Part shown: one piece after another, positions 1 to 64,000 of the stretch
Layout: each line of letters begins with the position of its first letter
How positions within the stretch are numbered: the stretch's first letter is position 1
NCBI GenBank assembly: GCA_963749075.1
Contig: CAVVLJ010000020.1
Span: 192,001 to 256,000, forward strand
DNA from: an uncultured Pseudomonadota bacterium
GTDB taxonomy: Bacteria; Pseudomonadota; Alphaproteobacteria; JACZXZ01
Length of the DNA: 64,000 bases
Direction of reading: 5' to 3'
Notes under the pieces: generated by a model
What the model saw: the letters and a program-made list of their open reading frames with translations, nothing else
The model's database searches: none
What the model was told of the DNA's origin: nothing
Program-made: the position numbers and the translations under genes

Positions 1-7
1 GGCTGAG

Positions 8-814
8 ATGGAGCGGCTCGCAGGCTCGCCCTTGAGCCGCTCGCTCGCCTGGACGATCGTGCTCTTCCTGGTGCTGCCGGTCGCCGTCGTGGTGCCGGTC
101 TCCCTCACCGACCAGCGCTTCCTCTCGCTGCCGTACCACCACCTCTCGCTGCAGTATTACGAGCGGCTCTTCACCAGCGAGGCCTGGCTCTCCTCGATCG
201 CCCAGAGCCTCGTGATCGCACTGGCTGCGACGCTCATCGCGGTCGCGGCCGGCACGCTCGCTGCCGTCGGCTGCTGGCGCATCAACAGCCGCCTGGCCGA
301 GCTCGTGCGCCTCGTCATGCTGGCGCCCATCATCGTGCCGACCATCGTCTATGCGCTCGGCATCTACCGCATGTGGATCTCGCTCAGGCTGCTCGATAGC
401 TATCTCGGCGTCATCCTGGCGCACGGCGTCACCGCCGTCCCTTACGTGGTCGTCACGGTCTCGACGGCACTCGCCGGCTTCGACGCGCGCCTCGAGCAGG
501 CGGCGCGCAACCTCGGCGCCTCGGTCGGCCAAACGCTGCGCCTGGTCATCCTGCCCAACATCATGCCCGGCGTCGTCTCGGGCGCCATCTTCGCCTTCAT
601 CCACTCCTGGGACGAGCTGGTGATCGTGCTCTTCATCGCGAGCCGCCACATCTTCACGCTCCCGCGCCGCATCTGGGACGGCATCAACGACAACATCGAC
701 CCGACCATGGCCGCCGTCGCGGTGGTGCTGATCGCCGTCGCCTCGGCGCTCCTGGTCGTCGATCTCCTGCTGTTCCGGCGCGGCACGAAAAATGCTAAAG
801 AGTCGGCTAGGTAG
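8..814 (+). CDS. ABC transporter permease (PotC-like)
   Basis: Multi-TM protein with EAA loop (LEQAARNLGAS) and SWDE motif typical of the PotC class. Confidence 0.9.
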   Translation: MERLAGSPLSRSLAWTIVLFLVLPVAVVVPVSLTDQRFLSLPYHHLSLQYYERLFTSEAWLSSIAQSLVIALAATLIAVAAGTLAAVGCWRINSRLAELVRLVMLAPIIVPTIVYALGIYRMWISLRLLDSYLGVILAHGVTAVPYVVVTVSTALAGFDARLEQAARNLGASVGQTLRLVILPNIMPGVVSGAIFAFIHSWDELVIVLFIASRHIFTLPRRIWDGINDNIDPTMAAVAVVLIAVASALLVVDLLLFRRGTKNAKESAR

Positions 815-826
815 GACGAAAGGGGA

Positions 827-1402
827 GTGGCGATGACCATGGACGAGACCGTGAGCTTCACCCGCATGGCGGACGGCACGCGCGAGGAGTATGCCATGCT
901 GGCGGAGAAGTCCGAGGCCTGCTACCGCGCGCTCCCCGGCAACGTCCTCGCCATGCTCGGCCACATGGGCGGCGACAAGCTCGGCTATCAGGTCGACCGC
1001 CTGCAGCATTCGCTGCAGACGGCGACGCGCGCCTTCCGCGACGGCGCCGACGAGGAGACGGTGACCGTGGCGCTCCTCCACGACATCGGCGACACCCTCG
1101 CACCGGAGAATCACGCAGCGCTCGCGGCGGCGGTGCTCAGGCCCTACGTCTCCGAGGCGAACCTCTGGGTGGTGCAGCACCACGGCATCTTCCAGGGCTA
1201 CTACTACTTCCACCACATCGGCGCCGACCGCGACGCGCGCGAGAAGTACCGCGGCCATCCGCACTTCAAGCGCTGCGCCGATTTCTGCGAGCGCTGGGAC
1301 CAGACCTCCTTCGACCCTGCCTACGACACCATGCCGCTCGCCGCCTTCGAGCCCATGGTGCGCCGGCTCTTCTCGCGCAAGGCTTACGAATACGGGAGCT
1401 GA
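827..1402 (+). CDS. HD-domain metalloenzyme (PhnZ/TmpB-like)
   Basis: HSLQTA...ALLHDIG...NH...HH...WD motif pattern. Confidence 0.8.
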   Translation: MAMTMDETVSFTRMADGTREEYAMLAEKSEACYRALPGNVLAMLGHMGGDKLGYQVDRLQHSLQTATRAFRDGADEETVTVALLHDIGDTLAPENHAALAAAVLRPYVSEANLWVVQHHGIFQGYYYFHHIGADRDAREKYRGHPHFKRCADFCERWDQTSFDPAYDTMPLAAFEPMVRRLFSRKAYEYGS

Positions 1403-1415
1403 GGCGGCGTCCGGC

Positions 1416-2081
1416 TCAGGCAGCGCCGCCCGCGATGCGCCGGGCGGTGCGCGCCTCGAGCGCGCGCACGGCGCGGCTCAGCGCCAGGCAGATCACGAAA
1501 TACATGACCGCAAGGCCGGTATAGAGCTCGATCGGGCGCTGCTCGCGCGCGTTGATGATGTTGGCCGAGTGGAACACCTCGGAGACGCCGATGATGCTCG
1601 CGATCGTCGAATCCTGGAACGCGATGATGGTCTGGGTCAAGAGCGACGGCATCATGCGGCCGAGCGCCTGGGGCAGCAGGACGAGGCGGAACACCTGGCT
1701 TTGCGTGAGGCCCGTCGAGAGTCCGGCGCGGCGCTGGGAGAGCGGGATCGACTGCAGGCCCGCGCGCACGATCTCGGTGAAATAGGCGACCTCGAAGGCC
1801 GCAAGTGCCGTGAGTGCAGCACCGTAGGCCGAGTTGGCATGGCCGGTGATCATGGGTCCCGTGTAATAGGCCCAGAACATGATCATGAGGAGCGGGCTGC
1901 TGCGCAGCACGTTCACGTAGGCCGTCACCGGGTAATAGATGAGCGGGCTCCGCGAGAGGCGGCCCGCCGCGAAGAGGCAGGCGATGGGGAGCGCCACCGC
2001 GATGGCGGCGAGCGTCATGCGCAGGTTGTAGTCGATAAGCGCGAGGAGGAGTGCTCCGACGTTGGCGACGAGGGTCGGCAT
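1416..2081 (-). CDS. Polar amino acid ABC permease
   Basis: RSSPLL, EIVRAG and FQDSTI motifs; ATG at 2081 overlaps the upstream TGA. Confidence 0.88.
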   Translation of the reverse strand: MPTLVANVGALLLALIDYNLRMTLAAIAVALPIACLFAAGRLSRSPLIYYPVTAYVNVLRSSPLLMIMFWAYYTGPMITGHANSAYGAALTALAAFEVAYFTEIVRAGLQSIPLSQRRAGLSTGLTQSQVFRLVLLPQALGRMMPSLLTQTIIAFQDSTIASIIGVSEVFHSANIINAREQRPIELYTGLAVMYFVICLALSRAVRALEARTARRIAGGAA

Positions 2082-2800
2082 CAGCGCGCTGCCCCGCGGC
2101 TGAGGAGGCCCGGCACGCGCGTCTTCCGCTCGATCACGGCCATGAGGGCGGCGACCGCCCAGGCGCAGGCGAGATAGACCGCCGTCCCCAGCGTGTTGGC
2201 CTCGATCCAATGGAAGGTCTGGAAGCCGATCTCCTGGGTGAGGTAGGAGGTCTCGACCACGCCCACGGTCATGGCGAGCGACGAGCTCTTGAAGGTGGTG
2301 ACGAACTCGGAGGTGAGGCTCGGCACGATGATGCGGAAGAGGAGCGGGGCCACCACGTAGCGCTGCGTCTGCCACCAGCTGAGGCCGGTCGAGAGGGCGC
2401 TCCAGCGCAAGCCGCGGCCGACGGCATTGAGCCCGGCGCGCACATGCTCGGCGACCTTGGCCGAGGTATAGAGCGAGATGGTGAGGATGGCGCTGCCCAT
2501 CTCCCAGCCGAGGCGGAAGAGCTCCTGGCGCAGCTCCATCGGGAGGAGCCGCGGCAGCACGTAATAGGCGAAGAAGAGCTGCACCAGGAGCGGGATGTTG
2601 CGGAAGATCTCGACGTGGGCGGCGGCGAGGAAGCGCAACGCGCGGTGCGGCGATTCGCGCGCGAGGCCCGCGAGCGTGCCGATGACGAGCGCTGCCGCCC
2701 AGGAGGCGAGCGCCAGCTCGATGGTGACGAGGATGGCGTCAACGACCCAGGCGCCGTAGGGGGCGCGCCACAGCACCGACCAGTCGAGCTGCATCGGCAT
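2081..2800 (-). CDS. Polar amino acid ABC permease
   Basis: EIFRNIPLLVQLFF, EHVRAG and FKSSSL motifs. Confidence 0.9.
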   Translation of the reverse strand: MPMQLDWSVLWRAPYGAWVVDAILVTIELALASWAAALVIGTLAGLARESPHRALRFLAAAHVEIFRNIPLLVQLFFAYYVLPRLLPMELRQELFRLGWEMGSAILTISLYTSAKVAEHVRAGLNAVGRGLRWSALSTGLSWWQTQRYVVAPLLFRIIVPSLTSEFVTTFKSSSLAMTVGVVETSYLTQEIGFQTFHWIEANTLGTAVYLACAWAVAALMAVIERKTRVPGLLSRGAAR

Positions 2801-2831
2801 CGCCGCGCCGCGGCCGCTCTCCCGGCGCGCG

Positions 2832-3765
2832 CTAGCGCGCCGGCCAGGCGTTCATCACGGCAAGCGCCCTGAGCGTGTCGGTCATGGGGAAGGGCGACAC
2901 GCCGTGCGGCCCGAAATACTTGTCGTAGAGCTTCTGCCAGGCGCCGCTCGCGAAGAGTCCGACGATGGTGAGGTCGACGACGCGCTTGAACTTCGAGCTC
3001 TCGGGGCGCAGCGGGAAGGCCTGGAGGAAGGTGTTGATGCCGGGGTCGAAGACGCGCCACTTGGCGGGATCGCTCGCCTTGTCCTTGAGGCCGTAGAGGA
3101 TCGGCCCGTCCGAGCTGTAGCCGTCGACCGAGCCGGTCTCGAGCGCGGTGAAGCCCTGCGGGTGGTCGGGAAAGCCGATGGTGGTCACCGGCGGCTTGAG
3201 GCGGCCCTGGTCGCCGAGCGCGCGGTAGGCCGCCTCCTCGAGCCCGCCGCGCGGCACGCCGATGCGCTTGCCCGCGAGATCGTCGAGCGACTTGAGCCGG
3301 CTCGCCGCCGGCACCAGGACGAGGGTCGAGGTGAGGAAGTCGGGCACCGAGAAGTCCACCACCTTGATGCGCGCCTGGGTCACCACGGTAGCACCTGCCT
3401 CCATGTCGATGGTGCCGTTCTCGAGGAGCGGGATGCGCGTCTCGCTCGTGACGGGGATGTAATTGAGCTTGATCGAGCCGCCGAGCTCCTTCTCCAGGCC
3501 GGCATGGATGGCCTGGGCAATCTCGGTCGCGAAGCCGACGTAGTTGCCGGCCGCGTCCTTGTAGCCGTAGGGCGGCGTCGCCTCGCGCGCACCGAGATTG
3601 AAGCTGCCGGTGCGCTTGATGCGGTCGAGGGTGTCCTCGACGCAAGCCGCGGCTCCTTGCGCCGCGGCCGTGCGGGGCAGCAGCGTGCCTATGCCGAACT
3701 CCTGCCGATAGTGCGAGCAGCCGGCGCCGGCCAACCGCCTGGAAATCGCGCGATTGCTTGGTCAT
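2832..3765 (-). CDS. Amino acid ABC substrate-binding protein (GltI-like); frameshift near 3700 in the Tat signal peptide
   Basis: SBP_bac_3 motifs (PPYGY, RIPLLENGTID); GGAGG RBS + ATG 3765 + GRRRLL lie in a different frame from the mature domain. Confidence 0.82.
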
Positions 3766-3797
3766 TTTCGCCTCCCGTTTCGCTGTTGTCGTCACGC

Positions 3798-4541
3798 TCA
3801 GCCGAGAATGCGCGCGAGGAATTGCTGCGTCCGCGCGTGGCTCGGGTGCTCGAAGAACTCGGCGGCTCCGGCACGCTCGAGAATGCGCCCGTCCGCCATG
3901 AAAAGCACGCGGTCCGCCACCTCGCGCGCGAAGCGCATCTCGTGGCTCACGATCAGCATGGTCATGCCGTCGCGCGCGAGATCGCGGATGGCCTGCAGCA
4001 CCTCGCCCACCATCTCGGGGTCGAGTGCCGAGGTCGGCTCGTCGAACATCATGAGCTTGGGCTCGAGGATGAGGGCGCGGCAGATGGCGACGCGCTGCTG
4101 CTGGCCGCCCGAGAGCTCGGCGGGATATTTGGCGCGCTGGTCGTAGACGCCGAAGCGCGCCAGGAGCGCATCCGCCCTCTCCTCCGCCTCGGCGCGCGTC
4201 CAGCCGAGCACCTTGATCGGCGCCAGCGTCAGGTTCCTCATGCAGCTCATGTGCGGGTAAAGGTCGAATTGCTGGAACACCATGCCGATGCGCGCGCGCA
4301 GGTGCGGCAGGTCGGGTGCATGGCGCACGCTCGTGCCGTCGACGATGACGTCGCCCTCGGCGAAATGCTCGAGCCCGTTGGTGCAGCGCAGGAGCGAGCT
4401 CTTGCCCGAGCCGCTCGGTCCGCAGATGACGATGCGCTCGCCCGCGAAGACGCGCTCGCTCACGTCGTCGAGCGCCCGGAAGCCCCCGTAGCTCAGGCCG
4501 AGGTGGCGGTACTCGAGAAGCGGCGCGGCGGCTTCCGCCAT
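3798..4541 (-). CDS. Amino acid ABC ATP-binding protein
   Basis: GPSGSGKS, LSGGQQQR, FDEPTSALDPE. Confidence 0.95.
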   Translation of the reverse strand: MAEAAAPLLEYRHLGLSYGGFRALDDVSERVFAGERIVICGPSGSGKSSLLRCTNGLEHFAEGDVIVDGTSVRHAPDLPHLRARIGMVFQQFDLYPHMSCMRNLTLAPIKVLGWTRAEAEERADALLARFGVYDQRAKYPAELSGGQQQRVAICRALILEPKLMMFDEPTSALDPEMVGEVLQAIRDLARDGMTMLIVSHEMRFAREVADRVLFMADGRILERAGAAEFFEHPSHARTQQFLARILG

Positions 4542-4585
4542 GGCTCCGTCCTACGCCCCGTGCTCACAATAATTGCGGCGAGCGT

Positions 4586-4687
4586 CACCCCCTCCCCACC
4601 CTCCCCCTTCAAGGGGGAGGGGGACTTTTGGCGCTGCGCCCAACACTTCCCCTCCCCCCTTGAGGGGGAGGGTTAGGGTGGGGGGTG
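4586..4687. repeat. REP-like palindromic intergenic element, family A
   Basis: CACCCCCTCCCC...CTCCCCCTTCAAGGGGGAG / CTCCCCCCTTGAGGGGGAG...GGGGGTG inverted arms; related copies at 12646 and 38697. Confidence 0.85.
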
Positions 4688-4712
4688 TCCTACGCATCAA
4701 TGACTCCAGATA

Positions 4713-5975
4713 TCAGGCGAAGCGGTCCGCACGGAACGGTGCCAGGTCGAGCGAAGGCTCCCGCCCGGCCACGAGCTCGGCGATGAGCTTTCCCGTCATG
4801 GGTCCGCCGGTCATGCCGACGTGGCCGTGGCCGAACGCATAATGCACGTCGCCCGAGCGGCGCGACGGCCCGATGACGGGAAGCGAATCGGGCAGGCTCG
4901 GCCGGTGGCCCATCCAGAGCGAGAGGCGCTCCTCGGCATGCTCGGCGGCAAGGCCCGGGAAGAGGCGCCGGCCTTGCCGGAGCAGCACGCGGGCGCGCCG
5001 CCAGTCGGGCGGTGCGGCGAGCCCGGCGAGCTCGACCGTGCCGGCGAAGCGCAGGCCCTCCTCCATGGGCGTCGCCACGAATTTGCCCGAGGCGTCGCTC
5101 ACGGGAAGGCGCGGGGCGCTCTCCGGGTCGCGGATCATGAGGTGATAGCCGCGCTCGGTCTCGAGCGGCACGCGGTTGCCGAGCTCGGCCGCGAGCGGCC
5201 TGGAATAGGCGCCGGCCGCCACCACCGCGGCGTCGGCGGGAAGCTCGCCCGCATCGGTGCGGATGGCGCGGAGCCGCCGCCCCTCGAGCACGAAGCCGAG
5301 TGCCTGGCAGCGCACGACCCTGCCGCCCCGGCGCTCGAAGGCTTGCGCGAGAGCGGCAACGAGGCGGCCGGGATTGGTGGTATGGCCGTTGGCGGGCACG
5401 TGGATGCCGCGCACGAACTCGCGTGCGAGGCTGGGCTCGAGCTGGCGCAGCTCCTCGGCGCCGAGCTCCTCGAAGGCGATGCCGTTCCGCCGGCGGAGCT
5501 CCCAGGCCGCGTCGTCCTTGGCGCGCTCGGCCGCCGAGCGGTAGACCACGAGGTGGCCCAGGCGGCGCACCAGATCCTCCGCCCCCGCCTCCTTGACGAG
5601 CGGCTGCAGCACCTCGAGGCAGGGGCCGAGGAGGCCGCGGAGTGCCTTGGCCTGGGCCTCGACGCGCTCTCGCGTGCCGGCGCGGACGAAGCGCACGAGC
5701 CAGGGTGCCAGCGCCGGCAGATAACTCCAGCGGATGGCGAGCGGCCCAAGCGGATCGCTCAGCCACTTCGGCACGTTGCGCAAGGTGCCCGGCATCGACA
5801 TGGGCACGATCGAGGAGGGATTGAAGCAGCCCGCATTGCCGAAGGAGGCGCCCTCGCCGGGCGGCTTCGGGTCGATGACGAAGACCTCGTGACCGTCGCG
5901 TTGCAGGTAGCTCGCCGCGGCAATGCCCACCATGCCCGCGCCGATCACCCCGACCTTCTTCTTCTCCGCCGCCAT
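4713..5975 (-). CDS. FAD-dependent D-amino acid dehydrogenase family protein (DadA-like)
   Basis: GAGMVG, ASFGNAG, ERGYH, RPSLPDSLP, FGHGHVGMT. Confidence 0.9.
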   Translation of the reverse strand: MAAEKKKVGVIGAGMVGIAAASYLQRDGHEVFVIDPKPPGEGASFGNAGCFNPSSIVPMSMPGTLRNVPKWLSDPLGPLAIRWSYLPALAPWLVRFVRAGTRERVEAQAKALRGLLGPCLEVLQPLVKEAGAEDLVRRLGHLVVYRSAAERAKDDAAWELRRRNGIAFEELGAEELRQLEPSLAREFVRGIHVPANGHTTNPGRLVAALAQAFERRGGRVVRCQALGFVLEGRRLRAIRTDAGELPADAAVVAAGAYSRPLAAELGNRVPLETERGYHLMIRDPESAPRLPVSDASGKFVATPMEEGLRFAGTVELAGLAAPPDWRRARVLLRQGRRLFPGLAAEHAEERLSLWMGHRPSLPDSLPVIGPSRRSGDVHYAFGHGHVGMTGGPMTGKLIAELVAGREPSLDLAPFRADRFA

Positions 5976-6059
5976 CGTCCCCGCCGCCTTGCTTGAGCGT
6001 TATACCAAAGCCCGCAGCGAGACTATATGCTTTGCGCGGCCGGAAATGGAGGTGCCGCG

Positions 6060-6956
6060 ATGAAGGGAATCGACGTGGGCTCGATGAGCCTCACGAGCGT
6101 CGTCGAGATCGAGCGCATCGTCATCGATCTCGCCTGGATGTTCCCGGAGGCGCCCGCCGACTGGATCGAGGAGAACATCGACTGGCTCGACGCGCGGCTC
6201 CTGGCCCCGGGTGCCGGCAAGATCGTCATCGCCATGCAGAGCTTCGTCATCCGCGCAGGCAAGCGCACCATCCTCGTCGACACCTGCATCGGCAACCACA
6301 AGGAGCGCCCGACGCTTCCCTGGATGCACCGGCTCGAGACGCCCTACCTCGAGAACCTGGCTGCTGCTGGCGTGCGGCCGGAGGAGGTGGATGTCGTGCT
6401 CTGCACCCATCTCCATGCCGATCACGTGGGCTGGAACACGCGCCTCTCGGGCGGGCGCTGGGTCCCCACCTTCCCCAACGCGCGCTACGTCATCGCCCGC
6501 GCCGAGTTCGACGAGTTCATGCGCCAGCACAACGCGAAGCCCGAGGTGCCGGTCGCGCGCGGCGCATTCCAGGATAGCGTGCTGCCGGTGGTCGAGGCCG
6601 GCCAAGCCGATTTCGTCGCGGCGGACCACGCGGTCGAGCGCGATCTCGACCACGGCATCTGGCTCGAGCCGACGCCCGGCCATACGCTCGGCCACGTGGC
6701 CGTGCATGTGAAGGGTGCCAAGGGCCATGCGCTCCTCACGGGCGATGCCATCCACCATCCCATCCAGTTCTCCGGCCTCGACGTGCGCATGGCGACGGAC
6801 GCGGACCGCGCCCAGGCGGCGGCCACGCGCCGGCGCCTCGCCGAGACCTACGCCGAGAGCGACACGCTCCTCGTCCCGGCGCACTTCCCCGACCCTACCG
6901 CCGGCCGCGTCGTCCGCCGCGGCAAGCACTTCGGCTTCCGCTGGCTCGAGAGCTGA
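6060..6956 (+). CDS. MBL-fold metallo-hydrolase
   Basis: THLHADHVG, PGHT, GDAIH, AHF; GGAGG RBS. Confidence 0.92.
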   Translation: MKGIDVGSMSLTSVVEIERIVIDLAWMFPEAPADWIEENIDWLDARLLAPGAGKIVIAMQSFVIRAGKRTILVDTCIGNHKERPTLPWMHRLETPYLENLAAAGVRPEEVDVVLCTHLHADHVGWNTRLSGGRWVPTFPNARYVIARAEFDEFMRQHNAKPEVPVARGAFQDSVLPVVEAGQADFVAADHAVERDLDHGIWLEPTPGHTLGHVAVHVKGAKGHALLTGDAIHHPIQFSGLDVRMATDADRAQAAATRRRLAETYAESDTLLVPAHFPDPTAGRVVRRGKHFGFRWLES

Positions 6957-6967
6957 CGAGCGGGCGT

Positions 6968-7056
6968 TCCCTCACCCGGCTCGCTACGCTCGCCACCCTC
7001 TCCCGCATGCGGGAGAGGGAAGGGGCCCATCCCGAAGGGATGGGAAGGGTGAGGGA
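6968..7056. repeat. REP-like palindromic element, family B
   Basis: TCCCTCACCC...GGGTGAGGGA ends with internal hairpins; near-identical 89-bp copy at 26520-26608. Confidence 0.88.
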
Positions 7057-7063
7057 CCCCTCG

Positions 7064-7915
7064 CTACTCCAATTCTATCAGCACCGGCTGGTGATCGGAG
7101 GCCGGCGTCTCGACGTCGACCGCGACCTCGCGCACGCGAGGGGCGAGGTCCTCCGTCACGAAGACGAAGTCGCGGCAATGGGCGCCTTGCGGCCATTGCG
7201 CGGCGTCGTGGATGCCGCAGGTGGGCGCATGGGGCACGGCAGAATGGGCGAGCGGCCAGGCGTCGCGGAAGGCCGGCACGCCGTCCGCGAAGCCGGCGAG
7301 CATGCGGCCATAGGCGGGCTCGCTCGTCTCGCAATTGAAGTCGCCGCAGACGAGGGCGCTCGCCGGGCGCGCCACGGTGCGGTAGGTGCCCTGGCTCAGG
7401 TCGGGCTTGTCGGGATGGAGGGCGCGCAGGGCCGCCTCGGCGTGGAGCTCGCGCAGCCGCTCGATCTGCGCCGCGCGGTGGGCCACGGAATAGAATTCGA
7501 GATGGGTGGTCAGCACGCGAAGCGGGCCGAAAGAGGTCTCGATCACCGCCTCGAGCGCCTGGCGCTGCATGCTGCGCCGGCCGGCCTCGGCCGGGCGCGG
7601 CAGCAGATGGGAGAGCGCCTGCAGGACGGGAAGGCGCGAGAGCACCATGTTGCCGAACTGGCGGCGGCGCCCGTCGGCTGCGGCGAAATCGATGGCCGGC
7701 CGGAAGATGGGCGCGTGATCCGGCAGCAGGCCGGCGAGGATAGCCGGCTGGTCGGCACCCTCGCCGTTGTCGGCCGCGGGGAAGTTGACAGCGATCTCCT
7801 GCAGGCAGAGCACGTCCGCTTGGCCGAGCGCACGCGCCGTCTCGACGATGCGGCGCAAGTCGACGATGCCGTCGCAGCCCTTGCCGCATTGGATGTTCCA
7901 GGTGATGAGCTTCAC
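7064..7915 (-). CDS. Endonuclease/exonuclease/phosphatase (EEP) family protein
   Basis: TWNI, LCLQE, GDFN, ASDH motifs. Confidence 0.92.
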   Translation of the reverse strand: MKLITWNIQCGKGCDGIVDLRRIVETARALGQADVLCLQEIAVNFPAADNGEGADQPAILAGLLPDHAPIFRPAIDFAAADGRRRQFGNMVLSRLPVLQALSHLLPRPAEAGRRSMQRQALEAVIETSFGPLRVLTTHLEFYSVAHRAAQIERLRELHAEAALRALHPDKPDLSQGTYRTVARPASALVCGDFNCETSEPAYGRMLAGFADGVPAFRDAWPLAHSAVPHAPTCGIHDAAQWPQGAHCRDFVFVTEDLAPRVREVAVDVETPASDHQPVLIELE

Positions 7916-7941
7916 TGCTTTGCGCCCCTCTTGCCGCGCCG

Positions 7942-9774
7942 TCAGCTTACAATACGCTGCCGCTTGCGGCCCGCCTCATAGGCGGCGCGCGCGGCGGCGA
8001 CCGCGGGGCGGCGCGAGGTCTCGGGCACCGGCACGTCCCACCAGGCGCCGCCCGCGGCCGTGCTCGCGGCGGGATCGGTCGCGATGACGATGACCATCGT
8101 GCGCGGCGCCGCCTTCGCCTCGGCGAGTGCGCTCTCGAGCTCGGCGATGCTCGCCACTTTCCGTGAAAGGGCGCCGAGGCTTGCGGCATGGGCCGCGAAA
8201 TCGACGCCGCTGCCGCCAGGAAAGAGATTGTTGAAGCCCTCGTCGCCGACGCTCGCTTGCAGGCGCTCGATGCAGCCGAAGCCGCCGTTGTCGAGCAGCA
8301 CGATGATGAGTTTCCGCCCCATCTTGACCGAGGTGGCGATCTCGGAGTTCATCATGAGATAGGAGCCGTCGCCGACCAGCACATAGACCTCGTGCTCGGG
8401 TGCCGCCATCTTGGCGCCGAGCCCGCCGGCGATCTCGTAGCCCATGCAGGAATAGCCGTACTCCACGTGATAGCTGCCGGCGCTGCGGCAGCGCCAGAGC
8501 TTGTGGAGCTCGCCTGGAAGGCCGCCCGCGGCGCCCACCACCAGGTCCGCGGGACCGGCGGCGCGGTTGACGGCGCCGAGCACCTGGGCGTCGCTCGGCA
8601 GCGGCGCGTTCGTGGCCGCGGTCGCCCGCGCTACCGCCGCGTTCCACGCGTCCGCGCGCTTCCTCGCCTTCTTGGTCCAGCCGGCGGGCGCGCGCCAGTC
8701 GCCGAGGCTTGCCGAGAGCGCCTCGAGCCCCTCGCGCGCATCCGAGACGAGCGGCAGGGCGCCGTGCTTCGCCGCATCGTAAGCCGCGGCATTGAGCTGG
8801 ACGAGCGTGGCGGCGGGGTTTTGGAAGAGGCTGCGCGAGGCCGTCGTGAAATCGGTGAGGCGCGTGCCGCAGGCGAGCACCAAGTCCGCCTCGGCGGCGA
8901 GCGCGTTGGCGGCCGTGCCGCCGGTGACGCCTATGGCACCCACGGAAGCGGCATGGTCCCAGGCAAGCGCCCCCTTGCCGGCCTGGGTCTCCGCCACGGG
9001 AACGCCGTGGCGCTCGGCGAATTTTGCCAGCGTGCCGCAGGCGAGCGCGTCATGCACGCCGCCGCCCGCGATGACGAGCGGCCGCCGCGCGCAGCGCACT
9101 GCCGCCGCCGCTTGGGCGAGCTCGCCCGCGTCCGGCGGCGGGCGGCGCGGGCGCCAGACGCGCTGCCGGAAGAACGGCTCCGGGTAGTCCCAGGCCTCGG
9201 CCTGCACGTCCTGCGGCAGCGCCAGGGTGACCGGGCCGCAGTCCGCCGGGTCGCTGAGGACGCGCATCGCCTGGGGCAGGCTCTCGAGGAGCTGCTCGGG
9301 CCTGAGGATGCGGTCCCACCAGCGCGACACCGGGCGGAAGCAGTCGTTGACCGAGACCGTGGGGTCGCCGAAACCCTCGATCTGCTGCAGCACCGGGTCC
9401 GGGCGCCGGCTCGCAAAGACGTCGCCGGGAAGGAGCAGCACCGGCAGGCGGTTGGCGTGGGCGAGGGCCGCCGCCGTCACCATGTTGGTAGCACCCGGCC
9501 CGATCGAGCTGGTGCAGGCCATCGCCCGGCGCCTGGCACTCGCCTTGGCGAAGGCGATCGCAGCAATGGCCATCGCCTGCTCGTTGTGGGCGCGGAAGGT
9601 CGGGAGCTCTCTCCGCGCGGCGTGGAGGGCGGTGCCCAGGCCCGCCACGTTGCCGTGGCCGAAGATCGCGAAGACGCCGGCGAAATAGGGCACCGACCTC
9701 CCGTCCATCTCGCTCCGCTGCGCTGCGATAAAGCGCACCAGCGCCTCAGCCATGGTGAGACGGACCGTGCGCAT
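7942..9774 (-). CDS. iolD: 3D-(3,5/4)-trihydroxycyclohexane-1,2-dione acylhydrolase
   Basis: IFGHGNVAG, HNEQAM, EYGYSCMGYE and TPP motif GDGSYLM. Confidence 0.95.
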   Translation of the reverse strand: MRTVRLTMAEALVRFIAAQRSEMDGRSVPYFAGVFAIFGHGNVAGLGTALHAARRELPTFRAHNEQAMAIAAIAFAKASARRRAMACTSSIGPGATNMVTAAALAHANRLPVLLLPGDVFASRRPDPVLQQIEGFGDPTVSVNDCFRPVSRWWDRILRPEQLLESLPQAMRVLSDPADCGPVTLALPQDVQAEAWDYPEPFFRQRVWRPRRPPPDAGELAQAAAAVRCARRPLVIAGGGVHDALACGTLAKFAERHGVPVAETQAGKGALAWDHAASVGAIGVTGGTAANALAAEADLVLACGTRLTDFTTASRSLFQNPAATLVQLNAAAYDAAKHGALPLVSDAREGLEALSASLGDWRAPAGWTKKARKRADAWNAAVARATAATNAPLPSDAQVLGAVNRAAGPADLVVGAAGGLPGELHKLWRCRSAGSYHVEYGYSCMGYEIAGGLGAKMAAPEHEVYVLVGDGSYLMMNSEIATSVKMGRKLIIVLLDNGGFGCIERLQASVGDEGFNNLFPGGSGVDFAAHAASLGALSRKVASIAELESALAEAKAAPRTMVIVIATDPAASTAAGGAWWDVPVPETSRRPAVAAARAAYEAGRKRQRIVS

Positions 9775-9819
9775 TCCTTGCCCTCCCCGCCCTATTGTTG
9801 TCTCTTCAATCCGCGCAAG

Positions 9820-9932
9820 CTCATCCTTCGAGACGCGATCCTGCGGATCGCTCCTCAGGATGAGGACCCGGATGTGGGTGTTTCGCCTCATCCTGAGGAG
9901 CAACCCGAGAGGGTTGCGTCTCGAAGGATGAG
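9820..9932. repeat. REP-like inverted doublet, family C
   Basis: CTCATCCTTCGAGACGC...GCTCCTCAGGATGAGG followed by an inverted copy CCTCATCCTGAGGAGC...GCGTCTCGAAGGATGAG. Confidence 0.85.
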
Positions 9933-9983
9933 GCGAAACCGGCCACCTCCGGTTCTTATCGAACTATAGCGGATGAGCCGGCC

Positions 9984-10970
9984 ATGATCAGCTTCTGCCT
10001 CTTCGGCGCCGGGCGCATCGGCGCCATCCACGCGGAGAACATCCGGCACCACCGGGAGGCACGGCTCCATACGGTGGTCGACGTGAATGGCGCCGCGGCC
10101 GCAGCACTTGCGGACCGCTACGGCGCCGCTGTCGGCACGCGCGAGGCAGCACTCGCCGACCCGGCGGTCGATGCCGTGCTCATCGCGAGCTCGACCGACA
10201 CGCACGCCGAGCTCGTCGAGGCGGCCTCTCGGGCGGGGAAGGCGATCTTCTGCGAGAAGCCGCTCGACCTCGACCGTGGCCGCGCCGCCGCTGCGGCCGC
10301 GGCCGCGGAACGCGCGGGCGTGCCCCTCATGCTCGGCTTCAACCGGCGCTTCGATCCCACCTTCGCGCGGCTCGAGCGCCAGCTCCGCTGTGGCCGCATC
10401 GGCCGGCTCGAGCTCCTCGCCATCACCAGCCGCGATCCCGCACCGCCGCCCATCGACTATGTGCGCGTCTCGGGCGGCCTCTTCCGCGACATGATGATCC
10501 ACGATTTCGACATGGCGCGCTGGCTCCTGGGCGAGGAGCCGGTCGAGGTCTTCGCCGCGGCGAGCGCCCTCATCGACCCGGCGATCGCCGCGGCGGGCGA
10601 CGTGGACACGGCACTCGTGACGCTCAGGACCGCCTCGGGCACGCTCTGCCAGATCTCCAACAGCCGGCGCGCCTCTTACGGCTACGACCAGCGCATCGAG
10701 GCGCACGGCGCCAAGGGGGCGCTCGCCGCAGGCAACGTGGCCGAGGGCACGCTCGCCTTCGCGAGCGCCGACGGCATCGTCGGCGACAAGCCGCTCCACT
10801 TCTTCCTCGAGCGCTATGCCGAGGCCTACCGCCGCGAGCTCGCTCACTTCGTGGCCGCCCTCGCGAGCGGCACCAGGCCGATGGTGGGCGGCTCGGACGG
10901 CGTGAAGGCGCTGGCGCTTGCCGAGGCGGCGCTCGCCTCGCTCGCGAGCGGACGCGCCGAGCGGCCGTGA
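9984..10970 (+). CDS. iolG: Inositol 2-dehydrogenase
   Basis: GAGRIG, FCEKP, GFNRRFDP, DMMIHDFD, YGYDQRIE; iol context. Confidence 0.92.
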   Translation: MISFCLFGAGRIGAIHAENIRHHREARLHTVVDVNGAAAAALADRYGAAVGTREAALADPAVDAVLIASSTDTHAELVEAASRAGKAIFCEKPLDLDRGRAAAAAAAAERAGVPLMLGFNRRFDPTFARLERQLRCGRIGRLELLAITSRDPAPPPIDYVRVSGGLFRDMMIHDFDMARWLLGEEPVEVFAAASALIDPAIAAAGDVDTALVTLRTASGTLCQISNSRRASYGYDQRIEAHGAKGALAAGNVAEGTLAFASADGIVGDKPLHFFLERYAEAYRRELAHFVAALASGTRPMVGGSDGVKALALAEAALASLASGRAERP

Positions 10971-11777
10971 TCAGCCGCCCACCTTGGCGAGCACGTCGGC
11001 CTTGAGGAAGCGCTCGATGAAGAGCATGAAGCCGACCGAGGGCACGAGAAGGATCAGCGCGGTGATCGCGGCGATCTGGTAGTTGCCGGCCATGCTCGCG
11101 ATGAACATCATGATCGGCAGCGTGATGACGTCGGGCACGCCCACGAAATAGGTGCCGGTGAACTCGTCGAGGGATTCGAGGAAGACGAAGATGGCGCTCG
11201 CCATGATGCCGGGAGCGGCAAGCGGCAGCGTCACGGTGAGAAAGGCGCGCAAGGCGGACGCCCCAATGTTGCGCGCCGCGAGCTCGAGCTCGCCGTCGAC
11301 CGCCGCGAAGGCCGCGGCCGCGATCCATACCGCGAAGACGAGCCCGTGCACCGTGTGCACGAGCACCACGCCCGGGATCGTCCCGTTGAGCCCGACGAGA
11401 TAGAAGAGCCGGGCGATGTTGATGTAGACGGCCAGGCTCGGGAAGGCCTGGGGCAGGAGGAAGGCGAGGAGGATGGGGCCGCGCCAGGGCAGCCGCCCGC
11501 GCGCGAGCGCATAGCCCGCCGGCACGGCGAGTGCGAGGCAGGCGGCGACCGTGAAGAGGGCGATGAGCACGCTGGTGGCGAGCGAGGAGAAGGCGTCGCT
11601 CGTCGGCTTGAACACGTCGCCCCAATATTTGAAGCCGTAGGTGAGCGGCAGCTTGTAGGGATAGTACCAGCGGATCGCCACCGCCCAGAAGGCGAGGTTG
11701 ACGAGCGGGCCGAAGATGGCGAAGGCGGCGATGCCGAGCGCGGTGCCGCGCAGGAGCCAGCCGAGTGCCGCTCTCAC
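10971..11777 (-). CDS. ABC permease (PotC-like)
   Basis: EAA loop (ELAARNIGA), ESLDEF; GTG overlapping the upstream TGA. Confidence 0.88.
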   Translation of the reverse strand: MRAALGWLLRGTALGIAAFAIFGPLVNLAFWAVAIRWYYPYKLPLTYGFKYWGDVFKPTSDAFSSLATSVLIALFTVAACLALAVPAGYALARGRLPWRGPILLAFLLPQAFPSLAVYINIARLFYLVGLNGTIPGVVLVHTVHGLVFAVWIAAAAFAAVDGELELAARNIGASALRAFLTVTLPLAAPGIMASAIFVFLESLDEFTGTYFVGVPDVITLPIMMFIASMAGNYQIAAITALILLVPSVGFMLFIERFLKADVLAKVGG

Positions 11778-12607
11778 AGCCGCCCTCCGCTCGCGATGCC
11801 GCGCTTGAGATAGACCCAGGCGGCGAGCCCGGTCATGGCGTAGGAGATGAAGCCGAGCGCGTTGGCGACGCCGTAGTCGCCGTAGGAATTGATGCGGAAC
11901 GCCATGTCGACGGTGATCATGGTCGGCGCTCCGCCGCTCACCATGACCGGCACCGAGAGCACGGAGAGCATGGTGACGAAGGAGAGGATGAGGCCGACCA
12001 GGATGGCGCCCGAGACTTGCGGCAGCACGATCTCGACGAGTATGCGCAGTCGCCCGGCGCCCAGGTTGCGCGCCGCCTCGATGGTGGCGCGGTCGAGCGA
12101 CGCCATGGCGCCCGCCGCGAGGAGCGCCACGAAGGGCGTCTGCTTCCACACGAAGGTGACGATGATGCCGCGCCAGTCGAGGAGGCCCGAGAGGCTCGCC
12201 AGGTCGAAGAGGCCGAGGCTGTCGAGCGTGTTGTTCAGCATGCCGTTCTTGGCGAGGAAGGTGCGCATGCATTGCGCCGCGACGATGAAGGGGATGAAGA
12301 GCGGCCAGCGGTAGAGCCAGCGCAGGAAGGCGACCGCCCGCGGATGCTCGCCGAGCGTGATGTAGCCGCCGATCGCCGCCGCGAGGACGCCGATCAGGAG
12401 GGTGGAGGCGGCGACGATGACCAGGGTGAAGACGACGTCGTCGCCGTAGAGCTCGAAGGTCTTGGCGAAGTTGTCGAGCGTGGCATGGCCGTCCTTGGCG
12501 CTGAAGGCGGAGACCAGGGAGACGGCGAGCGGATAGACGAAGAGCGCCAGCACCACGGCGAGCGCCGGCACCACGAGCGGCAGCATGGCGAGCCGCGTGT
12601 TGCGCAA
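11774..12607 (-). CDS. ABC permease (PotB-like)
   Basis: EAARNLGA loop, multiple TM segments. Confidence 0.88.
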   Translation of the reverse strand: MRNTRLAMLPLVVPALAVVLALFVYPLAVSLVSAFSAKDGHATLDNFAKTFELYGDDVVFTLVIVAASTLLIGVLAAAIGGYITLGEHPRAVAFLRWLYRWPLFIPFIVAAQCMRTFLAKNGMLNNTLDSLGLFDLASLSGLLDWRGIIVTFVWKQTPFVALLAAGAMASLDRATIEAARNLGAGRLRILVEIVLPQVSGAILVGLILSFVTMLSVLSVPVMVSGGAPTMITVDMAFRINSYGDYGVANALGFISYAMTGLAAWVYLKRGIASGGRL

Positions 12608-12645
12608 GGCGATGCCCTAGTGCTCGCCGTCATTACAGCGAGCGT

Positions 12646-12765
12646 CACCCCCTCCCCCTCGATCCGCCTTGCGGCTCGAGCCCCCTTCAAGGGGGAGGGG
12701 GAGGTTTGTTATCATGCCATGCACTTCCCCTCCCCCCTTGAGGCGGAGGGCTGGGGAGGGGGGTG
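12646..12765. repeat. REP-like element, family A
   Basis: Same arms as 4586-4687, with a short internal insertion. Confidence 0.82.
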
Positions 12766-12803
12766 GGCTGCGCATAGGCGACTCCCGGTGCTGGCCGCGT
12801 CCG

Positions 12804-13946
12804 CTATTGCACCTCGCGCTCGTAGCCCTCGAGGATGTCGTCGAAGTATTGCGCGATGGGGAAGGGCTTGCCGAACTCCGCGAGATCCTTGGGCGTCACG
12901 TCGACGAAGAGCTTGTCCCACGTCGCCTCGTCGAGCTGCGCCTTGACGGCGTTGGGATCGATCCCCGGATACCAGTTGAAGCGCTTGACGATGCCGTCCG
13001 CCTGCACCTTGGGGCTGGTCGCGAGTGCGATGAACTCCTCCGCCACCTTGGCGTTCGCCGCCTTGGCCGGCACCGCGTAATACATCGGCTGGCCGGGCAT
13101 GCCGGGGGCGATCAGCTTGAGCTTGACCGTGGGCGGCAGCTTGCCCTCGGCCTGCCAGGTGTAGAACATGTCGACCCACACCGGGCCCATGGCGATCTCG
13201 CCGCGGTTGAGCATGTCGAGGGTGCCGGCATTGCCCGGCGTCATGACGACGTTCTTGTCGAAGGCCTTGAGCTCGGCGAAGGCTGCGTCCCAGCTCTTCT
13301 TGACGCTGGCGTCATAGGGCCCCTTCATCAGCCGCTCCGGATCGGGCGCCTTGGCGTAGATCCAGCCGCAGACGAAGCTCACGCCCGACATGCCGCCCTT
13401 GATGCCGTTGTAGCCGAACTTGCCCGGGTTCGCCGCGACCCATTTCTCGAGCGCGTCATAGCTCGCGGGCGGCGTCTTCACCATCGTCGTGTTGTAGGCG
13501 ATGGCGGTCTGGCTGTTGAACATCGGAATGACGTAGCCGCCCACGTCGGTGCCGAGCGAGTTCTTCGCCGCCGCCGAGGTGACGAGCTTGCCGGTCGGCA
13601 CGTCCTTGACGTAGTCGGCGAGCAGGCCCTCCTTGACCATCTGGCCCGCCGCCTTCTGGTGGATCACCGCCACGTCGATGTCCCACGCGCTGTTGCCCTT
13701 CTCGGCCACCAGCTTCTCGTAGATTTTCTGCGAGCCCGCGTCGCCGGGACCCGTGCCGACGGCGCGCACGGTGACGCCGGGATGGTCCTTCTCGAAGAGC
13801 GGTCCCAGATAGTCCTTCACGTAATCGACCATGTTCTGGTCGCCGGCGGTGATGACGTTGAGCGTCACCTTCTGCTGCGCTGTGGCCGGCAGTGCTGCGA
13901 ACGCGAGGGCGGTCGCGGCGGCGACGAGGTGCGGGATCCGTCTCAT
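12804..13946 (-). CDS. ABC substrate-binding protein (PotD/AfuA-like class)
   Basis: Signal peptide ending ATA-QQ, IAYN motif; in operon with permeases and ATPase. Confidence 0.88.
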   Translation of the reverse strand: MRRIPHLVAAATALAFAALPATAQQKVTLNVITAGDQNMVDYVKDYLGPLFEKDHPGVTVRAVGTGPGDAGSQKIYEKLVAEKGNSAWDIDVAVIHQKAAGQMVKEGLLADYVKDVPTGKLVTSAAAKNSLGTDVGGYVIPMFNSQTAIAYNTTMVKTPPASYDALEKWVAANPGKFGYNGIKGGMSGVSFVCGWIYAKAPDPERLMKGPYDASVKKSWDAAFAELKAFDKNVVMTPGNAGTLDMLNRGEIAMGPVWVDMFYTWQAEGKLPPTVKLKLIAPGMPGQPMYYAVPAKAANAKVAEEFIALATSPKVQADGIVKRFNWYPGIDPNAVKAQLDEATWDKLFVDVTPKDLAEFGKPFPIAQYFDDILEGYEREVQ

Positions 13947-13966
13947 GTGTGCCTCCCTGGTTGCGC

Positions 13967-15100
13967 TTAGGCCTTCTGGTGCGCGGTGCTAGCGGCGGGC
14001 GCGTCGCGATAGAGGTGGAGTGCGGCCGGCGGCAGCGCCACGCCGACCGCCTCGCCGATGGCGAGCCGGCGCTCGTCGTCCACGAGGTACTGGTCGTCGC
14101 CCACGCGCACCGCGTAGCGATAGAAGCCGCCCGGATATGAGGCCTGAACAATTCGCCCGCGCAGCACGAGGCGGCCGTCGGCCGGCCGCTCGGGCGGGGC
14201 CAGGCGCGCCTCCTCGGTGCGGAAATGGGCGACCACGGGCGTCTCGCCCGCGAGCGGCCCGAGCGTGCCGCCGTCGCGCTCTCCGCCCGCTATCTCGAGC
14301 GCCTCGTTGTGCGGGCCGGCGGCGATCGTGAGCCGGCCGGGCCCGCCCCGCACCTTGAGCAGCACCACGTTGGTGGCGCCCATGAAGCTCGCGACGAAGG
14401 GCGAGCGCGGGCGGTTGTAGATCTCCTCGGGTGCCCCCACTTGCGCCAGGCGGCCGGCATCGAGGATGGCGATGCGGTCGGCCATCACCATGGCCTCCTC
14501 GCGGTCGTGGGTGACGTGCACCGCGGTGATGCCGAGCTTCTGCTGCAGCGTCTTGATCTCGTGGCGCACCTCCTCGCGCACGCGCGCGTCGAGGTTGGAG
14601 AGCGGCTCGTCGAGGAGGAGGATCTGCGGGTTGACGGCGAGCGCGCGGCCGAGCGCCACGCGCTGGCGCTGGCCGCCGGAGATCTCGGTGACGCGCCGCT
14701 CGCCCAGGCTCTCGAGGCGCAGCATGGCGAGGACCTGGCTCACGCGGCGGGCGATCTCGGCGCGGCTCGCCCCGCGCAGCTTGAGTCCGTAGCCGATATT
14801 CTGGGCCACCCGCATGTGCGGCCAAAGGGCGTAGGATTGGAACACCATGGCCATGTTACGCTTGTCGGGTGGCAGTTTTGTGATGTCGCGTCCGCCGGCC
14901 AGGATGGCCCCGCTCGTCAAGGGCACGAAGCCGCAAATGGCGCGCAGGAGCGTCGTCTTGCCGCAGCCCGAGGAGCCGAGAAGGGCGATGAACTCGCCGC
15001 CCTCCACGCCGAGCGACAAGGCGTCGAGGACCTTGAGGGCGCCGTAGCGCACCTCGACCTCGCGCACCTCGAGCGACGTGGCGGATGGCACCATCGGCAT
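13967..15100 (-). CDS. ABC ATP-binding protein (PotA-like, C-terminal TOBE)
   Basis: GSSGCGKT, FQSYALWPH, ISGGQRQR, LLLDEPLSNLD. Confidence 0.93.
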   Translation of the reverse strand: MPMVPSATSLEVREVEVRYGALKVLDALSLGVEGGEFIALLGSSGCGKTTLLRAICGFVPLTSGAILAGGRDITKLPPDKRNMAMVFQSYALWPHMRVAQNIGYGLKLRGASRAEIARRVSQVLAMLRLESLGERRVTEISGGQRQRVALGRALAVNPQILLLDEPLSNLDARVREEVRHEIKTLQQKLGITAVHVTHDREEAMVMADRIAILDAGRLAQVGAPEEIYNRPRSPFVASFMGATNVVLLKVRGGPGRLTIAAGPHNEALEIAGGERDGGTLGPLAGETPVVAHFRTEEARLAPPERPADGRLVLRGRIVQASYPGGFYRYAVRVGDDQYLVDDERRLAIGEAVGVALPPAALHLYRDAPAASTAHQKA

Positions 15101-15313
15101 TCCTCCCGGCGCCCCCCCTCGCGGGCCGCGGGCTTGGCTTGAGCGGATGCCGCCGCTGCCTGGCGCGCAGCCCCCCGCCGGTCTCGGTGGCCGTACGATA
15201 GCAGGCCCCCGAGTGCCGCGGCAACCTGGCACCCGAGCCCTTGCGCCCATTTCCTTTGCCGCGCGGGCGGGCTAGGCTCGCGGCCCCGTTGCAGCGCTTG
15301 GGAGCGCCGTGCC

Positions 15314-16216
15314 ATGGCCATGCGCCTGGGCATCAATCCGATCGGCTGGAGCAACGACGACATGCCGGAGCTCGGCGGGGACACGCCGCTCGAGAGCTGT
15401 CTCGCCGAGGCGAAAGCCGCGGGCTATGCCGGCGTCGAGCTCGGCAACAAGTTTCCCCGCGAGGCGACGGCCTTGCGCGCGGTGCTGGCGCGCCACGGCT
15501 TGGCCCTGATCTCCGGCTGGTACGGCGCGCGGCTTCTCGAGCGCTCGGCCGAGGAGGAGATCGCGGCGCTCGAGGCGCACCTGGCACTGCTCGCGGCATT
15601 GGGTGCCAAGGTCATGGTCTTCGCCGAGACGAGCGGCAGCATCGCAGGCGCCCGTGGGCAGGCGCTTTCCCGCCGGCCGCGGCTCGCCGCGCGCGAGTGG
15701 GACGGTTTCGCCCGGAAGCTCACGGAGATCGCCGATCATCTTGCGCGGCGCGGCGTGCGCATGGCCTATCATCACCACATGGGAACGGTGGTGGAGAACA
15801 GCGACGAGATCGACCGGCTGATGGCCGCGACGGGCGACAGCGTCGGGCTCCTCCTCGACACCGGGCACCTCGCCTACGCGGGCGGCGATGTGCTCGCGGT
15901 CCTGCGGCGCCACGCGGCACGCATCAACCACGTTCATTGCAAGGACGTGCGCAAAGACGTGCTCGCGGCGGTCAGGGCCACGGACGCGAGCTTCCTCGAC
16001 GCCGTGCTGGCGGGCGTCTTCACGGTGCCGGGCGACGGCGCCATCGATTTCGCGTCCCTCCTCGCGGCACTCGGGGAGGCCTCCTACGGCGGCTGGCTGG
16101 TGGTCGAGGCCGAGCAGGACCCGGCCAAGGCCGAGCCGCTCCGCTATGCCAGGATGGGCTTCGCGCACTTGAGCGCCGCAATCGCGCGAACCGGGCTCGG
16201 GGAGGGGGCGCCATGA
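15314..16216 (+). CDS. iolE: myo-Inosose-2 dehydratase
   Basis: PIGWSNDD, YHHHMGT, DTGH, HVHCKD, VVEAEQDP. Confidence 0.95.
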   Translation: MAMRLGINPIGWSNDDMPELGGDTPLESCLAEAKAAGYAGVELGNKFPREATALRAVLARHGLALISGWYGARLLERSAEEEIAALEAHLALLAALGAKVMVFAETSGSIAGARGQALSRRPRLAAREWDGFARKLTEIADHLARRGVRMAYHHHMGTVVENSDEIDRLMAATGDSVGLLLDTGHLAYAGGDVLAVLRRHAARINHVHCKDVRKDVLAAVRATDASFLDAVLAGVFTVPGDGAIDFASLLAALGEASYGGWLVVEAEQDPAKAEPLRYARMGFAHLSAAIARTGLGEGAP

Positions 16217-17163
16217 TGATCGGCATGATCACCGACAGCCTCGGCGGGCTGCCGCTCGACGCGGTGCTCAGGACCGCCGCCGAGCTCGGCATCGAGCGGC
16301 TCGAGTTCGCCTGCGGCAACTGGTCGGCGGCGCCGCACATAGCTCTCGACGCGCTCCTCGAGAGCGCTCCGGCGAGGTGCAACTTTGCAGGCCGCCTCGC
16401 GGACCACGGCCTCGCGATCAGCGCGCTCAACTGCTCGGGCAATCCGCTCCATCCGGGCGAGCACGGCCGCCGCCACCGGGAGGTCACAGAGAAGACCATC
16501 CGCCTAGCCGGCCTCATGGGGGTCGAGCGCGTGGTCATGATGTCGGGCTGCCCCGGCGGCCCCGGCGACGCCAATGCCAATTGGGCGACGACGAGCTGGC
16601 CGCCCGAGATGCAGACGATCCTGCGCTACCAGTGGGAGGAGGTGCTCATTCCCTACTGGCGCGGGCTCGCCGCCCAGGCCCGCGGCCTCGGCGTCGGCAA
16701 GCTCTGCCTCGAGCTCCACGGCCACCAGAACGTCTACAACGTCGCCACCTTCTTCCGCCTGCGCGAGGCGGTGGGCGACACGGTGGGCGTCAATTTCGAC
16801 CCCAGCCATCTCATGTGGATGGGCGCCGATCCGCTCGCGGCGGTCGCCGCCCTCGGCCCCGCCATCTATCACGTCCACGCCAAGGACACGCGCATCGAGC
16901 CTGCCGCCGCAGTGAACGGCCGCCTCGAGACCGGGCCCTCTGAGGATGCCGCCCGGCGCGCCTGGAATTACGTCACCCTCGGCCACGGCCACGACGAGGC
17001 GTGGTGGTGCCGCTTCTGCGCCGCACTCGCGGCCGTGGGCTACGACGACGTGCTCTCGATCGAGCACGAGGACGTGGCACTGCCGCCGCTCGAGGGCGTC
17101 GCCCGCTCGGTCGCGCTCTTGAGCCGTGCCATCGCGACGCTCACGGCGGCGCCGCGAGCTTGA
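16213..17163 (+). CDS. Sugar phosphate isomerase/epimerase (AP_endonuc_2 TIM barrel)
   Basis: LNCSGNPLHP, CLELH, NFDPSH, HVHAKD, SIEHED. Confidence 0.88.
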   Translation: MMIGMITDSLGGLPLDAVLRTAAELGIERLEFACGNWSAAPHIALDALLESAPARCNFAGRLADHGLAISALNCSGNPLHPGEHGRRHREVTEKTIRLAGLMGVERVVMMSGCPGGPGDANANWATTSWPPEMQTILRYQWEEVLIPYWRGLAAQARGLGVGKLCLELHGHQNVYNVATFFRLREAVGDTVGVNFDPSHLMWMGADPLAAVAALGPAIYHVHAKDTRIEPAAAVNGRLETGPSEDAARRAWNYVTLGHGHDEAWWCRFCAALAAVGYDDVLSIEHEDVALPPLEGVARSVALLSRAIATLTAAPRA

Positions 17164-17296
17164 AGCTGCCCGACGCCGCCACCTCGCCCCTGCCATTGAC
17201 TCGCCGCGATTTGCCGGCTCAATCTCTCCACACTCACAATAACAAAAGGCGGCTCGGAGGTGCCCCGCACGCGGGCCCGCTGCGAGGGAGGATGGC

Positions 17297-18676
17297 ATGA
17301 ACAGGCGCTGCTGCCGCGTGCTCTTCGCCGCCTGCGGCCTTGTGGCACTGGCCGGCCTCTTGGCACCGCCGCCCGCCGCAGCCGCGGGGCGGACCGTGGT
17401 CGTCTGGTGGAACCAGGGCTTCTATCCGGCCGAGGACCAGGCGCTCAGGGACGCCGTCGCGGCCTGGGAGAAGGCGAGCGGCGGCAAGATGGAGCTCACC
17501 TTCTACAACGGCGCCGACCTGCCGACGAAGATCATCTCCGCGATCACCGCGGGTGCGGTGCCAGATCTCTGCTACGCCGACAACAACGACTTCCTCCTCC
17601 TGCCGCAGAACGCGTGGAACGACAAGGCCGTCGACGTGAGCGACGTGGTGGAGACGGAGAAGGCGCTCTACAACGAGACGGCGCTGACGGCCGCACGCCT
17701 CTACGACAACGTCACCAAGAAGCGCAGCTTCTTCGGCGTGCCGCTCAAGCAGCAGGCGCTCCATTATTTCGTCTGGCGGCCGATGATCGAGGCGGCCGGC
17801 TACGAGCTCGACGACATCCCCAAGACCTGGGAGGCCTATTTCGACTTCTTCGAGACGGTGCAGAAGAAGCTGCGGGAGAAGGGCCAGCGCGTCTACGGCC
17901 TCGGCTACTCGCTCGCCACCAAGGACTCGGACAGCACCTATCTCTTCAACCAGTTCCTCGTCGCCTACGGCGGCGCCGGCATCGTGACCCCGGACGGCAA
18001 GCTGCACATCGACGACCCCAAGGTGCGCGAGGCCGCGATCAAGGCGCTCGCCAAGCTGACGGCGCCCTATAAGGCCGGCATGGTGCCCCCGGGAGCCATC
18101 AACTGGGGCGACCCCGACAACAACAACGCGTTCTACGCCAAACAGATCGTCATGACGCCCAATGCGACGCTCTCCATCCCGGTGGCGCAGATGGAGAAGA
18201 CCGGGCAGTACATGCACGAGATCCTGACCCAGGCGCAGCCCACCGGGCCGGACGGCAAGCCGGTCGTGAGCCTCGTCTCGGTCAAGCTCGCCTTCATCCC
18301 CAAGGGTGCCCATAACGTCGAGGCGGCGAAGGATTTCCTCAAATTCTTCATCCGGCCGAAGACCATCGACGCCTACCTCACGGCGGCCCGCGGGCGCTGG
18401 CTCCCCGTCATGCCCTCGCTCGTGCGCGACGATCCCTACTGGAGCGATCCCAAGGACCCGCACCGGCCGGTGGCGACCCGAGAGGTGCTCGACGGGCCGA
18501 CCATGCCGTGGTTCCAGTCCTTCAATCCCGCCTACTCGGAGGTGAACGCGGCACAGGTCTGGGGCACCGCCGAGGCCAAGGTGATGACCGGCGGCATGGC
18601 ACCGGAGAAGGCGGCGGGCGAGGCCTTCCGGCAGATCGGCGCGATCTTCGCCAAATACCCGGTTCCCGCGCAGTAG
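17297..18676 (+). CDS. Carbohydrate ABC substrate-binding protein
   Basis: Signal peptide, SBP_bac_1-like length, upstream of sugar permeases. Confidence 0.85.
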   Translation: MNRRCCRVLFAACGLVALAGLLAPPPAAAAGRTVVVWWNQGFYPAEDQALRDAVAAWEKASGGKMELTFYNGADLPTKIISAITAGAVPDLCYADNNDFLLLPQNAWNDKAVDVSDVVETEKALYNETALTAARLYDNVTKKRSFFGVPLKQQALHYFVWRPMIEAAGYELDDIPKTWEAYFDFFETVQKKLREKGQRVYGLGYSLATKDSDSTYLFNQFLVAYGGAGIVTPDGKLHIDDPKVREAAIKALAKLTAPYKAGMVPPGAINWGDPDNNNAFYAKQIVMTPNATLSIPVAQMEKTGQYMHEILTQAQPTGPDGKPVVSLVSVKLAFIPKGAHNVEAAKDFLKFFIRPKTIDAYLTAARGRWLPVMPSLVRDDPYWSDPKDPHRPVATREVLDGPTMPWFQSFNPAYSEVNAAQVWGTAEAKVMTGGMAPEKAAGEAFRQIGAIFAKYPVPAQ

Positions 18677-18799
18677 GGACGCTAGGCCGGGCGCGCGCTC
18701 GACCCGCGGCGGCGCTATCTTTTCCCCCGAAGCGGCCGGGGGAATATATCATGCGGCGTGAGTGTCCCTTGACCCAGGCGGGCGAGGGCGCGGGCAGCG

Positions 18800-19702
18800 G
18801 TGGAACGCTTGAGCTCGCTTGACGAAACCGGCCAACTCCTCGGCCGCGGCGCGCGCCGCTACAGCCTCGAGCGCAGCGAGCTCCTGTGGGCGGCGGCCTT
18901 CCTCGTGCCCTACGCCGGCGTCTTCCTCGCCTTCGTGGTCTTCCCGGTGGGCTACGGGCTGTGGCTCGGCAGCGACCCGGCGAGCTACGGAGCGCTTTTC
19001 GGCGATCCCATCTATGCCCGCACGGTCGTCAATACGCTCATCTATCTCGGCGTCGGGGTGAACGCGAAGCTCTTCTTGGCCCTCCTCCTCTCGGGTTACT
19101 TCATGCGCCGCGAGCGCTGGGTGAAGTGGCTGCTCCTCGTCTTCATGCTGCCCTGGGCGATGCCGGCGATCCCCACGTTCATCGCCTTCCACTGGATGTT
19201 CAATGCGCAGTGGGGCCTGATCAACAACGCGCTCTATATTTTCTTCGGCATTGACGGACCGCCCTGGCTCGACGTGCCGCAACTCGCCCTGGCCACGGTG
19301 ATCCTCGCCTATATCTGGAAGTGGCTGCCGTTCTGGACGCTCATCTTCCTCGCCGGACGCATGGCGATCCCGCGCGAGCTCTACGAGGCGGCCGAAGTCG
19401 ACGGCGCCACCGTGCTCCATCGCTTCCTCCACGTGACCTTCCCGCTGATGGCCGGGCTCTACACGGTCTGCACGCTGCTCTCCACCATCTGGACGCTCGG
19501 CGACTTCAACACGGTGCATTTCGTCAGCGGCGGCGGGCCGGCGCTGCAGACGCACGTGCTGGCGACGCTCGGCATCCGCGACGCCTTCGAGCTCGGCGAT
19601 CCGCGCGTGGGCATGGCGGCGGTGATCTCGGCGCTGCCGCTTCTCGTGCCGCTGGTGATCTTGCTCATGCGCCGGCTGGCCAAGAGCGAGGTCGAGCTGT
19701 GA
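18800..19702 (+). CDS. Carbohydrate ABC permease (MalF-like)
   Basis: LYEAAEVDGA loop; WKWLPF. Confidence 0.9.
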   Translation: MERLSSLDETGQLLGRGARRYSLERSELLWAAAFLVPYAGVFLAFVVFPVGYGLWLGSDPASYGALFGDPIYARTVVNTLIYLGVGVNAKLFLALLLSGYFMRRERWVKWLLLVFMLPWAMPAIPTFIAFHWMFNAQWGLINNALYIFFGIDGPPWLDVPQLALATVILAYIWKWLPFWTLIFLAGRMAIPRELYEAAEVDGATVLHRFLHVTFPLMAGLYTVCTLLSTIWTLGDFNTVHFVSGGGPALQTHVLATLGIRDAFELGDPRVGMAAVISALPLLVPLVILLMRRLAKSEVEL

Positions 19703-20556
19703 TCGCCGGGCGCCGCCGCCTCGGCCGGCACGCCGGGCGCACGTGGGCGGCGCTCGCCGCACTCGGGCTCCTCGCCTGGACCCTGGTGCCGATCTACAGC
19801 ATGTTCCTCGTCGCCGTGCAGGAGAAGGAGGACGTGTTCGCCACCGCCATCTGGCCGCCCCGCCCGACCTTCGCGAGCTTCATGGCGGTCTTCCAGGAGA
19901 GCTACTGGTATCTCGCGAACTTCTGGGGCCAGATGGGCAACAGCCTCTTCATCGGCCTCATGGTGGCACTCCTGACGCTCGCCGTCGGCAGCATGACGAG
20001 CTTCTCGATCGGGCGGCTCAACGTGCCCATGGGCTGGCTCGTCTCCAATACCGCCCTCCTCACCTACGTCATCCCCATGTCCTTCCTCGCCATTCCCTTC
20101 TACCGCATCATGAAGACCTACGGCCTGACGGACAATCCCTGGGCGGTCATCGCCGCCGAGGTGGCCTTTGCCACGCCCTACGCGATCTTCATCTTCCGCC
20201 AATACGCCCACAGCATCCCGCGCGAGCTCGACGAGGCGGCGCGCATCGACGGCGCCTCGCCCGCGCAGATTTATCTGCGCATCTATCTCCCGCTCATGGC
20301 GCCGGCACTCGTCGCCGTCGGCACCTACGCGCTCCTCCTCGCGTGGAACGAATATCTCTACGCCTTCCTCCTCTTGTCCTCGGACAGCACGATCACCGTG
20401 CCGGTGGCGCTCGGCAAGTTCCTCAACAGCGACGAGGCGCCGTGGAACTATCTGATGGCGGCCTCCATCGTCTTCGCCCTGCCGCCGCTCGCCATCTACT
20501 ACCTCTTCCGCCGCTACATGAGCGAAGGCCTCACCATGGGCGGGGTGAAGGGGTAG
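19699..20556 (+). CDS. Carbohydrate ABC permease (MalG-like)
   Basis: LDEAARIDGA, AWNEY, C-terminal GGVKG. Confidence 0.9.
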   Translation: MIAGRRRLGRHAGRTWAALAALGLLAWTLVPIYSMFLVAVQEKEDVFATAIWPPRPTFASFMAVFQESYWYLANFWGQMGNSLFIGLMVALLTLAVGSMTSFSIGRLNVPMGWLVSNTALLTYVIPMSFLAIPFYRIMKTYGLTDNPWAVIAAEVAFATPYAIFIFRQYAHSIPRELDEAARIDGASPAQIYLRIYLPLMAPALVAVGTYALLLAWNEYLYAFLLLSSDSTITVPVALGKFLNSDEAPWNYLMAASIVFALPPLAIYYLFRRYMSEGLTMGGVKG

Positions 20557-20573
20557 GGTACGACGCGGCCTCC

Positions 20574-20993
20574 TCACGCCTCATAGCCGAGCACCATGAC
20601 GCCAAGCGTTTCGCCGGCGGCGCGGAGCTGCCGATCAAGCGTCGCGAGCGGCAGCCTCCGCCTTTGTGCCAGTTCGAGATAGGCGGCATCATAGGTCGTG
20701 AGGCGGAATTGGTCGGCAAGCCGCAAGGTCGTCGTCCAGGCGTATATGTCGGTATCGGGATCGACCGCGATCGGCATGGCCGCGAGCTGGGCCAAGGTGC
20801 GGTCGCGAAACGAGGCGTCGATCCGCCCGCGCCGTATCGCACCCACGAATCCATTGGCGATTTCCAGCCGCCACAGGGCCGGGACCACGGCGCCAGCTTC
20901 GACGACCTGTTCGAGCACGGCGTCCGCCGCGGCGGTGCGCTCATCCTCGAAACACCAACTGAGCGCCAGTGACGCATCGAGCACTAGGCTCAC
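20574..20993 (-). CDS. vapC: VapC-family PIN toxin
   Basis: VLDAS...EIAN...YDAAYLELA...LATLD. Confidence 0.92.
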   Translation of the reverse strand: MSLVLDASLALSWCFEDERTAAADAVLEQVVEAGAVVPALWRLEIANGFVGAIRRGRIDASFRDRTLAQLAAMPIAVDPDTDIYAWTTTLRLADQFRLTTYDAAYLELAQRRRLPLATLDRQLRAAGETLGVMVLGYEA

Positions 20994-21232
20994 AGGCGCC
21001 CTTCGCCTATCAGGTCCTTGATCTTGACGCCCCCGAGCGTGACGCCCCGGCTCATCTCGCGGATACGCCGAGCAGCTTCGCGCGCCGCCTCTCGATTGAT
21101 GGCACCTTTGGGCGGCACTAAGCGCGCAACTTCCTTGCCATGTCGTGTGATGACGATCTCCTCGCCGCGCTCGACTTGATCGAGCAGCGCGCTAAGGGTG
21201 TTCTTGGCTTCGAAAGCCCCTACTTCCTTCAT
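20990..21232 (-). CDS. Phd/YefM-family antitoxin
   Basis: VGAFEAKNTLSALLDQVERGEEIVITRHGK; overlaps the vapC start. Confidence 0.92.
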   Translation of the reverse strand: MKEVGAFEAKNTLSALLDQVERGEEIVITRHGKEVARLVPPKGAINREAAREAARRIREMSRGVTLGGVKIKDLIGEGRL

Positions 21233-21246
21233 GGCGTCCAAATTTA

Positions 21247-21265
21247 AGCTAGATGACAGCTAGCT
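21247..21265. promoter_or_regulatory. Putative TA autoregulatory operator
   Basis: AGCTAG-N7-CTAGCT inverted repeat just upstream of the antitoxin start. Confidence 0.45.
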
Positions 21266-21330
21266 GCCTATAACGAAACGGTGCGCGAAGGTCAAGAACG
21301 AAATTGGAATTCAGGCTACGGTGCGGACGC

Positions 21331-21957
21331 TCATTTCTTCACCCCGAGGCCGCGCATGAAGCGGTCGCGGATCTGCGCCGGGTCGCGCTCGGTCTGGCCC
21401 TTGGACGGTCGGTCGTCGATGCGCGCCGCGATGAGCCACGGCCCGTCCTCGGCGAGCGCCCGTGCTGCGAGCTGCTCGAAGTCGCTCTCGTCGGCCGCCC
21501 AGGCGCTCTTCGCGATGCCGGCGCCGCGCGCGATCGCCGCGATGTCGGCGCCGAAGGCGGTCGCGGTCGGCTGCGCGCCGGTGATCTGATAGATGCCGTT
21601 GTCCATCACCACGATGGCGAGGTTCTTGGCAAGGCCCCTCTGGCCCAGCATGGCGATGGTGGCGAGGCAGCCGAGCTGCATGAGAAGCGAGCCGTCGCCC
21701 TCGAGTGCGATGACGCGGCGCTCGGGCTGCGCCAGGGCCACGCCGAGTGCTATCGGGCAGGCGAGCCCCATGCTGCCGAGCATGTAGAAGTTCTGCGGCC
21801 GCCGCCCGGCGGCCCACAAGTCGAAGTTGGTGTTGCCGATGCCGCCGATGACCGCCTCCTCGTGGGCGAGGAGTGCCACGAGGCGCTCGGTGAGGTCGGC
21901 GCGGTTCATCACCTTGGTGTTGCCGGGCCGGCTTGGGACGATCTCGCTCGCGGTCAT
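21331..21957 (-). CDS. TPP-dependent decarboxylase beta subunit (ComE / phosphonopyruvate decarboxylase-like)
   Basis: NFYMLGSMGLA and EGDGSLLM...DN TPP-binding motif. Confidence 0.85.
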   Translation of the reverse strand: MTASEIVPSRPGNTKVMNRADLTERLVALLAHEEAVIGGIGNTNFDLWAAGRRPQNFYMLGSMGLACPIALGVALAQPERRVIALEGDGSLLMQLGCLATIAMLGQRGLAKNLAIVVMDNGIYQITGAQPTATAFGADIAAIARGAGIAKSAWAADESDFEQLAARALAEDGPWLIAARIDDRPSKGQTERDPAQIRDRFMRGLGVKK

Positions 21958-21965
21958 CGGCGGCC

Positions 21966-22511
21966 TCACGCGGTGAAGACCTTGCCGCCCGTCAAGAGCG
22001 GCGAGAGGATGAGCGCCGCCGGCGCCTGGGTGGCGATCGCCTGCTTGATCGAGCGGTCGATGACGAACTCGACCTCGTCGAGCCGGGCGAGCGTGTGGTG
22101 CTCGACGGCGAGCGCCTCCAGCACCGGGCGCATGGTGCGGCACACGAGCGCCTGGCCGAGGTTGAACTCGCCGAGCGTGCCGCGCTCGGAGACGATCATG
22201 AGGAGCGGGATCTGGAAGGGGAGAGCGAGAGAGGCGATGGCGTTCGGCAAGGTGGCGAAGCCGCTCGTCTGCATCAGAACGACGCCGCGCACGCCCGCCA
22301 TCCAGGCGCCGGCGACGATGCCGACCGCCTCCTCCTCGCGGGTGGTCGGCACGGCGGTGAAGAAGGCGTCGTCATGGATGCTCTTGATGAGCGGGGTGAG
22401 CACGCGGTCGGGGACGTAGGTCACGAGGCGCACCTGGTTGCGCTTGAGGGTCTCGTGCACGATCGCGTGCCAGGTGCGGCCCGCCGACCCGTCCCCGCCG
22501 TCCTTCGCCAC
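21966..22511 (-). CDS. TPP-dependent decarboxylase alpha subunit (ComD-like)
   Basis: YVPD, REEEAVGIVAGA, MQTSG, SERG. Confidence 0.85.
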   Translation of the reverse strand: MAKDGGDGSAGRTWHAIVHETLKRNQVRLVTYVPDRVLTPLIKSIHDDAFFTAVPTTREEEAVGIVAGAWMAGVRGVVLMQTSGFATLPNAIASLALPFQIPLLMIVSERGTLGEFNLGQALVCRTMRPVLEALAVEHHTLARLDEVEFVIDRSIKQAIATQAPAALILSPLLTGGKVFTA

Positions 22512-22553
22512 TGCCCGCCTCCTCTTCGGTCTACGTCCGCAAGGGCCGGCGTT

Positions 22554-22859
22554 TCAATGCGCCTTGGCCGCGATCTCCGCGAGTGCCGTGTCGATATCGC
22601 CCGTGGTCAGGCGCCAGGAATTGTCGAGCGCGGCCACCACGAAGCGCATGAAGCTCCCGTGGAGGGCGAGCGCCTTCTTGTCGTCGCCGAGATGATCGGC
22701 GAGGAGGGCGAGCGCCAGCTGCGCGGGGCCGGCACCCTCGTAGGTCCATTCGAAGCCGGTCGGCGAGAGCCTGGCGAGGTCGTAGCGCGGGGAGAGCGCC
22801 TTGCCGTCGACCGTCACCGTCGCCCCCTCGAGGAAGCGCGCCCCTTCATAGACCTTCAC
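22554..22859 (-). CDS. Conserved hypothetical protein (DUF6166-like)
   Basis: SPTGFEWTYEGAGPAQLALALLADH motif. Confidence 0.7.
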   Translation of the reverse strand: MKVYEGARFLEGATVTVDGKALSPRYDLARLSPTGFEWTYEGAGPAQLALALLADHLGDDKKALALHGSFMRFVVAALDNSWRLTTGDIDTALAEIAAKAH

Positions 22860-22886
22860 GCGGCACCTCTTTAATTCCCGCCGATG

Positions 22887-24230
22887 CTAAAGCGCAACCC
22901 CGTCCCGCCGCAACTCCGCGCGCAGCGCGCATCCGTCGATCGCCCGCGGCGCCGTGCCCTCGAGCGCCGCGATGGCCGCGGCGGTGCCGACCGCCTGGCC
23001 GTAGCCGAAGCACTGGGCGGTCACGCGCGCCGACGCCATCGCCTCGTGCTCGGCCGAGAGGCAGCGGCCTGCCACAAGCAGGCCCTCGCCCCTCTCCGGC
23101 ACGAAGCATTCGTAAGGTATCTCGTAAACGTCGTCGAGCAGCCAGACGAGGCGGGGCTTCTCGCCGCTGTGGAGCTCGATCGGCCAGGCCGAGCGCGCGA
23201 CGGCGCTCGGCCATTTGCGCGCGGCGAGGATGTCCTCGTTGCGCAGGAGCGCCTTCCCCCGCACCTGGCGCGTCTGGCGCACGCCGACCTGCACGCCGGT
23301 GTCGTTGACGAAGGCGTTCTCGCAGCCGGGCAGGCGGTCGCGGAAGAAGCGGGCGTATTCGCGTACCTGGCGGCGGCCCTGTATCTCGGCCTCGGTGATG
23401 TCGGCGACCAGGAGAGGATTGAGCTCGCGGCCGTCGCGCCCGAGGATGCGCGTCGCATTGCAGAGGAGCTCGCCCGGCCGCGGCGTCGGGAAGAGGAAGA
23501 TCTTGGCGCGCGGCAGCGCGTAGTCGTGGGAATTGTGCAGGCTGCGGATCATCTGCGAGACGTTCTCGCCGAGGATGCTGTCCTCGCCGAAGGTGGCGCG
23601 GAAGCGTTCCACGTCGACGCCCATGAGGCGGAACATCATCGTCGGGTTCTGCACCTGGCCGTCCTGGCCCATGAAGGTGGGGAGGCCCGCGAGTGCCGCC
23701 ACGTCCGCGTCGCCGCTCGCGTCGACCGTGACCTTGGCGGCGAGCGCCATGCGGCCCTCCTTGCTCCACGCCACGACGCCGCCGACGCGCGCCTCGCCGT
23801 CCGCGAGGGTGTCGATCACGGTCGAGTGGAGGAAGAGGCGGACGCCCGCCTCCTCGAGGAGGAAATCGGCGGCCTCGCGCCAGACGAGGGGATCGTGCAC
23901 GCGCGTGAAAGTCTTGCCGTAGCGCACGGGCGGGGTGAGGCCGCCGCGGCTCTCGAGGAGGGCCGCGAACTCGTCGACGAAGCCGCTCGCCACCTTGCGC
24001 GGCGGCGCCGCGGGATCGTCGCTCGCCTCGTAGAGCCCGCAGAGCGTGCCCGAGAGGCCGGCCACGGCGGCACCTCCGCAGAAGCCGTAGCGCTCGACGA
24101 GGATGACATTGGCGCCCTTGCGCGCGGCCGTCACTGCCGCGGCGACGCCGGCAGCACCTCCGCCCACCACGAGCACGTCGCAGGCGAAGCGCCCTTGCGG
24201 CCGGCAGTCGCGGGCGCGGATCGCCTCCAT
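22887..24230 (-). CDS. FAD-dependent oxidoreductase (FAD_oxidored family)
   Basis: VVGGGAAG, DASGDAD, GVRQTR, AGRCLS, RVTAQCFGYGQAVG. Confidence 0.9.
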   Translation of the reverse strand: MEAIRARDCRPQGRFACDVLVVGGGAAGVAAAVTAARKGANVILVERYGFCGGAAVAGLSGTLCGLYEASDDPAAPPRKVASGFVDEFAALLESRGGLTPPVRYGKTFTRVHDPLVWREAADFLLEEAGVRLFLHSTVIDTLADGEARVGGVVAWSKEGRMALAAKVTVDASGDADVAALAGLPTFMGQDGQVQNPTMMFRLMGVDVERFRATFGEDSILGENVSQMIRSLHNSHDYALPRAKIFLFPTPRPGELLCNATRILGRDGRELNPLLVADITEAEIQGRRQVREYARFFRDRLPGCENAFVNDTGVQVGVRQTRQVRGKALLRNEDILAARKWPSAVARSAWPIELHSGEKPRLVWLLDDVYEIPYECFVPERGEGLLVAGRCLSAEHEAMASARVTAQCFGYGQAVGTAAAIAALEGTAPRAIDGCALRAELRRDGVAL

Positions 24231-24332
24231 GGGCTCGCCCTTCTCCCCGATAGCTCGCGCCGGCTCCAGTTTCGTTGACACCGCGCGCGCAACGCAGCCA
24301 ATCTCCTGCTGCGACCGGCTCCTCCCACCATC

Positions 24333-24536
24333 ATGGCGCACCCCATGTCCGGCCTCAAGAAGCTGCGCGCAACCTTTGAGGTCTATCCCAATTCCTACGA
24401 GATGCCGCTCGAGATCGCCCGGCGCCACGGCCTGCCGGACGCCTCCAAGGCGCTGCGCTGCCTGCTCGACTACGCGGCAACCGACGGCCATTGGGAGAGG
24501 ATCTTCGGCAAGCCGCGCTGCCGGCGCCGCGGCTGA
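24333..24536 (+). CDS. Small hypothetical protein, possible ribbon-helix-helix
   Basis: Strand-helix-helix pattern (ATFEVY...SKALRCLLDYA); fills the gap between genes. Confidence 0.55.
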   Translation: MAHPMSGLKKLRATFEVYPNSYEMPLEIARRHGLPDASKALRCLLDYAATDGHWERIFGKPRCRRRG

Positions 24537-24548
24537 GCCCCTTTGCGC

Positions 24549-25469
24549 TCAGCCCGCGTAGGCGCGGACCGGCTCGCCCTCGCCCCAATCCTCTTCTTGC
24601 TGGAGGGCAAAGATCGAGCTGTAGCCGCCCGACCAGTCGGGCGGCAGCAGGCAAGGCCGCGGGTCGTGATGCGCCCAGCGCGCCGGATTGCCGCGCACGA
24701 TCGTCTCGCGGTAGCGCGATTGCAGCGGGTTGAAGGTGTAGGGGATGGCGTCGGCCGAGGAATAGGTGACGAGGAAGAGCGGGCGGCCTTCGTGGGACTC
24801 GTTCGGCTTGGAGCCGTGGATGGTGCGGCAATTGTGGATGGTGAGCGAGCCCGCGGGGCCCGGGAGATAGACCGCCTCGGCCACATTGGCGCGCGCGAGA
24901 TCGGCGTCCGAGAGGCGGCCGAGCCATTGGCGCTTCTCGTTGTACTGGTCGAAGAGCTCGCCCAGGTGGCTCTTGGGGATGACGCCCAAGGGCCCTTGCG
25001 CCTCGCCGCAGTCGTAGAGATAGGTGCCGACGGTGAGCGGCGAATAGTTGGTGTGCGGCCAGAACTGGATGTCCTGGTGCCACTTCACTTCCGAGCCGCC
25101 CTCGGAGGATTTGAAGTTGAGCTTCGAGTGGTGGAACTTCACGTCGGGACCTAAGAGATCGGCGACGATCTCGACGAGGAGGGACTTGGATGCATAGTCC
25201 CAATAGGCGGCATCGTGGTCGCATGGGCTCGAGAGCCGGCGGAGCTTGGGCCGCTGAGCGCTGTGGCCGGGCTCGAGGTCCCACACCGCGTCCGACTTGG
25301 CGAGCGCCCGCGTCTCCTCGACCTTCTCCGCGGTCACCGCGCGGAGCCGCTCGATGGTCTCGCGCGGCACGATGCGCTCGAGGAGGAGATAGCCGTTCTC
25401 GAAATAGAACTCGCGCTGCTTCCGGCTCAGCACGTTGGGCTTGTGGGCAAGCACTTCTCCGGGAGTCAT
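24549..25469 (-). CDS. Phytanoyl-CoA dioxygenase family Fe(II)/2OG oxygenase
   Basis: KLNFK, WHQD, HGSKPN...R. Confidence 0.9.
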   Translation of the reverse strand: MTPGEVLAHKPNVLSRKQREFYFENGYLLLERIVPRETIERLRAVTAEKVEETRALAKSDAVWDLEPGHSAQRPKLRRLSSPCDHDAAYWDYASKSLLVEIVADLLGPDVKFHHSKLNFKSSEGGSEVKWHQDIQFWPHTNYSPLTVGTYLYDCGEAQGPLGVIPKSHLGELFDQYNEKRQWLGRLSDADLARANVAEAVYLPGPAGSLTIHNCRTIHGSKPNESHEGRPLFLVTYSSADAIPYTFNPLQSRYRETIVRGNPARWAHHDPRPCLLPPDWSGGYSSIFALQQEEDWGEGEPVRAYAG

Positions 25470-25486
25470 GGAGCGTGTCCTCCTCT

Positions 25487-25702
25487 TCAGAGATCGGCGA
25501 GCCGGACCCAGACCGCAAGGCTCGTCCCGAGGACGAGGCCGCTGACGGCACTTGCCACGCTGAGGCCGCCGGCGAGCGCCACGGTGAGGGCGAAGACGCC
25601 GCAGCCGGAGGCGATGCCGCCGATGAGCGAGACGCGCGAGCGCTTGAGCCGGCCCGCGGGCGCCGCCTTGAGGCCGCCTTCCTTGAGGATTGCGGCGCTC
25701 AT
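25487..25702 (-). CDS. Small membrane protein
   Basis: Two hydrophobic segments; ATGA overlap with the upstream desaturase. Confidence 0.6.
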   Translation of the reverse strand: MSAAILKEGGLKAAPAGRLKRSRVSLIGGIASGCGVFALTVALAGGLSVASAVSGLVLGTSLAVWVRLADL

Positions 25703-26460
25703 GCGCGCACCACGGCGATCACCGCCTCGTCGGCACCGGCCTTGGTCCGCTTGAGATCGCGCTTCACGTAGCGGCGGTCGTAGCCGTTGAAGATGTGGCC
25801 CAAGAGGCCGCGCTCGAGGTCCGTGGTGCCGAACAGCCAGTCGGCGATCGGGTAGGTGAGATTCATGTTCATGTCCATCATGATCGCCGGGTTGTGATGG
25901 GCGATGTGATGGCGGCGGATGGTGTTGGCGAAGGGCAGGCGCCGCACGATGCGGTCGTCCTTGACGTGGCAGCACCAGTGGAAGAACTCGTAGTTGAGGT
26001 ACATGAAGACGGTGGTGCACATGAGGAGCCAGCCCGCGTTCGCCGACCACAGCCAGCCCACGGCGAGAGCCGGCGGGATGGATAGTGCGATGAAGGTGAC
26101 GAGCGCATAGGGCGGGAAGAAGGTGATGCGGAAGTCGCGGCTGTCGTCGATGGTGGGCGCCTTGTCGGTGAAGAACTGGTGGTGCGCCAGCGTGTGGCGG
26201 CGGTAGATGCCCATGAAGCCCTTGACCGGCCGGTGCATGACGAAGCGGTGGATCCACCACTCGAAGACGTTGGTGGCGAGGAAGACGAGCGGCACAATGA
26301 GCCAGTCGGTCCGGAGAGGCGCCCGGATGTGCGGGATGTAATAGGCGAGCGCCGCCAAGCCTATGGCATAGATCACCGCGACATGGAGCCAGCCGTTGTA
26401 CCACGGCGAGATCCGCGGCCGATAATCGGCGCGAAACGCCTCTTGCCGCCTGGGCATCAT
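25699..26460 (-). CDS. Sterol desaturase/fatty acid hydroxylase family di-iron membrane enzyme
   Basis: His boxes HRFVMH, HTLAHH, HWCCH, HHIAHH. Confidence 0.88.
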   Translation of the reverse strand: MMPRRQEAFRADYRPRISPWYNGWLHVAVIYAIGLAALAYYIPHIRAPLRTDWLIVPLVFLATNVFEWWIHRFVMHRPVKGFMGIYRRHTLAHHQFFTDKAPTIDDSRDFRITFFPPYALVTFIALSIPPALAVGWLWSANAGWLLMCTTVFMYLNYEFFHWCCHVKDDRIVRRLPFANTIRRHHIAHHNPAIMMDMNMNLTYPIADWLFGTTDLERGLLGHIFNGYDRRYVKRDLKRTKAGADEAVIAVVRA

Positions 26461-26519
26461 GGGACGCCTCCCTCGCTTTTTTGCGCGGGCGAGATCCGCG
26501 CACTCACAACGCCTCGCTA

Positions 26520-26608
26520 TCCCTCACCCGGCTCGCTGCGCTCGCCACCCTCTCCCGCAAGCGGGAGAGGGAAGGGGCCCATCGCGAAGCGATGGGAAGG
26601 GTGAGGGA
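26520..26608. repeat. REP-like element, family B
   Basis: Near-identical to 6968-7056. Confidence 0.88.
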
Positions 26609-26651
26609 CTGCCGGCTGACCGCTGGAATGCGGAAGCCGTGCCGGCACAAC

Positions 26652-26668
26652 ATATACGTCTAGTATAT
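26652..26668. promoter_or_regulatory. Putative operator (possibly GntR-type)
   Basis: ATATAC-N5-GTATAT inverted repeat in an AT-rich patch upstream of the desaturase operon. Confidence 0.45.
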
Positions 26669-26829
26669 TAGACGAGCGCCTGTCAAGCGGCTGCTGGGCG
26701 TGCTGGCCCGAGCCGGAACCGTGCGCGGTCGAGCGGACACAGAGCTTGGACAAGCGACAATTGTCACTCTATGACCCTAGAATGATGCCGCGACTTCGCA
26801 TCGCGGGTTGCGGCGGCGCCGAGCAAGAC

Positions 26830-27138
26830 ATGACCATGCACAATCCACCCCATCCTGGCCTCTCCGTCCGGCACGATTGCCTCGAGCCGCTCGCCTTAAG
26901 CGTGACCGAGGGTGCCAAGGCGCTCGGCGTCACGCGGCAGGCGCTCAACAACCTGGTGAACGGCAAGAGCGGCATATCGGCGGAGATGGCCGTGCGGCTC
27001 GACAAGGCCTTTGGCGGCGGGGCCAACACCTGGCTGCGGCTCCAGATGGCCTATGACTTGGCCGAGGTTCATCGGCGCAAGGGCGAAATTCCCGTGAGGC
27101 GGGTGCGGCGTCCTGGGCACGACGAGACACGGCCGTAG
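26830..27138 (+). CDS. higA: HigA-family antitoxin (orphan)
   Basis: MHNPPHPG...[26 protein letters not shown]...[10 protein letters not shown]. Confidence 0.9.
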
Positions 27139-27165
27139 CACGGAAGCACGGAGGTTGCAGCGGCT

Positions 27166-27363
27166 TCAGACCTTGGTCTGCTCGGCCGCCGCCTTGCGCC
27201 GGGCCTCGCGCGCCCGCCTGATCGGTGCTACGCGCGCGCGCATGCGCTCGAGGATGTCGAGCTTCTGGCCGAAGGACAGCGCCGCACTTTCCCGCCGCCC
27301 CTCGGCCTTGCGGGCGAGGATGTCGGAGATATCGGGGTAGCTCTTCGCGCGAGGACGCTTCAT
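27166..27363 (-). CDS. Small basic helical hypothetical protein
   Basis: Starts 5 nt after the NTase-like gene stop; LARKAEGRRESAALSFGQKLDILERMR. Confidence 0.6.
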   Translation of the reverse strand: MKRPRAKSYPDISDILARKAEGRRESAALSFGQKLDILERMRARVAPIRRAREARRKAAAEQTKV

Positions 27364-27368
27364 GGCGG

Positions 27369-27938
27369 TCATTTTACAGCGCAAGGATCTCGGATGCCAC
27401 TCCGACGGCAGAAACTGGACAACGAACCCCTGAGATTATGGCGCTCCAGTATCTTGCAGAGGGCGCCAAGATCGACCGCCCGCTCCTCCAGGAGCTGACT
27501 GATGCGGACAAGGTCCTTTGCGCGCCCGACTCTGAGCGCGGTCGCGACAACATGCTCGGCATGAAGGATTCTGGCCTTGACCGGAGGCTCGCCGCTGCCA
27601 CGCTCGATCTCGATCTCCGCCGCCTCTTCAAGGCCTTCCGCATCGAGATCGTCGGCTAGCGGGAGGAACTGGACGGGCCAGCCCTCGATGACGATGCCCT
27701 GCTTGGTGAATTCCGTATAACCGCGCTTACGCAGGTAGGCGAAAATGGGCTCAAGCGTTACTAAGCCCGTGGCGGGCGGACCAACGCCACCGTCGATCGC
27801 GACCAGAATATCCAGATCGTCGGTCAGCGTCGGCTCGATGTAGTTGAGCGCGGCGACGGCGCCGCAGATCGCATAGCTCTCGATGACGCGATGCTCGACC
27901 ATCTCGTTGATCACGCGGATGGTTTTTCTCAAGCTCAT
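27369..27938 (-). CDS. Pol-beta-superfamily nucleotidyltransferase-like protein
   Basis: YAICGAVA...TDDLDILV (G-A + DxD) and C-terminal GRAKD. Confidence 0.7.
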   Translation of the reverse strand: MSLRKTIRVINEMVEHRVIESYAICGAVAALNYIEPTLTDDLDILVAIDGGVGPPATGLVTLEPIFAYLRKRGYTEFTKQGIVIEGWPVQFLPLADDLDAEGLEEAAEIEIERGSGEPPVKARILHAEHVVATALRVGRAKDLVRISQLLEERAVDLGALCKILERHNLRGSLSSFCRRSGIRDPCAVK

Positions 27939-27972
27939 CGCCGTCCTCTAAAGGCCAACACGCTGTACCCCT

Positions 27973-28668
27973 TCACGTATCCGCCAGCGTCGCCCTTGTG
28001 AAGCTCTCGATATAATCCATCAGCCGGTCGGAGGCGGCCGCCGCCTCGCGCTCGTCGCCGGCGGCGATCGCGCGGGCGATGTCGGCGTGGAGGCGCGCCG
28101 CTTGCGGCAAGTCCGCCACCTCCTTGTAATGGATGTACCAGAAGCGGCGCGAGAGGCCGTGCATGAGGGTCATGGCGCCGGCCGCGTATTCGTTGCGCGC
28201 CGCCTCGAGGACGAGGAGGTTGAAGGCGCGGTCGAGACGCATGAAGGTGGCGTCGTCGTCGCTTCCCGCGGAGCGCTCCATGCCGGCGACGATGCGGCTG
28301 AAGGCGTCGCGCTGCGGCTGCGTGGCGCGCCTCGCCGCCGAGCGGGCGAGCAGTCGCTCGAGCTCGCGGCGGACCTCGAGGAGGCGGAGCTGGCTCCGCA
28401 CATTGACCTCGGAGACGAAGACGCCGCGCCGCGGCATGATCACCACCAGGCGCTCGCGGGCCAGGCGCTGGAGGGCCTCGCGGATCGGCATGCGGCCGAT
28501 GCCGAGCGACTTCGAGAGGATGGCCTCGGAGACCACGGCGCCGGGTGCCAGGCGCAGCGTCACGATCTGCTCCTCGAGCGCGCGGTAGGCGCGCTCGGCC
28601 AGCGTCTCGAGCTCCTGGGCCGCCTCGCCTTTCTCCCCGGGCCGCCTCGCCTTCTGTGCCGTGGTCAT
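27973..28668 (-). CDS. GntR-family regulator (FCD domain)
   Basis: wHTH (LGIGRMPIREALQRL...PRRGVFV), FH-like C-terminal region. Confidence 0.93.
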   Translation of the reverse strand: MTTAQKARRPGEKGEAAQELETLAERAYRALEEQIVTLRLAPGAVVSEAILSKSLGIGRMPIREALQRLARERLVVIMPRRGVFVSEVNVRSQLRLLEVRRELERLLARSAARRATQPQRDAFSRIVAGMERSAGSDDDATFMRLDRAFNLLVLEAARNEYAAGAMTLMHGLSRRFWYIHYKEVADLPQAARLHADIARAIAAGDEREAAAASDRLMDYIESFTRATLADT

Positions 28669-28708
28669 CGCCCTTTGCCCTCCCGGGCCCTCGTGGGCCG
28701 CTGCCGGC

Positions 28709-29650
28709 TCACGCCTGCTTGCGCCGCTCGACGAGGGTGAGGAACTTCTCGTACTCCGCCTCGTTTACCGTATAGCTGTGCTCGTCGTCGGGGAACTTGC
28801 CCGTCTTGACCTCCTCGACGTAGCGCCGGATGCCGTCCACCGCGACCTCGGTCAGGTTGCCGAAGCGCTTGGTGAACTTGGGCTTGAAGTCGGTGAAGAC
28901 GCCGAGGAGGTCGTAGCACAGCAGTATCTGGCCGTCGGTGCCCGCACCGGCGCCGATCCCGATGGTCGGTATCTCGAGCTCGCGCGAGATCACGGTCGCG
29001 ATCGGCGCCGGCACCGCCTCGAACTCGAGCATGAAGCAACCGGCGTCCTGGATGGCGAGCGCGTCCTCGAGTATCTTGAAGGCATCTGCCGCGGTGCGGC
29101 CCTGGATGCGGAAGCCGCCGAACATGGCGACGGTGTGCGGCGTAAGGCCGATGTGCGAGGCGGTCGGGATGCCGGCGTCGACGAGCGCCTTCAGGATATG
29201 CGCCTGGCTCTTGCCGCCCTGGGGCTTGACCGCGTCGCAGCCGGCCTCCTGCATGAAGCGCGTCGCGTTCCGGAGCGCTCTGTCGACGGTGTTGTAGCTC
29301 TGATAGGGCATGCAGCCGAGGACGAAGGTGTCGGGCGCGCCGCGCCGGACGGCGAGCGAATGCAGCACCATCATGTCCATGGTGGCGGGGATGGTGTTGG
29401 GATGGCCGTGGGCGACCATGGCGAGGCTGTCGCCCACCACCGCCACATCGACGCCGCCCATCTCGGCCCAGCGCGCCGAGGTATAGTCGGGCACCGACAT
29501 ATAGACCATCTTCTCGCCGCTCATCTTCGACTCGCGGATCTCGCCGATGGTGCGCTTCTTGCGCGCGGGCTTCGCCGATGTGGGTTTGGCCTCGCCGGCC
29601 TTGGGTGCGGGCGTGGCCGCCGCCTTGCCCGCTTTCGGTTTGCTGCTCAT
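28709..29650 (-). CDS. PanB-family hydroxymethyltransferase, divergent paralogue 1
   Basis: VGDSLAM, HIGLTP, GGFRIQGR, IGIGAG, DGQIL. Confidence 0.88.
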   Translation of the reverse strand: MSSKPKAGKAAATPAPKAGEAKPTSAKPARKKRTIGEIRESKMSGEKMVYMSVPDYTSARWAEMGGVDVAVVGDSLAMVAHGHPNTIPATMDMMVLHSLAVRRGAPDTFVLGCMPYQSYNTVDRALRNATRFMQEAGCDAVKPQGGKSQAHILKALVDAGIPTASHIGLTPHTVAMFGGFRIQGRTAADAFKILEDALAIQDAGCFMLEFEAVPAPIATVISRELEIPTIGIGAGAGTDGQILLCYDLLGVFTDFKPKFTKRFGNLTEVAVDGIRRYVEEVKTGKFPDDEHSYTVNEAEYEKFLTLVERRKQA

Positions 29651-29678
29651 GGCTTCCTCCTCCGCGAAGGCGCCCGCC

Positions 29679-30375
<697 letters not shown>

Positions 30376-30383
<8 letters not shown>

Positions 30384-31140
30384 GGCCGCGCCCCAGATAG
30401 GCGGCGACCACGGCCGGATCGGCGAGCACCGCCTCGGGCGGCCCCTCGGCGATCTTGCTGCCGTGATGCATGGCGATCGCGCGGTCGGCGAGGCGGCCCA
30501 AGAAGCCTATCTTGTGGTCGATGACGCAGAGCGTCGTGCCATGGGCGCGCAGATCGCGTAAGACCCCGTCGAGGTTCTTGATCTCGTCCTCGCCGAGGCC
30601 GGTCGCGGGCTCGTCGAGGAGGAGGAGCTCGGGCTCGCACATGAGCGCCATGGCGACGCCGAGCATCTTCTCGTTGCCGTAGGAGAGGCTCGCCGCCGGC
30701 TCGTCGCGCACCTCGGCGAGGCGGCAGAGGGAGAGCACCTTCTCGACTTGGCCGCGCAAGAAGCCGTCGTGGCGCCCCGGGCGCAGCAGCGTAGCAAAGC
30801 GGCGGAAGCCGAGCGTGCGCTTGAGCTTGAGGTGGGCCGCGATGAGCACGTGCTCGGCCACGCTCAGCTCGGCGAAGAGCTGCGGGTTCTGGAAGGTCTT
30901 GACGATGCCGAGGGCTGCGATCTCGTGGGGCCTGGCGCCGGCGAGCGAGCGCTCCTTCCACAGGAGGCGGCCGTCGCTCGGCGGGTAGATGCCGGAGATG
31001 AGGTTGAGGAGCGTCGTCTTGCCCGAGCCGTTGGGGCCGAAGACGCCGACGATCTCGCCCTCCGCGATGGCGAAGGAGACCTCGGCGACCGCGGTCAGGC
31101 CGCCGAAGCGCTTGCTCAGGCCTATTACCTCAAAGAACAT
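30376..31140 (-). CDS. Branched-chain amino acid ABC ATPase (LivG-like)
   Basis: FGGLTAV, GPNGSGKT, LSYG, LLDEP, AYLG. Confidence 0.93.
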
Positions 31141-31177
31141 GCGACCTCAAAGAACATGGGACCTCAAAGAACATGGC
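31127..31177. repeat. 3 x 17-bp tandem repeat at the livM/livG junction
   Basis: ACCTCAAAGAACATG(CG/GG/GC) three times. Confidence 0.95.
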
Positions 31178-32096
31178 GCCGCCTCGCTACGAGGCCGGCG
31201 AGACCGCGCGGCAACGCCAGGATGGCGAGGATGAGGATGAGGCCGTAGACGAGGACGCGCAGCTCGGCCGAGAAATTGATCACGTGCGGCAGTGCCGTGA
31301 GGATGAAGGCGCCGAGGATCGGCCCGCTCACCGAGCCGCGCCCGCCGAGGAGCGCCATCGCCACGATGGCGAGCGACTGCTCGATCGAGAGATAGCCGGG
31401 CTCGATGTAGCTCAGGTAGAAGGCGTAGAGGGCGCCTGCGACCGCCGCACCCGCGTTTCCCGCCAGGAAGGAGACGAGCTTGTAGCGGAAGACGTCGATG
31501 CCGAGGGTGTCGGCGAGCTCGTCGTTGAGGCGGATGGCGGCAAAGGCGCGCCCCATCCAGGAATGCACGAGACGCGTCGAGACGAAGACCGTGGCCATGA
31601 GGGCCACGAGGCTCAAGTAGTACCACATGCGCGTGCCCTCGACCGGCACCAGGCCGCCCGGCAGCCACAGCATGGGCTTCTCGGTCAGGTTGATGCCGAG
31701 CGAGCCGTTGGTGAAGCTGCTCCAGTTGAGGATGATGAGCCGCGCCATCTCGGAGAAGGCGAGCGTCACGATGGCGAAATAGAACTCCTTGAGCTTGAAG
31801 CGGAAGCAGATGGTGCCGACGGCGAGCGAGAGGACGCTCACCAGCGCCACCGCGATGAGCATGCCGATCCAGAAGGAGACGCCGAGATGCGCCATCGCGA
31901 GATGGGTGGCGTAGGCCCCGATGCCGAAGGCTGCGGCGTGGAACATGGAGAGCTGGCCGGTATAGCCGAAGATCAGGTTGAAGCTGACCGCTAGGATGCC
32001 GAGGATGAAGGTGAAGACGAGGATGGTGAGCGCCACCTCGTTGTGCAGCACGAGAGGCAATGCCAGGAGCGGCAGCCACGCAAGCGCCGCCTTCAT
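31164..32096 (-). CDS. Branched-chain amino acid ABC permease (LivM-like)
   Basis: GYTGQLS, YFAIVTLAFSE, LGGRGS. Confidence 0.92.
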   Translation of the reverse strand: MKAALAWLPLLALPLVLHNEVALTILVFTFILGILAVSFNLIFGYTGQLSMFHAAAFGIGAYATHLAMAHLGVSFWIGMLIAVALVSVLSLAVGTICFRFKLKEFYFAIVTLAFSEMARLIILNWSSFTNGSLGINLTEKPMLWLPGGLVPVEGTRMWYYLSLVALMATVFVSTRLVHSWMGRAFAAIRLNDELADTLGIDVFRYKLVSFLAGNAGAAVAGALYAFYLSYIEPGYLSIEQSLAIVAMALLGGRGSVSGPILGAFILTALPHVINFSAELRVLVYGLILILAILALPRGLAGLVARRRHVL

Positions 32097-32962
32097 CGGT
32101 TGGCCCCGAAGAGGCCCGCGGGCCGGAAGAGCAGGATGAGGACGAGGAACACGAGGCCGTAGGCGTCGCGGTAGGCCTGGGGGAAGAAGATCGAGCCGAC
32201 CGCCTCGGTGACGCCGAGCACGATGCCGCCCACGAGCGAGCCCATGACGCTGCCGATGCCGGCGAGGATCGCCGCCTCCACGCCCTTCAGGATGTAGCTC
32301 GAGCCCATCGAGACCTCGAGCGAGTAGAGGCTCGCGTAAAGGGCACCGCCCAGGCCGGCGAGTGCGGTCGAATAGACCACGACGCCGGTCTCCAAGAGGC
32401 GCGTGCGCACGCCCATGAGGAGGGCGGCCTCGGGCGCCTGGGCATAGGCGTAGGCGGCACGCCCGGCCCAGGTGCGGGTGAGTGCCGCATAGGTGGCGAG
32501 GATCACCGCGAGGAGGACGAGGAAGACCACGCCCTTCATCTTGGGCACGATGAAGAAGCCGAAATTGACGATGCCCGGCAGTACGTAGTGCATGTTCTTG
32601 GGCGTCGTGGTCCACACCATGAGGAGCACGCTCTCGATCACCGAGATGAGCCCGATCGAGACGATGAGCCCGTTGATCAGGTTGTTGCGCGTGAAGCGGA
32701 AGAGCGCCTGGTCCGCGACCAGGCCGCAGAAGGCGGTCGCCAGCACGGCGAGCGGGATCGCCGCGGGATAGGCGATGCCGAGGCCGTCGGTCAGGTACCA
32801 GCCGACGTAGGCGCCGACCGCCATGAAGGCGCCGAGCGCGAAGTTGACGATGCCGGTGATGCCGAAGGTCAGCGTGACGCCGAGTGCGATGATCCCGTAG
32901 AGCGTGCCGATGATGACGCCGTTGAGGAGCTGTCCCAAGACGAGTTGCAGCACGAGGCTCAC
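32093..32962 (-). CDS. Branched-chain amino acid ABC permease (LivH-like)
   Basis: LNGVIIGTLYGIIALGVTL...VNFA. Confidence 0.92.
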   Translation of the reverse strand: MSLVLQLVLGQLLNGVIIGTLYGIIALGVTLTFGITGIVNFALGAFMAVGAYVGWYLTDGLGIAYPAAIPLAVLATAFCGLVADQALFRFTRNNLINGLIVSIGLISVIESVLLMVWTTTPKNMHYVLPGIVNFGFFIVPKMKGVVFLVLLAVILATYAALTRTWAGRAAYAYAQAPEAALLMGVRTRLLETGVVVYSTALAGLGGALYASLYSLEVSMGSSYILKGVEAAILAGIGSVMGSLVGGIVLGVTEAVGSIFFPQAYRDAYGLVFLVLILLFRPAGLFGANR

Positions 32963-34161
32963 TTCGGCGCGAAGTGCGTGACTTCGATCTTGCCGCCCTT
33001 CTTGATGTCGACCACGTCGAAGTTGAAGACCTCCTCGCCGCTCGCGTCGAAGCGCATGTTCCACAGCCCTCGTAGGTGAAGGAGAGCAGGGCCGCCTTCA
33101 CCTTCGCCACGTCGTCGACGCGTCCCCGCCTTCTGCATCGCCTCGACCAGCATGAAGACGTGGTCGTAGCAGGAGGAGGAGCAGAGCGGCGCCTGGTCGT
33201 AGGGGAAATCGGCCGTCTTGTAGAAGGCCTTGTAGTCGGCGATGAACTTCTTGACCTTGGGCTCGCTCTTCTCCGCCTCCTCGAAGTATTTGGGGATGTA
33301 GATGATGTAGTCGTCGAGCGCCTCCTTGTTCTTGAGCCCGGGGCCGAGCGAGCCGCGCACCAGCCAGAAACGCGTCAGGCCCGACCTCGGTCGCCTGGCG
33401 CACGATGTCGTAGAGCACGGCGTCGGTGTAGCCGGGGAAGAGATAGTCGGGCTTGGAGGCCGCGATCTTGGCGAGCACGCTCGAGAAGTCGGTGGTGCCG
33501 GGCTCGAACCACTCCTCCTCGAGGGCGATGCCCTCCTTTTGGAAGAGCGGCGCGTAGATGTCGCGCGCGACGTGGCCGAAGGCGTCGTTCTGCATGAGCA
33601 TCGCCACTTTCTTGGCGCCGCGCTCCTTGAGGTTCTGCCACCATGAGCGAGCCGAAGCCGGCGGCTCCCGCGTCCCAGTTCCAGCGAGCGGATGAGATAG
33701 CCGTGCTGCGGCTTGCCGAGATCGAAGTGGATCGCCGTGGCGCCGCCGATCAGGAGGAACTTGCCGCCGAAGCCGGTGGCGTAGGGCTCGATGCCCTTGT
33801 AGATGTTGGTGAGGAAGGGCCCGAAGACGAAGCGCACCTGCTCCTCTTCCAGCATCTTCTTGAGCTCGATGAGCGCCTGCTGGGGATTGCCCTGGGTGTC
33901 GGGGTTGAGGAGCTCGAGCGTGTAGGTCTTGCCGGCGACCGCGAAGCCGCCCGCCTTGTTGATCTCGTCGACCGCCATGCGCATGCCTTGGGCCGACATC
34001 CAGCCGTAGGTGTTGAGGGGGCCGGTCTGCGCCTCGATCTCGCCGATCTTGACGGTGTTCTGTGCCTCGGCCGACGCCAGTCCCAAGCCGATGACGGCGG
34101 CAAGGCCCGCGAGCGCCGTCGCGATCCTTGCCGGCCAGTGCCGCTCTTGGAAGCACCCCAT
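32959..34161 (-). pseudogene. LivK-like substrate-binding protein with five apparent single-base indels (pseudogene or assembly errors)
   Basis: Homology to paralogue 34724-35920 is split across frames. Confidence 0.75.
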
Positions 34162-34333
34162 GTCGTCCTCCCCCGGCTGTTCGCCGTCTATTATGTCAGT
34201 GATATTTCAAGCCGGCGGCCACGCTACCATCCCGGCCCTCACCATGCAAGCGAGGGAGAAGGCGGAGGCCGTCGAGACCGGCTATGGTGGCGCGGGGCAT
34301 CGCTCGCACAAGCATCGGCAGAGGAACGGCACC

Positions 34334-34516
34334 ATGAAAGTGAAAATCTTCCGCGTCTTCGGGACACTCGAGGCGAACAATCTTGAAAGCGAGATCAACG
34401 CCTGGCTCGGCAAGCTGCCGGCCACGTCGCGCATCGTCTGGACGAATACGACATCCTGCGCCGTGGGCCAGCAAAGCCAGGCTTCCGTGATCGTTGCGAT
34501 CTGGTACGAGGGGTAA
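34334..34516 (+). CDS. Small hypothetical protein (Cse60-like pattern)
   Basis: GAGGA RBS; MKVKIF...LESEINAWL...VIVAIWYE. Confidence 0.6.
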   Translation: MKVKIFRVFGTLEANNLESEINAWLGKLPATSRIVWTNTTSCAVGQQSQASVIVAIWYEG

Positions 34517-34578
34517 GCCGCCTCAGTGGCCGACCCGGAAAGGAATGCGTTATTTTCGATGAATTGTTGGCCACCCGC

Positions 34579-34659
34579 CGTCATTCCCGCGAAGGCGGGA
34601 ATCCACGGTTGGTCCGATACCTGGCGTCAAAGATGGACCCCGCTTTCGCGGGGGTGACG
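34579..34659. repeat. REP-like inverted doublet, family D
   Basis: CGTCATTCCCGCGAAGGCGGGAATCCA ... TGGACCCCGCTTTCGCGGGGGTGACG. Confidence 0.8.
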
Positions 34660-34723
34660 AATGGCTCGTTGAAAATCAACGATCGGCTTCGAGCGAGGCT
34701 CTCGGATCGGGACGGCGCTCCCC

Positions 34724-35920
34724 TCACTTCGGCGTCACGTGGTCGACCGTGATCTTGCCGCCCTTCTTGAGATCGACGATGTCGAAGTTGAAGACCTCCT
34801 CGCCCGTCTTGTCGAAGTGGAGGGTCCAGAGGCCCGAATAGCTGAGCGAGAGGAGGGCTGCCTTCACCTTCGCCACGTCGTCGACGCTGCCGGCCTCTTT
34901 CATCGCCTCCACCAGCATGAAGACGTGGTCGTAGCAGGAGGAGGAGCAGAGCGGCGCCTGGTCGTAGGGAAACTCGGTCTTGTAGTAGGCCTTGTAGGCA
35001 GCGATGAATTGCTTGACCTTGGGCTCGCTCTTCTCGGCCTCCTCGAAATATTTCGGCACATAGACCACGTAGTCGTCGAGCGAATCCTTGTTCTTGAGGC
35101 CGGGCCCGAGCGAGCCGCGGATGAGCCAGAAGCGCGTGATGCCGAGCTCGCTCGCCTGGCGCACGATGTCGTAGAGGGCTGCGTCGGTATAGCCGGGGAA
35201 GAGGTAGTCGGGCTTGGCGGCCGCGATCTTGGCGAGCGTCGCCGAGAAGTCGGTGGTGCCCGGCTCGAACCACTCCTCGGAAAGGGCGATGCCGCTCTCC
35301 TTGAAGATCGGCGCGTAGATGTCGCGCGCCACGTGGCCGGCCGCATCGTTCTGCATCAGCATGGCGACCGTCTTGACGCCGTGCTGCTTCAAATAGTCGA
35401 CCATGAGCGAGCCGAAGCCCGAGGCGCCCGCGTCCCAGTTCCAGCTCCGCATCAGATAGCCGTGCTGAGGCTTGCCGAGGTCGAAGTGGATGCCGGTGGC
35501 GCCGCCGAGCATGAGGAACTGGCCGTCATGGGCGTTGGCATAGGCCTCGATGCCCTTGTAGACGTTGGTGAGGAACGGCCCGAAGACGAACTTGACGTGC
35601 TCCTCGTCGATCAGCTTCTTGAACTCGATGAGGCCCTGCTGCGGATTGCCCTGGGTGTCGGGATTGAGGAGCTGGAGCTTGTACGTCTTGCCGGCGACCG
35701 CGAAGCCGCCCGCCTTGTTGATCTCGTCGACCGCCATGCGCGTGCCCTGGGTGGACATCCAGCCGTAGGTGGTGAGCGCTCCGGTCTGCGCCTCGATCTC
35801 GCCGAGCTTGACGACTTCCTGCGCCGCGGCCGGCGCGGGCGCCAAGAGTGCCGCAAGCGCCGCGGCGGCAAGCGTGCCCGCGACGAAATCTCTCCACTGC
35901 CGGTGACGGCTCGACCGCAT
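34724..35920 (-). CDS. LivK-like substrate-binding protein
   Basis: Signal peptide, AVDEINKAGG, DTQGNP, DFSATLAKI. Confidence 0.9.
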   Translation of the reverse strand: MRSSRHRQWRDFVAGTLAAAALAALLAPAPAAAQEVVKLGEIEAQTGALTTYGWMSTQGTRMAVDEINKAGGFAVAGKTYKLQLLNPDTQGNPQQGLIEFKKLIDEEHVKFVFGPFLTNVYKGIEAYANAHDGQFLMLGGATGIHFDLGKPQHGYLMRSWNWDAGASGFGSLMVDYLKQHGVKTVAMLMQNDAAGHVARDIYAPIFKESGIALSEEWFEPGTTDFSATLAKIAAAKPDYLFPGYTDAALYDIVRQASELGITRFWLIRGSLGPGLKNKDSLDDYVVYVPKYFEEAEKSEPKVKQFIAAYKAYYKTEFPYDQAPLCSSSCYDHVFMLVEAMKEAGSVDDVAKVKAALLSLSYSGLWTLHFDKTGEEVFNFDIVDLKKGGKITVDHVTPK

Positions 35921-36060
35921 GGCGTCCTCCCTCAAGCGATTTTCTGTTCGCAGCGTGCTATCTTAGTGGTATCTTAGCGCGATGACAACGCTAGCACCGC
36001 CGCCTCCTCCTGGCAAGCGGCGGCGGAGTGCAACGGCGGACTGCGAGGGAGCGAGGAGCC

Positions 36061-36927
36061 ATGCCGAAGCGTCTCAGCGGGCGAGAGATCGAGCAATTCC
36101 ACGAGGAAGGCTGCATCTTCCCCATTCGCGTCATGTCGGAAGCGGAAGCGGGCGAGCTGCGCGCGCGGCTCGAGGAGTTCGAGCGGCAGACCGGCGGCCC
36201 GCTCAAGGGCGATCTGCGCCACAAGTCGCATCTCCTCTTCGCCTGGCTCGACGAGCTCGTGCACAAAAGCGACATCCTCGATGCGGTCGAGGACCTCTAC
36301 GGCCCGGACCTGCTCTGCTGGACCAGCAATTTCTTCATCAAGGAGGCGCGCAACCCGGCCTTCGTCTCCTGGCACCAGGATTCGACCTATTGGGGATTGA
36401 GCCGGCCGGACGTGGTGACCGCCTGGGTGGCCTTCACCGAGGCCACGCCCGCCAACGGCGCCATGGAATACATCCCCGGCAGCCACCAGCTCGAGCAGAT
36501 CCCGCACCGCGACACCTTCGCCAAGAACAATCTCTTAACGCGCGGCCAGGAGATCGCGGTCGAGGTCGACCGCTCGCAGCGCCGCGTCATCACGCTCCGG
36601 CCGGGCGAGATGTCGCTCCACCACGTGCGCCTGGTGCACGGCTCGCCGCCCAACCCCTCGGACGACCGCCGCATCGGCTTCGCCGTCCGCTACATCCCGA
36701 CCTCGGTCGCGCAACTAGCCGGCGAGGACAGCGCCGTCCTCGTGCGCGGCTCCGACCGCTACCGCCATTTCGAGCCCGAGCCGCGGCCGAGCCGCGATCT
36801 CGAACCCGATTTCGTGGCGCTCCACCGCCGCATCACCGAGCGCAACGCCAAGATCCTCTACCGCGGCACCGAGGTGGCGAGCTACAACGACCCCAAGGCG
36901 CTGGCCGAGCGCGGCTCCGCCGCCTGA
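36061..36927 (+). CDS. Phytanoyl-CoA dioxygenase family Fe(II)/2OG oxygenase
   Basis: FFIK, WHQDSTYW, HGSPPN..RR. Confidence 0.92.
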   Translation: MPKRLSGREIEQFHEEGCIFPIRVMSEAEAGELRARLEEFERQTGGPLKGDLRHKSHLLFAWLDELVHKSDILDAVEDLYGPDLLCWTSNFFIKEARNPAFVSWHQDSTYWGLSRPDVVTAWVAFTEATPANGAMEYIPGSHQLEQIPHRDTFAKNNLLTRGQEIAVEVDRSQRRVITLRPGEMSLHHVRLVHGSPPNPSDDRRIGFAVRYIPTSVAQLAGEDSAVLVRGSDRYRHFEPEPRPSRDLEPDFVALHRRITERNAKILYRGTEVASYNDPKALAERGSAA

Positions 36928-36962
36928 GCCTGCGCGCTTCATAGCACGCTGAGGAGAGGACG

Positions 36963-37817
36963 ATGAGCGAGCGTCAGCGCTTGACCATTCCCGATTTGAG
37001 GAAGCGCAAGGCGGCCGGCGAGCGCGTCGTCATGGCCTCGATCACCGACTACATGATGGCGCAATGGGCCGAGCGCGGCGGCGTCGACATCGTGGCCATC
37101 GGCGACAGCCTGGCGATGATCACTTACGGCCATCCGAACACCCTCGCCATGACCGTCGACCAGATGATCGAGCATACCAAGGCGGTGATCCGAGGTGCGC
37201 CCAGCACCATGTCGCTGGTCGCCATGCCCTACGGCTCCTATGCCACGCCCGAGATCGCCGTCACCAACGCGCTCCGCCTCATGAAGGAGAGCGGCGTGGA
37301 CGCGGTCAAGCTGCAGGGCGGGCGCGAGAAGTTCGCCGTCATCAGGGCGGTCGCCCAAGCGGGCGTGCCCGTCATGAGCCACGTCGGCATGTGCCCCCAT
37401 TTCGTCCACACCTACGGCGGCTTCAAGCTCCAGGGGCGCACCGCCGAGGAGGCCATGCGCATCGTCGGCGACGCGCGCGCCATCGAGGAAGCCGGCGCCG
37501 TCGGCCTCGAGATCGAGGCAGTACCCCCCGAGGTGGGCGCCGCCGTCGAGGCCGCGGTCGGCATCTTCACCTTCTCGATCGGCGCCGGCGGTGCCGGCTC
37601 AGGCCAGCTCCTCCTCGGCGCCGACCTCATCGGCGCCTTCGACAACTTCAAGCCGAAGTTCGCCAAGCGCTACGGCAACCTGGCCGAGGTGGCGACGAGC
37701 GCCTTCGCCGCCTACGTCGCGGACGTGCGCGCCAAGAGCTTCCCCGGCGACGAGCATTGCTACCGCATGAAGCCCGAGGAGGCGGCGCGCTTGAGGGAGA
37801 TGCTGGCGCGCGGGTGA
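36963..37817 (+). CDS. PanB-family hydroxymethyltransferase, divergent paralogue 2
   Basis: IGDSLAM, HVGMCP, GGFKLQGR. Confidence 0.88.
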   Translation: MSERQRLTIPDLRKRKAAGERVVMASITDYMMAQWAERGGVDIVAIGDSLAMITYGHPNTLAMTVDQMIEHTKAVIRGAPSTMSLVAMPYGSYATPEIAVTNALRLMKESGVDAVKLQGGREKFAVIRAVAQAGVPVMSHVGMCPHFVHTYGGFKLQGRTAEEAMRIVGDARAIEEAGAVGLEIEAVPPEVGAAVEAAVGIFTFSIGAGGAGSGQLLLGADLIGAFDNFKPKFAKRYGNLAEVATSAFAAYVADVRAKSFPGDEHCYRMKPEEAARLREMLARG

Positions 37818-37831
37818 GCCTCGCCGTTCTG

Positions 37832-38662
37832 TCAGACCCGGCCGTCCGGCCCCCAGGGCTGTGGCCGCGCCGAGAAGAAGCCGCCGAGGATGCGCGCTAC
37901 CTGCTCGGGCGCCTCGATGAGGATGGCGTGGCGCAGCTTGGGCAGGATGTGGAGCGTCGAATTGGCGATGCGCTCGTGCATGAGCCGCGCCATGCGCGGG
38001 CTGGAGCCGATGTCGTCCTCGCCGGTCATGACGAGCGTGGGTGCGGCGATCTCGGAGAGGCGCTCGGCGAAGTCCGTCGTCGCCAGCACGCGGTAGGCGG
38101 CGGCGTAGCATGCGGCATCGTTCGCCTTGTTGCGCTCGGCATAGTCCGCGAGCAGCGCCGGGTTGCGCGCGCGGAACTCGTCGGTGAACCAGCGCTCGAG
38201 CGAGCGGCCGAAGTGCTCGCCCGGGATGCCGCCCTCGACGATCTTGAGGCGCGCGAGCACGGCCGCCTTCTCCGCCTCACTGCGCCCGGCGGTCGTGCTC
38301 AGGAGGGCGAGCTTCTCGAGCCGCTCGGGATGCGAGAGGGCGAAGCCCTGGGCCACGAGGCCGCCGAGCGAGAAGCCGGCGAGGTGGCAGCGCCGGAAGC
38401 CGGCCGCGGCGAGGAGGGCGCTCAGATCCTCGACGAAATCGCCGATCGCGTAAGGGCCCGGCACCTTCTCCGACTCGCCGTGGCCGCGCAGGTCGTAGCG
38501 CAGGATGCGGTAGCGCCGCGCGAGCCGCGCCGCCACGCCGTCCCAAGCCTCGAGCCGGTTGCCCACGCCGTGGACGAGGACGAGCGCCCCGCCCGCCCCC
38601 TCGAGCCGGCAGCGCAAAGCGACGCCGTTGGCGCGGATCACCGTCGTGCCGTCGCTCGTCAT
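37832..38662 (-). CDS. Alpha/beta hydrolase (PcaD-like)
   Basis: HG, YDLRGHG, GFSLGG, D and H of the catalytic triad. Confidence 0.88.
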   Translation of the reverse strand: MTSDGTTVIRANGVALRCRLEGAGGALVLVHGVGNRLEAWDGVAARLARRYRILRYDLRGHGESEKVPGPYAIGDFVEDLSALLAAAGFRRCHLAGFSLGGLVAQGFALSHPERLEKLALLSTTAGRSEAEKAAVLARLKIVEGGIPGEHFGRSLERWFTDEFRARNPALLADYAERNKANDAACYAAAYRVLATTDFAERLSEIAAPTLVMTGEDDIGSSPRMARLMHERIANSTLHILPKLRHAILIEAPEQVARILGGFFSARPQPWGPDGRV

Positions 38663-38696
38663 GCCGCATCCCTCGCTACCGCCAGCACGCGTTGCT

Positions 38697-38800
38697 CACC
38701 CCCCTCCCTGCCCTCCCCCTCAAGGGGGGAGGGGAAGGAGACGAATTGGTCCGCTAATTTAACCCCCTCCCCCCTCGAGGGGGAGGGATGGGGAGGGGGG
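38697..38800. repeat. REP-like element, family A
   Basis: CTCCCCCTCAAGGGGGGAG / CTCCCCCCTCGAGGGGGAG arms. Confidence 0.82.
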
Positions 38801-38813
38801 ATCACGGAGCGCG

Positions 38814-39896
38814 TCACGGCGCTGCGCCCCCGGCACTTGCCGTCAGGCGCGCCGGCACCTCGCGGAAATGGGGCATGACCTCGGCGATGAAGAGCTCGAG
38901 CGAGCGGCGCGTCCTCTCATAGGGCAGGCCGAAGTTGGCACCGTAGCAGAACTGCTCGACGCCCGCCGCCTCGTATTGCCTGAGCTTGGCCACCACCTCT
39001 TGGGGCGTGCCGAAGACCATGCTGTCGCGCACGGCGTCCGGCCGGTAGTTGCCGCCGTCGCCGAGCCCGCCGAGATCGGCCGCGGCGGGAAAGCCGTTCT
39101 CAACGCCGCCGATGTTGCGGAAGAGCGTCTCGAAGCGGCGGCTGTGGGCGATCGAGGCCGCGACCGGGAGCCGCCAGTCCTCCGGCCGCTGGTAGACGTA
39201 AGTGCGGCGCAGCATGAGGAAGCGCGGCCGTGCCCGGCCCGGATGGCGCGCGAGCGTCTCGGCGAAGCGGCGGCCGAGAATGGCGACCTCGGCGTGCGGT
39301 CGCGCGAGCGGCGTCGCCATGATGTGGGCGCCTTGTGCCACCGCCCAATCGAAGGTGCCCTCGTCGCGCGCCGCCACCCAGATCGGCGGGTGCGGCTTCT
39401 GCAGCGGCTTCGGCACCGCGGTAGCGCTGGGAAAGGACCAGAACTCGCCGCGGTGCTCCGTGTCGCCCTGCCACAGCGCCTTCACCACCGGCAGCATCTC
39501 CTTGAGGCAGGCGACGCCCGTCTCTGGCTTCATACCGCGGGCCATGCGGTCGAACTCGTATTGGAAGGCGCCGCGCGCGATGCCGAACTCGAGGCGGCCG
39601 CCGGAGAGCACGTCGAAAAGTGCGGCTTCGCCGGCAAGCCTGATGGGATGCCAATAGGGGGCGACCACCACGGCGGTGCCGAGGCGGATGCGCTCCGTGT
39701 GCGCGGCCCAGTGGCCGAGGATGAGGAACGGGTTGGGCGCCACCGTGAGCTCGATCCCGTGATGCTCGGCCGCCCAGGCGATCTCGAAGCCGCCCGCGTC
39801 GGCGAGCCGGACGAGGGCGAGCGCCTCGGCGGCGACCTCCCGCATGTCGCGGCCGGGTGCTAAGCGCTCCATGTTGACGGAGATCGAAAACCTCAC
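38814..39896 (-). CDS. LLM-class flavin-dependent monooxygenase
   Basis: AEHH, RIRLGTAV, LSGGRLEFGIARG, PKPLQKPHPPIWVA. Confidence 0.92.
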   Translation of the reverse strand: MRFSISVNMERLAPGRDMREVAAEALALVRLADAGGFEIAWAAEHHGIELTVAPNPFLILGHWAAHTERIRLGTAVVVAPYWHPIRLAGEAALFDVLSGGRLEFGIARGAFQYEFDRMARGMKPETGVACLKEMLPVVKALWQGDTEHRGEFWSFPSATAVPKPLQKPHPPIWVAARDEGTFDWAVAQGAHIMATPLARPHAEVAILGRRFAETLARHPGRARPRFLMLRRTYVYQRPEDWRLPVAASIAHSRRFETLFRNIGGVENGFPAAADLGGLGDGGNYRPDAVRDSMVFGTPQEVVAKLRQYEAAGVEQFCYGANFGLPYERTRRSLELFIAEVMPHFREVPARLTASAGGAAP

Positions 39897-40167
39897 CGCG
39901 GCCCCCGCTCCAGCCTCGCCCGTCACGGCACGCCTGCGCATTTCCCGCTTGAGGGAGATGGCATGCGGCCCGCCGGCGCAAGACGGCCAGCGTCAGATTG
40001 CCGGCGCCAGATTAAAGGCCAGGCGGCGGCGCTGTCGACCGGCGAAACGGCGGTGCCGCGCGTTCGCCCCCCGTTCGCCTTCCCCGTTCGTCCTTGGCCG
40101 GCGCCGCACGGTTGCGCTAGGATGCGCCTGCCGTACCGGCCGTCCGGCGCACTACAGGAAGAGCCGC

Positions 40168-40365
40168 ATGCGATGCCTGCCGTATCTCGCTCTCCTTTCC
40201 CTGGTCCTCGCCGCCTGCAGCCCGACCATGATCGTGCTGCGCCAACCGGAGAGCGGCCAGATCGCCGAATGCTCGACGCAGATCCTCGTCGCGAGCGTGG
40301 TGGACCACATCGATGACTGTGCCGAGGCCTATAAGCAGAAGGGCTACGAGCAACAGATTCCGTGA
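40168..40365 (+). CDS. Small lipoprotein
   Basis: Lipobox LAAC plus two further Cys. Confidence 0.7.
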   Translation: MRCLPYLALLSLVLAACSPTMIVLRQPESGQIAECSTQILVASVVDHIDDCAEAYKQKGYEQQIP

Positions 40366-40549
40366 GCGCGGCCCGACGGCCTCGTTCTCCGCTCGAGCGC
40401 CGCAGAAGGCCATTCCGCCGCACCCCGTCTTCATGCTAGAGTGAGCTTGTTCTACTAACGAGTCACGCCTGCGAGCCGGCGATTGCTCAAGCGCGCGATG
40501 GCCTGGCGGCGCAAAGCAAGACAAGAAAAGCGCGCTTGGGAGGTCGGCC

Positions 40550-42175
40550 ATGTTCACGCAAATCCTGAATCCCACGGGGAATCTGTTCCTCACCTGGCTG
40601 GTGGCGCTCGTCCCCGTGGCGCTCCTTCTCATCCTCCTGGCCGTATTCCGCATGACGGCCTGGCTTGCCGTGCTGATCGGCTCGCTCGTCACCTTCGCGC
40701 TCGCCGCGGTGGTGTGGGGGATGCCGTTCGGCGACGGCGTGCATGCCTATGTCTACGGCTCGCTCACCGGCATCTGGGCGGTCGACTGGATCACCGTCTG
40801 GGGCGTCATGCTGTTCAACACGCTGATGGTGACGGGCGTGTTCGAGAAGTTCCGCCGCTGGCTCATCGCGCAAGGGACGGCCGACGTGCGCGTGCAGACC
40901 ATGCTCTTCGCCTGGGCCTTCGGCGCGCTGCTCGAGGGCCTGGTCGGCTTCGGCTATCCCTGGGCCTTCGTGGCGCCCATTCTCATCACGCTCGGGATTC
41001 CCGACCTCGATGCCATCCGGGTTGCCGCCATCGCCAACAACGCGCCGGTCTCCTATGGCGCGCTCGGCGCGCCGATCATCGCCCTTGCCGCGGTGACCGG
41101 CCTGCCGCTCCTCACCCTCTCGAGCTCGGTCGGCCACGTCGTGGCCGTGCTGGCGCTGCTGCCGCCCTGGGTGCTGCTCTATCTCGTGAGCGGCAGGAAG
41201 GGCATGCTGGAGGCTTGGCCGCTCGCCGTGGTGGGCTCGCTCGGCTACATCGCCGGCCAGCTGCCGGTAGCCGCCTACCTCGGCCCCTACCTGCCCGACG
41301 TGGCGGGCGCCATCGTCTGCTTCGCGGTCCTGCTCCTTCTCCTCAAGGTGTGGCGTCCGGCGACCGTGCTCGGCTACGGCGGCAAGCCGGTCTCCGCGGC
41401 CGACCAGGCCAAGCTCGCCGGCGGCGAGCACGGGCTCAGCGCCGGCGAGGTCTTCCAGGCCTGGCTGCCCTTCATCGTGCTGATCATCATCGTGGTCCTA
41501 TGGACCGGCCCGTGGTCGCCCATCCCGGGCTACGTCCCCCTCAAGCTCGCGGTGACGGCGGGCTCCTCCATTAATCCCGGCGCCAAGGTCGCCGCCGCCT
41601 TCAACTGGGCGCCAGGCATCGGCGGCAGTGCGATCATGGCCTCCTGGATCGTGGTGGCGCTCATGTTGAGGCTCAGCGGCGCGCAGCTCCGGGAGGTGTT
41701 CAAGCGCACCTGGGGCCAGATGTGGGGCGCCTGCCTGGTCGGCGTCTTCATCTTCGGGCTGGCCTTCGTCTTCAACTTCTCGGGCATGGCCGGCTCGCTC
41801 GCCTACGGCTTCTCGAAGATCGGCGTCTGGTTCATCATCGTGGCGCCCATCCTCGGCTGGATCGGCGTGGCGCTCTCGGGCAGCAACACCTCGACGAACG
41901 CCATGTTCGGCGCCTTCCAGATGACGGTCGGCAAGCTGCTCGGCTTCCCGGTGACGCTGCTGCCGACGCTCAACTCGGTCGGTGCCGAGATCGGCAAGCC
42001 CATCGCACCCCAGACGGCGAGCGTGGGCGTCTCCACGAGCCGCTTCGTGCGCAACGAGGGCGAGGTGATCCGCCACAACATGGGCTGGACCTTCATCCTG
42101 CTCATCTACCTCATCGTCATCGGCGTCGCGTTCTATTTCTTCTTTCCGCAGATCATCTGGCTCGGCCACAGCTGA
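40550..42175 (+). CDS. L-lactate permease family
   Basis: FGALLEGLVGFG, APVSYGALG, LSGSNTSTN, GKPIAPQ. Confidence 0.92.
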   Translation: MFTQILNPTGNLFLTWLVALVPVALLLILLAVFRMTAWLAVLIGSLVTFALAAVVWGMPFGDGVHAYVYGSLTGIWAVDWITVWGVMLFNTLMVTGVFEKFRRWLIAQGTADVRVQTMLFAWAFGALLEGLVGFGYPWAFVAPILITLGIPDLDAIRVAAIANNAPVSYGALGAPIIALAAVTGLPLLTLSSSVGHVVAVLALLPPWVLLYLVSGRKGMLEAWPLAVVGSLGYIAGQLPVAAYLGPYLPDVAGAIVCFAVLLLLLKVWRPATVLGYGGKPVSAADQAKLAGGEHGLSAGEVFQAWLPFIVLIIIVVLWTGPWSPIPGYVPLKLAVTAGSSINPGAKVAAAFNWAPGIGGSAIMASWIVVALMLRLSGAQLREVFKRTWGQMWGACLVGVFIFGLAFVFNFSGMAGSLAYGFSKIGVWFIIVAPILGWIGVALSGSNTSTNAMFGAFQMTVGKLLGFPVTLLPTLNSVGAEIGKPIAPQTASVGVSTSRFVRNEGEVIRHNMGWTFILLIYLIVIGVAFYFFFPQIIWLGHS

Positions 42176-42376
42176 TCTGAGCGCCGCGTATCGTTCGCGC
42201 CGTAGCGAAGCGTAAGCGCGCCGGGCTCCCGCCCCCGAGCTTGGCGCGCGCGCCGCGTCATCCTCCCGTTCGCGGAGGGGGAGCGCGGCCGAACGCGTCG
42301 ATGCCGAATAGGACTTGTCTCGCGCGGCCGCGCCCGCTTAAGTCTCGTGACAAAGCAAGCGAGCGAGGTGCCGCAC

Positions 42377-43282
42377 ATGAAGACGACCGGATGGATGCTT
42401 GTTCTCGCCGCCCTGTGGGCGGCGCCGTGGGCGCCGCCGAGCGCGCCTGCCGCCGCGGCCGAAGCGCTGGCCGCGGCGCCGCCTCAGCTTGCCGCCCCCT
42501 TGCCGGCGGACATCAAGAGCCGTGGCAAGCTGGTGATGGGAGTGAAGTGCGACTACCCGCCCTTCGGCTATGTGGACGCCGCGGGCAAGAACGCCGGCTT
42601 CGAAATCGACGTGGTGCGCCAGTTCGCCGCTGACGCGTTCGGCTCGCCCGGCGCCGTCGAGCTCGTGTGCGTGAGCGGGCCGAACCGCATCCCCTACCTC
42701 ACGAGCGGCAGGGTCGACGGCATCGTCTCGGTGCTCTCCTGGACGCCCGACCGTGCCAAGGTCATCGGCTTCTCGATCCCCTATTTCGATTCCGGCATCC
42801 GGCTGCTCGTGCCCCAGGGATCGCCGATCAAGGATTGGGGCGACCTCAAGGGCAAGACGATCACCACGACCAGCGGCGGCACGCAGAGCATCTGGCTCAC
42901 CAAATGCATGCCTGACGTGAAGCAGCTGCTTTTCGACAACACGGCCGACTCGCTCTCGGCGCTCAAGCAAGGCCGTGCCGTGGCCTTTCCCCAGGACCTC
43001 ACGCTCCTCGTCGGCATCGTGACCAAGGACCCGACGCTCAAGATCGCCGGCCACAGCGTGGCGCGCGGGCCCTTCGGCGTCGGCGTCAAGCTCGACAACA
43101 AGGCGCTGGCCGCCTGGTTCGACGCCGCCATCGCCGAGATGACGAAGGAGGACTTCTTCTGGCAGGCGCTCGCCAGGCACGTGCCCAAGGAGGCTCTCGA
43201 CCAGTTCAAGGCGGCGGTGCCGCGCCCCGGCCAGCCGGCCATCTCCTACAAGGAGGCCGAGGACATCTACGCTTGCGACTGA
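42377..43282 (+). CDS. Amino acid ABC substrate-binding protein
   Basis: DYPPFGY, NRIPYLTSGRVD. Confidence 0.9.
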   Translation: MKTTGWMLVLAALWAAPWAPPSAPAAAAEALAAAPPQLAAPLPADIKSRGKLVMGVKCDYPPFGYVDAAGKNAGFEIDVVRQFAADAFGSPGAVELVCVSGPNRIPYLTSGRVDGIVSVLSWTPDRAKVIGFSIPYFDSGIRLLVPQGSPIKDWGDLKGKTITTTSGGTQSIWLTKCMPDVKQLLFDNTADSLSALKQGRAVAFPQDLTLLVGIVTKDPTLKIAGHSVARGPFGVGVKLDNKALAAWFDAAIAEMTKEDFFWQALARHVPKEALDQFKAAVPRPGQPAISYKEAEDIYACD

Positions 43283-43298
43283 GCGGAGAGCGTCGCCC

Positions 43299-43967
43299 GT
43301 GAATTTCGGCTACGCCCTCGACCCCGGCTACATCGTAGCGCACCTCGCGGATCTTGCCGCGGGTCTCTTGTGGACGCTGGCGCTGACCGCCATCGGACTT
43401 GCCGGCGGCTCGGCGCTTGGCCTTATCGGCGGTGCCGTGCGCGCCTATCGCGTCCCGCTCCTCTCGCCCCTCGTCGGCGGCTGCGTCGAGCTCATCCGCA
43501 CCACGCCGCTCTTCGTGCAGATCTTTTTCCTCTACTTCGGGCTTCCGGACTTAGGCGTCAGGGTCTCCGGCTTCGCGGTGGCCAGTGCGGCGCTGGTGAT
43601 CTGGGGGGCTGCCTACAACGTGGAGAATTTCCGCGCCGCGCTCGAGGCGGTGCCGCGGCCCTATCGCGAGGCGGCTCGCGCCCTCGGGCTGCGGCCGCTC
43701 CAGGCCTTCCTCGCCGTGGCCTTGCCGGTCGCCTGCCGCATCGCCATGCCGTCCGTCACCAACACCAGCGTGGAGACGCTGAAGAATTCGGCACTCATGC
43801 TCGCCATCAGCTTTCCCGAGCTCACCGACACCGCGGTCAACCTGGTCGCGGTGAGCTTCCGCGTCTTCGAGGTCTTCATCACGATCGGCGCCGTCTATCT
43901 CCTGCTCGCGGCCGGGCTCACGCGGGCCATGCGCGGCCTCGAGCGCCGCCTCGCCTGGCCGGTCTGA
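43299..43967 (+). CDS. Amino acid ABC permease
   Basis: IRTTPLFVQ, ENFRA, LKNSA. Confidence 0.9.
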   Translation: MNFGYALDPGYIVAHLADLAAGLLWTLALTAIGLAGGSALGLIGGAVRAYRVPLLSPLVGGCVELIRTTPLFVQIFFLYFGLPDLGVRVSGFAVASAALVIWGAAYNVENFRAALEAVPRPYREAARALGLRPLQAFLAVALPVACRIAMPSVTNTSVETLKNSALMLAISFPELTDTAVNLVAVSFRVFEVFITIGAVYLLLAAGLTRAMRGLERRLAWPV

Positions 43968-43970
43968 GCC

Positions 43971-44630
43971 GTGCCCGATTGGGTCCCGCCGGTCGCCGCC
44001 TACATGGCCCAGGGTCTGGCCACGACGCTGCTGCTCGCGCTCGTCTGCTCGCTCGCCTCGGTGGCGCTCGGCACGCTCCTCGGCGTGGCCATGATCGCCG
44101 AGCTCCCCCTCTTGCGGCGCGCCCTCCGCCTCTACATCGAGCTGTGGCGCGGGCTACCGCTCATCGTCATCCTCTTCTTCGTGTTCTTTGCCCTGCCGGC
44201 CGCGGGCCTGCGCCTGAGCGCCGTCGCGGCGGCCGGGGTCGGCCTCAGCCTCTGGGGCAGCGCCGTCGTCGCCGACAACGTGCGCGGCGCCATCGCATCG
44301 CTCCCGCGCGGCCAATTCGAGGCCAGCCGCGCGCTTGGCCTCCACTGGATCGCCACCATGCGCTGGGTCATCCTGCCGCAGGCGGTGCGGAGACTCTTGG
44401 CGCCGACGCTCAATCTCCTGACCTCGCTCATCCACGGCACCTCGCTGGCGGCGCAATTGGGGGCGCTCGAGCTCCTCGAGGCGGCGCGGCGCTCGATCCA
44501 GCGCCTCGTGCTCGATGCCGGCCAGCCGCACAGCTTCGCGATCTTCGGCGCAGTGCTCGTCGTCTTCTTCCTGGTCTGCTATCCCCTCATCAGCCTCTCG
44601 CGCCGGCTCGAGCGGCGCCTGCAGCTCTGA
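43971..44630 (+). CDS. Amino acid ABC permease
   Basis: WRGLPLIV, GQFEASRALG. Confidence 0.9.
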   Translation: MPDWVPPVAAYMAQGLATTLLLALVCSLASVALGTLLGVAMIAELPLLRRALRLYIELWRGLPLIVILFFVFFALPAAGLRLSAVAAAGVGLSLWGSAVVADNVRGAIASLPRGQFEASRALGLHWIATMRWVILPQAVRRLLAPTLNLLTSLIHGTSLAAQLGALELLEAARRSIQRLVLDAGQPHSFAIFGAVLVVFFLVCYPLISLSRRLERRLQL

Positions 44631-44640
44631 GCGGCGGGCG

Positions 44641-45786
44641 ATGGCCAGGACCACGGTGCGCGCAATGGAGAGCTTTCGCGGCTATCTCCGTCCGGACGGC
44701 CTCGTCGGCACGCGGAATCTGCTGCTCATCGTGGCGCTCTCCGATCTGGCTAACGGAATCGCCGCGCGCCTTGCGGAGAATACGGCGGGTGCCGTGGCCC
44801 TTCTGACGCCCGCGGGCGGGCTCTCCTTCGGCGAGGAGGCCCGGCTGATCGCCCGCTTGCGCGTGCGCATGTGGGCCAACGCGAATGTCGGGGCCGTGCT
44901 CGCCCTTGGAACGGACGAGGCCGAGTTGAGGGCAGTCTCCGACGCCGTGGCGCGCGCGCGGAAGCCCGTCGAGACGCTCTCGCTCCTGGACACGCTCGAC
45001 AGTCCGGGCACCATGCGTGCCGGCCGAAGCATCGCAGAGCGCCTCCTCGCCGGTCTCGCGCGGGAGCGGCGCCGCGAGGTGGCGCTCTCCGGCCTCTCCA
45101 TCGGGCTCAAATCGAGCGCCAGCAGCGCCAGATCGGCGCGGCTCGTCAATCCGGCCGTGGGCCGGCTTGTGGACGCCCTCGCGCGCGCGGGCGGTACCGT
45201 GGTCGCGACGGAGCTGGCCGATCTCGCGGCTGCCGCGGATGCCCTCGCCGCACGCGCGACAGGGCGCGAAGTCGCCGCCGCGGTCAGGGCGGCCCTCGAG
45301 CGGCCGCGGCACCTCCTCGCCTCGCTCGGTGCCGCGGCACCCGACCCCACGCCGATGAACCGCCTCGGCGGCCTCGCCACCATCGCGGAGAAGGGCGCTA
45401 CGGCGCTGAAGCGCCTCGGCCGCGCGCCGATCTGCTCGCTCATTCCCTATGGCGAGCCGCCGCAAGGCTCGGGCCTCCATCTCATGGCGGGGCCGGGATC
45501 GGCCGCGGTCTCGCTCGTCGGCCTCGCCGCCGCGGGTGCGACTCTCGTCGTCCACACGGTCGGCCTCACCAGCGCGACGCCGCCCTCGCCGCTCGTCCCC
45601 GTCGTCAAGATCGGCGGTCCCCTGCTCGCCGCAAGCCGGGAGCTCGATCTCGCCGTCACGGGCGGCGCCGGACATGGGCCGGCGCTCATCGCGGCCGTGC
45701 TGCGCGCGGCGTCGGGGAGGCGCACTGCGAGCGAGCGCGCCGATGGCAGTACCGTCATGCTGCCAAGCCAGCTGCCACCGCTCTGA
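44641..45786 (+). CDS. UxaA/GarD/SuyB-family dehydratase large-subunit homologue, degenerate
   Basis: FRGYLRPDGLVGTRN, NPAVG, GGLATIAEKG, PVVKI. Confidence 0.75.
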   Translation: MARTTVRAMESFRGYLRPDGLVGTRNLLLIVALSDLANGIAARLAENTAGAVALLTPAGGLSFGEEARLIARLRVRMWANANVGAVLALGTDEAELRAVSDAVARARKPVETLSLLDTLDSPGTMRAGRSIAERLLAGLARERRREVALSGLSIGLKSSASSARSARLVNPAVGRLVDALARAGGTVVATELADLAAAADALAARATGREVAAAVRAALERPRHLLASLGAAAPDPTPMNRLGGLATIAEKGATALKRLGRAPICSLIPYGEPPQGSGLHLMAGPGSAAVSLVGLAAAGATLVVHTVGLTSATPPSPLVPVVKIGGPLLAASRELDLAVTGGAGHGPALIAAVLRAASGRRTASERADGSTVMLPSQLPPL

Positions 45787-45876
45787 TGGTGCAGCCGCGA
45801 GCGGAGCGCTGGCGACCGATTGCGTTGGCCTATCCCATTGCGCCGAAGGCGGGCAATCGGAGGCGATTTCACGGAC

Positions 45877-46860
45877 TCAGGCTGTCGACGGCACGGACGA
45901 GCTGGGCCTGGGCGGCGTCCCGGGCGGCGTTTGCGAGCTTCGCTTCACGATTTGCAGAGCGGTTGCCACCAGCGCGCCGACATTGCCGAGTTCGGCCGGG
46001 ATGATCATGGTCGTGCTCTGCTTGGCGAGATTGCCCCATTTGTCGATGAAATCCTTGGCGAGCTGCATCTGCAGCGCTTCGATGCCGCCTTCGACGACCG
46101 CCGCCGTGGCGATGGCGCGGATGGCATCGGCGGTCGCCGAGGCGACCAGCTCAATGGCCTTGGCTTCGCCTTCGGCGCGCAGTATCTCGGCTTGCCGGCG
46201 CCCGTCGGCGAGGTTGATCTCCTGCTGACGCTGGCCCTCGGAGGTGTTGATCTGCTGCTGGCGCTGGCCTTCCGATTTGAAGATCATCGCGCGCTTTTCC
46301 CGTTCCGCCGTGATCTGCAGCTCCATGGCGTGCAGGATTTCCGCCGGCGGAGTGATGTCCTTGATCTCGTAGCGCAGCACCTTGATCCCCCAGTTGACGG
46401 CGGCCTCCTCCACCGCCGCGGCGACCGCGGCATTCAGCATCTGCCGCGAGGACAGGGCCTGGTCGAGATGCAGCTTGCCGATCTCCGAGCGCATGCTGGT
46501 CTGCGCCAATTGCATTGCGGCGTTCATCGGATTGCTCGAGCCATAGGCCGCCTTCACCGCATCGGTGATCTGCAGATAGAGGAAGCCGTCGACGGTGAGG
46601 GTGGTGTTGTCGAGCGAGATGCAGACCTGCGCCGGCACTTCCGAGGGCACTTCGCGCAGGTCGAAGCGGTACGCGACGCGGTCCGCGAAGGGCACGAGGA
46701 CGTTCAACCCCGGCGTCAGGGCGCGGTGGAAGCGGCCGAGCCGCTCGACGATCCACGACTGCTGCTGCGGCACGATGCGCAGCGCCGAGCGGAGCACCGC
46801 GATCCCGAGGACCAGAAGAAGAATGAAGGGGATGAACGACGCGAGAAACTCGTCCCGCAT
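45877..46860 (-). CDS. SPFH/stomatin-like protein (QmcA-like)
   Basis: IVERLGRF, AQTSMRSEIG, RYEIKDI, AEREKRA. Confidence 0.93.
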   Translation of the reverse strand: MRDEFLASFIPFILLLVLGIAVLRSALRIVPQQQSWIVERLGRFHRALTPGLNVLVPFADRVAYRFDLREVPSEVPAQVCISLDNTTLTVDGFLYLQITDAVKAAYGSSNPMNAAMQLAQTSMRSEIGKLHLDQALSSRQMLNAAVAAAVEEAAVNWGIKVLRYEIKDITPPAEILHAMELQITAEREKRAMIFKSEGQRQQQINTSEGQRQQEINLADGRRQAEILRAEGEAKAIELVASATADAIRAIATAAVVEGGIEALQMQLAKDFIDKWGNLAKQSTTMIIPAELGNVGALVATALQIVKRSSQTPPGTPPRPSSSVPSTA

Positions 46861-46879
46861 GATGCGTCTCCTCGAATGC

Positions 46880-47320
46880 CTATGACTGCGCCGCCTCGGG
46901 CGACGGGGAAAGATGCAGGAGCTTGTCGGTCTTGCGCGTGATGAAGGCCGTAGTGCCGGGAGCGGGGGCGGCGGTGCCTTCCATGACGGCCTCCCAATTC
47001 GTGCCGCGATAGCTCACCAAAACGTGGTTTTCCTGCGGCAATACGCTGACGACCGTCACGCGCTGGCCGATGTCGAAATCGACGAGCTGCTTGCTGCGCG
47101 CGAGACGCCGCCGGTAGAGCATGACCGCGGCCGTGACGATCGCACAAAGCAGCACGAACGCCAAGATCAGCAGGTCGCCCGAAACCCAGAAGCCGATCGC
47201 GACCGCGAGGAGTGCAGCGCCGGCGACGCCGGCAAGATAGAAGGTGCCGGTGTGCAGCTCGGCCAGTGCGGCGGAGAGGGCGACGACGAGGAAAAGCCAT
47301 TGCATGGGCGAAATGCTCAT
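46880..47320 (-). CDS. NfeD-family membrane protein
   Basis: AELHTGTFYL, VSYRGTNWEA OB-fold; next to the SPFH gene. Confidence 0.88.
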   Translation of the reverse strand: MSISPMQWLFLVVALSAALAELHTGTFYLAGVAGAALLAVAIGFWVSGDLLILAFVLLCAIVTAAVMLYRRRLARSKQLVDFDIGQRVTVVSVLPQENHVLVSYRGTNWEAVMEGTAAPAPGTTAFITRKTDKLLHLSPSPEAAQS

Positions 47321-47556
47321 TCGGACGGGCTCTTCAGTCCCGGGCAGATTGCCAGCGCGCTGCGCCCGATCGCGAGATCTCCAGCAGTTTCTTCGCGGCG
47401 CAGATCTCCATCGGGCGCCGGCGTCATCACGGCAGGCACCGCCCGCCGCCGGTAGCATGCTCTCTCGCGGCACAGAGAGCAATCCCGCGCGTCGGTAATG
47501 GTACAGTTTGAATTTCTGGGTCTCTCGCGCCCCGCTCCCCTCGTGACCGGAGCCGT

Positions 47557-47575
47557 GCCATACTTAGAGTATGGC
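47557..47575. promoter_or_regulatory. Palindrome over an extended -10 and the start codon
   Basis: GCCATACT-TAG-AGTATGGC; TGcCATACT lies 6 nt before ATG 47571. Confidence 0.55.
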
Positions 47576-47795
47576 CATCAAGCGACTCAAACGTCCGCGC
47601 GACCCGCTCCAGCTCGCCAAGCTCATTGGTGATATTGCGACTGGGCAAGTTGCTGATAGGGCAGAAGATACCCGAAGCGCCGCCGCCGTCGAATTAGGCC
47701 AAAAAGGCGGCAAAGCGCGTGCAGCAAAATTGTCAAAAGAAAGACGAAAAGAGATCGCAAGTGCCGCAGCTCGGCGTAGATGGGGACATAAGTAA
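47571..47795 (+). CDS. Small basic KGG-motif protein at the transposon left end
   Basis: KRPRDPLQLAKLIGDIATG...LGQKGGKARAAKLSKERRKEIA. Confidence 0.8.
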   Translation: MAIKRLKRPRDPLQLAKLIGDIATGQVADRAEDTRSAAAVELGQKGGKARAAKLSKERRKEIASAAARRRWGHK

Positions 47796-47801
47796 TCTTG
47801 G

Positions 47802-48383
47802 TTAACTGCGCTTTGGGAGGAGCGGATTATCAGGTAAATTTGGAAGTGGCAGCGTCGGTATTACAAGTGCTGTGCCGGCCCCAAGACCGGGAAATGGGAA
47901 TAGCGGATTAGCAGCTCCCGCTGATTGTGGTTCCACCCGCAATGTTCCAAGTCTAATGATCTTATCGCCATAATCGGCGCGGACTTTAATTCGTCCCGCC
48001 TGAATCAAAATCATTGGTGACATAACAAACAGCGTGTTTATAGTGAAAAGCTCTGGCAAGTCTGGGTCAGGAGGCAGCGTAGTGGTCTTAAAAGTTTCGT
48101 CCACTGTCGCTTTATTAGCAGGAATTTCTCCGCCTACATTTGGTTTATCGGGGGCGTTACCGGGCAAGAAAATTTTGATTGTGATGCTCCAATCCCGATT
48201 TTCTGCCATTTTACGCGGTTCATTAAAGGTCGTCGCAATTCCGAACTTTGGCACCACCATTGGAAAAGCCGGCACGTAAATAACGGCGTTGTAAACGCCG
48301 ATGTAACTTGCCTTGTTACCAACCTCCGAACGAATGTCGTCACAAAAGATGGACGAGCCAAACGGTTCATCAAATTTGGACAT
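47802..48383 (-). CDS. DUF6941-like beta-rich protein
   Basis: IFCDDIRSEVGNKASYIGVY motif. Confidence 0.7.
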   Translation of the reverse strand: MSKFDEPFGSSIFCDDIRSEVGNKASYIGVYNAVIYVPAFPMVVPKFGIATTFNEPRKMAENRDWSITIKIFLPGNAPDKPNVGGEIPANKATVDETFKTTTLPPDPDLPELFTINTLFVMSPMILIQAGRIKVRADYGDKIIRLGTLRVEPQSAGAANPLFPFPGLGAGTALVIPTLPLPNLPDNPLLPKRS

Positions 48384-48387
48384 TTGT

Positions 48388-48840
48388 TCAGCCTGACGTA
48401 GGTGTCCCCAGCAGATCACTGTATGCAATGCCGGTGGCGCCCCTAGTGGTTAGCATTGCCGCGTTAGGACCCGTGATATAGATCACGGCTCCTGCTGATG
48501 ACGAGGATAACCAATCAGGGTGCCGATAATTGCGCGGAGGCTCCTCAAGGGGGTGGACGATACTGTATCCTGCTTCCGCATGCGAAATGGCAAAAAGCAG
48601 ATCGCTCAAGGTATCAAGGCCCCAATTGCCCGGCGCACCGATTAAACGACACACAACGTCTGGTCGCTTATTCATCCGACGCGCCAGTTCAGCCTGAGTA
48701 AGGCCGCTCTTCTTGAATTCATTCAGCACAAGATCATGCACGCGGCTCCTGTTCCTAGCCTGAAAATAGGCGAACTCCCAAGCCGGGATCGCCCCTGTTC
48801 CCGTGGGGCTAAACGGGCTCAAAGTTGGAGAGGTAGTCAT
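48388..48840 (-). CDS. XRE/HigA-like HTH protein with a C-terminal extension
   Basis: SGLTQAELARRMNKRPDVVCRLIGAPGNWGLDTLSDL. Confidence 0.8.
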   Translation of the reverse strand: MTTSPTLSPFSPTGTGAIPAWEFAYFQARNRSRVHDLVLNEFKKSGLTQAELARRMNKRPDVVCRLIGAPGNWGLDTLSDLLFAISHAEAGYSIVHPLEEPPRNYRHPDWLSSSSAGAVIYITGPNAAMLTTRGATGIAYSDLLGTPTSG

Positions 48841-49336
48841 TGAGGCTGGCTCCGTGGAACGGTTGATGTGGATGAAAGAGATTCCTCCATCTGGCCTTAC
48901 ATCGTTCGATCTCATCGCGCCAATCTTTGTCTTCAGCCAAATTCTCCCGAAAGTTAACGGTCAGCGCCACGAATAGATCTTTATCTGCAAAGCCACCAAG
49001 CACTCTGATCCCCGGTTTCGGATCAACGCATCGAATATCAAAAATGTCGTCCCTGGGCGGGTCTGTCCGTGCGACCCGGGTGGCCTTTGGCTTCTTATAG
49101 GGATCGTCGGCGACGGTTATGCGATCCCCCTGGGTCCAGGCATCCAAATAGGCTCGCATCTGCGTTAGCCGCCGTCCCTCTGTTGTCACCGGCCATGGCG
49201 GGTGTGCGACCTTATTGACCTCCTCGGAAACAAACAGCTCCCGTATCACCTTAGCGCTCGGAATGAGCGGCGGCAGGAAGAACAGCCGAGGAGGCACCTC
49301 GCTGACACGGTTATTGATTCCATCGCGTATTGACAT
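48809..49336 (-). CDS. Putative RelE/HigB-like toxin
   Basis: IFDIRCVDPKPGIRVLGGFADKDLFVAL beta-meander; overlaps the downstream HTH gene. Confidence 0.55.
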   Translation of the reverse strand: MSIRDGINNRVSEVPPRLFFLPPLIPSAKVIRELFVSEEVNKVAHPPWPVTTEGRRLTQMRAYLDAWTQGDRITVADDPYKKPKATRVARTDPPRDDIFDIRCVDPKPGIRVLGGFADKDLFVALTVNFRENLAEDKDWRDEIERCKARWRNLFHPHQPFHGASLNDYLSNFEPV

Positions 49337-49346
49337 ATAAGTCAAT
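49329..49346. promoter_or_regulatory. Putative operator overlapping the toxin start
   Basis: ATTGAC-N6-GTCAAT perfect inverted repeat. Confidence 0.6.
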
Positions 49347-49430
49347 GAGAGAAATATTAAAGGACCTTACGCGCGATGGTAGCGCAATGCAGCTAGTAGA
49401 GTCCCGCATACATTCGTCAAAAGAAATTGC

Positions 49431-49459
49431 TTGACGCTAAGCATAAAATGACAGATACT
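49431..49459 (+). promoter_or_regulatory. Sigma70-like promoter of the transposase (likely leaderless)
   Basis: TTGACG-N17-GATACT, 6 nt before ATG 49466. Confidence 0.6.
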
Positions 49460-49465
49460 AGGGGC

Positions 49466-50416
49466 ATGAACAAATTGTCCCCTGAGAAGCGCGCCCAAAT
49501 CCTCGGCATGATGGCCGAAGGGGTTTCGTTGCGGTCGATCACACGCCTAACTGGCGTGAGCCGGACAACCTCCCTCAAGCTGCTGGTCGATGTCGGCAAC
49601 GCCTTCTCGGACTATCAGGATCGCGCGCTTCGCAACTTTCCGTGCAAGCGCGTGAAGGTTGACGAAATTTGGGCGTTCGTCGGGATGAAGGCGAAGAACG
49701 TTCCCGAGGAAAGGAAGGGCGAATACGGCATCGGGGACGTTTGGACATGGACGGCAATTGATGCGGATACGAAGCTCGTGCCGTCCTGGTTCGTCGGGAA
49801 CCGCGATGCCGAGCACGCGCGGACCCTCCTAAGCGATCTTGCAGGCCGCATGGCCGGTCGCATCCAACTAACGTCAGACGCCATGCGCGCCTATCGGGAC
49901 GCGGTACATGACGCGTTCCTAGACGAGATCGACTATGCCCAGCTCGTCAAGATTTACGGCGAAGACCCGGAAAGTATGAAGGGGCGCTATAGTCCCGCCG
50001 AGCGCATCGGCTGCGAGCGCCAGAAGATCAGCGGGAACGCTGATCCAAAGCATATCAGCACTTCTCACGTCGAGCGGCAGAACCTCAATATCAGAATGGG
50101 GCTGCGCCGCTTCACGCGCTTGACCAATGCATTTTCAAAGAAGCTCGAAAACCATGTGCACGGCCTCGCCATCTACTTTATGTACTACAACTTCGTTCGC
50201 ATCCATCAAACATTGCGCGTCACCCCCGCGATGGCAGCCGGCGTAACCGACAAGCTTTGGGAGCTAAGCGATTTGGTTCGGATCGTGGAAGAATACGAGC
50301 GTGAGCCCGTCTCGGACGCCGACGCACCATCCGATATAGATCGCCTTTTGAGCGACGCCGACGGCTATATGCGACGCCCAGGACACCCCGACCAGCACGG
50401 CCCGCAGCGAACCTAA
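49466..50416 (+). CDS. IS1-family DDE transposase
   Basis: N-terminal HTH (EGVSLRSITRLTGVS), VDEIW, LTSD, HVERQN..R..RRFTRLT..FSKK. Confidence 0.9.
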   Translation: MNKLSPEKRAQILGMMAEGVSLRSITRLTGVSRTTSLKLLVDVGNAFSDYQDRALRNFPCKRVKVDEIWAFVGMKAKNVPEERKGEYGIGDVWTWTAIDADTKLVPSWFVGNRDAEHARTLLSDLAGRMAGRIQLTSDAMRAYRDAVHDAFLDEIDYAQLVKIYGEDPESMKGRYSPAERIGCERQKISGNADPKHISTSHVERQNLNIRMGLRRFTRLTNAFSKKLENHVHGLAIYFMYYNFVRIHQTLRVTPAMAAGVTDKLWELSDLVRIVEEYEREPVSDADAPSDIDRLLSDADGYMRRPGHPDQHGPQRT

Positions 50417-50465
50417 TCATCGGAGATCGCGAGGACCCGGATTTTTTCGGCGAATCGATCACAGA

Positions 50466-51332
50466 ATGCTGAAGCGGCTGTTAAAAGCTTTTTGGGTTGC
50501 CTTGTTCGCGTGTCTGGTGCTCGGATACGTCTCTCTGGTTTGGTATGCATCACAAGCGCCCGGGTCATCGCAATACGAACGCCGCACCTACCATACCAAT
50601 GAAAAAGCCGGCCAGCGCAACCCACCCCAAACCCTTTGGGAATGGGTGACGCATGACGCAATAGCTGTCTTCACTTTCTTCCTGGCCGCCTTTACCGGCG
50701 CGCTCTTCTGGGTTTCCATCATTGAAATGCGATACCTGAGACGCGCCGATAAGACGGCACGGAAACTCGCGAAAATCACCAAACAACAGACTGCTATTTT
50801 GGCCGCTCAAGCCGATATCGCATTGAAGCAGCATGAACTCGAGCGCTTGCAGTTTATCGCCGACAAGAGGCCGAGATTGCGCATCCGGAACGTTGTTGTG
50901 AGGCCGGCAAGCGTCACGGGCTATGAGCCGACCCTTTTCCATCCCGGACAATATGTCGGTGGTCAATGCTATATCGCCAACTCTGGAGGCATCGACGCTG
51001 TTGTTGTGGAGGCTCACTGTGAGGTCTTTGTGACTAACGTTCAGCTGCCAATGGAAAGGCCCTACGAAGGGAAAAACGGCAATTCGGCGATCCGCCCAAC
51101 GATTCCTCCCGGCGGTTCTGTGCCATTCCCATTTCAGAGCGATACCATTATCAGCGAACACCAGTCGCAGGCGGTCAGGAACGGCATTGGTTATCGGCTT
51201 TACTTGCTTGGATGGGTTGAATACGAAGACATCAAGGGAGTGCGAAGACGTACTGCGTTCTGCAGGAAATATGATGCCGCCACCGGTCGCTTCGCCGCAG
51301 TAGATGACCCCGATTACGAACACGAAGAATAG
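50466..51332 (+). CDS. Hypothetical membrane-anchored cargo protein
   Basis: Two TM segments, a coiled coil and a beta-rich C-terminal domain. Confidence 0.7.
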   Translation: MLKRLLKAFWVALFACLVLGYVSLVWYASQAPGSSQYERRTYHTNEKAGQRNPPQTLWEWVTHDAIAVFTFFLAAFTGALFWVSIIEMRYLRRADKTARKLAKITKQQTAILAAQADIALKQHELERLQFIADKRPRLRIRNVVVRPASVTGYEPTLFHPGQYVGGQCYIANSGGIDAVVVEAHCEVFVTNVQLPMERPYEGKNGNSAIRPTIPPGGSVPFPFQSDTIISEHQSQAVRNGIGYRLYLLGWVEYEDIKGVRRRTAFCRKYDAATGRFAAVDDPDYEHEE

Positions 51333-51388
51333 GATGGCGCCGCGCGACGTTCGGGGAATTCGGCATAATTGTCGAAACTGACCCACTA

Positions 51389-53294
51389 GTGCGCCAGGAA
51401 GCTGGCGTGATCCAGCCGGTGAAAGTCCGGCCCAGGTAAGGGGTAGCGCCCGCCTGGTAGCGAGTGTTGCGCTGTGGAAGGCAACGACCACGGCGAAGCG
51501 TACACAGCGATTGTGCGGGGTGGGCTATTGAGCCGCGTAAGCAGTAATGTCGGAGGGGCCGAGGCTTTTAGTGTAGCCGAAGGCAACATGTGCGGCGCCG
51601 CTATGCGAGGCGCCGTCGCCCTACCGAGGTCGAAGACCCCATCACGCACAAAGGGAGCCCGCCGGAACCTGGGAGATCCCACGTCCGGCCAGCGGCGACA
51701 AGCCGCCCTGGTCCGCATCGGGAAGGCGAGGAGCCGTAGCCGATGACGCACGGGCGCGGGAAGTCAGACTCCGCCATAGTAGCTGGGAAGCCGACGAACA
51801 AGGCCGGGCAATCGGTTGCGGAGCCGGTGGAGCGAAGGGCGGAGGCCAAGGGGAATGCGGGCCAGCACAGCACGCGCCGGGCACAGGACCGGGAAAGCGT
51901 GTCCCATGCGCTGGATCGCATACGACAAGCGGCAAGGCAAAGGAAGAAGGAACGGTTCACCTCGCTCTTCCACCATATCACCATCAGCCTGCTCCGGCTG
52001 GCGTTCTTCGCGCTCAAGCGAGACGCCATGCCCGGCGTAGACGGGTTGACATGGCAGGACTACGAGGCAGACCTCGAGTGCAAGCTCGAGGACCTGCACG
52101 CACGGGTCCGCCGGGGAGCGTATCGGGCACTGCCGTCCCGGCGACGGTACATACCGAAACCGGACGGCCGGCAGCGCCCGCTCGCGGTCGCCGCCCTCGA
52201 GGACAAGATCGTCCAACGGGCGACCATCGCGGTGCTGAACGCGATCTACGAGGAGGACTTCCTCGGGTTCTCGTATGGCTTCCGGCCACGGCGCGGCCAG
52301 CACGATGCGCTGGACGCACTGGCGGTCGGGCTCACCAGCAAGAAGGTGAACTACGTTCTCGATGCGGACATCCGGTCCTTTTTCGACGCGGTCGATCAAA
52401 CATGGCTCGTCCGCTTCTTGGAGAACCGGATCAGTGACCCGCGTATCATCCGCCTGATCCAGAAATGGCTCAAGGCGGGCATCCTGGAAGACGGGGTCGT
52501 GACGGTGAGTGAGAGGGGGACGGGACAGGGCTCGGTGGCATCACCGCTCCTTGCCAACGTCTACCTGCACTACGTCTTCGACCTCTGGGCCGAGCGCTGG
52601 CGACGGCGCGAGGCACAGGGCGATATGATCATCGTGCGCTATGCGGACGACATCGTTGTCGGCTTCGAGCGTGAGGCCGACGCCCGACGCTTCTGGGAGG
52701 CGATGCGGGAGCGGTTGCAGGAGTTCTCGCTGACGCTGCATCCGGAAAAGACCCGCCTGATCGAGTTTGGCCGCCATGCCGCGGCCGAGCGCAAGCAGCG
52801 CGGGCTCGGTAAACCGGAAACCTTCAACTTCCTAGGCTTCACCTTCCTCTGCGGTAAATCGCGCCGCGGGAACTTCCTCCTCAAGCGGAAGACCCGGCGT
52901 GACCGCATGGTGGCCAAGCTCAAGGAGGTAAAGGGCGAACTGCGGCGGCGGATGCATCAGCCCATCCCGGTGCAAGGGACGTGGCTGCGGCAGGTCGTCA
53001 CCGGCTTCTTTGGCTATCACGCAGTGCCGACAAACTTCCCGGCACTTGCGGCCTTCCGGCGCCATGTCACCGGCCTCTGGCGGCGCACGCTCCGGCGGCG
53101 CAGCCAGAAGGACGGCTCGACCTGGGGACGGATCGAGAAGCTGGCCGACGACTTTCTCCCAAAACCCCGCATCCTTCACCCCTGGCCGAGCAAGCGCTTC
53201 GCCGTCAAACACCCGAGGTGGGAGCCGTATGCGGGAAATCCGCCCGTACGGATCTGTGCGGGGGGCGCCCAGTAATGGGCGTCCCTACCGCGAT
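51389..53294 (+). mobile_element. Group II intron
   Basis: 5' GTGCG; domain V GAGCCGTATGCGGGAAATCCGCCCGTACGGATC; domain VI hairpin with bulged A; 3' end AT; encodes an RT. Confidence 0.93.
51743..53275 (+). CDS. ltrA: Group II intron reverse transcriptase/maturase, no HNH domain
   Basis: IPKPDGRQRPL, SYGFRP, DADIRSFFD, GQGSVASPLLANVYL, RYADD, FNFLGF. Confidence 0.95.
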   Translation: MTHGRGKSDSAIVAGKPTNKAGQSVAEPVERRAEAKGNAGQHSTRRAQDRESVSHALDRIRQAARQRKKERFTSLFHHITISLLRLAFFALKRDAMPGVDGLTWQDYEADLECKLEDLHARVRRGAYRALPSRRRYIPKPDGRQRPLAVAALEDKIVQRATIAVLNAIYEEDFLGFSYGFRPRRGQHDALDALAVGLTSKKVNYVLDADIRSFFDAVDQTWLVRFLENRISDPRIIRLIQKWLKAGILEDGVVTVSERGTGQGSVASPLLANVYLHYVFDLWAERWRRREAQGDMIIVRYADDIVVGFEREADARRFWEAMRERLQEFSLTLHPEKTRLIEFGRHAAAERKQRGLGKPETFNFLGFTFLCGKSRRGNFLLKRKTRRDRMVAKLKEVKGELRRRMHQPIPVQGTWLRQVVTGFFGYHAVPTNFPALAAFRRHVTGLWRRTLRRRSQKDGSTWGRIEKLADDFLPKPRILHPWPSKRFAVKHPRWEPYAGNPPVRICAGGAQ

Positions 53295-53438
53295 CCCGCG
53301 CGTCCGCCTTGGGATGGCGGCGGCTTCCGGCGATTGTCCGAAAAGCGTCATGGGCGGCCCTGCCGGAAAGCGGCCTCATGTCCGCAAACCAGCCATCGCA
53401 GGCATGGCGGCCGAAACCCCGCCCTGCCATGCGAGTTT

Positions 53439-53467
53439 TTGACAAGCGCGCCGCAATCGCATAGCTT
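53439..53467 (+). promoter_or_regulatory. Sigma70 promoter
   Basis: TTGACA-N17-TAGCTT. Confidence 0.7.
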
Positions 53468-53473
53468 GCTGCC

Positions 53474-53551
53474 ATGCGCGGGAAGAACCTCATGGTGGCC
53501 ATTAACCAGTCGCTCGGCGGCGCCGATGCGGGCGGGGGTCCCATGCGCTGA
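53474..53551 (+). CDS. Putative leaderless leader peptide (25 aa)
   Basis: ATG 6 nt after the -10; MRGKNLMVAINQSLGGADAGGGPMR*; precedes a terminator. Confidence 0.5.
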   Translation: MRGKNLMVAINQSLGGADAGGGPMR

Positions 53552-53577
53552 TCGCGGCAAGAGCGACGAGTTCCCCG

Positions 53578-53612
53578 AGCCCCGCCAGCGCCTCTGACGG
53601 GGCTTTCGTTTT
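53578..53612 (+). terminator. Intrinsic terminator (attenuator) upstream of the ABC exporter
   Basis: AGCCCCGcCAG-loop-CTGaCGGGGCT followed by TTCGTTTT. Confidence 0.75.
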
Positions 53613-53633
53613 GCGGCAAAGGGACGTGGAGCC

Positions 53634-54638
53634 ATGAGCGCCATTACCGTCGAGCGCCTGAGCAAGAGCTTCCGCGTGCGCCCGCCGCGGCGGCGCGGTG
53701 CCTGGGCGGCGCTCTTTCGGCCGCGGCCGGCGGAGGACGTGCCCGCGGTCAGCGACATCTCCTTTGCCATCGGGCGCGGCGAGCGCGTCGCCTTCATCGG
53801 CCCCAATGGCGCCGGCAAATCGACGACGCTCAAGATGCTGACCGGCATTCTCAGGCCGAGCGGCGGCCACGCCGAGGTCGCGGGCTTCGTGCCCTGGCGC
53901 GAGCGCCGCCGCCTCGCCGGCCGCATCGGCATCGTCTTCGGCCAACGCTCGCAGCTCTGGTACCATCTGCCGGTCCAGCACAGCCTCGAGCTCTTGCGCC
54001 ACGTCTACGGCATCGAGCGCGCGGCCTATGACGCGCGCTTGGCCGCCCTCGTGCGCGGCTTCGAGATCGCGGACCTCCTGGCACGGCCGGTCTCCGAGCT
54101 CTCGCTCGGCCAGCGCGTCCGCTGCGAGATCGCGGCAAGCCTCCTCCATGCGCCTGCCGTGCTGCTCCTCGACGAGCCCACCATCGGGCTCGACGTGACG
54201 GCCAAGGCGGCGCTGCGCGACCATCTGAACGCCCTCGCGCGGGAGGAGGGCACCACGGTGCTCCTCACCTCGCACGACACCGGCGACATCGAGCGCATCT
54301 GCGAGCGCGTCATCGTCATCGACCAGGGCCGGCTCCTCCTCGACGAGCCGCTCGAGCGGCTGCGCCGGGATTTCTTCCAGCACCGTTCCGTCGTCGTCGT
54401 CACGGCGGAGGAGCATCCGAGCCTGGCGCTGCCCGGCGTCGCCGTGACCGCGGCCGAGCCCTACCGGCTCTCGCTCAGCGTCGATACGTCGATCGCGGCG
54501 ATCGAGACCGTGGTGGCCGCGGCACTTCGGCGCTTCGCCGTGCGCGACCTCGTCATCGAGAACCCGCCTTTGGAGGACATCGTCAAGGCGATCTACCGCG
54601 GCGTGGGAAAAGGAGCGCCGGGCCATGAGCCGCACTGA
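53634..54638 (+). CDS. ABC-2 exporter ATPase
   Basis: GPNGAGKST, VFGQRSQL, LSLGQR, DEPTIGLD. Confidence 0.93.
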   Translation: MSAITVERLSKSFRVRPPRRRGAWAALFRPRPAEDVPAVSDISFAIGRGERVAFIGPNGAGKSTTLKMLTGILRPSGGHAEVAGFVPWRERRRLAGRIGIVFGQRSQLWYHLPVQHSLELLRHVYGIERAAYDARLAALVRGFEIADLLARPVSELSLGQRVRCEIAASLLHAPAVLLLDEPTIGLDVTAKAALRDHLNALAREEGTTVLLTSHDTGDIERICERVIVIDQGRLLLDEPLERLRRDFFQHRSVVVVTAEEHPSLALPGVAVTAAEPYRLSLSVDTSIAAIETVVAAALRRFAVRDLVIENPPLEDIVKAIYRGVGKGAPGHEPH

Positions 54639-55422
54639 GCTCGGCGCCCTCGCCGCCTTCGCGGCACTCGGCTGGAGACGCGCCGCGGCCGAGCGCGCGG
54701 CGACGCTCGGCCGCCTGCTGCTCTACGGGTTGATCCTCGTCATCTTCTGGGAACTCTGGCAGGCGACGCCCTTGGCCGAGCTCGCGGAGCCGGGAACGGA
54801 TGCCCGGCATCTCTTCTGGTATATGGCCGTGACCGAGTGCGTCGCCATCGCCACGGGCTATCCCTACCGCGCCCTCGAGATCGCCATCCAGAGCGGCGAG
54901 ATCGCGAGCGCCTTGACCCGGCCGCTCCCCTATGCGCTGGCGACCCTCGCCGAATGGGCCGGTGCGACGGGCCATCGCCTGCTCGTCCTCCTCGCCGCGG
55001 GGGTGGCACTGGGCGTTGCCGTCACCGGCACGTTCCCCGTCCCGCTCGCGGATGCTCCGGCGCTCCTCCTCTCGATAGCGCTCGCCTCTCTGATCGTGCT
55101 GCTCTGCCAGCTCCAGCTCGGCTATGCCGCGGCCTGGACGGGCTCCGCGGCGCCGCTCTTCTGGATCTGGCAGAAGCTCATGTTCGTCTGCGGCGGCCTG
55201 ATCATCCCCTTGACGCTCTATCCGGCACCTCTCGGGACGCTCGCCAAGGCAACGCCCTTTGCCGCAATGCTGTTCGCACCCGGCTCGCTCGTGCTCGAGG
55301 CAACTCCGGCCGCAGCGGCGGCGGCGCTCGCTTGGCAGCTCGCCTGGCTCGTGCCGGTGGCTGCCGCGGCGTTCCTCGTCGACCGCGCGGCAGCCCGGCG
55401 CTTCGCCGTGCGCGGCATCTGA
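54625..55422 (+). CDS. ABC-2 family permease (DUF990-like)
   Basis: IQSGEIASALTRP, GGLIIPLTLYP. Confidence 0.85.
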   Translation: MSRTELGALAAFAALGWRRAAAERAATLGRLLLYGLILVIFWELWQATPLAELAEPGTDARHLFWYMAVTECVAIATGYPYRALEIAIQSGEIASALTRPLPYALATLAEWAGATGHRLLVLLAAGVALGVAVTGTFPVPLADAPALLLSIALASLIVLLCQLQLGYAAAWTGSAAPLFWIWQKLMFVCGGLIIPLTLYPAPLGTLAKATPFAAMLFAPGSLVLEATPAAAAAALAWQLAWLVPVAAAAFLVDRAAARRFAVRGI

Positions 55423-55434
55423 GGGGGGAAGCCC

Positions 55435-56226
55435 ATGCGGCCCAAGAGCTCGCTCGCCTACCTTCTGGCGCTCGCCCGCATCAACATCGCGGCGGGTTTC
55501 GCGCGGCCGTACCTGGCACTCGTCTCGGCCGCCATGATGCTCGGCAACAACCTCATCTTCTTCCTCATCTGGGTGATCTACTTTGCCAGGTTCTCAAGCT
55601 TGCGCGGCTGGGTGCTCGAGGACTTGGCGCTCCTCATCGGCGTCGTCGCCTGGGCTTTCGGGCTCGCCGTCTTTCTCGCGGGCGGCGTGCGCGATCTCGC
55701 GCACATCATCGTCGACGGCAGGCTCGACATCCATCTCGGCCGCCCGCGCCATCCGCTTCCCGCACTCCTCATGAGCCGCTCGCTTCCCTCGGGTCTCGGC
55801 GACATGGCGAGCGCGCTCGTCTTCTGGCTCTGGCTCGGCCACGAAGGCTTGGGCGAGCTGCCGCTCCTCCTCGCCGTGTCGACGGCGGCGGCGGTGGTTT
55901 TCGCGGCGACGCTCACGCTCAGCCAATGCATCGTGTTCTGGTTTCCCGGCGCGCTCTCGCTCTGCGAGGAGCTTTACAACATGCTGCTCATGGTTTCCTA
56001 CTACCCGCAGCACCCTTACGGGTTCGCGGTGCGGCTCGTGCTCTTCACGGTCTTCCCCACCGCCTTCATCGGATTCCTTCCGGCCGAGGCGATGCGCGCG
56101 CACGACCCGCTCGAGGCCCTGGCCGTGCTCGCTGCCGCCTTCGTCTATGCCGGCCTTGCCGTGGCGGTCTTCGAGCGCGGGCTCAGGCGCTACGCCTCGG
56201 GCAACCGCGTGCTCGAGCTGCGCTGA
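55435..56226 (+). CDS. ABC-2 family permease (DUF990-like)
   Basis: GRLDIHLGRP, C-terminal GLRRYASG. Confidence 0.85.
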   Translation: MRPKSSLAYLLALARINIAAGFARPYLALVSAAMMLGNNLIFFLIWVIYFARFSSLRGWVLEDLALLIGVVAWAFGLAVFLAGGVRDLAHIIVDGRLDIHLGRPRHPLPALLMSRSLPSGLGDMASALVFWLWLGHEGLGELPLLLAVSTAAAVVFAATLTLSQCIVFWFPGALSLCEELYNMLLMVSYYPQHPYGFAVRLVLFTVFPTAFIGFLPAEAMRAHDPLEALAVLAAAFVYAGLAVAVFERGLRRYASGNRVLELR

Positions 56227-56231
56227 GCGGC

Positions 56232-57866
56232 TCAGCCGCCTCGCCCGCGCAGACGCGCGCGGTAGATGAGGCCCCAGGGATCGGGCATCTCGCCGACCGG
56301 CACCTCGATGAGGGTCGGGCCGCCGCGCTTGAGCGCGGCATGGAGCTCGTTCCGCAGGCTGGCCGGGCTCGTGGCGCGCACGCCGGCGACGCCGAAGGTC
56401 TCCGCCATCCTGTCGAAGCGCGGATTGTGCAGCTCGACCGCGATGAGGCGGTTGCCGTAATCCTCTTTCTGGATGCGCCGCACGTTGCCGAAAGCGCCGT
56501 CCACGAAAACGATCGTAACGATGTCGATGCCGTGCAGCACGGCACTCGCCAGCTCCTGGGCATTGTAGAGGAAGCCGCCGTCGCCCGAGATCGACACCAC
56601 GGGCAATTCCGGCTTCGCCACCTTGGCGCCGAGCGCCGTCGGGAAGCCGTAGCCGAGGGTGCCCTGGTAGCCGCTGTTGATGAAGGTGCGCGGCCGATAG
56701 GCCGGATAGGCGAGGCGCGCGACGTAACCCACCTGGGTGAGCTCGTCGACGAAGATGCCGTCCTCGGGCAGCTCGGCGCGGATGGCGGCGAGATACTCGA
56801 CCTGGGGGCTCAAGCGCGCGCACTCGGCCGCCATCGCGGCCTTGAGCGCCGCGAGCTCGTCGTGCCGCGAGGCGCGCTTGCGGTTCTGCTTGAGGAGGGC
56901 GTCGTGAAGGGCGGCGAGCGCCGGCTTGGCGTCGGCGACGATGCCGACCGCGGGCCTGGCGAAGCGCGCCATCTCCGCGGGATCGATGTCGATGCGCACG
57001 ATCTTGAGCGCATCGTCGAGGCCCCAGAGCTGCTGCGGATGCTGGAGCCGCGTGCCGACCGCGAGCACCGCGTCCGCCTCGCGCCACAGCGCATAGCCGG
57101 AGAGCGTCGTGTGGGCGAGCCAGTGGCGGTCGTCCACGATGCCGCGGCCCGCGCAATTGGCGACGACCGGCGCTTGCAGCGCCTCGGCCACGGCGAGGAG
57201 CGCCTCGCCCGCGTCCGTGGCCCCGCCGCCCACGAAGATGAGCGGCCGTTGCGCCTCGCCCAAGAGGGCCGCCGCCTTCTCGACGAGCGCGGGGTCCGGC
57301 TCGGGCGCCGTCCAGGCGCTGGCGGCGTCGGGCAGGGCGAGCTCGCACTCGAGCGCCAGCACGTCGAGCGGCGCCTCGATGCCGACCGGACGCTGCCGGC
57401 CGCCCATGAGCTCGCCGAAGGCCTCGTTCATGAGGCGGCCGGCCGCGGTCGGATGCTCGATGCGCGCCGCCCATTTGGTCAGGCCCCTCAAGATGGCGAG
57501 CTGGTCGGGAACCTCGTGCAGCATGCCGTAGCCGCGCCCGATCATGTGCGAGGGGATCTGGCCGGAGAGGCAGAGCACCGGCGTCCCCGTCGCATAGGCC
57601 GTGGCGAGCGCCGCCGTGGCGTTGAGGAGACCGGGGCCGGGCACGACGGCAAAGGCCCCGACCCGGCCGCTCGCGCGCGCGAAGCCATAGGCCATGTAGG
57701 CCGCCGCCTGCTCGTGGCGCGGGTGAATGACCCGGACGGCGCCGCCCGCATCGTAGAGTGCGGCGAAGAGCGCGTCGTTCTGCACGCCCGGCAGGGCGAA
57801 AAGCGTATCGACGCCATGCCGGCGCAGCATCTCGACCAATGCGGCGCCGCCCGTCATGCGTGCCAT
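56232..57866 (-). CDS. TPP-dependent enzyme (acetolactate synthase-like)
   Basis: FALPG, RHEQAA, VPGPGLLN, SGDGGFLY. Confidence 0.9.
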   Translation of the reverse strand: MARMTGGAALVEMLRRHGVDTLFALPGVQNDALFAALYDAGGAVRVIHPRHEQAAAYMAYGFARASGRVGAFAVVPGPGLLNATAALATAYATGTPVLCLSGQIPSHMIGRGYGMLHEVPDQLAILRGLTKWAARIEHPTAAGRLMNEAFGELMGGRQRPVGIEAPLDVLALECELALPDAASAWTAPEPDPALVEKAAALLGEAQRPLIFVGGGATDAGEALLAVAEALQAPVVANCAGRGIVDDRHWLAHTTLSGYALWREADAVLAVGTRLQHPQQLWGLDDALKIVRIDIDPAEMARFARPAVGIVADAKPALAALHDALLKQNRKRASRHDELAALKAAMAAECARLSPQVEYLAAIRAELPEDGIFVDELTQVGYVARLAYPAYRPRTFINSGYQGTLGYGFPTALGAKVAKPELPVVSISGDGGFLYNAQELASAVLHGIDIVTIVFVDGAFGNVRRIQKEDYGNRLIAVELHNPRFDRMAETFGVAGVRATSPASLRNELHAALKRGGPTLIEVPVGEMPDPWGLIYRARLRGRGG

Positions 57867-57946
57867 CGCGTGCTCCACGGCTGCGGCGATAAGGGCGCAC
57901 ACTAGCAGGACGGCCGTCCCTGTCGAGAGGCGAGGCGGGCGCGGCG

Positions 57947-58072
57947 ATTGACCTGGGGCCATTGACCCGGGGCCATTGATCTGGGGCCATTGACCTGGGG
58001 CCATTGACCTGGGGCCATTGACCTGGGGCCATTGACCTGGGGCCATTGACCTGGGGCCATTGACCCTTGGCC
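57947..58072. repeat. 9 x 14-bp tandem repeat (VNTR)
   Basis: ATTGACCTGGGGCC units, three with variants, no spacers. Confidence 0.95.
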
Positions 58073-58129
58073 GTCCGTTCCTTATCCATGGGCGCTGCCG
58101 CGGCGCGGCTTTTCTCGAGGGGGGACGGC

Positions 58130-58687
58130 ATGAGCGAAGAGGGCGTCCATGTGCCGCACGCCGGCCATGGCCATGAGGCGGAAGGCTCGCTCGGGCGCTG
58201 GATCGCGATCTTCACGGCGGTCGTCGCCACGCTTGGAGCGCTGATCGGCCATGAGGCCGAGGACACCGCGAAGAACGCCATCCTGCTCAAGAACGAGGCG
58301 GTGCTCAAGAAGACCGACGCCGCCGACCAATGGTCCTATTACCAGGCGGTCAGCACCAAGTCGCACTTGACCGAGCTGGCGCTGGCGCTGGTTCCTGCCG
58401 ACAAGCAGGCCGGCCTCGCCGACAGGATCGCCAAGTACGAGAAGCAGAAGGAGGAGATCAAGGCCAAGGCCGACACGCTCGAGGACGCCTCGGCCAGGGC
58501 GAACGACGCGAGCGCTGCCCTGGGCGGCCCGCGCGAGAAATACATGTACGGGCTGGCGCTCCTCCAGATCGCGATCAGCGTCGGCTCGGTCACCGTGCTC
58601 ACCGGCCAGCGCTGGCTCTTCGCCGTGGCACTCGCCGGCAGCGTCTTCGGCCTGATCTCCGCGGGCCTCGCCTATTTCTCCCTCTGA
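58130..58687 (+). CDS. DUF4337-like membrane protein
   Basis: AADQWSYYQAVSTK motif, flanking TM segments. Confidence 0.8.
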   Translation: MSEEGVHVPHAGHGHEAEGSLGRWIAIFTAVVATLGALIGHEAEDTAKNAILLKNEAVLKKTDAADQWSYYQAVSTKSHLTELALALVPADKQAGLADRIAKYEKQKEEIKAKADTLEDASARANDASAALGGPREKYMYGLALLQIAISVGSVTVLTGQRWLFAVALAGSVFGLISAGLAYFSL

Positions 58688-58701
58688 GGGGGCAGCACCC
58701 C

Positions 58702-59286
58702 GTGTCCGAGCTCGGCCATATCCTCTACGACTGGTTCGGCCTCAACCGCGCACTCTTCCGGCTCGTCAACGGCATGCACGGTGCCCTCTGGGACCACGCG
58801 ATGCTGGCCGTGAGCACCGCCGCGGAGAGCGGCCATTTCGCGCTCTACATGGCGGCGATCCTGCTCCTCGCGCGCATCACGCCGCGTCTGGTTTCGCTGC
58901 AGAACGCCTTCGTTTTCGGCATCGGTTTCCCGGTTATGGAGCTCGCCGTGACGGCGATCAAGGCGGCGACAGCCATGCCGCGTCCGTCCTTGGCCCTCGG
59001 CGAGGCGTCGGTCACGCTGCTCGACCGCGGCGCCGAGGGGGCGGCCTTCCCCTCCGGCCACGTGGCCTTCGCGGCATTGCTTGCGGCTTCGCTCGGCAGA
59101 GGGGCGCCGCGGCCGCTCTCGTGGGCGCTCTGGGCTTTCGTCGCCGCGGTGGCGCTCTCGCGCGTCTCGCTCGGCGCCCATTTTCCTGCCGACGCCGTGG
59201 GCGGAGTCCTGGCCGGAGGCGGGGTCGCGCTTGTTATCCGCGCCTTTCTCATGTATTGGGGAGGCGGGGCGCGGCGGTCCGGCTAG
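58702..59286 (+). CDS. PAP2-family phosphatase
   Basis: K..RP, FPSGH, SRVSLGAHFPAD. Confidence 0.9.
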   Translation: MSELGHILYDWFGLNRALFRLVNGMHGALWDHAMLAVSTAAESGHFALYMAAILLLARITPRLVSLQNAFVFGIGFPVMELAVTAIKAATAMPRPSLALGEASVTLLDRGAEGAAFPSGHVAFAALLAASLGRGAPRPLSWALWAFVAAVALSRVSLGAHFPADAVGGVLAGGGVALVIRAFLMYWGGGARRSG

Positions 59287-59469
59287 ACCGAGAGAGCGGT
59301 GCTGCGCGCGGCGCCAGCCCCGCGCCGGATCTGCCAACCAGCGCAGGACGTTAAGGTACGGTCAAGCGATCGTGATCGGGACGCCGGAAGGTTCCCGATG
59401 CCGCGCGCGTATCGCTTGGCATATGGTTTGCGTCCCATTGCGGGGCGGAGGCATTGTAGGCAGCGTCGG

Positions 59470-60603
59470 ATGCGGGTTCGCCGGAGTCATGTTTTTGCCG
59501 CGATGGCGGTCCTCTTGGCCGCCGGCGGCTATTATTACTTCAGCGTCTATCTGCCCCGGGCGAAGCACGCTCAGGCGGCAAGCGCCGCGACGCTCGTAGC
59601 CCCGGTCACGGTGGCGCCGGTGACCGAACAGGCGGTGCCGGTGCAGTACAACACCATCGGCACCGTCCAGCAGTTCACCACCGTCTCGGTCAAGTCGCTC
59701 GTCGACGGGCAGATCTTCAAAGCCGGGTTCCTGGAGGGGCAGTACGTCCACCGCGGCGACCTCCTGTTCCAGATCGATCCGCGCCCCTTCCAGGCGGCCC
59801 TGCAGCAGGCGCAGGCCAACCTCGAGCGCGACAAGGCCCAGTCCGTGCGCGCCGATCTCGACCTCAAGCGCTACGACGAGCTCGCCAAGAAGGACTGGGC
59901 GTCGCGCCAGCAGTACGAGCAGGCGCGGGCCACCGCCGACAGCGCGCACGCCAGCGTGCTCGCCGATCAGGCCGCCATCGACCAGGCCAAGCTCAACATC
60001 GAGTACAGCCAGATCCGCTCGCCCATCGACGGCCGCACCGGCAACATGCTGATCAACGTGGGCAATCTGGTAAAGGCCAACGACACCGTGGCGCTGGTCA
60101 TGATCAACCAGACGCGGCCGATCTACGTCTCCTTCGCGATCTCGCAGCAGAACCTGCCCGAAGTGAGGGCGCGGATGGCAAGCGAGGCGCTCTACGTGAC
60201 GGTCGTCATTCCCGGCGATTCCGGCGGGCCCGAGCGCGGCAAGGTCACCTTCATCAACAACCAGGTCGATACCTCGACCGGCACCATTCAGCTCAAGGCG
60301 ACCTTCCCGAACGAGAACGACCGCCTCGTGCCGGGACAATTCGTCAACGTGGCGATGACGCTGGCGACCCTGACCAACGCGCTCGTGGTGCCTTCCCAGG
60401 CGGTGCAGACCGGGCAGAAGGGGACCTACGTCTACGTGCTCAAGCCCGACAAGACGGTCGAAGAGCGTGCCGTCGAGCTCGGCCCGCAGCTCGAGGCGAC
60501 CGCGGTCGTCACCAAGGGGCTGCAGGCGGGCGAGGAGGTCGTGACCGACGGCCAGCTCCGGCTCTTCCCCGGCGCCAAGGTCGAGGTGAGGAAAGCGGGC
60601 TGA
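59470..60603 (+). CDS. RND periplasmic adaptor (MdtA-like)
   Basis: GDLLFQIDPRPF, IRSPIDG, VDTSTGTI. Confidence 0.93.
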   Translation: MRVRRSHVFAAMAVLLAAGGYYYFSVYLPRAKHAQAASAATLVAPVTVAPVTEQAVPVQYNTIGTVQQFTTVSVKSLVDGQIFKAGFLEGQYVHRGDLLFQIDPRPFQAALQQAQANLERDKAQSVRADLDLKRYDELAKKDWASRQQYEQARATADSAHASVLADQAAIDQAKLNIEYSQIRSPIDGRTGNMLINVGNLVKANDTVALVMINQTRPIYVSFAISQQNLPEVRARMASEALYVTVVIPGDSGGPERGKVTFINNQVDTSTGTIQLKATFPNENDRLVPGQFVNVAMTLATLTNALVVPSQAVQTGQKGTYVYVLKPDKTVEERAVELGPQLEATAVVTKGLQAGEEVVTDGQLRLFPGAKVEVRKAG

Positions 60604-60619
60604 TGCGGCGAACGTTGCC

Positions 60620-63600
60620 ATGAACCTCCCGGAAACCTGCATCCGAAAGCCCATCGCCACCACGCTCCTCATGGCGGGAGCCGTGGTCTTCGGCCTGGTC
60701 GCCTATCGCGCGCTGCCGGTCAACGAGCTGCCGACCGTCGACTTTCCCACCATCGCCGTGCTGGCCCAGCTGCCCGGCGGCAGCGCCGAAACGATGGCCT
60801 CCTCGGTGGCGACGCCCCTCGAGAGTCAATTCGCCACCATCGCCGGCCTCGATTCGATGAGCTCGACGAGCGCCCTCGGCCAGACCAAGGTCACGCTGCA
60901 GTTCTCGCTCGAGCGCAACATCGACGCCGCCGCCCAGGACGTGCAGGCCGCCATTACCGCGGCGGCGAAGCTGCTGCCGACCGACATGCCGAGCCCGCCC
61001 ACCTTCCGCAAGGTGAACCCGGCGGACTTCGCCATCCTCTACCTTGCCATGAGCTCGACCACGCTGCCGCTCTCGGAGGTCGACAAATACGCCGAGACCA
61101 TCCTCGCCCAGCGCCTCTCCCAGGTCAGCGGCGTGGCTCAGGTCAACGTCTTCGGCTCGCAGAAATACGCCGTGCGCGTCCAGGTCGACCCCGACGCGCT
61201 GGCCAGCCGCAACATCGGCCTCGACGAGGTGCTCAAGGCGGTCGAGAGCGCCAACGTCGACGAGCCCGTCGGCACCATCGACGGCAAGCACCAGTCGCTC
61301 ACCATCCAGGCCAACGGCCAGCTCGTGAACGCCGCGGCCTTCATGGATCAGATCGCGATCTACCGCAACGGCGCGCCGATCCGCTACAAGGATCTGGGGC
61401 GCGTGATCGACAGCGTCGTGAACGACAAGATCGCGAGCTGGTACAACGGCAACCGCGCCATGGTCCTCGCCATCTACCGCCAGCCGGGCACCAATACGAT
61501 CGCCGTCGTGAACTCCATCATGGCGGTGCTGCCGTCCTTCGAGGCGCATCTGCCGGCCTCCGTCCACCTCAACGTCCTCTACGACCGCTCGCAGTCGATC
61601 CGCGCCTCGGTGGACGACGTGCAGTTCACGCTCTTGCTGGCGGCGGCACTGGTCGTGCTGGTGATCTTCCTCTTCCTGCGCAACGTCTCGGCCACCATCA
61701 TCCCGTCGCTGGCGCTGCCGATCTCGGTGATCGGCACCTTCGCGGTGATGTATCTGATGGGCTATACGCTCGACAACCTCTCGCTCATGGCGCTCACACT
61801 CTCGGTCGGCTTCGTCGTCGACGACGCCATCGTCATGCTCGAGAACATCGTGCGCCACATGGAGCGCGGCCTGAAGCCGCTCGAGGCGGCGCTGGTGGGC
61901 TCGAAGGAGATCGGCTTCACCATCCTCTCGATGACGGTCTCGCTCGGCGCGGTGTTCATTCCCGTGCTCTTCATGGGCGGCATCGTGGGACGGCTCCTGC
62001 ATGAATTCGCGGTCACCATCTGCGCCGCGATCGGCGTCTCGGGCATCGTCTCCCTCACCCTCACGCCGATGATGTGCAGCCGCTTCATCCGGCCGCAAGG
62101 GCACGCCCAGCACAACCGGCTCTATCGGCTGACGGAGCGCGGCTTCGAGGCGGTGATCGGCGGCTACGGCCGCACGCTCAAATGGTGCCTCGCCCACAAG
62201 CCGCTCATGCTCCTGGTCTTCATCTGCACCCTCGCCGGCACGGTCTATCTCTTCCTCAGCATACCGAAGGACTTCCTGCCGAGCGTGGATACCGATCAGC
62301 TCATCGTCTTCACCGAGGGGCCCGACGACGCGTCGTTCGATTTCATGGTGCGCAATCAGCAGAAGGCGGCCGCGATCGTCCAGGCGGATCCGAACGTCGC
62401 CCAGCTCATGTCGTCGGTCGGCGCCGGCGGTCCGCGCCCCACCGTCAACTCGGGCACCATCTTCATCAGGCTCAAGCCGCGCGCCCGGCGCGAGCTGAGC
62501 GCCGACGAGGTGGCACTGGAGCTGCGCGGCAAGCTCGCCGGGATACCCGGCCTCAAGCTCTACATACAAAATCCCCCGAGCCTCAGGGTCGGCGGACAGC
62601 TCACCAAGGCGCAGTATCAGTATACGCTGCAGGACATCGATCTTGCCGAGCTCTATTCGAGCGCCGCCAGGTTCATGGACGCGCTCAAGCGCCAGCCCGG
62701 CTTCCTCGACGTCAACAGCGACATGCAGAACAACGGCCCGCAGCTGGTGGTCAATATCGACCGCAACAAGGCGGCGATGCTCGGCGTCACCGCCCAGCAG
62801 GTCGAGGACGCGCTGGGTGCTGCCTTCAGCTCCGAGCAGGTCTCGACCATCTATACCTCGCTCGACCAGTACGAGGTGATCCTCGAGGTGCTGGACAAGT
62901 ACCAGAGCGATCCGAGCTCGCTGTCGCGGCTCTATATCCGCTCCTCGAACGGATCGCTGGTGCCGCTCGATTCCGTGGCGACGATCGGCCGCGGCGTCGG
63001 CCCGCTCACCATCAACCATCTCGGCCAGCTGCCCTCGGTGACGGTGTCCTTCAACCTCGCACCCGACACCTCGCTCGGCACCGCCGTGCAGGCGATCCAG
63101 CGCCTCGAGCGGCAGATCAACATGCCGGCCGCGATGGTGACCAGCTTCCAGGGCACCGCGCAGGCGTTCCAGGCCTCGCTCCAGGGTCTCGGCATCCTGC
63201 TGCTGATGGCCATCGTCGTGGTCTACATCGTGCTCGGCGTGCTCTACGAGAGCTTCATTCACCCCTTCACGATCCTCTCCGGCCTGCCGTCGGCGGCGGT
63301 GGGCGCGCTCTTGAGCCTGATGTTCTTCAACGTGACCCTCAGCCTCTATGCCTTCGTCGGCATCATCATGCTGGTCGGCATCGTGAAGAAGAACGCCATC
63401 ATGATGATCGACTTCGCGCTCGAGCGGCAACGCGGCGAGGGCATGAGCCCGCCCGAGGCGATCTACCAGGCCTGCCTCATCCGTTTCCGCCCGATCATGA
63501 TGACGACCATGGCGGCTCTCATGGGCACGCTGCCCATAGCCCTCGGCGTCGGCAGCGGCTCCGAGGCGCGCCGGCCCTTGGGCATTGCCGTGGTGGGCGG

Positions 63601-63805
63601 CCTCATGCTCTCGCAGCTCCTCACCCTCTATCTGACGCCGGTCATCTACATCTATCTCGACCAGCTGCAGCACATGCGCATTTTCGGCCGCCGCCGCCGT
63701 CCGGCGGCGCGTGCAGCGCCCGAGACGGGCGAGCCCAGTGCCGAGCCTTTGCCCTTCCCCGCGCTCGACGAAGCGGCCGACGGGCCGCGCAAGGCCGCGG
63801 GCTGA
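60620..63805 (+). CDS. RND efflux permease (MdtB/MdtC-like)
   Basis: LPTVDFPT, GFVVDDAIVMLEN, GIVKKNAIMMID, RFRPIMMTT. Confidence 0.95.
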   Translation: MNLPETCIRKPIATTLLMAGAVVFGLVAYRALPVNELPTVDFPTIAVLAQLPGGSAETMASSVATPLESQFATIAGLDSMSSTSALGQTKVTLQFSLERNIDAAAQDVQAAITAAAKLLPTDMPSPPTFRKVNPADFAILYLAMSSTTLPLSEVDKYAETILAQRLSQVSGVAQVNVFGSQKYAVRVQVDPDALASRNIGLDEVLKAVESANVDEPVGTIDGKHQSLTIQANGQLVNAAAFMDQIAIYRNGAPIRYKDLGRVIDSVVNDKIASWYNGNRAMVLAIYRQPGTNTIAVVNSIMAVLPSFEAHLPASVHLNVLYDRSQSIRASVDDVQFTLLLAAALVVLVIFLFLRNVSATIIPSLALPISVIGTFAVMYLMGYTLDNLSLMALTLSVGFVVDDAIVMLENIVRHMERGLKPLEAALVGSKEIGFTILSMTVSLGAVFIPVLFMGGIVGRLLHEFAVTICAAIGVSGIVSLTLTPMMCSRFIRPQGHAQHNRLYRLTERGFEAVIGGYGRTLKWCLAHKPLMLLVFICTLAGTVYLFLSIPKDFLPSVDTDQLIVFTEGPDDASFDFMVRNQQKAAAIVQADPNVAQLMSSVGAGGPRPTVNSGTIFIRLKPRARRELSADEVALELRGKLAGIPGLKLYIQNPPSLRVGGQLTKAQYQYTLQDIDLAELYSSAARFMDALKRQPGFLDVNSDMQNNGPQLVVNIDRNKAAMLGVTAQQVEDALGAAFSSEQVSTIYTSLDQYEVILEVLDKYQSDPSSLSRLYIRSSNGSLVPLDSVATIGRGVGPLTINHLGQLPSVTVSFNLAPDTSLGTAVQAIQRLERQINMPAAMVTSFQGTAQAFQASLQGLGILLLMAIVVVYIVLGVLYESFIHPFTILSGLPSAAVGALLSLMFFNVTLSLYAFVGIIMLVGIVKKNAIMMIDFALERQRGEGMSPPEAIYQACLIRFRPIMMTTMAALMGTLPIALGVGSGSEARRPLGIAVVGGLMLSQLLTLYLTPVIYIYLDQLQHMRIFGRRRRPAARAAPETGEPSAEPLPFPALDEAADGPRKAAG

Positions 63806-64000
63806 GCCTGTTCCCTGCTTGGCGAGTTGCGCGCCGCGCGGTCGGGTGCCGCTTGGACGGTCGCGGCCGCGACAAAATACGCGCAGGCGTTTAGCAATTG
63901 CCAAGTCGCTCGGCTGCGGAACGGCGATCTTGCGGCCGGCCGCAACAATCCCCTTTATCTCGTGCCCGCATTTCCCTATATGGGCGGGTACCGGCGCTCG

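Follow-up and report, generated by a model that had tools for sequence, protein, structure and literature searches.

A probable transporter insertion sequence of the IS1 family with variable cargo in an uncultured alphaproteobacterium and its relatives in other genomes

The window analyzed here, a 64,000-nucleotide stretch of contig CAVVLJ010000020.1 from an uncultured alphaproteobacterium, contains a small group of genes that is bounded by inverted repeats, flanked by a short direct duplication and interrupted at its right end by a group II intron. The features of this locus are as follows.

Outside the element, one side, minus strand: flanking genes for NfeD-like and SPFH/Band_7 proteins
47486..47493, no strand: target-site duplication (TSD), left copy, 8 bp, CGCGCGTC; the same octamer lies immediately outside both ends
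47494..47515, plus strand: left terminal inverted repeat (IRL), GGTAATGGTACAGTTTGAATTT; 17 of the 19 specified positions agree with the lineage consensus GGTAGTG-NNN-CAGTTTGAA(A/T)TT
47571..47795, plus strand: 74-aa small basic protein (KGG type), a core gene conserved across the lineage (58 of 59 elements)
47802..48428, minus strand: cargo gene 3, DUF6941 protein, 208-aa ORF (PF22091, E 1.5e-7)
48388..48915, minus strand: cargo gene 2, XRE-type HTH protein, putative antitoxin, 175-aa ORF (phrog_1373, homologues)
48809..49345, minus strand: cargo gene 1, putative toxin of 175/178 aa with a predicted HigB/RelE-like fold (structure model and Foldseek)
49427..50416, plus strand: single-ORF IS1-family DDE transposase (PF03400, hhalign), likely start ATG at 49466 (316 aa; 329 aa from 49427)
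50466..51332, plus strand: right-side cargo, 288-aa membrane protein with two N-terminal hydrophobic helices (by eye), no family
51367..51388, minus strand: right terminal inverted repeat (IRR), positions 3-24, its tip severed by the intron
51389..53294, plus strand: group II intron, 1,906 bp, with RT/maturase ORF 51743-53275, located 2 bp inside the IRR tip (Rfam and TIGR04416)
53295..53296, minus strand: terminal two bases of the IRR, CC (GG on the other strand), split from the IRR body by the intron
53297..53304, no strand: TSD, right copy, 8 bp, CGCGCGTC
Outside the element, other side, plus strand: flanking gene for an ABC ATPase

The left end begins with GGTAATG at 47494, and the right end, with the intron read out, begins with GGTAGTG. 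The complete IRR, assembled from the reverse complement running down from 51388 together with the CC at 53295-53296, reads GGTAGTGGGTCAGTTTCGAC; after removal of the intron in silico, the right end of the element is GGTAGTGGGTCAGTTT. IRL and IRR share 13 bases over their first 17 positions and 14 over the first 22, and the element without the intron is 3,897 bp long. Its GC content is approximately 0.46-0.60 compared to 0.62-0.77 outside, and the drop spans the whole 3.9 kb. The original prediction, made from the sequence before any database search, had envisaged GGnnnTG-type ends with imperfect 17-bp repeats, an 8-bp flanking duplication, about 3.9 kb of element excluding an intron, and insertion between divergent nfeD-SPFH and ABC exporter units, with the KGG gene followed by an inverted three-gene module, a single-ORF transposase and a membrane protein; the repeats, the flanking genes and the ORF map agree with this description, and Rfam and RT models now set the limits of the intron. 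The direct repeat around the element is 12 bp long (ATCCCGCGCGTC, 47482-47493 and 53293-53304).

The intron, the only one in the window, has the structure of a group II intron: recognizable ribozyme domains (D1-D4, D5-D6) and an encoded RT/maturase. Its 5' boundary is GTGCG at 51389; Rfam RF02005 matches 51422-51639 with 164 bits (cut-off 49, E 2e-48), RF00029 scores 50.3 bits (cut-off 40) with a match that ends at 53294, and the RT/maturase scores 334 bits against TIGR04416 (cut-off 300). It appears to have entered by retrohoming, 2 bp in from the right tip, once the element was in place. The intron separates the near-invariant terminal GG from the rest of the IRR, and this copy is therefore probably no longer mobile.

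The transposase belongs to the IS1 family as originally proposed. It scores 33.8 bits against Pfam PF03400 (DDE_Tnp_IS1; cut-off 24.1) and aligns with Escherichia coli InsB in hhalign (probability 93.5%, E 2.3e-7), such that the D, D and E motifs of the window protein (DEIW, TSD and ERQN) correspond to DEQW, TDG and ERHN of InsB. The NCBIfam IS1 model NF033558 gives E 9.6e-20 and 71 bits, under its cut-off of 100. In the search for homologues, all 8,000 of 8,000 scored candidates were significant, and many of these are named 'IS1 family transposase' in the source. IS1 elements duplicate 8-9 bp of the target. The InsB-homologous DDE transposase, the GGnnnTG ends and the 8-bp duplication are all features of the family. 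Elements of the classical IS1 group produce their transposase by -1 frameshifting between insA and insB' and are about 0.74-1.2 kb long, whereas here one uninterrupted frame encodes a transposase of 316/329 aa, in an element of 3,897 bp without the intron.

The pattern of the inverted repeats has two matches in the window, with 0.02 expected from shuffled sequence; GGNNNTG...CANNNCC pairs, however, number 16,646 in the window, and one unrelated pair also has identical 8-bp flanks, so that such ends together with an identical octamer are insufficient alone. The strong evidence for the predicted ends is the family consensus in the relatives, GGTAGTG-NNN-CAGTTTGAA. Among 84 related loci (4 plasmids and 80 genome contigs), both consensus ends are found in 58, namely all four plasmid loci and 54 of the 80 genomic ones; positions 1-7 are nearly invariant across the 116 arms of these relatives. 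The relatives are 1,817-4,969 bp long (n=58), and in 56 of the 58 the distance from the IRL to the transposase exceeds 500 bp. For the other 26 loci, a second end was not detected; contig ends account for 11 of these but not for the other 15. The 8-bp duplication matches at 7 or more of the 8 positions in 50 of the 58 relatives and is perfect in 46; these duplications around entire elements at different sites suggest that the whole unit transposes. Among the loci, there are no near-identical copies at different sites, alignment being confined to the transposase region at 64-78% identity.

It had been considered that the inverted repeats of homologous transposases might exclude the cargo. They include it, and just upstream of the transposase there is no IR-like site, or internal IRL, beyond those in shuffled controls. 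In the window, as in the relatives, genes unrelated to transposition lie between the inverted repeats and within the target duplication. The lineage is widespread and retains the same architecture, and we conclude that positions 47494-53296 of the window are, very probably, a transporter IS, or unit transposon, of the IS1 family, a kind of element that is already known.

The cargo gene 1 product yields a confident structure model (pLDDT 95, pTM 0.91), the best Foldseek matches of which are HigB toxins (6af4_C, probability 1.00 and E 3.4e-3; 8a0x_C; 7awk), at modest TM scores of 0.39-0.57 and none with E <= 0.001; sequence-family searches with this protein gave no match. Homology of cargo gene 2 begins at M26, hence its start is probably at 48840. 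Its product matches phrog_1373, a transcriptional regulator (E 4e-6), weakly matches the PADLOC model PDC-M64C (E 2.8e-4), and is 34-46% identical to HTH proteins of five related elements, which Pfam assigns to HTH_3 (L009, L066), to HTH_26 (L013) or to no family (L036, L019). DUF6941 homologues with 31-36% identity occur in L036 and L076. L036 carries the complete three-gene module; L009, L013 and L066 share its two-gene core, the putative toxin gene plus the HTH gene. In the window, a co-oriented HTH-XRE gene adjoins the putative toxin gene downstream, which is a higBA-like arrangement, and the two genes are likewise neighbors in these four elements. The pair is described here as a putative HigB-fold toxin and XRE-HTH antitoxin, and the cargo might work as an addiction or defense module. 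The 288-aa protein matches no family, its homologous clusters are all annotated as 'hypothetical', and it remains a singleton when the cargo from 59 elements is clustered.

A correction is needed for the KGG gene, which is not a passenger. It is a core gene of the lineage: 58 of the 59 elements possess it, and in 55 of these 58 it lies on the transposase strand no more than 700 bp from the left end. The family is large, with 1,534 close homologues and 16,664 cluster representatives, and has no Pfam family, PDB sequence match or fold match; the structure model consists of three helices (pLDDT 85). Homology to InsA was considered and rejected (hhalign probability 0.06%). Across 50 of the 58 KGG-carrying elements, the window included, pairwise identities of KGG and transposase are correlated (Spearman 0.29, with none of 999 permutations as high). 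We did not encounter KGG as a hallmark gene in the literature searched. KGG may act as an accessory or regulatory factor of transposition. A bolder possibility, which we advance tentatively, is that KGG, with a family of about 16,700 clusters, is an unrecognized, obligatory accessory factor of a cosmopolitan IS1 subfamily, in which a dedicated bay, framed by KGG and the transposase, allows toxin-antitoxin, restriction-modification and other conflict genes to be exchanged between elements, perhaps by recombination between both conserved genes. If so, the lineage would be a small-scale shuttle of defense and addiction genes across at least 8 phyla, playing a part similar to that of cargo regions in Tn7-like and Tn3-family transposons.

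Under the proposed mechanism, the single-ORF DDE transposase would recognize the terminal inverted repeats of about 22 bp and mobilize everything between them, and cutting the target with an 8-bp stagger would produce the duplication. The unit comprises two conserved genes (KGG, which adjoins the left end, and the transposase) and two cargo bays: the main one lies between these genes, and an optional one follows the transposase. In the window, the main bay is occupied by the three-gene module (HigB-fold, XRE-HTH, DUF6941), read away from the transposase, and the right bay by the membrane protein. The insertion sits in the divergent promoter region that separates the nfeD-SPFH genes from the ABC exporter, where it would have duplicated CGCGCGTC, and may therefore alter the expression of both operons.

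The ORFs between KGG and the transposase were cataloged across the elements: clustering of 194 ORFs gave 149 groups, of which 134 are singletons. This high variability, together with the 58 bounded relatives, bears out the prediction of a lineage with variable cargo slots. Pfam domains in the cargo of the relatives include HigB, PIN, PemK, Gp49, Panacea, MqsA and SDH/Clp proteases, among others, as well as N6_N4_Mtase, in two cases together with Mrr_cat; the cargo is thus rich in toxin-antitoxin, methylase/nuclease and protease-type genes. The further suggestion of a defense hotspot is borne out in part only: conflict-type genes are indeed prominent in the cargo, but a single weak PADLOC match is all that the window offers. 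In the strong form, this suggestion holds that hosts gain protection from phages through the three-gene module of the window and its counterparts and that the elements are maintained for this reason, which we consider possible but rather doubtful. Methylase-Mrr fusions, an AbiEii-like AAA_21 ATPase, a Schlafen/AlbA_2 protein, an SDH protease, HigB, PIN and PemK toxins and Panacea among the cargo of the relatives all speak for it, as do annotated genes for a Shedu nuclease and a UvrD-helicase/AAA ATPase that adjoin the element in Methylocapsa (L003). PADLOC, however, yields no system-level match for the window genes beyond the HTH match at E 2.8e-4, the majority of the cargo has no family at all, and transposon-borne toxin-antitoxin pairs are equally well explained by addiction or stabilization, as proposed for the Tn3 family (PMC7157771, PMC12548467).

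Alternatively, a compact IS1-type IS could lie among unrelated genes, the outer repeats and the octamer being coincidental and the apparent cargo being chromosomal or a separate island. The unrelated pair with identical flanks would be in line with this, as would the poor match of the window arms, which at 14 of 22 positions are the least alike (the minimum among the 58 relatives is 15); yet the consensus ends of those relatives enclose KGG, cargo and transposase, 46 of them within perfect duplications, no IR-like site beyond shuffled controls adjoins the transposase, and the drop in GC content covers the entire 3.9 kb, so that we regard this reading as highly improbable. Even slightly less credible is a genomic islet formed by site-specific recombination, with the 12-bp direct repeat as att and the transposase as a passenger. 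The repeat is indeed 12 bp rather than 8 bp, but the four extra bases on the right cannot be target sequence because they are the last two bases of the intron and the IS tip; the element contains no integrase or recombinase gene, and the 8-bp duplications of the relatives are unrelated between sites, a pattern typical of transposition but not of att sites. A refinement of the transporter IS, not a replacement for it, is that the window element is a recombinant of two sublineages, the left part (GTA-type IRL, KGG, cargo and transposase) and the right part (288-aa gene and GGT-type IRR) having been joined by homologous recombination or nested insertion before the last transposition. We hold this to be conceivable, if on balance unlikely. 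The variable triplet of the inverted repeats is discordant in the window (GTA on the left, GGT on the right) but concordant in 55 of the 58 relatives, the nearest KGG and transposase relatives (L009, L008, L005, L013) include GTA and TAT types, and the 288-aa gene is a singleton. Conversely, the perfect TSD shows that these two ends have functioned as a pair on at least one occasion, discordant triplets occur in three relatives as well, and no donor was found for the right part.

The exact ends, the consensus and a hallmark gene are now available for very common but poorly annotated small cargo transposons, the genes of which are mostly labeled 'hypothetical' or 'histone H1' and which break metagenome assemblies. 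The ends and the hallmark gene together could enable automatic detection, the cargo could be read as a catalog of mobile toxin-antitoxin and other conflict genes, and KGG is a concrete candidate, amenable to testing, for a new accessory factor in transposition.

Among known systems, E. coli IS1 (IS1A) shares with the window element the homologous DDE core, a short target duplication of fixed length and the GGnnnTG start (IS1A ends are GGTGATG and GGTAATG). It differs in its length of 768 bp, the insA/insB' frameshift transposase and the lack of cargo, whereas the window element is 3.9 kb long, with a single-ORF transposase and four passenger genes in addition to the KGG gene. The single-ORF, or ISMhu11-type, IS1 subgroup of ISfinder includes elements of up to about 4.6 kb and resembles the present lineage in the single-ORF transposase, terminal inverted repeats and length well above 1 kb; lineage lengths of 1.8-5.0 kb fit that range, a comparison by size and ORF number. 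In Tn3-family transposons, toxin-antitoxin pairs are located in the transposition module (PMC7157771); in both groups such genes adjoin transposition genes within a unit transposon; the lineage described here differs from the Tn3 family in having another transposase family, no resolvase or res site, far smaller size and cargo that differs from copy to copy. The lineage can also be compared with transporter ISs in general, characterized as IS derivatives with passenger genes inside the inverted repeats that move together (PMC3129680, PMC9330008, PMC7986276). Passenger genes likewise lie within the inverted repeats of the window lineage, but here cargo is the rule across the lineage, and a conserved second gene delimits the cargo bay on one side.

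The element at 47494-53296 is bounded by a short duplication and by inverted repeats, the right one of which is split by an intron. The features that define its limits and surroundings are:

47486-47493 and 53297-53304: identical octamers, the 8-bp target-site duplication CGCGCGTC
51389-53294, transposase strand: group II intron, starting with GTGCG at 51389
flanking genes: NfeD-like (weak match, E 1.3e-3), SPFH/Band_7 (E 2e-32) and ABC ATPase (E 3e-28)

Directly inside the left octamer, the left end reads GGTAATGGTACAGTTTGAATTT; on the right, removal of the intron gives ...AAACTGACCCACTA followed by CC, the reverse complement of which is GGTAGTGGGTCAGTTTCGAC. Both arms start with GGnnnTG and share 13 of their first 17 bases, and the element measures 3,897 bp without the intron. 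The ends, octamer, arm match and length of the original prediction are the same figures as those recovered here from the sequence, and its gene order was found again by ORF calling together with family matches. A degenerate pattern of the ends has 2 matches in the window versus 0.02 expected from shuffles, and the GC content is 0.46-0.60 within the element versus 0.62-0.77 in the flanks. In a control for the duplication, 16,646 GGNNNTG...CANNNCC pairs of the window, spaced 0.7-8 kb apart, included 1 unrelated pair with identical 8-bp flanks, which tempers the evidence from the window alone. This lone false positive is a 15-bp direct repeat, CGCTTGAGGGAGATG (37788-37802 and 39937-39951), enclosing about 2.1 kb with two genes that, by eye, resemble those of a hydrolase and a monooxygenase; IS features are not present around it (37788-39951). 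The direct repeat around the element itself spans 12 bp rather than 8 (ATCCCGCGCGTC, 47482-47493 and 53293-53304); the extension is coincidental because the four extra bases on the right side are the last two bases of the intron and the tip of the IS.

The 316/329-aa transposase ORF matches PF03400 above the cut-off and the NCBIfam IS1 model with an E value of 1e-19, yet below the cut-off of that model. A profile built from the window transposase and 20 homologues aligns with InsB of the E. coli K-12 IS1A at 93.5% probability, and places DEIW, TSD and ERQN opposite DEQW, TDG and ERHN; the ends of this IS1A are GGTGATG and GGTAATG. In the protein database, all 8,000 of the 8,000 scored candidates were significant, and many bear the source name 'IS1 family transposase'. 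Judged by these similarities, the window transposase is a member of the IS1 family.

Full-length homologues were found on four plasmids, those of Mesorhizobium loti, Hoeflea, Methylocapsa and Acidiphilium. In a plasmid search with the DNA of the whole window element, matches were confined to the transposase part (64-76% identity). In each plasmid locus, GGTAGTG..(T)CAGTTTGAAATT occurs once far upstream of the transposase and once, inverted, downstream of it, delimiting elements of 3,370, 4,224, 3,125 and 2,634 bp, respectively, with perfect 8-bp duplications in three of the four. A genome scan with the transposase profile, one genome per species, confirmed at least 581 relatives among at least 601 matched stretches, and the best 80 of these (52-65% identity) were combined with the plasmid loci to give 84 loci. 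According to the database names, the hosts of the best 80 belong to the Alpha- and Gammaproteobacteria, 'delta proteobacteria', Acidobacteriota, Nitrospirota, Planctomycetota, Chloroflexota, Bacteroidota, Verrucomicrobiota and other groups. Each position was scored against the end consensus, with a threshold of at least 15 of the 19 specified bases, and both ends were detected in 58 of the 84 loci. The 8-bp duplication is perfect in 46 of these 58 and agrees at 7 or more of the 8 positions in 50. The paired elements measure 1,817-4,969 bp (median 3,147). Between the left tip and the transposase lie a median of 1,856 bp, with more than 500 bp in 56 of the 58, and between the transposase and the right tip a median of 348 bp, with more than 500 bp in 27. 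Among the 26 loci lacking a pair, 25 have one end; 11 are truncated by the end of the contig and 15 are unexplained. No near-identical copies were present among the matches listed.

An alternative to a cargo-carrying element is a compact transposase unit with repeats of its own that exclude the neighboring genes. The 220 bp preceding the transposase were examined for an inner left repeat, and the likeness to the respective element's own ends did not exceed that of shuffled sequence. The paired ends, the duplications, the distances and the lack of an inner end together indicate that, in the homologous elements, the repeats around the transposase enclose the cargo as well. The cargo-carrying IS1-family transposon originally proposed is thus supported by its ends, duplication, transposase homology and cargo-enclosing repeats, and the transposon model for the window element very probably holds; the defence-gene hotspot also suggested there is no more than possible.

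The small basic KGG protein (74 aa, 47571-47795, plus strand) was originally taken for a passenger, which the comparison does not bear out. A homologous small basic ORF is present in 58 of the 59 elements, the window included (it is absent from L059), and 55 of these 58 carriers, all but L017, L037 and L040, have it in the transposase orientation and no more than 700 bp from the left tip; in 38 carriers, no more than 365 bp separate the tip from the end of the gene. In the bare arrangement of L057, KGG is followed directly by the transposase. Pairwise identities of KGG track those of the transposase (Spearman's rho 0.29, reached by 0 of 999 permutations) in a set of 50 of the 58 KGG-carrying elements, which comprise 57 of the 58 paired loci and the window; the other eight were dropped because of a stop codon in the coordinate range, four of them being the plasmid loci, where the terminal stop was included. 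The near-universal presence, the fixed place and the correlation with the transposase identify KGG as a core gene of the lineage.

All 1,534 close homologues of KGG are unnamed or 'hypothetical', and a profile search retrieved 16,664 cluster representatives at E <= 0.001 (4,878 at E <= 1e-10). KGG has no match in Pfam, NCBIfam or PADLOC, one weak match in PHROG (phrog_2384, of unknown function), and an Atlas name, 'Histone H1 family protein', that is only automatic. The model consists of three helices (pLDDT 85, pTM 0.44), with neither a sequence match in PDB nor a Foldseek match at E <= 0.001. Homology of KGG to InsA was rejected, as comparison with the IS1 InsA shows no relationship. The complex prediction for KGG and the transposase, run without controls, scored 0.00 and counts neither for nor against a complex. 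In position, size and orientation, KGG recalls insA of IS1, and from this analogy we infer a putative DNA-binding role, either regulatory or accessory. Seventeen elements, among them the four plasmid elements and L082, form a subgroup in which KGG starts about 200 bp further in; several of the members examined contain an extra small ORF (62-85 aa) ahead of it, within 280 bp of the left end. In two P63C cargo proteins (L023:8918-9892 and L032:8796-9887, both minus strand), an N-terminal segment of about 30 residues resembles the C-terminal KGG motif (ARA..LS.E.R..IA..AA..RW; E 1e-7 to 9e-9), which seems, from this similarity, to be a small mobile domain.

Greedy selection of cargo ORFs of at least 60 aa from the 59 elements yielded 194 ORFs in 149 similarity clusters, 134 of them singletons, in agreement with the variable cargo slots of the original prediction. 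Among ORFs of at least 90 aa, the minus strand carries 73 in the left bay (between KGG and the transposase) and 15 in the right bay (between the transposase and the right tip), and the plus strand 30 and 26, respectively. The 58 related elements contributed 141 ORFs of 90 aa or more to a Pfam scan, with the window ORFs scanned separately. The majority of the cargo ORFs lack any Pfam family; the families found in the related elements include:

XRE-HTH fused to Peptidase_M78 (ImmA/IrrE-like): a cluster in 11 elements, with a partner of about 160 aa in 10; accompanied three times by a HigB-like toxin
PIN, PemK/MazF, Gp49, SocA-Panacea, and MqsA with a SecB-like protein
N6_N4 methylases: 4 elements, 2 of them with fusion to Mrr_cat
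AAA_21 ATPase; Schlafen/AlbA_2 protein
SDH-type proteases (3); Clp protease (1)
Bro-N, P63C, FRG, a ParA-like protein and several DUFs
L016:11511-12821: Mutator-family (IS256-type) transposase nested in the right arm, part of the 4.6 kb of this element

The element of the Methylocapsa plasmid adjoins annotated Shedu nuclease and UvrD-helicase/AAA ATPase genes and an IS5 (at about 1455-2633 and 7268-10404), and is thus located in a defence-island-like neighborhood.

In the left bay of the window element, the 178-aa protein falls into one cluster with ORFs from L009, L013, L036 and L066, in each of which a homologue of the window 175-aa HTH protein comes next; L036 additionally carries a DUF6941 gene. 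The 178-aa family comprises 39 proteins, all hypothetical and mostly encoded on contigs of 1-8 kb. The best structural matches of its model (pLDDT 95, pTM 0.91) are the HigB toxins of S. pneumoniae, V. cholerae and M. tuberculosis, with probabilities of up to 1.00, a best E value of 3.4e-3 and modest TM scores of 0.39-0.57. Given these matches and the HTH gene downstream, the most likely reading is that the two genes form a putative higBA-like toxin-antitoxin pair. The 288-aa protein of the right bay has no family in four libraries, and its Atlas clusters are all hypothetical.

The 116 arms hardly differ at positions 1-7 (GGTAGTG) and 11-19 (CAGTTTGAA), with G at position 1 in all 116 and at position 2 in 115. 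Positions 8-10 vary (GGT, TCT, GTA, TAT and others), and the two arms of an element agree in this triplet in 55 of 58 elements. The window arms (47494-47515 versus 51367-51388 plus 53295-53296) are alike at 14 of 22 positions, the lowest value of all elements, with GTA on the left and GGT on the right; these least-alike arms and discordant triplets suggest that the element could be recombinant in origin, from before its last jump. In nine related elements (L016, L018, L037, L051, L060, L061, L068, L076 and L082), a motif, GCATA(A/T)nGGTCAGT(A/T)TG, recurs 15-70 bp upstream of the transposase start; it includes GGTCAGTTTG, the inner half of the terminal repeat, and could be a candidate operator for the transposase. 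The motif was not seen in the window.

The intron, complete and the only one in the window, is recognized by the Rfam models for D1-D4 (RF02005, 51422-51639, 164 bits) and D5-D6 (RF00029, 53220-53294), and its RT/maturase ORF (51743-53275) by TIGR04416 (334 bits versus a cut-off of 300). Its insertion point separates the first two positions of the right repeat from the third, exactly 2 bp from the tip; this arrangement, when sought in 85 loci, was found in the window only. A loop of domain I, UUUUAGUGU (about 51566-51575), is pairable, by eye, with the five terminal bases (CACUA) of the exon upstream of the intron, as in an EBS1-IBS1 contact. Since the duplication flanks the composite, the intron arrived later than the transposition. 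It puts 1.9 kb between the terminal GG and the binding region, and this copy is probably immobilized as a result.

The window element shares with the IS1 family the transposase homology, the GGnnnTG ends and the 8-bp duplication, but differs from the classical IS1 group, whose members are about 0.8 kb long and have two ORFs joined by frameshifting. In ISfinder, IS1 has an ISMhu11-type subgroup of single-ORF elements that reach about 4.6 kb; a literature search for 'ISMhu11' found no paper. In the papers searched, no description was found of an IS1 lineage that combines a conserved KGG-type gene with a variable cargo bay, and the new part, if any, may be this lineage-wide architecture. By its passengers inside the repeats, the window element is a transporter IS, a category recognized in passages of PMC3129680, PMC9330008 and PMC7986276. 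A published parallel is found in the Tn3 family, with transposition modules containing toxin-antitoxin pairs, as described in PMC7157771 and cited in PMC12548467.

Follow-up and report, generated by a model that had tools for sequence, protein, structure and literature searches.

The question raised by this locus is whether three consecutive genes within the 64,000-nt window (the whole stretch of DNA that was analysed) form a toxin-antitoxin (TA) operon whose third member is something other than a SecB-like chaperone. To our knowledge, such a chaperone is the only accessory class that is well understood as the third partner of HigB-type pairs. Here that position is held by an uncharacterised DUF6941 protein, beside a large and unnamed toxin-like family. 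In the literature that was searched, no paper mentions DUF6941.

Layout of the triad and its palindrome

The three genes all lie on the minus strand. The first, g1 (48809–49336, 175 aa, ATG at 49336), encodes the candidate toxin, for which a HigB/Gp49-like fold of the RelE/ParE superfamily is predicted. The second, g2 (48388–48840, 150 aa), encodes an XRE-type HTH protein that is a candidate antitoxin and repressor, and the third, g3 (47802–48383, 193 aa), encodes a DUF6941 protein. Genes g1 and g2 overlap by 32 nt (48809–48840), and a gap of 4 nt (48384–48387) separates g2 from g3. The start codons are backed by homologue alignments, in which the products begin with MSIRDEI (g1), MTTS (g2) and M..FDEPFG (g3). 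A GC content of 0.46–0.56 versus 0.63–0.77 in the flanks marks the genes as a low-GC island, and both the ORF coordinates and the GC values agree with the first-pass annotation, which had described three tightly packed, AT-rich genes. A search of 40000–60000 for a tRNA gene that might serve as an integration site found none, and the sole match of an Rfam scan near the triad was a group II intron.

A palindrome, ATTGAC-N6-GTCAAT (49329–49346, no strand assigned), covers the beginning of g1. Its sequence, ATTGACATATAAGTCAAT, spans the g1 ATG and occurs once in the 64 kb when up to one mismatch is allowed; shuffled sequences contained 0.03 matches on average, with a match in 3 of 100 shuffles. 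Ten of the 12 g1-family loci have the core, TTGACTTATATGTCAA, without any change. In L007 the spacer is changed, and in L011 both arms are changed symmetrically (ATGAC...GTCAT), so that the palindromic core is kept in 12/12 loci, down to approximately 37% protein identity, while the DNA upstream of it diverges. This conservation is far above chance, and the operator-like element that had been noticed over the first start codon is accordingly unique in the window and general in the family. The two features by which autoregulated type II TA operons are recognised, an HTH protein adjoining the toxin gene and a palindrome at the 5' end of the operon, were both found here, and the palindrome is a candidate operator to which the g2 protein would bind. 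The same element was also considered as an RNA hairpin. A 6-bp stem can form, yet folding of the region is no more stable than that of its shuffles (z −0.54), and this candidate was rejected.

Candidate toxin and antitoxin

Searches with g1 gave no match in Pfam, NCBIfam or PADLOC, and its family comprises 1211 representatives (E ≤ 1e-3). The predicted model (pLDDT 96.2) was compared with the PDB by Foldseek, for which the best match was HigB of Streptococcus pneumoniae (E 0.017, probability 0.98, target TM 0.54–0.59), and further neighbours were HigB2 of Vibrio cholerae, HigB1 of Mycobacterium tuberculosis and YoeB. These toxin matches span E 0.017–0.12, with a target TM of 0.41–0.59, a query TM of about 0.4 and probabilities of 0.60–0.98 for the first eight and lower values for some later ones; no PDB match reached E ≤ 1e-3. 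Gp49 was the only recurring Pfam family among the relatives of g1, matching 12 of 147 members (best E 0.004) and 2 of 30 in a smaller sample, every match being under the Pfam cut-off. The window g1 itself has no Pfam match above the cut-off that would place it in Gp49/HigB (PF05973) by sequence. Of the named Atlas clusters, RelE/ParE-Gp49 is the closest to it (0.78), which we take as no more than a lead. In the family alignment R111 is invariant and R32, R102, R130 and W150 are nearly so, and the known catalytic residues could not be mapped onto g1. A family profile searched against PDB sequences returned just chance HLA matches (E > 1), and a second profile returned none. From this weak but convergent evidence, a HigB-like fold is probable for the g1 model. 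The earlier call of a RelE/HigB-like first gene therefore holds for the best fold neighbours, which are HigB proteins, and for the recurrence of Gp49; it does not extend to a match at E ≤ 1e-3 or to a Gp49 score above threshold.

Among 10 genome copies, g1 is disrupted in 4, by one nonsense codon and three frameshifts, and g2 and g3 are intact in each of these loci. The plasmid copies of g1 are intact in 6/6 cases. We calculate from the lengths of the genes that randomly placed breaks would give this g1-only pattern about 3% of the time. Confinement of the breaks to g1 fits toxicity of its product. Assembly error is a possible cause as well, since all four broken copies are in metagenome-assembled genomes, one of them at 1.8x coverage.

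The g2 protein consists of a conserved N-terminal segment, an HTH at about residues 38–95, a P-x-W-L motif near residue 110 and a variable tail (111–150) that is rich in Ser, Pro, Ala and Thr and contains AVIYITG. Its HTH matches are weak (Pfam HTH_3, E 0.21; phrog_1373, 3e-6; the HicB HTH in the PDB, 8.5e-4), and the domain resembles antitoxin HTHs such as those of HicB and HipB. The description of g2 as an XRE HTH protein with a hydrophobic AVIYITG strand in its tail is hence upheld, with a weak Pfam match. In PADLOC-DB v2, g1 and g3 had no match, and g2 matched just PDC-M64C (E 2.2e-4) over the HTH. We regard a toxin-antitoxin core formed by g1 and g2 as reasonably probable.

The third gene and the transposon slot

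In 14 of 16 related loci the genes follow one another as g1-g2-g3, which bears out the expectation that the three genes are conserved together. In the g1-anchored loci, g2 follows g1 in 11/11 and a DUF6941-like third gene is present in 9/11, one exception being a contig that ends too early. In L011 the third position is occupied by an unrelated 228-aa gene that overlaps g2 by 4 nt. All five g3-anchored plasmid loci examined (a set that leaves out H4 and H7) carry all three genes of the triad, g1 being very divergent. The 10 genome loci were retrieved with a narrow 13-sequence g1 alignment, which probably limited the reach of the search. Their flanks hold mostly housekeeping or metabolic genes, and neither these nor the PADLOC matches support the defence role suggested for the module. 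Metagenomic homologues numbered 58 for g1, 17 for g3 and 177 for g2 (120 g2 among the matches listed), and equal-sized contigs, for example of 4969 (P0007, P0078 and P0060) and 2218 (P0082 and P0062), suggest that they may be co-located.

The g3 product passes the Pfam DUF6941 model (PF22091) with 32.6 bits versus a cut-off of 27 (E 1.2e-7), and Atlas groups it with DUF6941 clusters at 0.93. The cut-off is also passed by the third genes of L001, L006, L010 and L013, and that of L007 scores 20.7 bits, under it. Residues 1–155 are modelled as an all-beta sandwich (pLDDT 86.8 overall, mostly >90 in the core), and residues 156–193 form a disordered Pro/Gly-rich tail that is missing in most homologues. 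The protein carries FCDDIRSE, part of an N-terminal motif, F-C-D-D-x-R-x-E ... G-K ... I-G-V-Y, that is invariant among g3 types. Its PDB fold matches are generic sandwich domains of Ig, macroglobulin (complement MG), FnIII and GH3 type (TM ≤ 0.33), and SecB was absent from the 43 matches listed. The first-pass annotation was thus right in calling g3 beta-rich, DUF6941-like and bearing CDDIRxE, and right in calling the third gene non-SecB. Since g3 is not SecB-like, the triad is not a member of the toxin-antitoxin-chaperone (TAC) systems.

A strict analogue of TAC would nevertheless have g3 act as a folding chaperone for the AVIYITG strand of the g2 tail, so that the antitoxin would be degraded in the absence of g3 and the toxin set off. 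The gene order is that of HigB-HigA-SecB, the M. tuberculosis TAC toxin HigB1 is among the PDB neighbours of g1, and a third gene is always there in the informative g1-anchored loci. Every g2 examined also has a disordered tail of 13–75 residues after P-x-W-L, and inspection by eye shows repeated short hydrophobic stretches in close relatives, with a Gly or Glu after them. An alternating hydrophobic pattern in the last 15 residues is modestly enriched (13/66 tails versus 6.8 ± 2.4 in shuffles, a count equalled by 7 of 500 shuffles). Against these points, the tails cannot be aligned among homologues, and hydrophobic patches are no commoner than in shuffled tails by either of two counts (32/66 versus 36.4 ± 3.7, and 9/66 versus 14.4 ± 2.9), so that the chaperone-addiction tail proposed for g2 found no support. 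The model of g3 is an Ig-like beta-sandwich that does not resemble SecB, and lone DUF6941 proteins of phages bear the identical invariant motif. Tail identity was 57% versus 86% for the g2 core and 77% for g3 in one comparison, and 49% versus 84% and 67% in another; the g2 tails thus diverge faster than the g2 core and g3.

Types of g3 also swap among g1-g2 cores. The window g3 aligns with those of L002, L003 and L016 over 85–88% of the core at 33–38% identity, where the corresponding g1 proteins are just 24–29% identical. With the g3 proteins of L004–L008 only the N-terminal 34 residues can be aligned, where g1 is 58–71% identical (60–62% in one calculation; 70% and 71%, from another, are for two broken copies) and g2 is 54–68% identical. 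Judged from these alignments, g3 is exchanged among g1-g2 cores with no visible co-variation with the g2 tails, and no tail motifs matching the g3 types are seen, which also speaks against a tail-specific chaperone. We consider the strict TAC analogue improbable.

A second alternative is that g3 is autonomous and only co-transcribed with a two-gene pair of HigBA type. It could be an effector, or it could bind some conserved component of host or phage, for which a protease and the ribosome are candidates, and temperate phages would use its activity alone. The motif stays invariant although the neighbouring g1 and g2 are only 24–29% identical, and it is kept in gp50c of Pseudomonas phage MR15 (profile E 6e-23). 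The phage relatives of g3 have neither g1 nor g2 alongside, and a BFVD fold search with g3 found five small uncharacterised phage proteins (E ≤ 1e-3). Retention of the motif in lone phage proteins points to a DUF6941 function independent of g1 and g2, and the replacement of the third gene in L011 by the unrelated one is a further point in favour of an autonomous g3. On the other hand, g3 is tightly coupled to g2 in all loci, by a gap of 4–5 nt or an overlap, and in all 10 informative g1-anchored loci the g1-g2 pair was accompanied by a third gene. An autonomous g3 is accordingly judged about as unlikely as the chaperone, and the likely reading is a HigBA-type core whose third gene is obligatory. 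A co-fold of full-length g2 and g3 scored 0.02 versus a mark of 0.32, which speaks neither for nor against binding.

The triad lies next to an IS1-family transposase gene (49427–50416, plus strand, divergent from g1), which scores 33.8 bits against Pfam DDE_Tnp_IS1 (cut-off 24.1) and 71 bits against NCBIfam transpos_IS1, under the cut-off of 100. Its product is 50.6–52.6% identical to the transposases that adjoin g1 in L005, L006 and L010; a remnant is present in L011, and plasmid relatives are annotated 'IS1 family transposase'. On the other side, a small Lys/Ala/Arg-rich gene of 74 aa (47571–47795, plus strand) is convergent with g3. In L005, L006 and L010, as in the window, the transposase gene lies on one side of the triad and the small gene on the other, the homologues of the small gene having the same place. 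Homologues are also found in copies with other cargo (L018–L021; that of L018 is annotated 'histone H1'), and the small gene belongs to the transposon core and not to the triad. A terminal inverted repeat beginning GGTAATGGTACAGTTTGAAT (47494–47519, no strand assigned) matches the 26-bp repeats of L005, L006, L010 and L018–L021. These repeats form a perfect inverted pair in L005, and 8-bp target duplications were seen by eye in L005, L006, L018, L019 and L021. For the repeat at 47494, no partner was found in the window (≤3 mismatches) or by local alignment of 49301–58000. The similarity of the window transposase to its relatives breaks off no later than about residue 308, and the element lacks its far end. 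With only one repeat left, the window copy is read as a truncated transposon. Ends of a composite transposon were sought as well and rejected, as no convincing inverted repeats flank the island.

In the copies with other cargo, the slot holds an XRE-M78 peptidase protein with a hypothetical protein, or an SDH-type protease, and g1, g2 and g3 are all absent. The triad therefore appears, from this comparison, to occupy the cargo slot of an IS1-family transposon, an association that is new here. The suggestion that the module moves as transposon cargo is borne out by complete copies elsewhere, which have the inverted repeats and target duplications.

Such an arrangement could also be read as no toxin system at all, in which g1 is an inactive HigB-fold protein within a cassette that serves the transposon in regulation or maintenance, and the HTH protein and palindrome mainly control the transposase. 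Only 90 bp separate g1 from the divergent transposase gene, with the palindrome located in this gap. On the plus strand one arm of the palindrome reads as a −35-like TTGACA, 17 nt from AATATT and facing the transposase gene. The weak fold evidence for g1 and its unmapped catalytic residues would fit an inactive protein. However, 7 of 12 g1-family loci keep the triad and palindrome without an adjoining transposase, three annotated records of the divergent plasmid triads contain none, and the transposon copies with other cargo have none of the three genes. The breaks, moreover, hit g1 only. This cassette is the least credible of the alternatives and is considered very unlikely.

The proposed operon and known systems

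The explanation we prefer is an autoregulated three-gene operon of TA type in the cargo slot of a truncated IS1-family transposon, which in its full form is plausible at somewhat less than an even chance. The anatomy of the genes, their family assignments, the synteny, the conserved palindrome and the carriage by a transposon are observations, whereas the toxicity of g1, its neutralisation by g2, the binding of DNA and any role of g3 are inferred. Judging from its fold, g1 would belong with the HigB/Gp49-like toxins and would most likely act as an mRNA endonuclease that depends on the ribosome. In the gp49 family as tabulated in PMC11980606, the gene order is T/A and the toxins are ribosome-dependent mRNases, and the toxin-first order and overlapping genes found here match that tabulation. 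Translation of g2 would be coupled to that of g1, and a dimer of the g2 antitoxin would bind the palindrome over the g1 start and repress the operon; the divergent transposase promoter may be influenced from this site too. The g3 protein would be an obligatory yet exchangeable third subunit on the antitoxin side, which would keep g2 stable or competent and receive the input through its variable surface; the toxin would be freed when g3 is lost or titrated away. That g3 acts through the antitoxin is the more doubtful part of this proposal, and less likely than not. Weighing against the proposal are the modest fold scores of g1, the poor Pfam HTH score of g2, the retention of the g3 motif in phage proteins with neither g1 nor g2 beside them, the fast-diverging g2 tails without an enriched hydrophobic patch, the lack of a PADLOC match for g1 or g3 and the mostly housekeeping or metabolic flanks.

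If g3 does control the antitoxin, a role would be obtained for DUF6941, together with a second, independent solution to antitoxin 'addiction'. A bolder generalisation, to which we give little credence, is that HigB-type cores have in DUF6941 a third subunit of a new class, namely an exchangeable guard or sensor that has decoy copies in phages and is spread by IS1-family elements. As a guard, it would hold the antitoxin in place while the variable surface of the beta-sandwich reads a phage or stress signal. As decoys, the lone DUF6941 proteins of temperate phages would keep such systems silent. Its spread would mean that the unit moves between Alphaproteobacteria of soil, being one conflict cargo among several that can replace each other. 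The transposon provides a concrete vehicle, and its exchangeable slot could be mined for more conflict systems.

Among known systems, the triad resembles the Gp49/HigB pairs (HigBA of S. pneumoniae and HigBA2 of V. cholerae; PF05973 with an XRE-HTH) in that the toxin gene comes first and overlaps the next, the predicted toxin fold is HigB-like, the antitoxin is an HTH protein and a palindrome is located at the 5' end of the operon. It differs from them in that g1 falls below the Pfam Gp49 threshold and is longer, at 175 aa versus the 87–121 residues of the matched PDB chains, with approximately 30 extra residues at the N-terminus and 20 at the C-terminus. The palindrome of the triad furthermore lies on the start codon, and a third gene is conserved. 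With the TAC systems (HigB1-HigA1-SecB-like, Rv1955-57, of M. tuberculosis and HigBAC of Escherichia coli) it shares the order toxin, antitoxin, accessory gene, a HigB-like toxin and an antitoxin extended C-terminally past its DNA-binding domain. The third protein of TAC is a SecB-like chaperone, whereas that of the triad is a DUF6941 beta-sandwich whose gene has been exchanged among cores and once replaced by an unrelated one, and the g2 tail has no conserved or enriched hydrophobic-patch element for chaperone addiction.

Other tripartite TA systems are pasABC, paaR-paaA-parE and HipBST, in which the third component enhances neutralisation, acts as a separate regulator or supplies a split toxin domain. 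The triad is similar to these in adding a small third protein to a type II core and differs in that this component is DUF6941, a family to which none of those third components is known to belong. The carrier is like IS1-family insertion sequences in its IS1-type DDE transposase, its repeats beginning with GGTA.TG and its 8-bp target duplications. It is unlike them in encoding the transposase as a single ORF of approximately 290–330 aa and in possessing a fixed small Lys/Ala-rich gene at the opposite end, with an exchangeable cargo slot between the two.

Organization and conservation of the three-gene module

On the minus strand of the window, g1 (a candidate toxin of 175 aa, 48809–49336), g2 (an HTH candidate antitoxin of 150 aa, 48388–48840), and g3 (a DUF6941 protein of 193 aa, 47802–48383) form a triad whose start codons were fixed via homologue alignments. 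The packing claimed in the first-pass annotation was verified at both junctions, with a 32-nt overlap between g1 and g2 and 4 nt between g2 and g3. All three are part of an island of low GC (~47.5–51.4 kb, GC 0.46–0.59) within DNA of GC 0.63–0.77.

Conservation was evaluated with two sets of loci. The g1-anchored set contained one plasmid locus (L001) and ten genome loci (L004–L013), of which the ORFs were searched with three family profiles. g2 followed g1 in all 11 loci, and a DUF6941-like gene followed g2 in 9. The third gene of L012 leaves the contig end but has the g3 motif, and that of L011, a deltaproteobacterial genome, is unrelated (4922–5608; 228 aa, no Pfam match, 4-nt overlap with g2). 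For the g3-anchored set, 7 plasmid records were matched, of which 5 (L002, L003, L014, L015, and L016) were examined and H4 and H7 were left out. The identical three-gene order was observed in 5 of 5, with first genes that match the g1 profile weakly (E 3.3e-3 to 3.8e-15). The triad is thus present in 14 of 16 related loci, which bears out the expectation that the three genes are conserved together. No g1–g2 pair lacking the third gene was seen among these 16 loci, the L009 contig ending within g2. The triad ranges over Rhizobium, Bosea, Hyphomicrobium, Bauldia, Stellaceae, Caulobacteraceae, and Rhodospirillaceae. The divergent triads of L002 (Bosea) and L003 (Rhizobium CCGE532) adjoin curli-like csgG/csgH/csgF genes, an adjacency that may be a coincidence.

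A perfect operator had been proposed over the first start codon, and the palindrome ATTGACATATAAGTCAAT was indeed located at 49329–49346, where it covers the g1 ATG; it is unique in the window, with 0.03 matches expected from shuffles. Across the 12 g1-family loci (11 plus the window), the g1 start codon always falls within a block TGACTTA(T/A)ATGTCA, and TTGACTTATATGTCAA is exact in 10 of the 12. L007 carries a single spacer change, and both arms are altered symmetrically in L011 (ATGAC...GTCAT). Other DNA upstream of g1 is not conserved among the 12 loci. The persistence of the palindrome at 31–39% g1 identity makes it probable that the almost invariant M-S-I with which g1 begins results from constraint acting on the DNA. 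The sequence was not found in the divergent plasmid triads L002, L003, and L016, and an RNA hairpin at this position was no more stable than those of shuffles. The palindrome is best read as a candidate operator for a dimeric HTH protein. A weakly recurring C-T-T-(A/C)-A-C-like motif, which may be a promoter element, was observed 12–14 nt upstream of the palindrome in ~6–7 of 12 loci (49350–49375, minus strand, in the window). No obvious Shine-Dalgarno sequence precedes the g1 ATG.

Candidate toxin g1 and HTH protein g2

g1 gave zero matches in Pfam, NCBIfam, PADLOC, and PHROGs. A word-based search detected 58 relatives, and a full profile search gave a family of 1211 representatives at E ≤ 1e-3 (834 at 1e-10). 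Among 147 diverse members, R111 is invariant, and R32, F67, R102, G114, F116, F122, R130, and W150 are near-invariant. The very confident AlphaFold model of g1 (pLDDT 96.2, pTM 0.91) was closest to S. pneumoniae HigB among solved structures (E 0.017, probability 0.98, target TM 0.54–0.59), followed by V. cholerae HigB2, M. tuberculosis HigB1, and YoeB, with no neighbour at E ≤ 1e-3; the remaining matches listed were tyrosine phosphatases of TM near 0.1. Assignment of a HigB-like fold agrees with two independent weak lines. Gp49 (PF05973, HigB-type) was the sole recurring Pfam family, with sequence matches below threshold throughout (2/30 and 12/147 members, best E 0.004), and the nearest named Atlas cluster was “RelE/ParE family toxin” (score 0.78, a lead only), with Gp49 on 28% of its members. 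The RelE/HigB-like fold tentatively assigned to g1 is likely, and its membership of the family is putative.

Four of the 10 genome loci carry a broken g1 alongside intact g2 and g3. In L004, codon 55 is a TGA (4163–4165), and frameshifts are present in L008 (near 4258), L009 (about 4270–4342), and L012 (near 4340). By our own arithmetic from gene lengths, four random breaks over three genes would all hit g1 with ~3% chance. Such g1-only breakage fits counter-selection against a putative toxin; all four broken copies are in metagenome-assembled genomes, and every plasmid copy is intact.

The description of g2 as an XRE HTH protein held, by weak matches to HTH_3 (Pfam, E 0.21), phrog_1373 “transcriptional regulator” (3e-6), and the HTH of antitoxin HicB in the PDB (8.5e-4), together with the XRE-family annotation of its plasmid homologues. 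This large family (177 matches) is conserved over the first ~110 residues, ending at a P-x-W-L motif, beyond which Ser/Pro/Ala/Thr-rich, unalignable tails extend (median 39 residues). The idea that this tail is of the chaperone-addiction type received little support. Hydrophobic patches showed no excess over shuffles (32/66 vs. 36.4 ± 3.7 tails), whereas alternation of hydrophobic residues over the final 15 positions was modestly enriched (13/66 vs. 6.8 ± 2.4; reached in 7/500 shuffles). Inspection by eye gave the impression that close relatives retain a short hydrophobic run with Gly or Glu right after it, as in AVIYITG. In two pairs of close loci, tail identity was 57% and 49% as compared with 86% and 84% for the g2 core and 77% and 67% for g3, the tail thus having diverged faster than both in these pairs.

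DUF6941 protein g3

The first-pass view of g3 as a beta-rich, DUF6941-like, non-SecB protein with a CDDIRxE motif was confirmed. It scores above the Pfam DUF6941 cut-off, groups in the Atlas with clusters of DUF6941 (0.93), and has an N-terminal F-C-D-D-x-R-x-E ... G-V motif that is invariant in the homologue alignment, with a G-R-I-K-V-R-like strand close to the end of the core. The model consists of a beta-sandwich (residues 1–155, mostly pLDDT >90) and a disordered Pro/Gly tail, which is absent in most homologues. A 20-nt direct repeat (47814–47833 and 47895–47914; 85% identical, 81 nt apart) lies within this tail and suggests that it was born of internal duplication. g3 is not SecB-like; the 43 matches listed in the PDB fold search comprised generic sandwiches of the Ig, macroglobulin, or FnIII kind (TM ≤ 0.33), with no SecB among them. 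Among predicted viral structures, five small uncharacterised phage proteins were matched (E 3.6e-7 to 2.4e-4). “DUF6941” was not mentioned in the literature searched.

Comparison between loci showed that the history of g3 differs from that of g1 and g2. Against g3 of L002, L003, and L016, 85–88% of the core of the window's g3 aligned at 33–38% identity, where g1 is 24–29% identical. Against g3 of L004–L008, only its first 34 residues aligned, where g1 is 58–71% (60–62% by script; 71% and 70% for the two broken copies from the locus search) and g2 54–68% identical. g3 is thus the exchangeable part, in which the N-terminal motif alone is fixed. This motif is likewise retained in the lone gp50c of Pseudomonas phage MR15 (L017, 2995–3414; profile E 6e-23), a gene surrounded by small early genes, where neither g1 nor g2 is nearby; phages phi2 and MD8 have weaker relatives. 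Lone DUF6941-like genes without g1/g2 were found, among small early genes, in the temperate Pseudomonas phages MR15, MR13, phi2, and MD8, one being annotated “putative Ig-domain containing protein”.

Transposon carriage and relation to known systems

In the window, the gene upstream of g1, in divergent orientation, encodes an IS1-family transposase (49427–50416); homologues are found at the equivalent position of L005, L006, and L010 (50.6–52.6% identity), with a remnant in L011. At the other side, g3 converges with a small 74-aa gene (47571–47795), which is found again in L005, L006, and L010. In L005, the five genes lie between perfect 26-bp inverted repeats (2889–2914 and 5634–5659), giving a copy of 2889–5659 whose ends are shared by L006 (about 1996–5921) and L010 (about 1186–4195); 8-bp target duplications were recognised by eye from the printed flanks of L005 and L006. 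These belong to an IS1-type transposon family of Alphaproteobacteria, characterized by common 26-bp ends GGTAGTG.CTCAGTTTGAA..., 8-bp target duplications, and a transposase and a small Lys/Ala-rich gene that occupy opposite ends, between which an exchangeable slot is located. Nine plasmid records contained relatives of the transposase, and the 4 examined (L018–L021) have the same repeats and small gene, with 8-bp duplications in 3. g1, g2, and g3 are absent from these 4 copies, of which the middle slot holds an XRE-M78 (ImmA/IrrE) peptidase protein and a hypothetical in 3 and an SDH-type ClpP-like protease in 1. The triad is hence one of several interchangeable cargoes. This transposon context is a new finding, and the suggestion that the triad travels as transposon cargo was substantiated by the bounded copies.

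The window copy itself is truncated. Its sole repeat left is at 47494–47519, of which no partner was found within the window, and the transposase resembles its relatives no further than about residue 308; the copy is probably immobile. Beyond the transposase, a 288-aa hypothetical (50466–51332, plus strand) gave only weak BrxB-like (E 0.017–0.24) and spanin-like matches and is absent from the related copies of the transposon. A complete group II intron follows on the plus strand just outside the low-GC island (51422–53294; Rfam D1–D4 at 51422–51639, domains V/VI at 53220–53294), including a reverse-transcriptase ORF (51743–53275).

The overall interpretation in the first-pass annotation was upheld in part, for the likely toxin fold, triad conservation, and transposon carriage; a chaperone role of g3 is possible, and a defence role of the triad is possible but unsupported. 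No PADLOC model matched g1 or g3, and the ten genome loci are flanked mostly by housekeeping or metabolic genes. L016 adjoins a HEPN protein, and one transposon copy with other cargo adjoins Shedu and helicase/ATPase genes. Toxins of the gp49 family are summarised as ribosome-dependent mRNases with toxin-first order (PMC11980606). In toxin-antitoxin-chaperone (TAC) systems, a SecB-like chaperone protects the antitoxin, and in E. coli HigBAC the antitoxin–chaperone contact is disrupted by a phage tail protein (PMC11980606); TAC systems are also the subject of PMC5105189, PMC6377645, PMC9098466, and preprint 10.1101/2024.02.24.581848. The most suitable classification of the module is that of a HigB-like/HTH core whose third subunit is a DUF6941 protein, on an IS1-family cargo transposon. 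It resembles a HigBA pair plus an extra partner, but differs from TAC systems in that their defining SecB-like chaperone is missing and the third protein is DUF6941.

Follow-up and report, generated by a model that had tools for sequence, protein, structure and literature searches.

A group II intron that probably homes to the terminal inverted repeats of IS1-family transposons

In the window (the whole stretch of 64,000 nucleotides analysed here) a group II intron is inserted in the right inverted repeat (IR) of an IS1-type transposon, 2 nt inside the tip, with ...CACTA before it and the terminal CC after it, which raises the question of whether the intron came to this place by chance or whether the repeat itself is its target. 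A sequence-only reading of this DNA, whose coordinates were all confirmed, had proposed that the intron lineage targets the conserved IR of this transposon family, and the comparisons given here support that main inference. With a probability of roughly 0.87, we consider the element to be an active mobile IIB intron lacking an endonuclease, whose natural homing site is the outer IR tip of a subgroup of the IS1 family.

Table 1. Positions of the intron, its target and the genes of its host transposon (numbering of the window)
Feature	Position	Strand	Basis or remark
Target-site duplication, left copy, CGCGCGTC	47486-47493	.	identical to 53297-53304
Left inverted repeat (IRL), GGTAATGGTACAGTTTGAA	47494-47512	+	intron-free
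orf74, small basic protein	47571-47795	+	conserved companion gene of this IS1 subgroup
Cargo gene, DUF6941 protein, 208 aa	47802-48428	-	Pfam PF22091, 32.3 bits
Cargo gene, putative HTH regulator, 175 aa	48388-48915	-	PHROG 1373 'transcriptional regulator', E 4e-6
Cargo gene, 178 aa	48809-49345	-	homologue 49% identical in IS locus L196
IS1-family DDE transposase, single ORF, 329 aa from TTG	49427-50416	+	PF03400
orf288, probably membrane protein	50466-51332	+	between transposase and IRR
Inner 17 nt of right IR (IRR), end of 5' exon	51372-51388	+	holds IBS2 and IBS1
IBS2, ACTG	51377-51380	+	within right IR
IBS1, CACTA	51384-51388	+	within right IR
Group II intron, GTGCG...CGAT	51389-53294	+	1906 nt, complete; Rfam matches
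EBS2, CAGU	51542-51545	+	internal loop UAAGCAGUAAUGUC of domain I; Rfam alignment
EBS1 hairpin, GGCU-UUUAGUGU-AGCC	51563-51578	+	Rfam alignment, covariation
EBS1, UAGUGU	51569-51574	+	covariation
EBS3, G	51632	+	pairs with IBS3 (C at 53295)
Intron-encoded RT/maturase, 510 aa, YADD, no endonuclease domain	51743-53275	+	TIGR04416, RVT_1
Ribozyme domains V and VI	53220-53294	+	RF00029, 50.3 bits, cut-off 40, model positions 1-77 of 77
Terminal CC of right IR, first 2 nt of 3' exon	53295-53296	+	
Target-site duplication, right copy, CGCGCGTC	53297-53304	.	

The intron begins with GTGCG at 51389 and ends with ...CCGCGAT at 53294, in agreement with the boundary consensus of 5' GUGYG and 3' AY, and the same ends were found in the three full copies present in the genome. 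Its 5' portion matches RF02005 (group II D1-D4-6) at 51422-51639 (Rfam, 164 bits against a cut-off of 49, model positions 1-225) with a domain I of IIB type, and the match to RF00029 (D5/D6) reaches the last model position at the intron end; the D1-D4 architecture and the D5/D6 core of a mobile IIB-type group II intron are both in place. The 5' exon terminates in GAAACTGACCCACTA (51374-51388), and in the 3' exon CC is followed by CGCGCGTC (53297-53304). The splice junctions that had been placed at 51388/53295 held up, as the Rfam ends fit them, the three copies share exactly 1906 nt, and uninterrupted ...CACTACC sites exist elsewhere in the genome. Furthermore, exon base +1 can form a Watson-Crick pair with the domain I column holding EBS3 in all of 46 distinct introns, the runner-up column reaching 28 of 46.

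The intron-encoded protein (IEP), whose ORF lies in domain IV, scored 334 bits against TIGR04416 (cut-off 300), has RVT_1 as its sole Pfam domain, and is encoded intact in all three genomic copies. A regular-expression search of the IEP for LX3AX3PXLF[V/A]HW, described in PMC4615759 as the C-terminal signature of class D IEPs (RmInt1 and RmInt2), gave no match, the equivalent stretch being PRILHPW. It is established that the IEP of this intron does not belong to class D.

Members of the IS1 family have IR ends of the form GGnnnTG and duplicate 8-9 bp of their target. The host of the window intron is a low-GC transposon of 3.9 kb that starts with GGTAATG on the left and, read inward, with GGTAGTG on the right, the latter being also the consensus from other genomes, and its target duplication of 8 bp falls within the family range. 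The IRL stretch GGTAATGGTACAGTTTGA (47494-47511) is the sole match in the window, with 0.01 expected by chance; IRL departs from the family IR consensus GGTAGTGTCTCAGTTTGAA at 4 positions and, when compared with IRR in reverse complement, is identical at 14 of 19. Its outward reading is ...CATTA followed by CC, and with one G-U it could form the pairing with EBS1. As the left flank is CCCGCGCGTC, 10 bases are alike on both sides and the border between IR and duplication is ambiguous; since IS copies elsewhere combine a GG/CC tip with 8-bp duplications (7 of 8 complete copies), the terminal CC was assigned to the IR and the duplication taken as 8 bp.

Judged by its sequence, the transposase is likewise a DDE enzyme of IS1 type. 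It scored 33.8 bits against PF03400 (cut-off 24.1) in a match restricted to residues 210-250, and 71 bits against NF033558, which is under the cut-off of 100; it spans profile positions 2-283 of 287 with no stop, and among its homologues, at least 8000 in number, many are named 'IS1 family transposase' by their sources (JGI, NCBI) and the close ones carry PF03400. It is a single-ORF form, unlike the two-frame InsAB of IS1 itself. The database copy of the protein starts later and has 316 aa. As for the accompanying genes, tblastn placed homologues of orf74, for which no Pfam family was found, beside an IR in 15 of 29 IS loci of other genomes; 2 of 80 metagenome loci have one as well. The DUF6941 protein had no PADLOC match, the putative HTH regulator had a weak one (PDC-M64C, E 3e-4) and a homologue in IS locus L196, and neither the 178-aa protein nor orf288 could be assigned to a family in Pfam, PADLOC or PHROG searches, orf288 being also absent from the other IS loci.

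The 29 IS loci from other genomes, whose transposases are 49-64% identical to that of the window, were used for comparison. Ends resembling GGTAGTGTCTCAGTTTGAA were found in 27 of them, and both ends were present in 8, with spans of 1.4-3.2 kb and with 8-bp duplications in 7 of the 8. A metagenome scan keyed on the EBS1-loop pattern alone matched 91 stretches, 80 of which were made into loci; 66 of these had at least 20 nt of 5' flank, representing 51 distinct flanks. It was found that base -1 is A in all 51, and that bases -2 to -5 (T, C, A, C) are each conserved in 48, giving a consensus of TTCAAACTGAGACACTA from -17 to -1, with CC on the other side of the junction and with conservation that decays further upstream. 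The 3' exon starts with CC in 19 of 22 readable metagenome copies and is unconstrained beyond +2. When the IR consensus of the IS1-family copies from other genomes is written as its reverse complement, it matches the 5'-exon consensus exactly, and the motif equals the IR of elements encoding homologues of the window's transposase. Since the metagenome introns are just 75-91% identical to the window intron (median 84%), the association between intron and IR is old.

It could be argued that what the intron recognises is some short generic motif, such as a REP-like repeat, which looks like an IS end but is functionally unconnected with IS1. Indeed, transposases and partner IRs are within reach of few metagenome copies: an IS1 transposase was detected near the intron in 3 of 80 loci by profile and in 8 of 80 by tblastn, a partner IR was found in 5 of 53 distinct contexts (at 31, 31, 96, 96 and 476 bp), and when 103 ORFs lying upstream in 36 loci were compared with Pfam, the 25 most frequent of the 45 families hit comprised ordinary genes and IS families other than IS1. 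In 40 loci of other sub-lineages, partner IRs numbered 2 upstream, 4 downstream and 1 in the shuffled control, too few for a clade-wide reading. The scarcity of partner IRs suggests either that many targets are solo or MITE-like IRs or that the contigs, mostly short with a median of ~0.5 kb upstream, do not extend far enough to tell. Nonetheless, the IR consensus to which the 5' exon corresponds is that of complete two-IR IS1-family copies with 8-bp duplications, conservation ends exactly at the CC that forms the tip of the IS, and the intron copies in the window and on contig C4 lie in bounded elements with target duplications. In addition, metagenome loci L114, L128 and the L102 group have a transposase whose C-terminus stops 40-65 nt before the intron, and orf74 lies upstream of the intron in L110 and L126. 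A generic motif is largely contradicted by the identity of the consensus and by the bounded elements, and we have rejected it as very improbable.

Evidence that the intron RNA recognises the repeat by base pairing comes from covariation. Among the relatives examined, the best 80 of at least 552, 201 of 222 EBS1/exon positions pair in 37 distinct specificities, whereas shuffles averaged 97 and did not exceed 127, which bears out the proposal that the TAGTG loop in the hairpin GGCT-TTTAGTGT-AGCC (51563-51578) occupies the EBS1 position. For the relatives' 5-mer homologous to EBS2, 122 of 185 positions are paired with exon -12..-8 (shuffles: mean 69.5, maximum 93). The CAGT site that had been named as EBS2 was therefore retained, and the only correction concerned its register, which is one base off from that of most relatives and fits the window intron and 8 others. 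Both sites map to variable loop or internal-loop positions of the Rfam model, and covariation across relatives proves their identity. In the window intron EBS1 forms five pairs with CACUA, position -6 being a C-U mismatch (the metagenome consensus ACACUA would form 6), EBS2 forms four pairs with exon -12..-9, leaving a 2-nt linker, and EBS3 forms one. In relatives that are further removed (72-81% IEP identity) the targets are others and the EBS have changed accordingly, and the identical EBS1 loop was found, among 150 related genomes, solely in the window's own.

That genome contains three near-identical full copies of the intron and one 57-nt fragment of its 5' end. The full copies differ by 1-3 of 1906 nt (99.8-99.95% identity) and follow GAAACTGACCCACTA, CAAACGGTGCCACTA and CAAACTGACCCACTA, each then giving way to CC and to unrelated DNA, and the fragment sits after CAAACCGAGACTA. 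All four junctions abut IS1-type IR tips of otherwise divergent elements, with the IBS inside the IR. One might suppose that the intron entered an IS once and that the two then spread as a unit by transposition, in which case the link to the IR would reflect the mobility of the IS, and a co-moving unit would also leave its duplication outside the CC, as is observed. The host elements, however, are strongly different, sharing 70-80% identity or being remnants only: the element on C4 is 70-80% identical to the window's element (contig C20) over short stretches and has a truncated transposase, and the one on C17 is a remnant. Each bounded element has kept its own target duplication (8 of 8 bases on C20, 7 of 8 on C4), the occupied end is of IRR type on C20 and of IRL type on C4, and the IR sequences vary from copy to copy, the C17 copy having one IBS2 mismatch. 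Likewise, the 51 distinct metagenome contexts have ~19 nt in common and no more, and the family-wide EBS/IBS covariation indicates RNA-guided targeting. That near-identical introns reside in divergent elements with their own duplications shows that the intron moved by itself into IS copies already present and already diverged. Joint spread from a single entry is contradicted by these near-identical introns in divergent hosts and by the covariation; it was rejected and is highly unlikely. The indication of recent mobility is the presence of three copies, 1-3 nt apart, in divergent hosts. Eight uninterrupted ...CACTA sites followed by CC were found in the genome, one of which (C17:250513) has a perfect IBS1, IBS2 and IBS3.

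The comparisons indicate that the intron RNA reads the DNA strand leading away from the IS, guided by three pairings, of EBS2 with -12..-9, of EBS1 with -5..-1 and of EBS3 with +1, and that the intron integrates between ...CACTA and the last two IR bases, CC, either end of an IS being such a site. Reverse splicing would come first, with a host DNA 3' end then serving as primer for reverse transcription, as for endonuclease-less RmInt1-type introns. Transcription of the intron may come about by read-through from the IS genes, and no terminator-like site was seen between the transposase or orf288 and the intron. Contigs of four soil or peat metatranscriptomes match the intron sequence only (51396-53296, 88-99% likeness); they have no exon cover and no 51388/53295 joint, both exons being at zero depth, a result that is neutral as to expression or splicing in this organism. 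The occupied sites lie on the G-rich strand in 3 of 3 cases at the scale of 100-200 kb, a figure that is unreliable as the skew is noisy, and GC skew per 50 kb flips sign irregularly on C20, C17 and C21.

Endonuclease-proficient group II introns cut the bottom strand at about +9/+10 to prime reverse transcription, and it is conceivable that the transposase serves as the endonuclease that the present intron lacks. The intron would then invade an IS end during or just after transposition, independently of passing replication forks, as the 8-nt staggered gap after strand transfer would leave the top strand single-stranded from +3 to +10, while on the bottom strand a 3'-OH of the target would lie just beyond +10. 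Since the intron lies 2 nt from the tip and faces outward, such a gap would expose the 3' exon as a single strand. As far as geometry goes, the position of the insertion, with the 8-bp duplication immediately next to it, is in keeping with this coupling to transposition, as are an IEP with no endonuclease domain, a 3' exon unconstrained beyond +2 and the use of both IS ends. However, priming at the replication fork, which according to PMC4615759 was demonstrated for RmInt1 and RmInt2, accounts equally well for the data, and many of the occupied IRs are solo or degenerate with no transposase nearby, where mobilisation in trans is possible. We consider it unlikely that retrohoming is coupled to transposition in this manner.

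Homing to the IR tip might also have consequences for the transposon. The 1.9 kb that separate the transposase-binding part of the IR from the cleavage tip would disable that IS end, and the site 2 nt from the tip leads to the prediction that the intron does so; immobilisation of the transposon and fixation of its cargo, as suggested from the sequence earlier, are plausible. Cargo-carrying IS1 transposons would in that case be frozen in place, which could be one source of the numerous IS1 ends that are solo or decayed. In a run search, 20 runs shared words with the stretch, mostly in small shares (15 DNA, 5 RNA), and all were labelled soil or peat. Since relatives in soil also sit at IS1-type ends, the intron may be seen as a parasite specialised on another parasite. 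If retrohoming were coupled to transposition, each fresh IS insertion would be a ready homing site whose occupation sterilises that IS end, and in soil bacteria the lineage would act as a brake that is specific to IS1 elements and spreads by itself; the locus offers a natural system for asking whether retrohoming can be primed by transposition intermediates. Taken with the table of EBS covariation, the 51 target variants found in nature provide a ready specificity map for an endonuclease-less IIB intron.

Homing of a group II intron to an IR is not new as an idea. In Sinorhizobium meliloti GR4, the IRs of ISRm17 are the homing target of RmInt2 (Martinez-Rodriguez et al. 2014, PMC4615759; review PMC5894124), and this was the only IR-homing case yielded by a literature search for group II introns at IS1-family IRs; that the earlier reading had named RmInt2 as using IS inverted repeats agrees with these sources. 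As described there, RmInt2 is, like the present intron, an endonuclease-less IIB intron whose EBS1, EBS2 and EBS3 recognise an IS inverted repeat, and, since an IR is recognised, each IS offers two sites on opposite strands in both systems. In both, all copies in the host genome are near-identical, and the shift of EBS2 by one base, the 2-nt linker and the sufficiency of four EBS2 pairs (PMC4615759) are found again here. The rationale put forward by the RmInt2 authors, namely that the target is multicopy and harmless and that one of its sites always lies on the favoured strand, applies equally.

The two systems nevertheless differ in several respects. The IEP of the present intron is 35-37% identical to those of RmInt1 and RmInt2 (the comparison with RmInt2 covering residues 83-369) and has no class D signature, and the target is of the IS1 family, which is probably another family than that of ISRm17. 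The four RmInt2 copies on pRmeGR4c share ~16-19 nt of 5' flank, and in two of these copies the 3' flanks are alike over more than 1 kb (99.6% identity); these short 5' and long 3' flanks suggest that RmInt2 lies ~16-20 nt inside the IS end and faces inward, whereas the present intron lies 2 nt from the tip and faces outward. The EBS3-IBS3 pair is U-A in RmInt2 and G-C here, and RmInt2 is known from one strain, in contrast to the 51 distinct metagenome contexts of the present lineage. This is a second, independent and much better sampled natural group II intron homing to the terminal inverted repeat of an IS, and, since the IEP class and probably also the IS family are others than in RmInt2, IR homing looks recurrent and not an oddity of one Sinorhizobium strain.

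Other known systems share parts of this arrangement. RmInt1 in ISRm2011-2 and further IS-resident introns (PMC5894124, PMC3522654, PMC7306698) are likewise retroelements hidden in another mobile element, and insertion of RmInt1 is stated in the review PMC5894124 to block the spread of its IS; as these sources describe them, however, such introns lie inside the IS body or an ORF and not in the terminal repeat, and RmInt1 is of class D. Group IIC-attC and other class C introns are, according to PMC3522654, also specialised on structural or recombination sites of mobile DNA or on terminators and not on genes, but they lack EBS2 and recognise a stem-loop, whereas here EBS1, EBS2 and EBS3 act on a linear sequence. 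In IStrons, a group I intron fused to an IS200/605-type IS (PMC4227781), an intron is again physically tied to an insertion sequence, and the account given there is of one chimeric element moved by the IS transposase. In contrast, the locus described here joins two separate and probably antagonistic elements, of which the intron would move by reverse transcription.

The intron is a complete group II intron (see the table), and its 510-aa IEP, the intron-encoded RT/maturase, carries a YADD motif; a Pfam search of the protein returned RVT_1 as the sole domain and no endonuclease domain. It lies in a low-GC island (50-61% GC vs 65-74% in the surroundings), which is bordered by GGTAATGGTACAGTTTGAA and an imperfect inverse, ...TCGAAACTGACCCACTA with CC beyond the intron, the two being identical at 14 of 19 positions. 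Directly outside either end of the element stands CGCGCGTC, and a search of the element's interior found no additional sites resembling the terminal inverted repeat (IR). The transposase encoded within has at least 8000 homologues, many of which are called 'IS1 family transposase' by the source databases.

Features of the intron and of its IS1-family host transposon
Feature	Position	Strand	Remark
Left IR (IRL)	47494-47512		GGTAATGGTACAGTTTGAA
orf74	47571-47795		small basic protein (...KGGKARAAKLSKERRKEIA...)
Three passenger genes	47802-49345		DUF6941 protein, HTH regulator, 178-aa protein
IS1 transposase ORF, 329 aa	49427-50416	+	PF03400 above cut-off; NF033558 below cut-off
orf288 (passenger gene)	50466-51332		288-aa protein
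Group II intron, complete	51389-53294	+	starts GTGCG, ends ...CCGCGAT
D1-D4 model RF02005 (Rfam)	51422-51639	+	164 bits
RT/maturase ORF, 510 aa	51743-53275	+	TIGR04416 'group II intron reverse transcriptase/maturase', 334 bits
D5/D6 model RF00029 (Rfam)	53220-53294	+	50.3 bits, match reaches last model position

The host element was compared with its counterparts in other genomes of the same class, at 29 loci whose transposases are 49-64% identical to that of the window. Ends resembling GGTAGTGTCTCAGTTTGAA were present in 27 of these loci, and in the eight where both ends fell within the locus the elements measured 1.4-3.2 kb, with 8-bp direct repeats outside GG...CC in seven. The terminal GG/CC is thus part of the IR and the duplication in the window is 8 bp long, which places the intron 2 nt inside the right end of the element. 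The typical layout of the family is IR-orf74-transposase-IR. In this IS1 subgroup (IS loci L195-L220) orf74 is conserved as a second gene; 15 of the 29 loci carry a homologue, and the gene begins some 60-80 nt away from the IR, at the end opposite to the transposase. In the window element three additional genes separate orf74 from the transposase, and orf288 follows the latter. Profile searches gave no convincing match of these four passenger genes to a defence-system or phage family; homologues of the HTH regulator and of the 178-aa gene are found together in IS locus L196.

The sequence-only reading had assigned EBS1 and EBS2, the intron RNA sites that pair with exon partners IBS1 and IBS2, and both assignments proved right when exon pairing was followed across relatives. 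From the best 80 of 552 IEP relatives in the genome collection (72-81% amino-acid identity), 13 loci without an identifiable motif or flank and eight without a usable 5' end were excluded, leaving 59 which, with the window's own, gave 60 introns in which the 5' junction and both loops were located (37 distinct EBS1/EBS2 combinations). Pairing between the last 6 nt of the 8-nt EBS1 loop (51567-51574 in the window) and the final six exon bases holds at 201 of 222 positions, where 2000 shuffles of exons among introns gave a mean of 97 and a maximum of 127. For EBS2, the 5-mer corresponding to 51542-51546 forms 122 of 185 possible pairs with exon -12 to -8 (69.5 on average and at most 93 after shuffling), and nine introns including that of the window fit better one base upstream, with a 2-nt linker. 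Since a single D1 column (G51632 in the window) can form a Watson-Crick pair with base +1 of the 3' exon in all 46 distinct introns, the runner-up column reaching 28, EBS3 can join the other two. The intron RNA reads exon positions -12 to -9, -5 to -1 and +1, every one of which is within the IR.

Three full copies of the intron were found in the genome, on contigs C20 (the window), C17 and C4, together with a 57-nt 5' fragment on C16. The 5' flanks at the four junctions are GAAACTGACCCACTA, CAAACGGTGCCACTA, CAAACTGACCCACTA and CAAACCGAGACTA, and each full copy is followed by CC and then by unrelated DNA. The full copies show 1-3 differences per 1906 nt and every ORF is open. On C4 the host, a derivative of 1.98 kb, has an IR pair of its own, a 7/8 duplication and a transposase cut at about residue 150, and the intron occupies the orf74-side (IRL-type) end; on C17 only a remnant of the transposase C-terminus is left. 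An intact transposase is present at just one of the four host sites. Simple hitch-hiking of the intron with the IS is ruled out by such divergent hosts of near-identical introns, which must have entered pre-existing, divergent elements one by one. Eight uninterrupted ...CACTACC sites remain in the genome, with IBS2 perfect in one, requiring a G-U pair in one and mismatched in six. The same genome also holds five copies of a second group II intron family (C2:107649, C4:504789, C22:3, C17:863454(-) and C21:567804), all starting GTGTGCGCCGTGACAAGG and matching RF02005 weakly (49-56 bits). Their 5' flanks end in GG, some after GC-rich hairpins, which resembles terminator-type targeting, and in two copies a D5-like motif just about 0.67 kb past the start suggests ORF-less forms.

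Metagenome contigs were scanned with a pattern limited to the EBS1 hairpin and the conserved positions next to it; 91 stretches matched and 80 became loci, of which 66 had a 5' flank of at least 20 nt, giving 51 distinct flanks. These introns are 75-91% identical to that of the window (median 84%). Base -1 is A in all 51 flanks, and -2 to -5 (T, C, A, C) are each conserved in 48. The consensus TTCAAACTGAGACACTA spans -17 to -1, conservation fading further upstream, and, read on the opposite strand, is identical to the IR consensus obtained from the IS loci of other genomes; its ACACTA allows six EBS1 pairs. The 3' exon begins with CC in 19 of 22 readable loci and then diverges. The four junctions in the genome and the 51 metagenome flanks agree in supporting the earlier proposal that this lineage targets the conserved IR of the transposon family, and the underlying observation, an intron at the IR of an IS1-family element, is confirmed.

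A midpoint-rooted FastTree was built from the ORF region (88 rows, with local support values only). On it the IS1-IR label required five changes, at least three of them forced by well-supported branches, where shuffled labels averaged 28. All 36 IS1-IR rows fell within one 53-row part of the tree, beside 17 introns of other specificity. Since the two groups derive from different collections, we take the tree to show no more than an old and clustered specificity.

Several other sites were encountered within the family. One sub-lineage, in many different MAGs, uses ...GGGGTAGA(C/G)CGGA followed by AGT (L041, L048, L050, L051, L064, L065, L075, L076, L084-L086, L091 and L092); its flanks diverge a few bases past the site, so that a further type of repeated element may terminate there. 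In metagenome locus L137 (1-2069) an IS1-IR-type intron with the 5' flank ACACTA is followed, with no CC, by a different intron of the GTGCGCCGGGAGACCGGCAAGG sub-lineage, whose 5' end directly abuts the first, head to tail at one site. The intron of L019 (Azospirillum canadense) lies close to one end of an inverted-repeat element of 132 bp, and L043-L045 have a partner repeat 130-300 nt downstream. The closest plasmid-borne IEP relative (76% identity; positions 3640-5550 of locus L193, from Aminobacter sp. SR38 plasmid pSR4) belongs to an intron flanked by two Tnp3-family transposase/resolvase modules.

An IS1 transposase was found upstream of the metagenome introns in 8 of 80 loci by tblastn and in 3 by profile. 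Among 103 upstream ORFs of 36 loci, the 25 most frequent of 45 matched Pfam families included no IS1 family; they represented ordinary genes and IS of other families. A partner IR was present in only 5 of 53 distinct contexts, at 31-476 bp and MITE-like. The home of the intron in L133 and L172 is a 31-bp palindrome (GGTAGTGTCTCACTTAAACTGAGACACTA, then CC) made of two abutting IS1-type IRs and nothing more, and in L111 and L117 it is an element of 96 bp, in L164 one of 476 bp; all five homes look like miniature IS1 derivatives. The scarcity of transposases and partner IRs may be partly a product of assembly, given the shortness of the contigs and their tendency to break in repeats. Even so, solo, miniature or decayed IS1 ends probably serve as home to many of the introns.

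At the level of sequence, these results indicate an RNA-guided choice of the IR tip, an independent and recent mobility, and the use of both kinds of IS end. Following the model of the endonuclease-less IIB introns RmInt1 and RmInt2 (PMC4615759), the intron would reverse splice into the strand reading outward from the IS, with cDNA primed by a nascent DNA strand. GC skew, used for strand orientation relative to replication, was very noisy. From the geometry alone, with the tip 2 nt away and an 8-nt stagger after it, one could imagine that transposition intermediates supply the primer in place of the missing endonuclease, which we hold to be very improbable. The layout suggests that the transposase gene, orf288 and the intron share a transcript, promoter-like sites being present upstream of the transposase and no terminator-like sites between these genes and the intron. 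It also suggests that the IS end should be disabled, with 1.9 kb between the transposase-binding part of the IR and the terminal CC. RNA coverage in metatranscriptome contigs was confined to relatives of the intron; peat contigs of high depth (82 and 216) in RNA runs X16 and X17 join about 51799 to 53195 with 136 other letters between, and represent an ORF-less relative in RNA libraries, where DNA carry-over is possible.

What the sequence-only reading says of RmInt2, that it uses IS inverted repeats, is correct: in S. meliloti GR4 all seven copies are in ISRm17 IRs, and the authors of that work note that IR homing offers twice as many sites, one of which is always on the lagging-strand template (PMC4615759). 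The IEPs of RmInt2 and RmInt1 are 37% and 35% identical to that of the window over residues 83-369, and the C-terminal signature of class D, to which both belong, is absent from the latter. Four RmInt2 copies on pRmeGR4c, identified through copy number, a GAAU-capped D6 and A at +1 as described in that source, have only about 16-19 nt in common upstream, while downstream the similarity between two of them extends over more than 1 kb (99.6% identity). The orientation of RmInt2 is therefore inward, with the insertion about 16-20 nt from the IS end, whereas the present intron lies 2 nt from the end and points outward. The literature searched (for RmInt2, the main text of the paper) contained no description of an intron inserted in IS1-family IRs. 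Homing of group II introns to IS IRs is already known; here it involves another intron class, another IS family and another geometry, and the natural sampling of such an intron is unusually broad.
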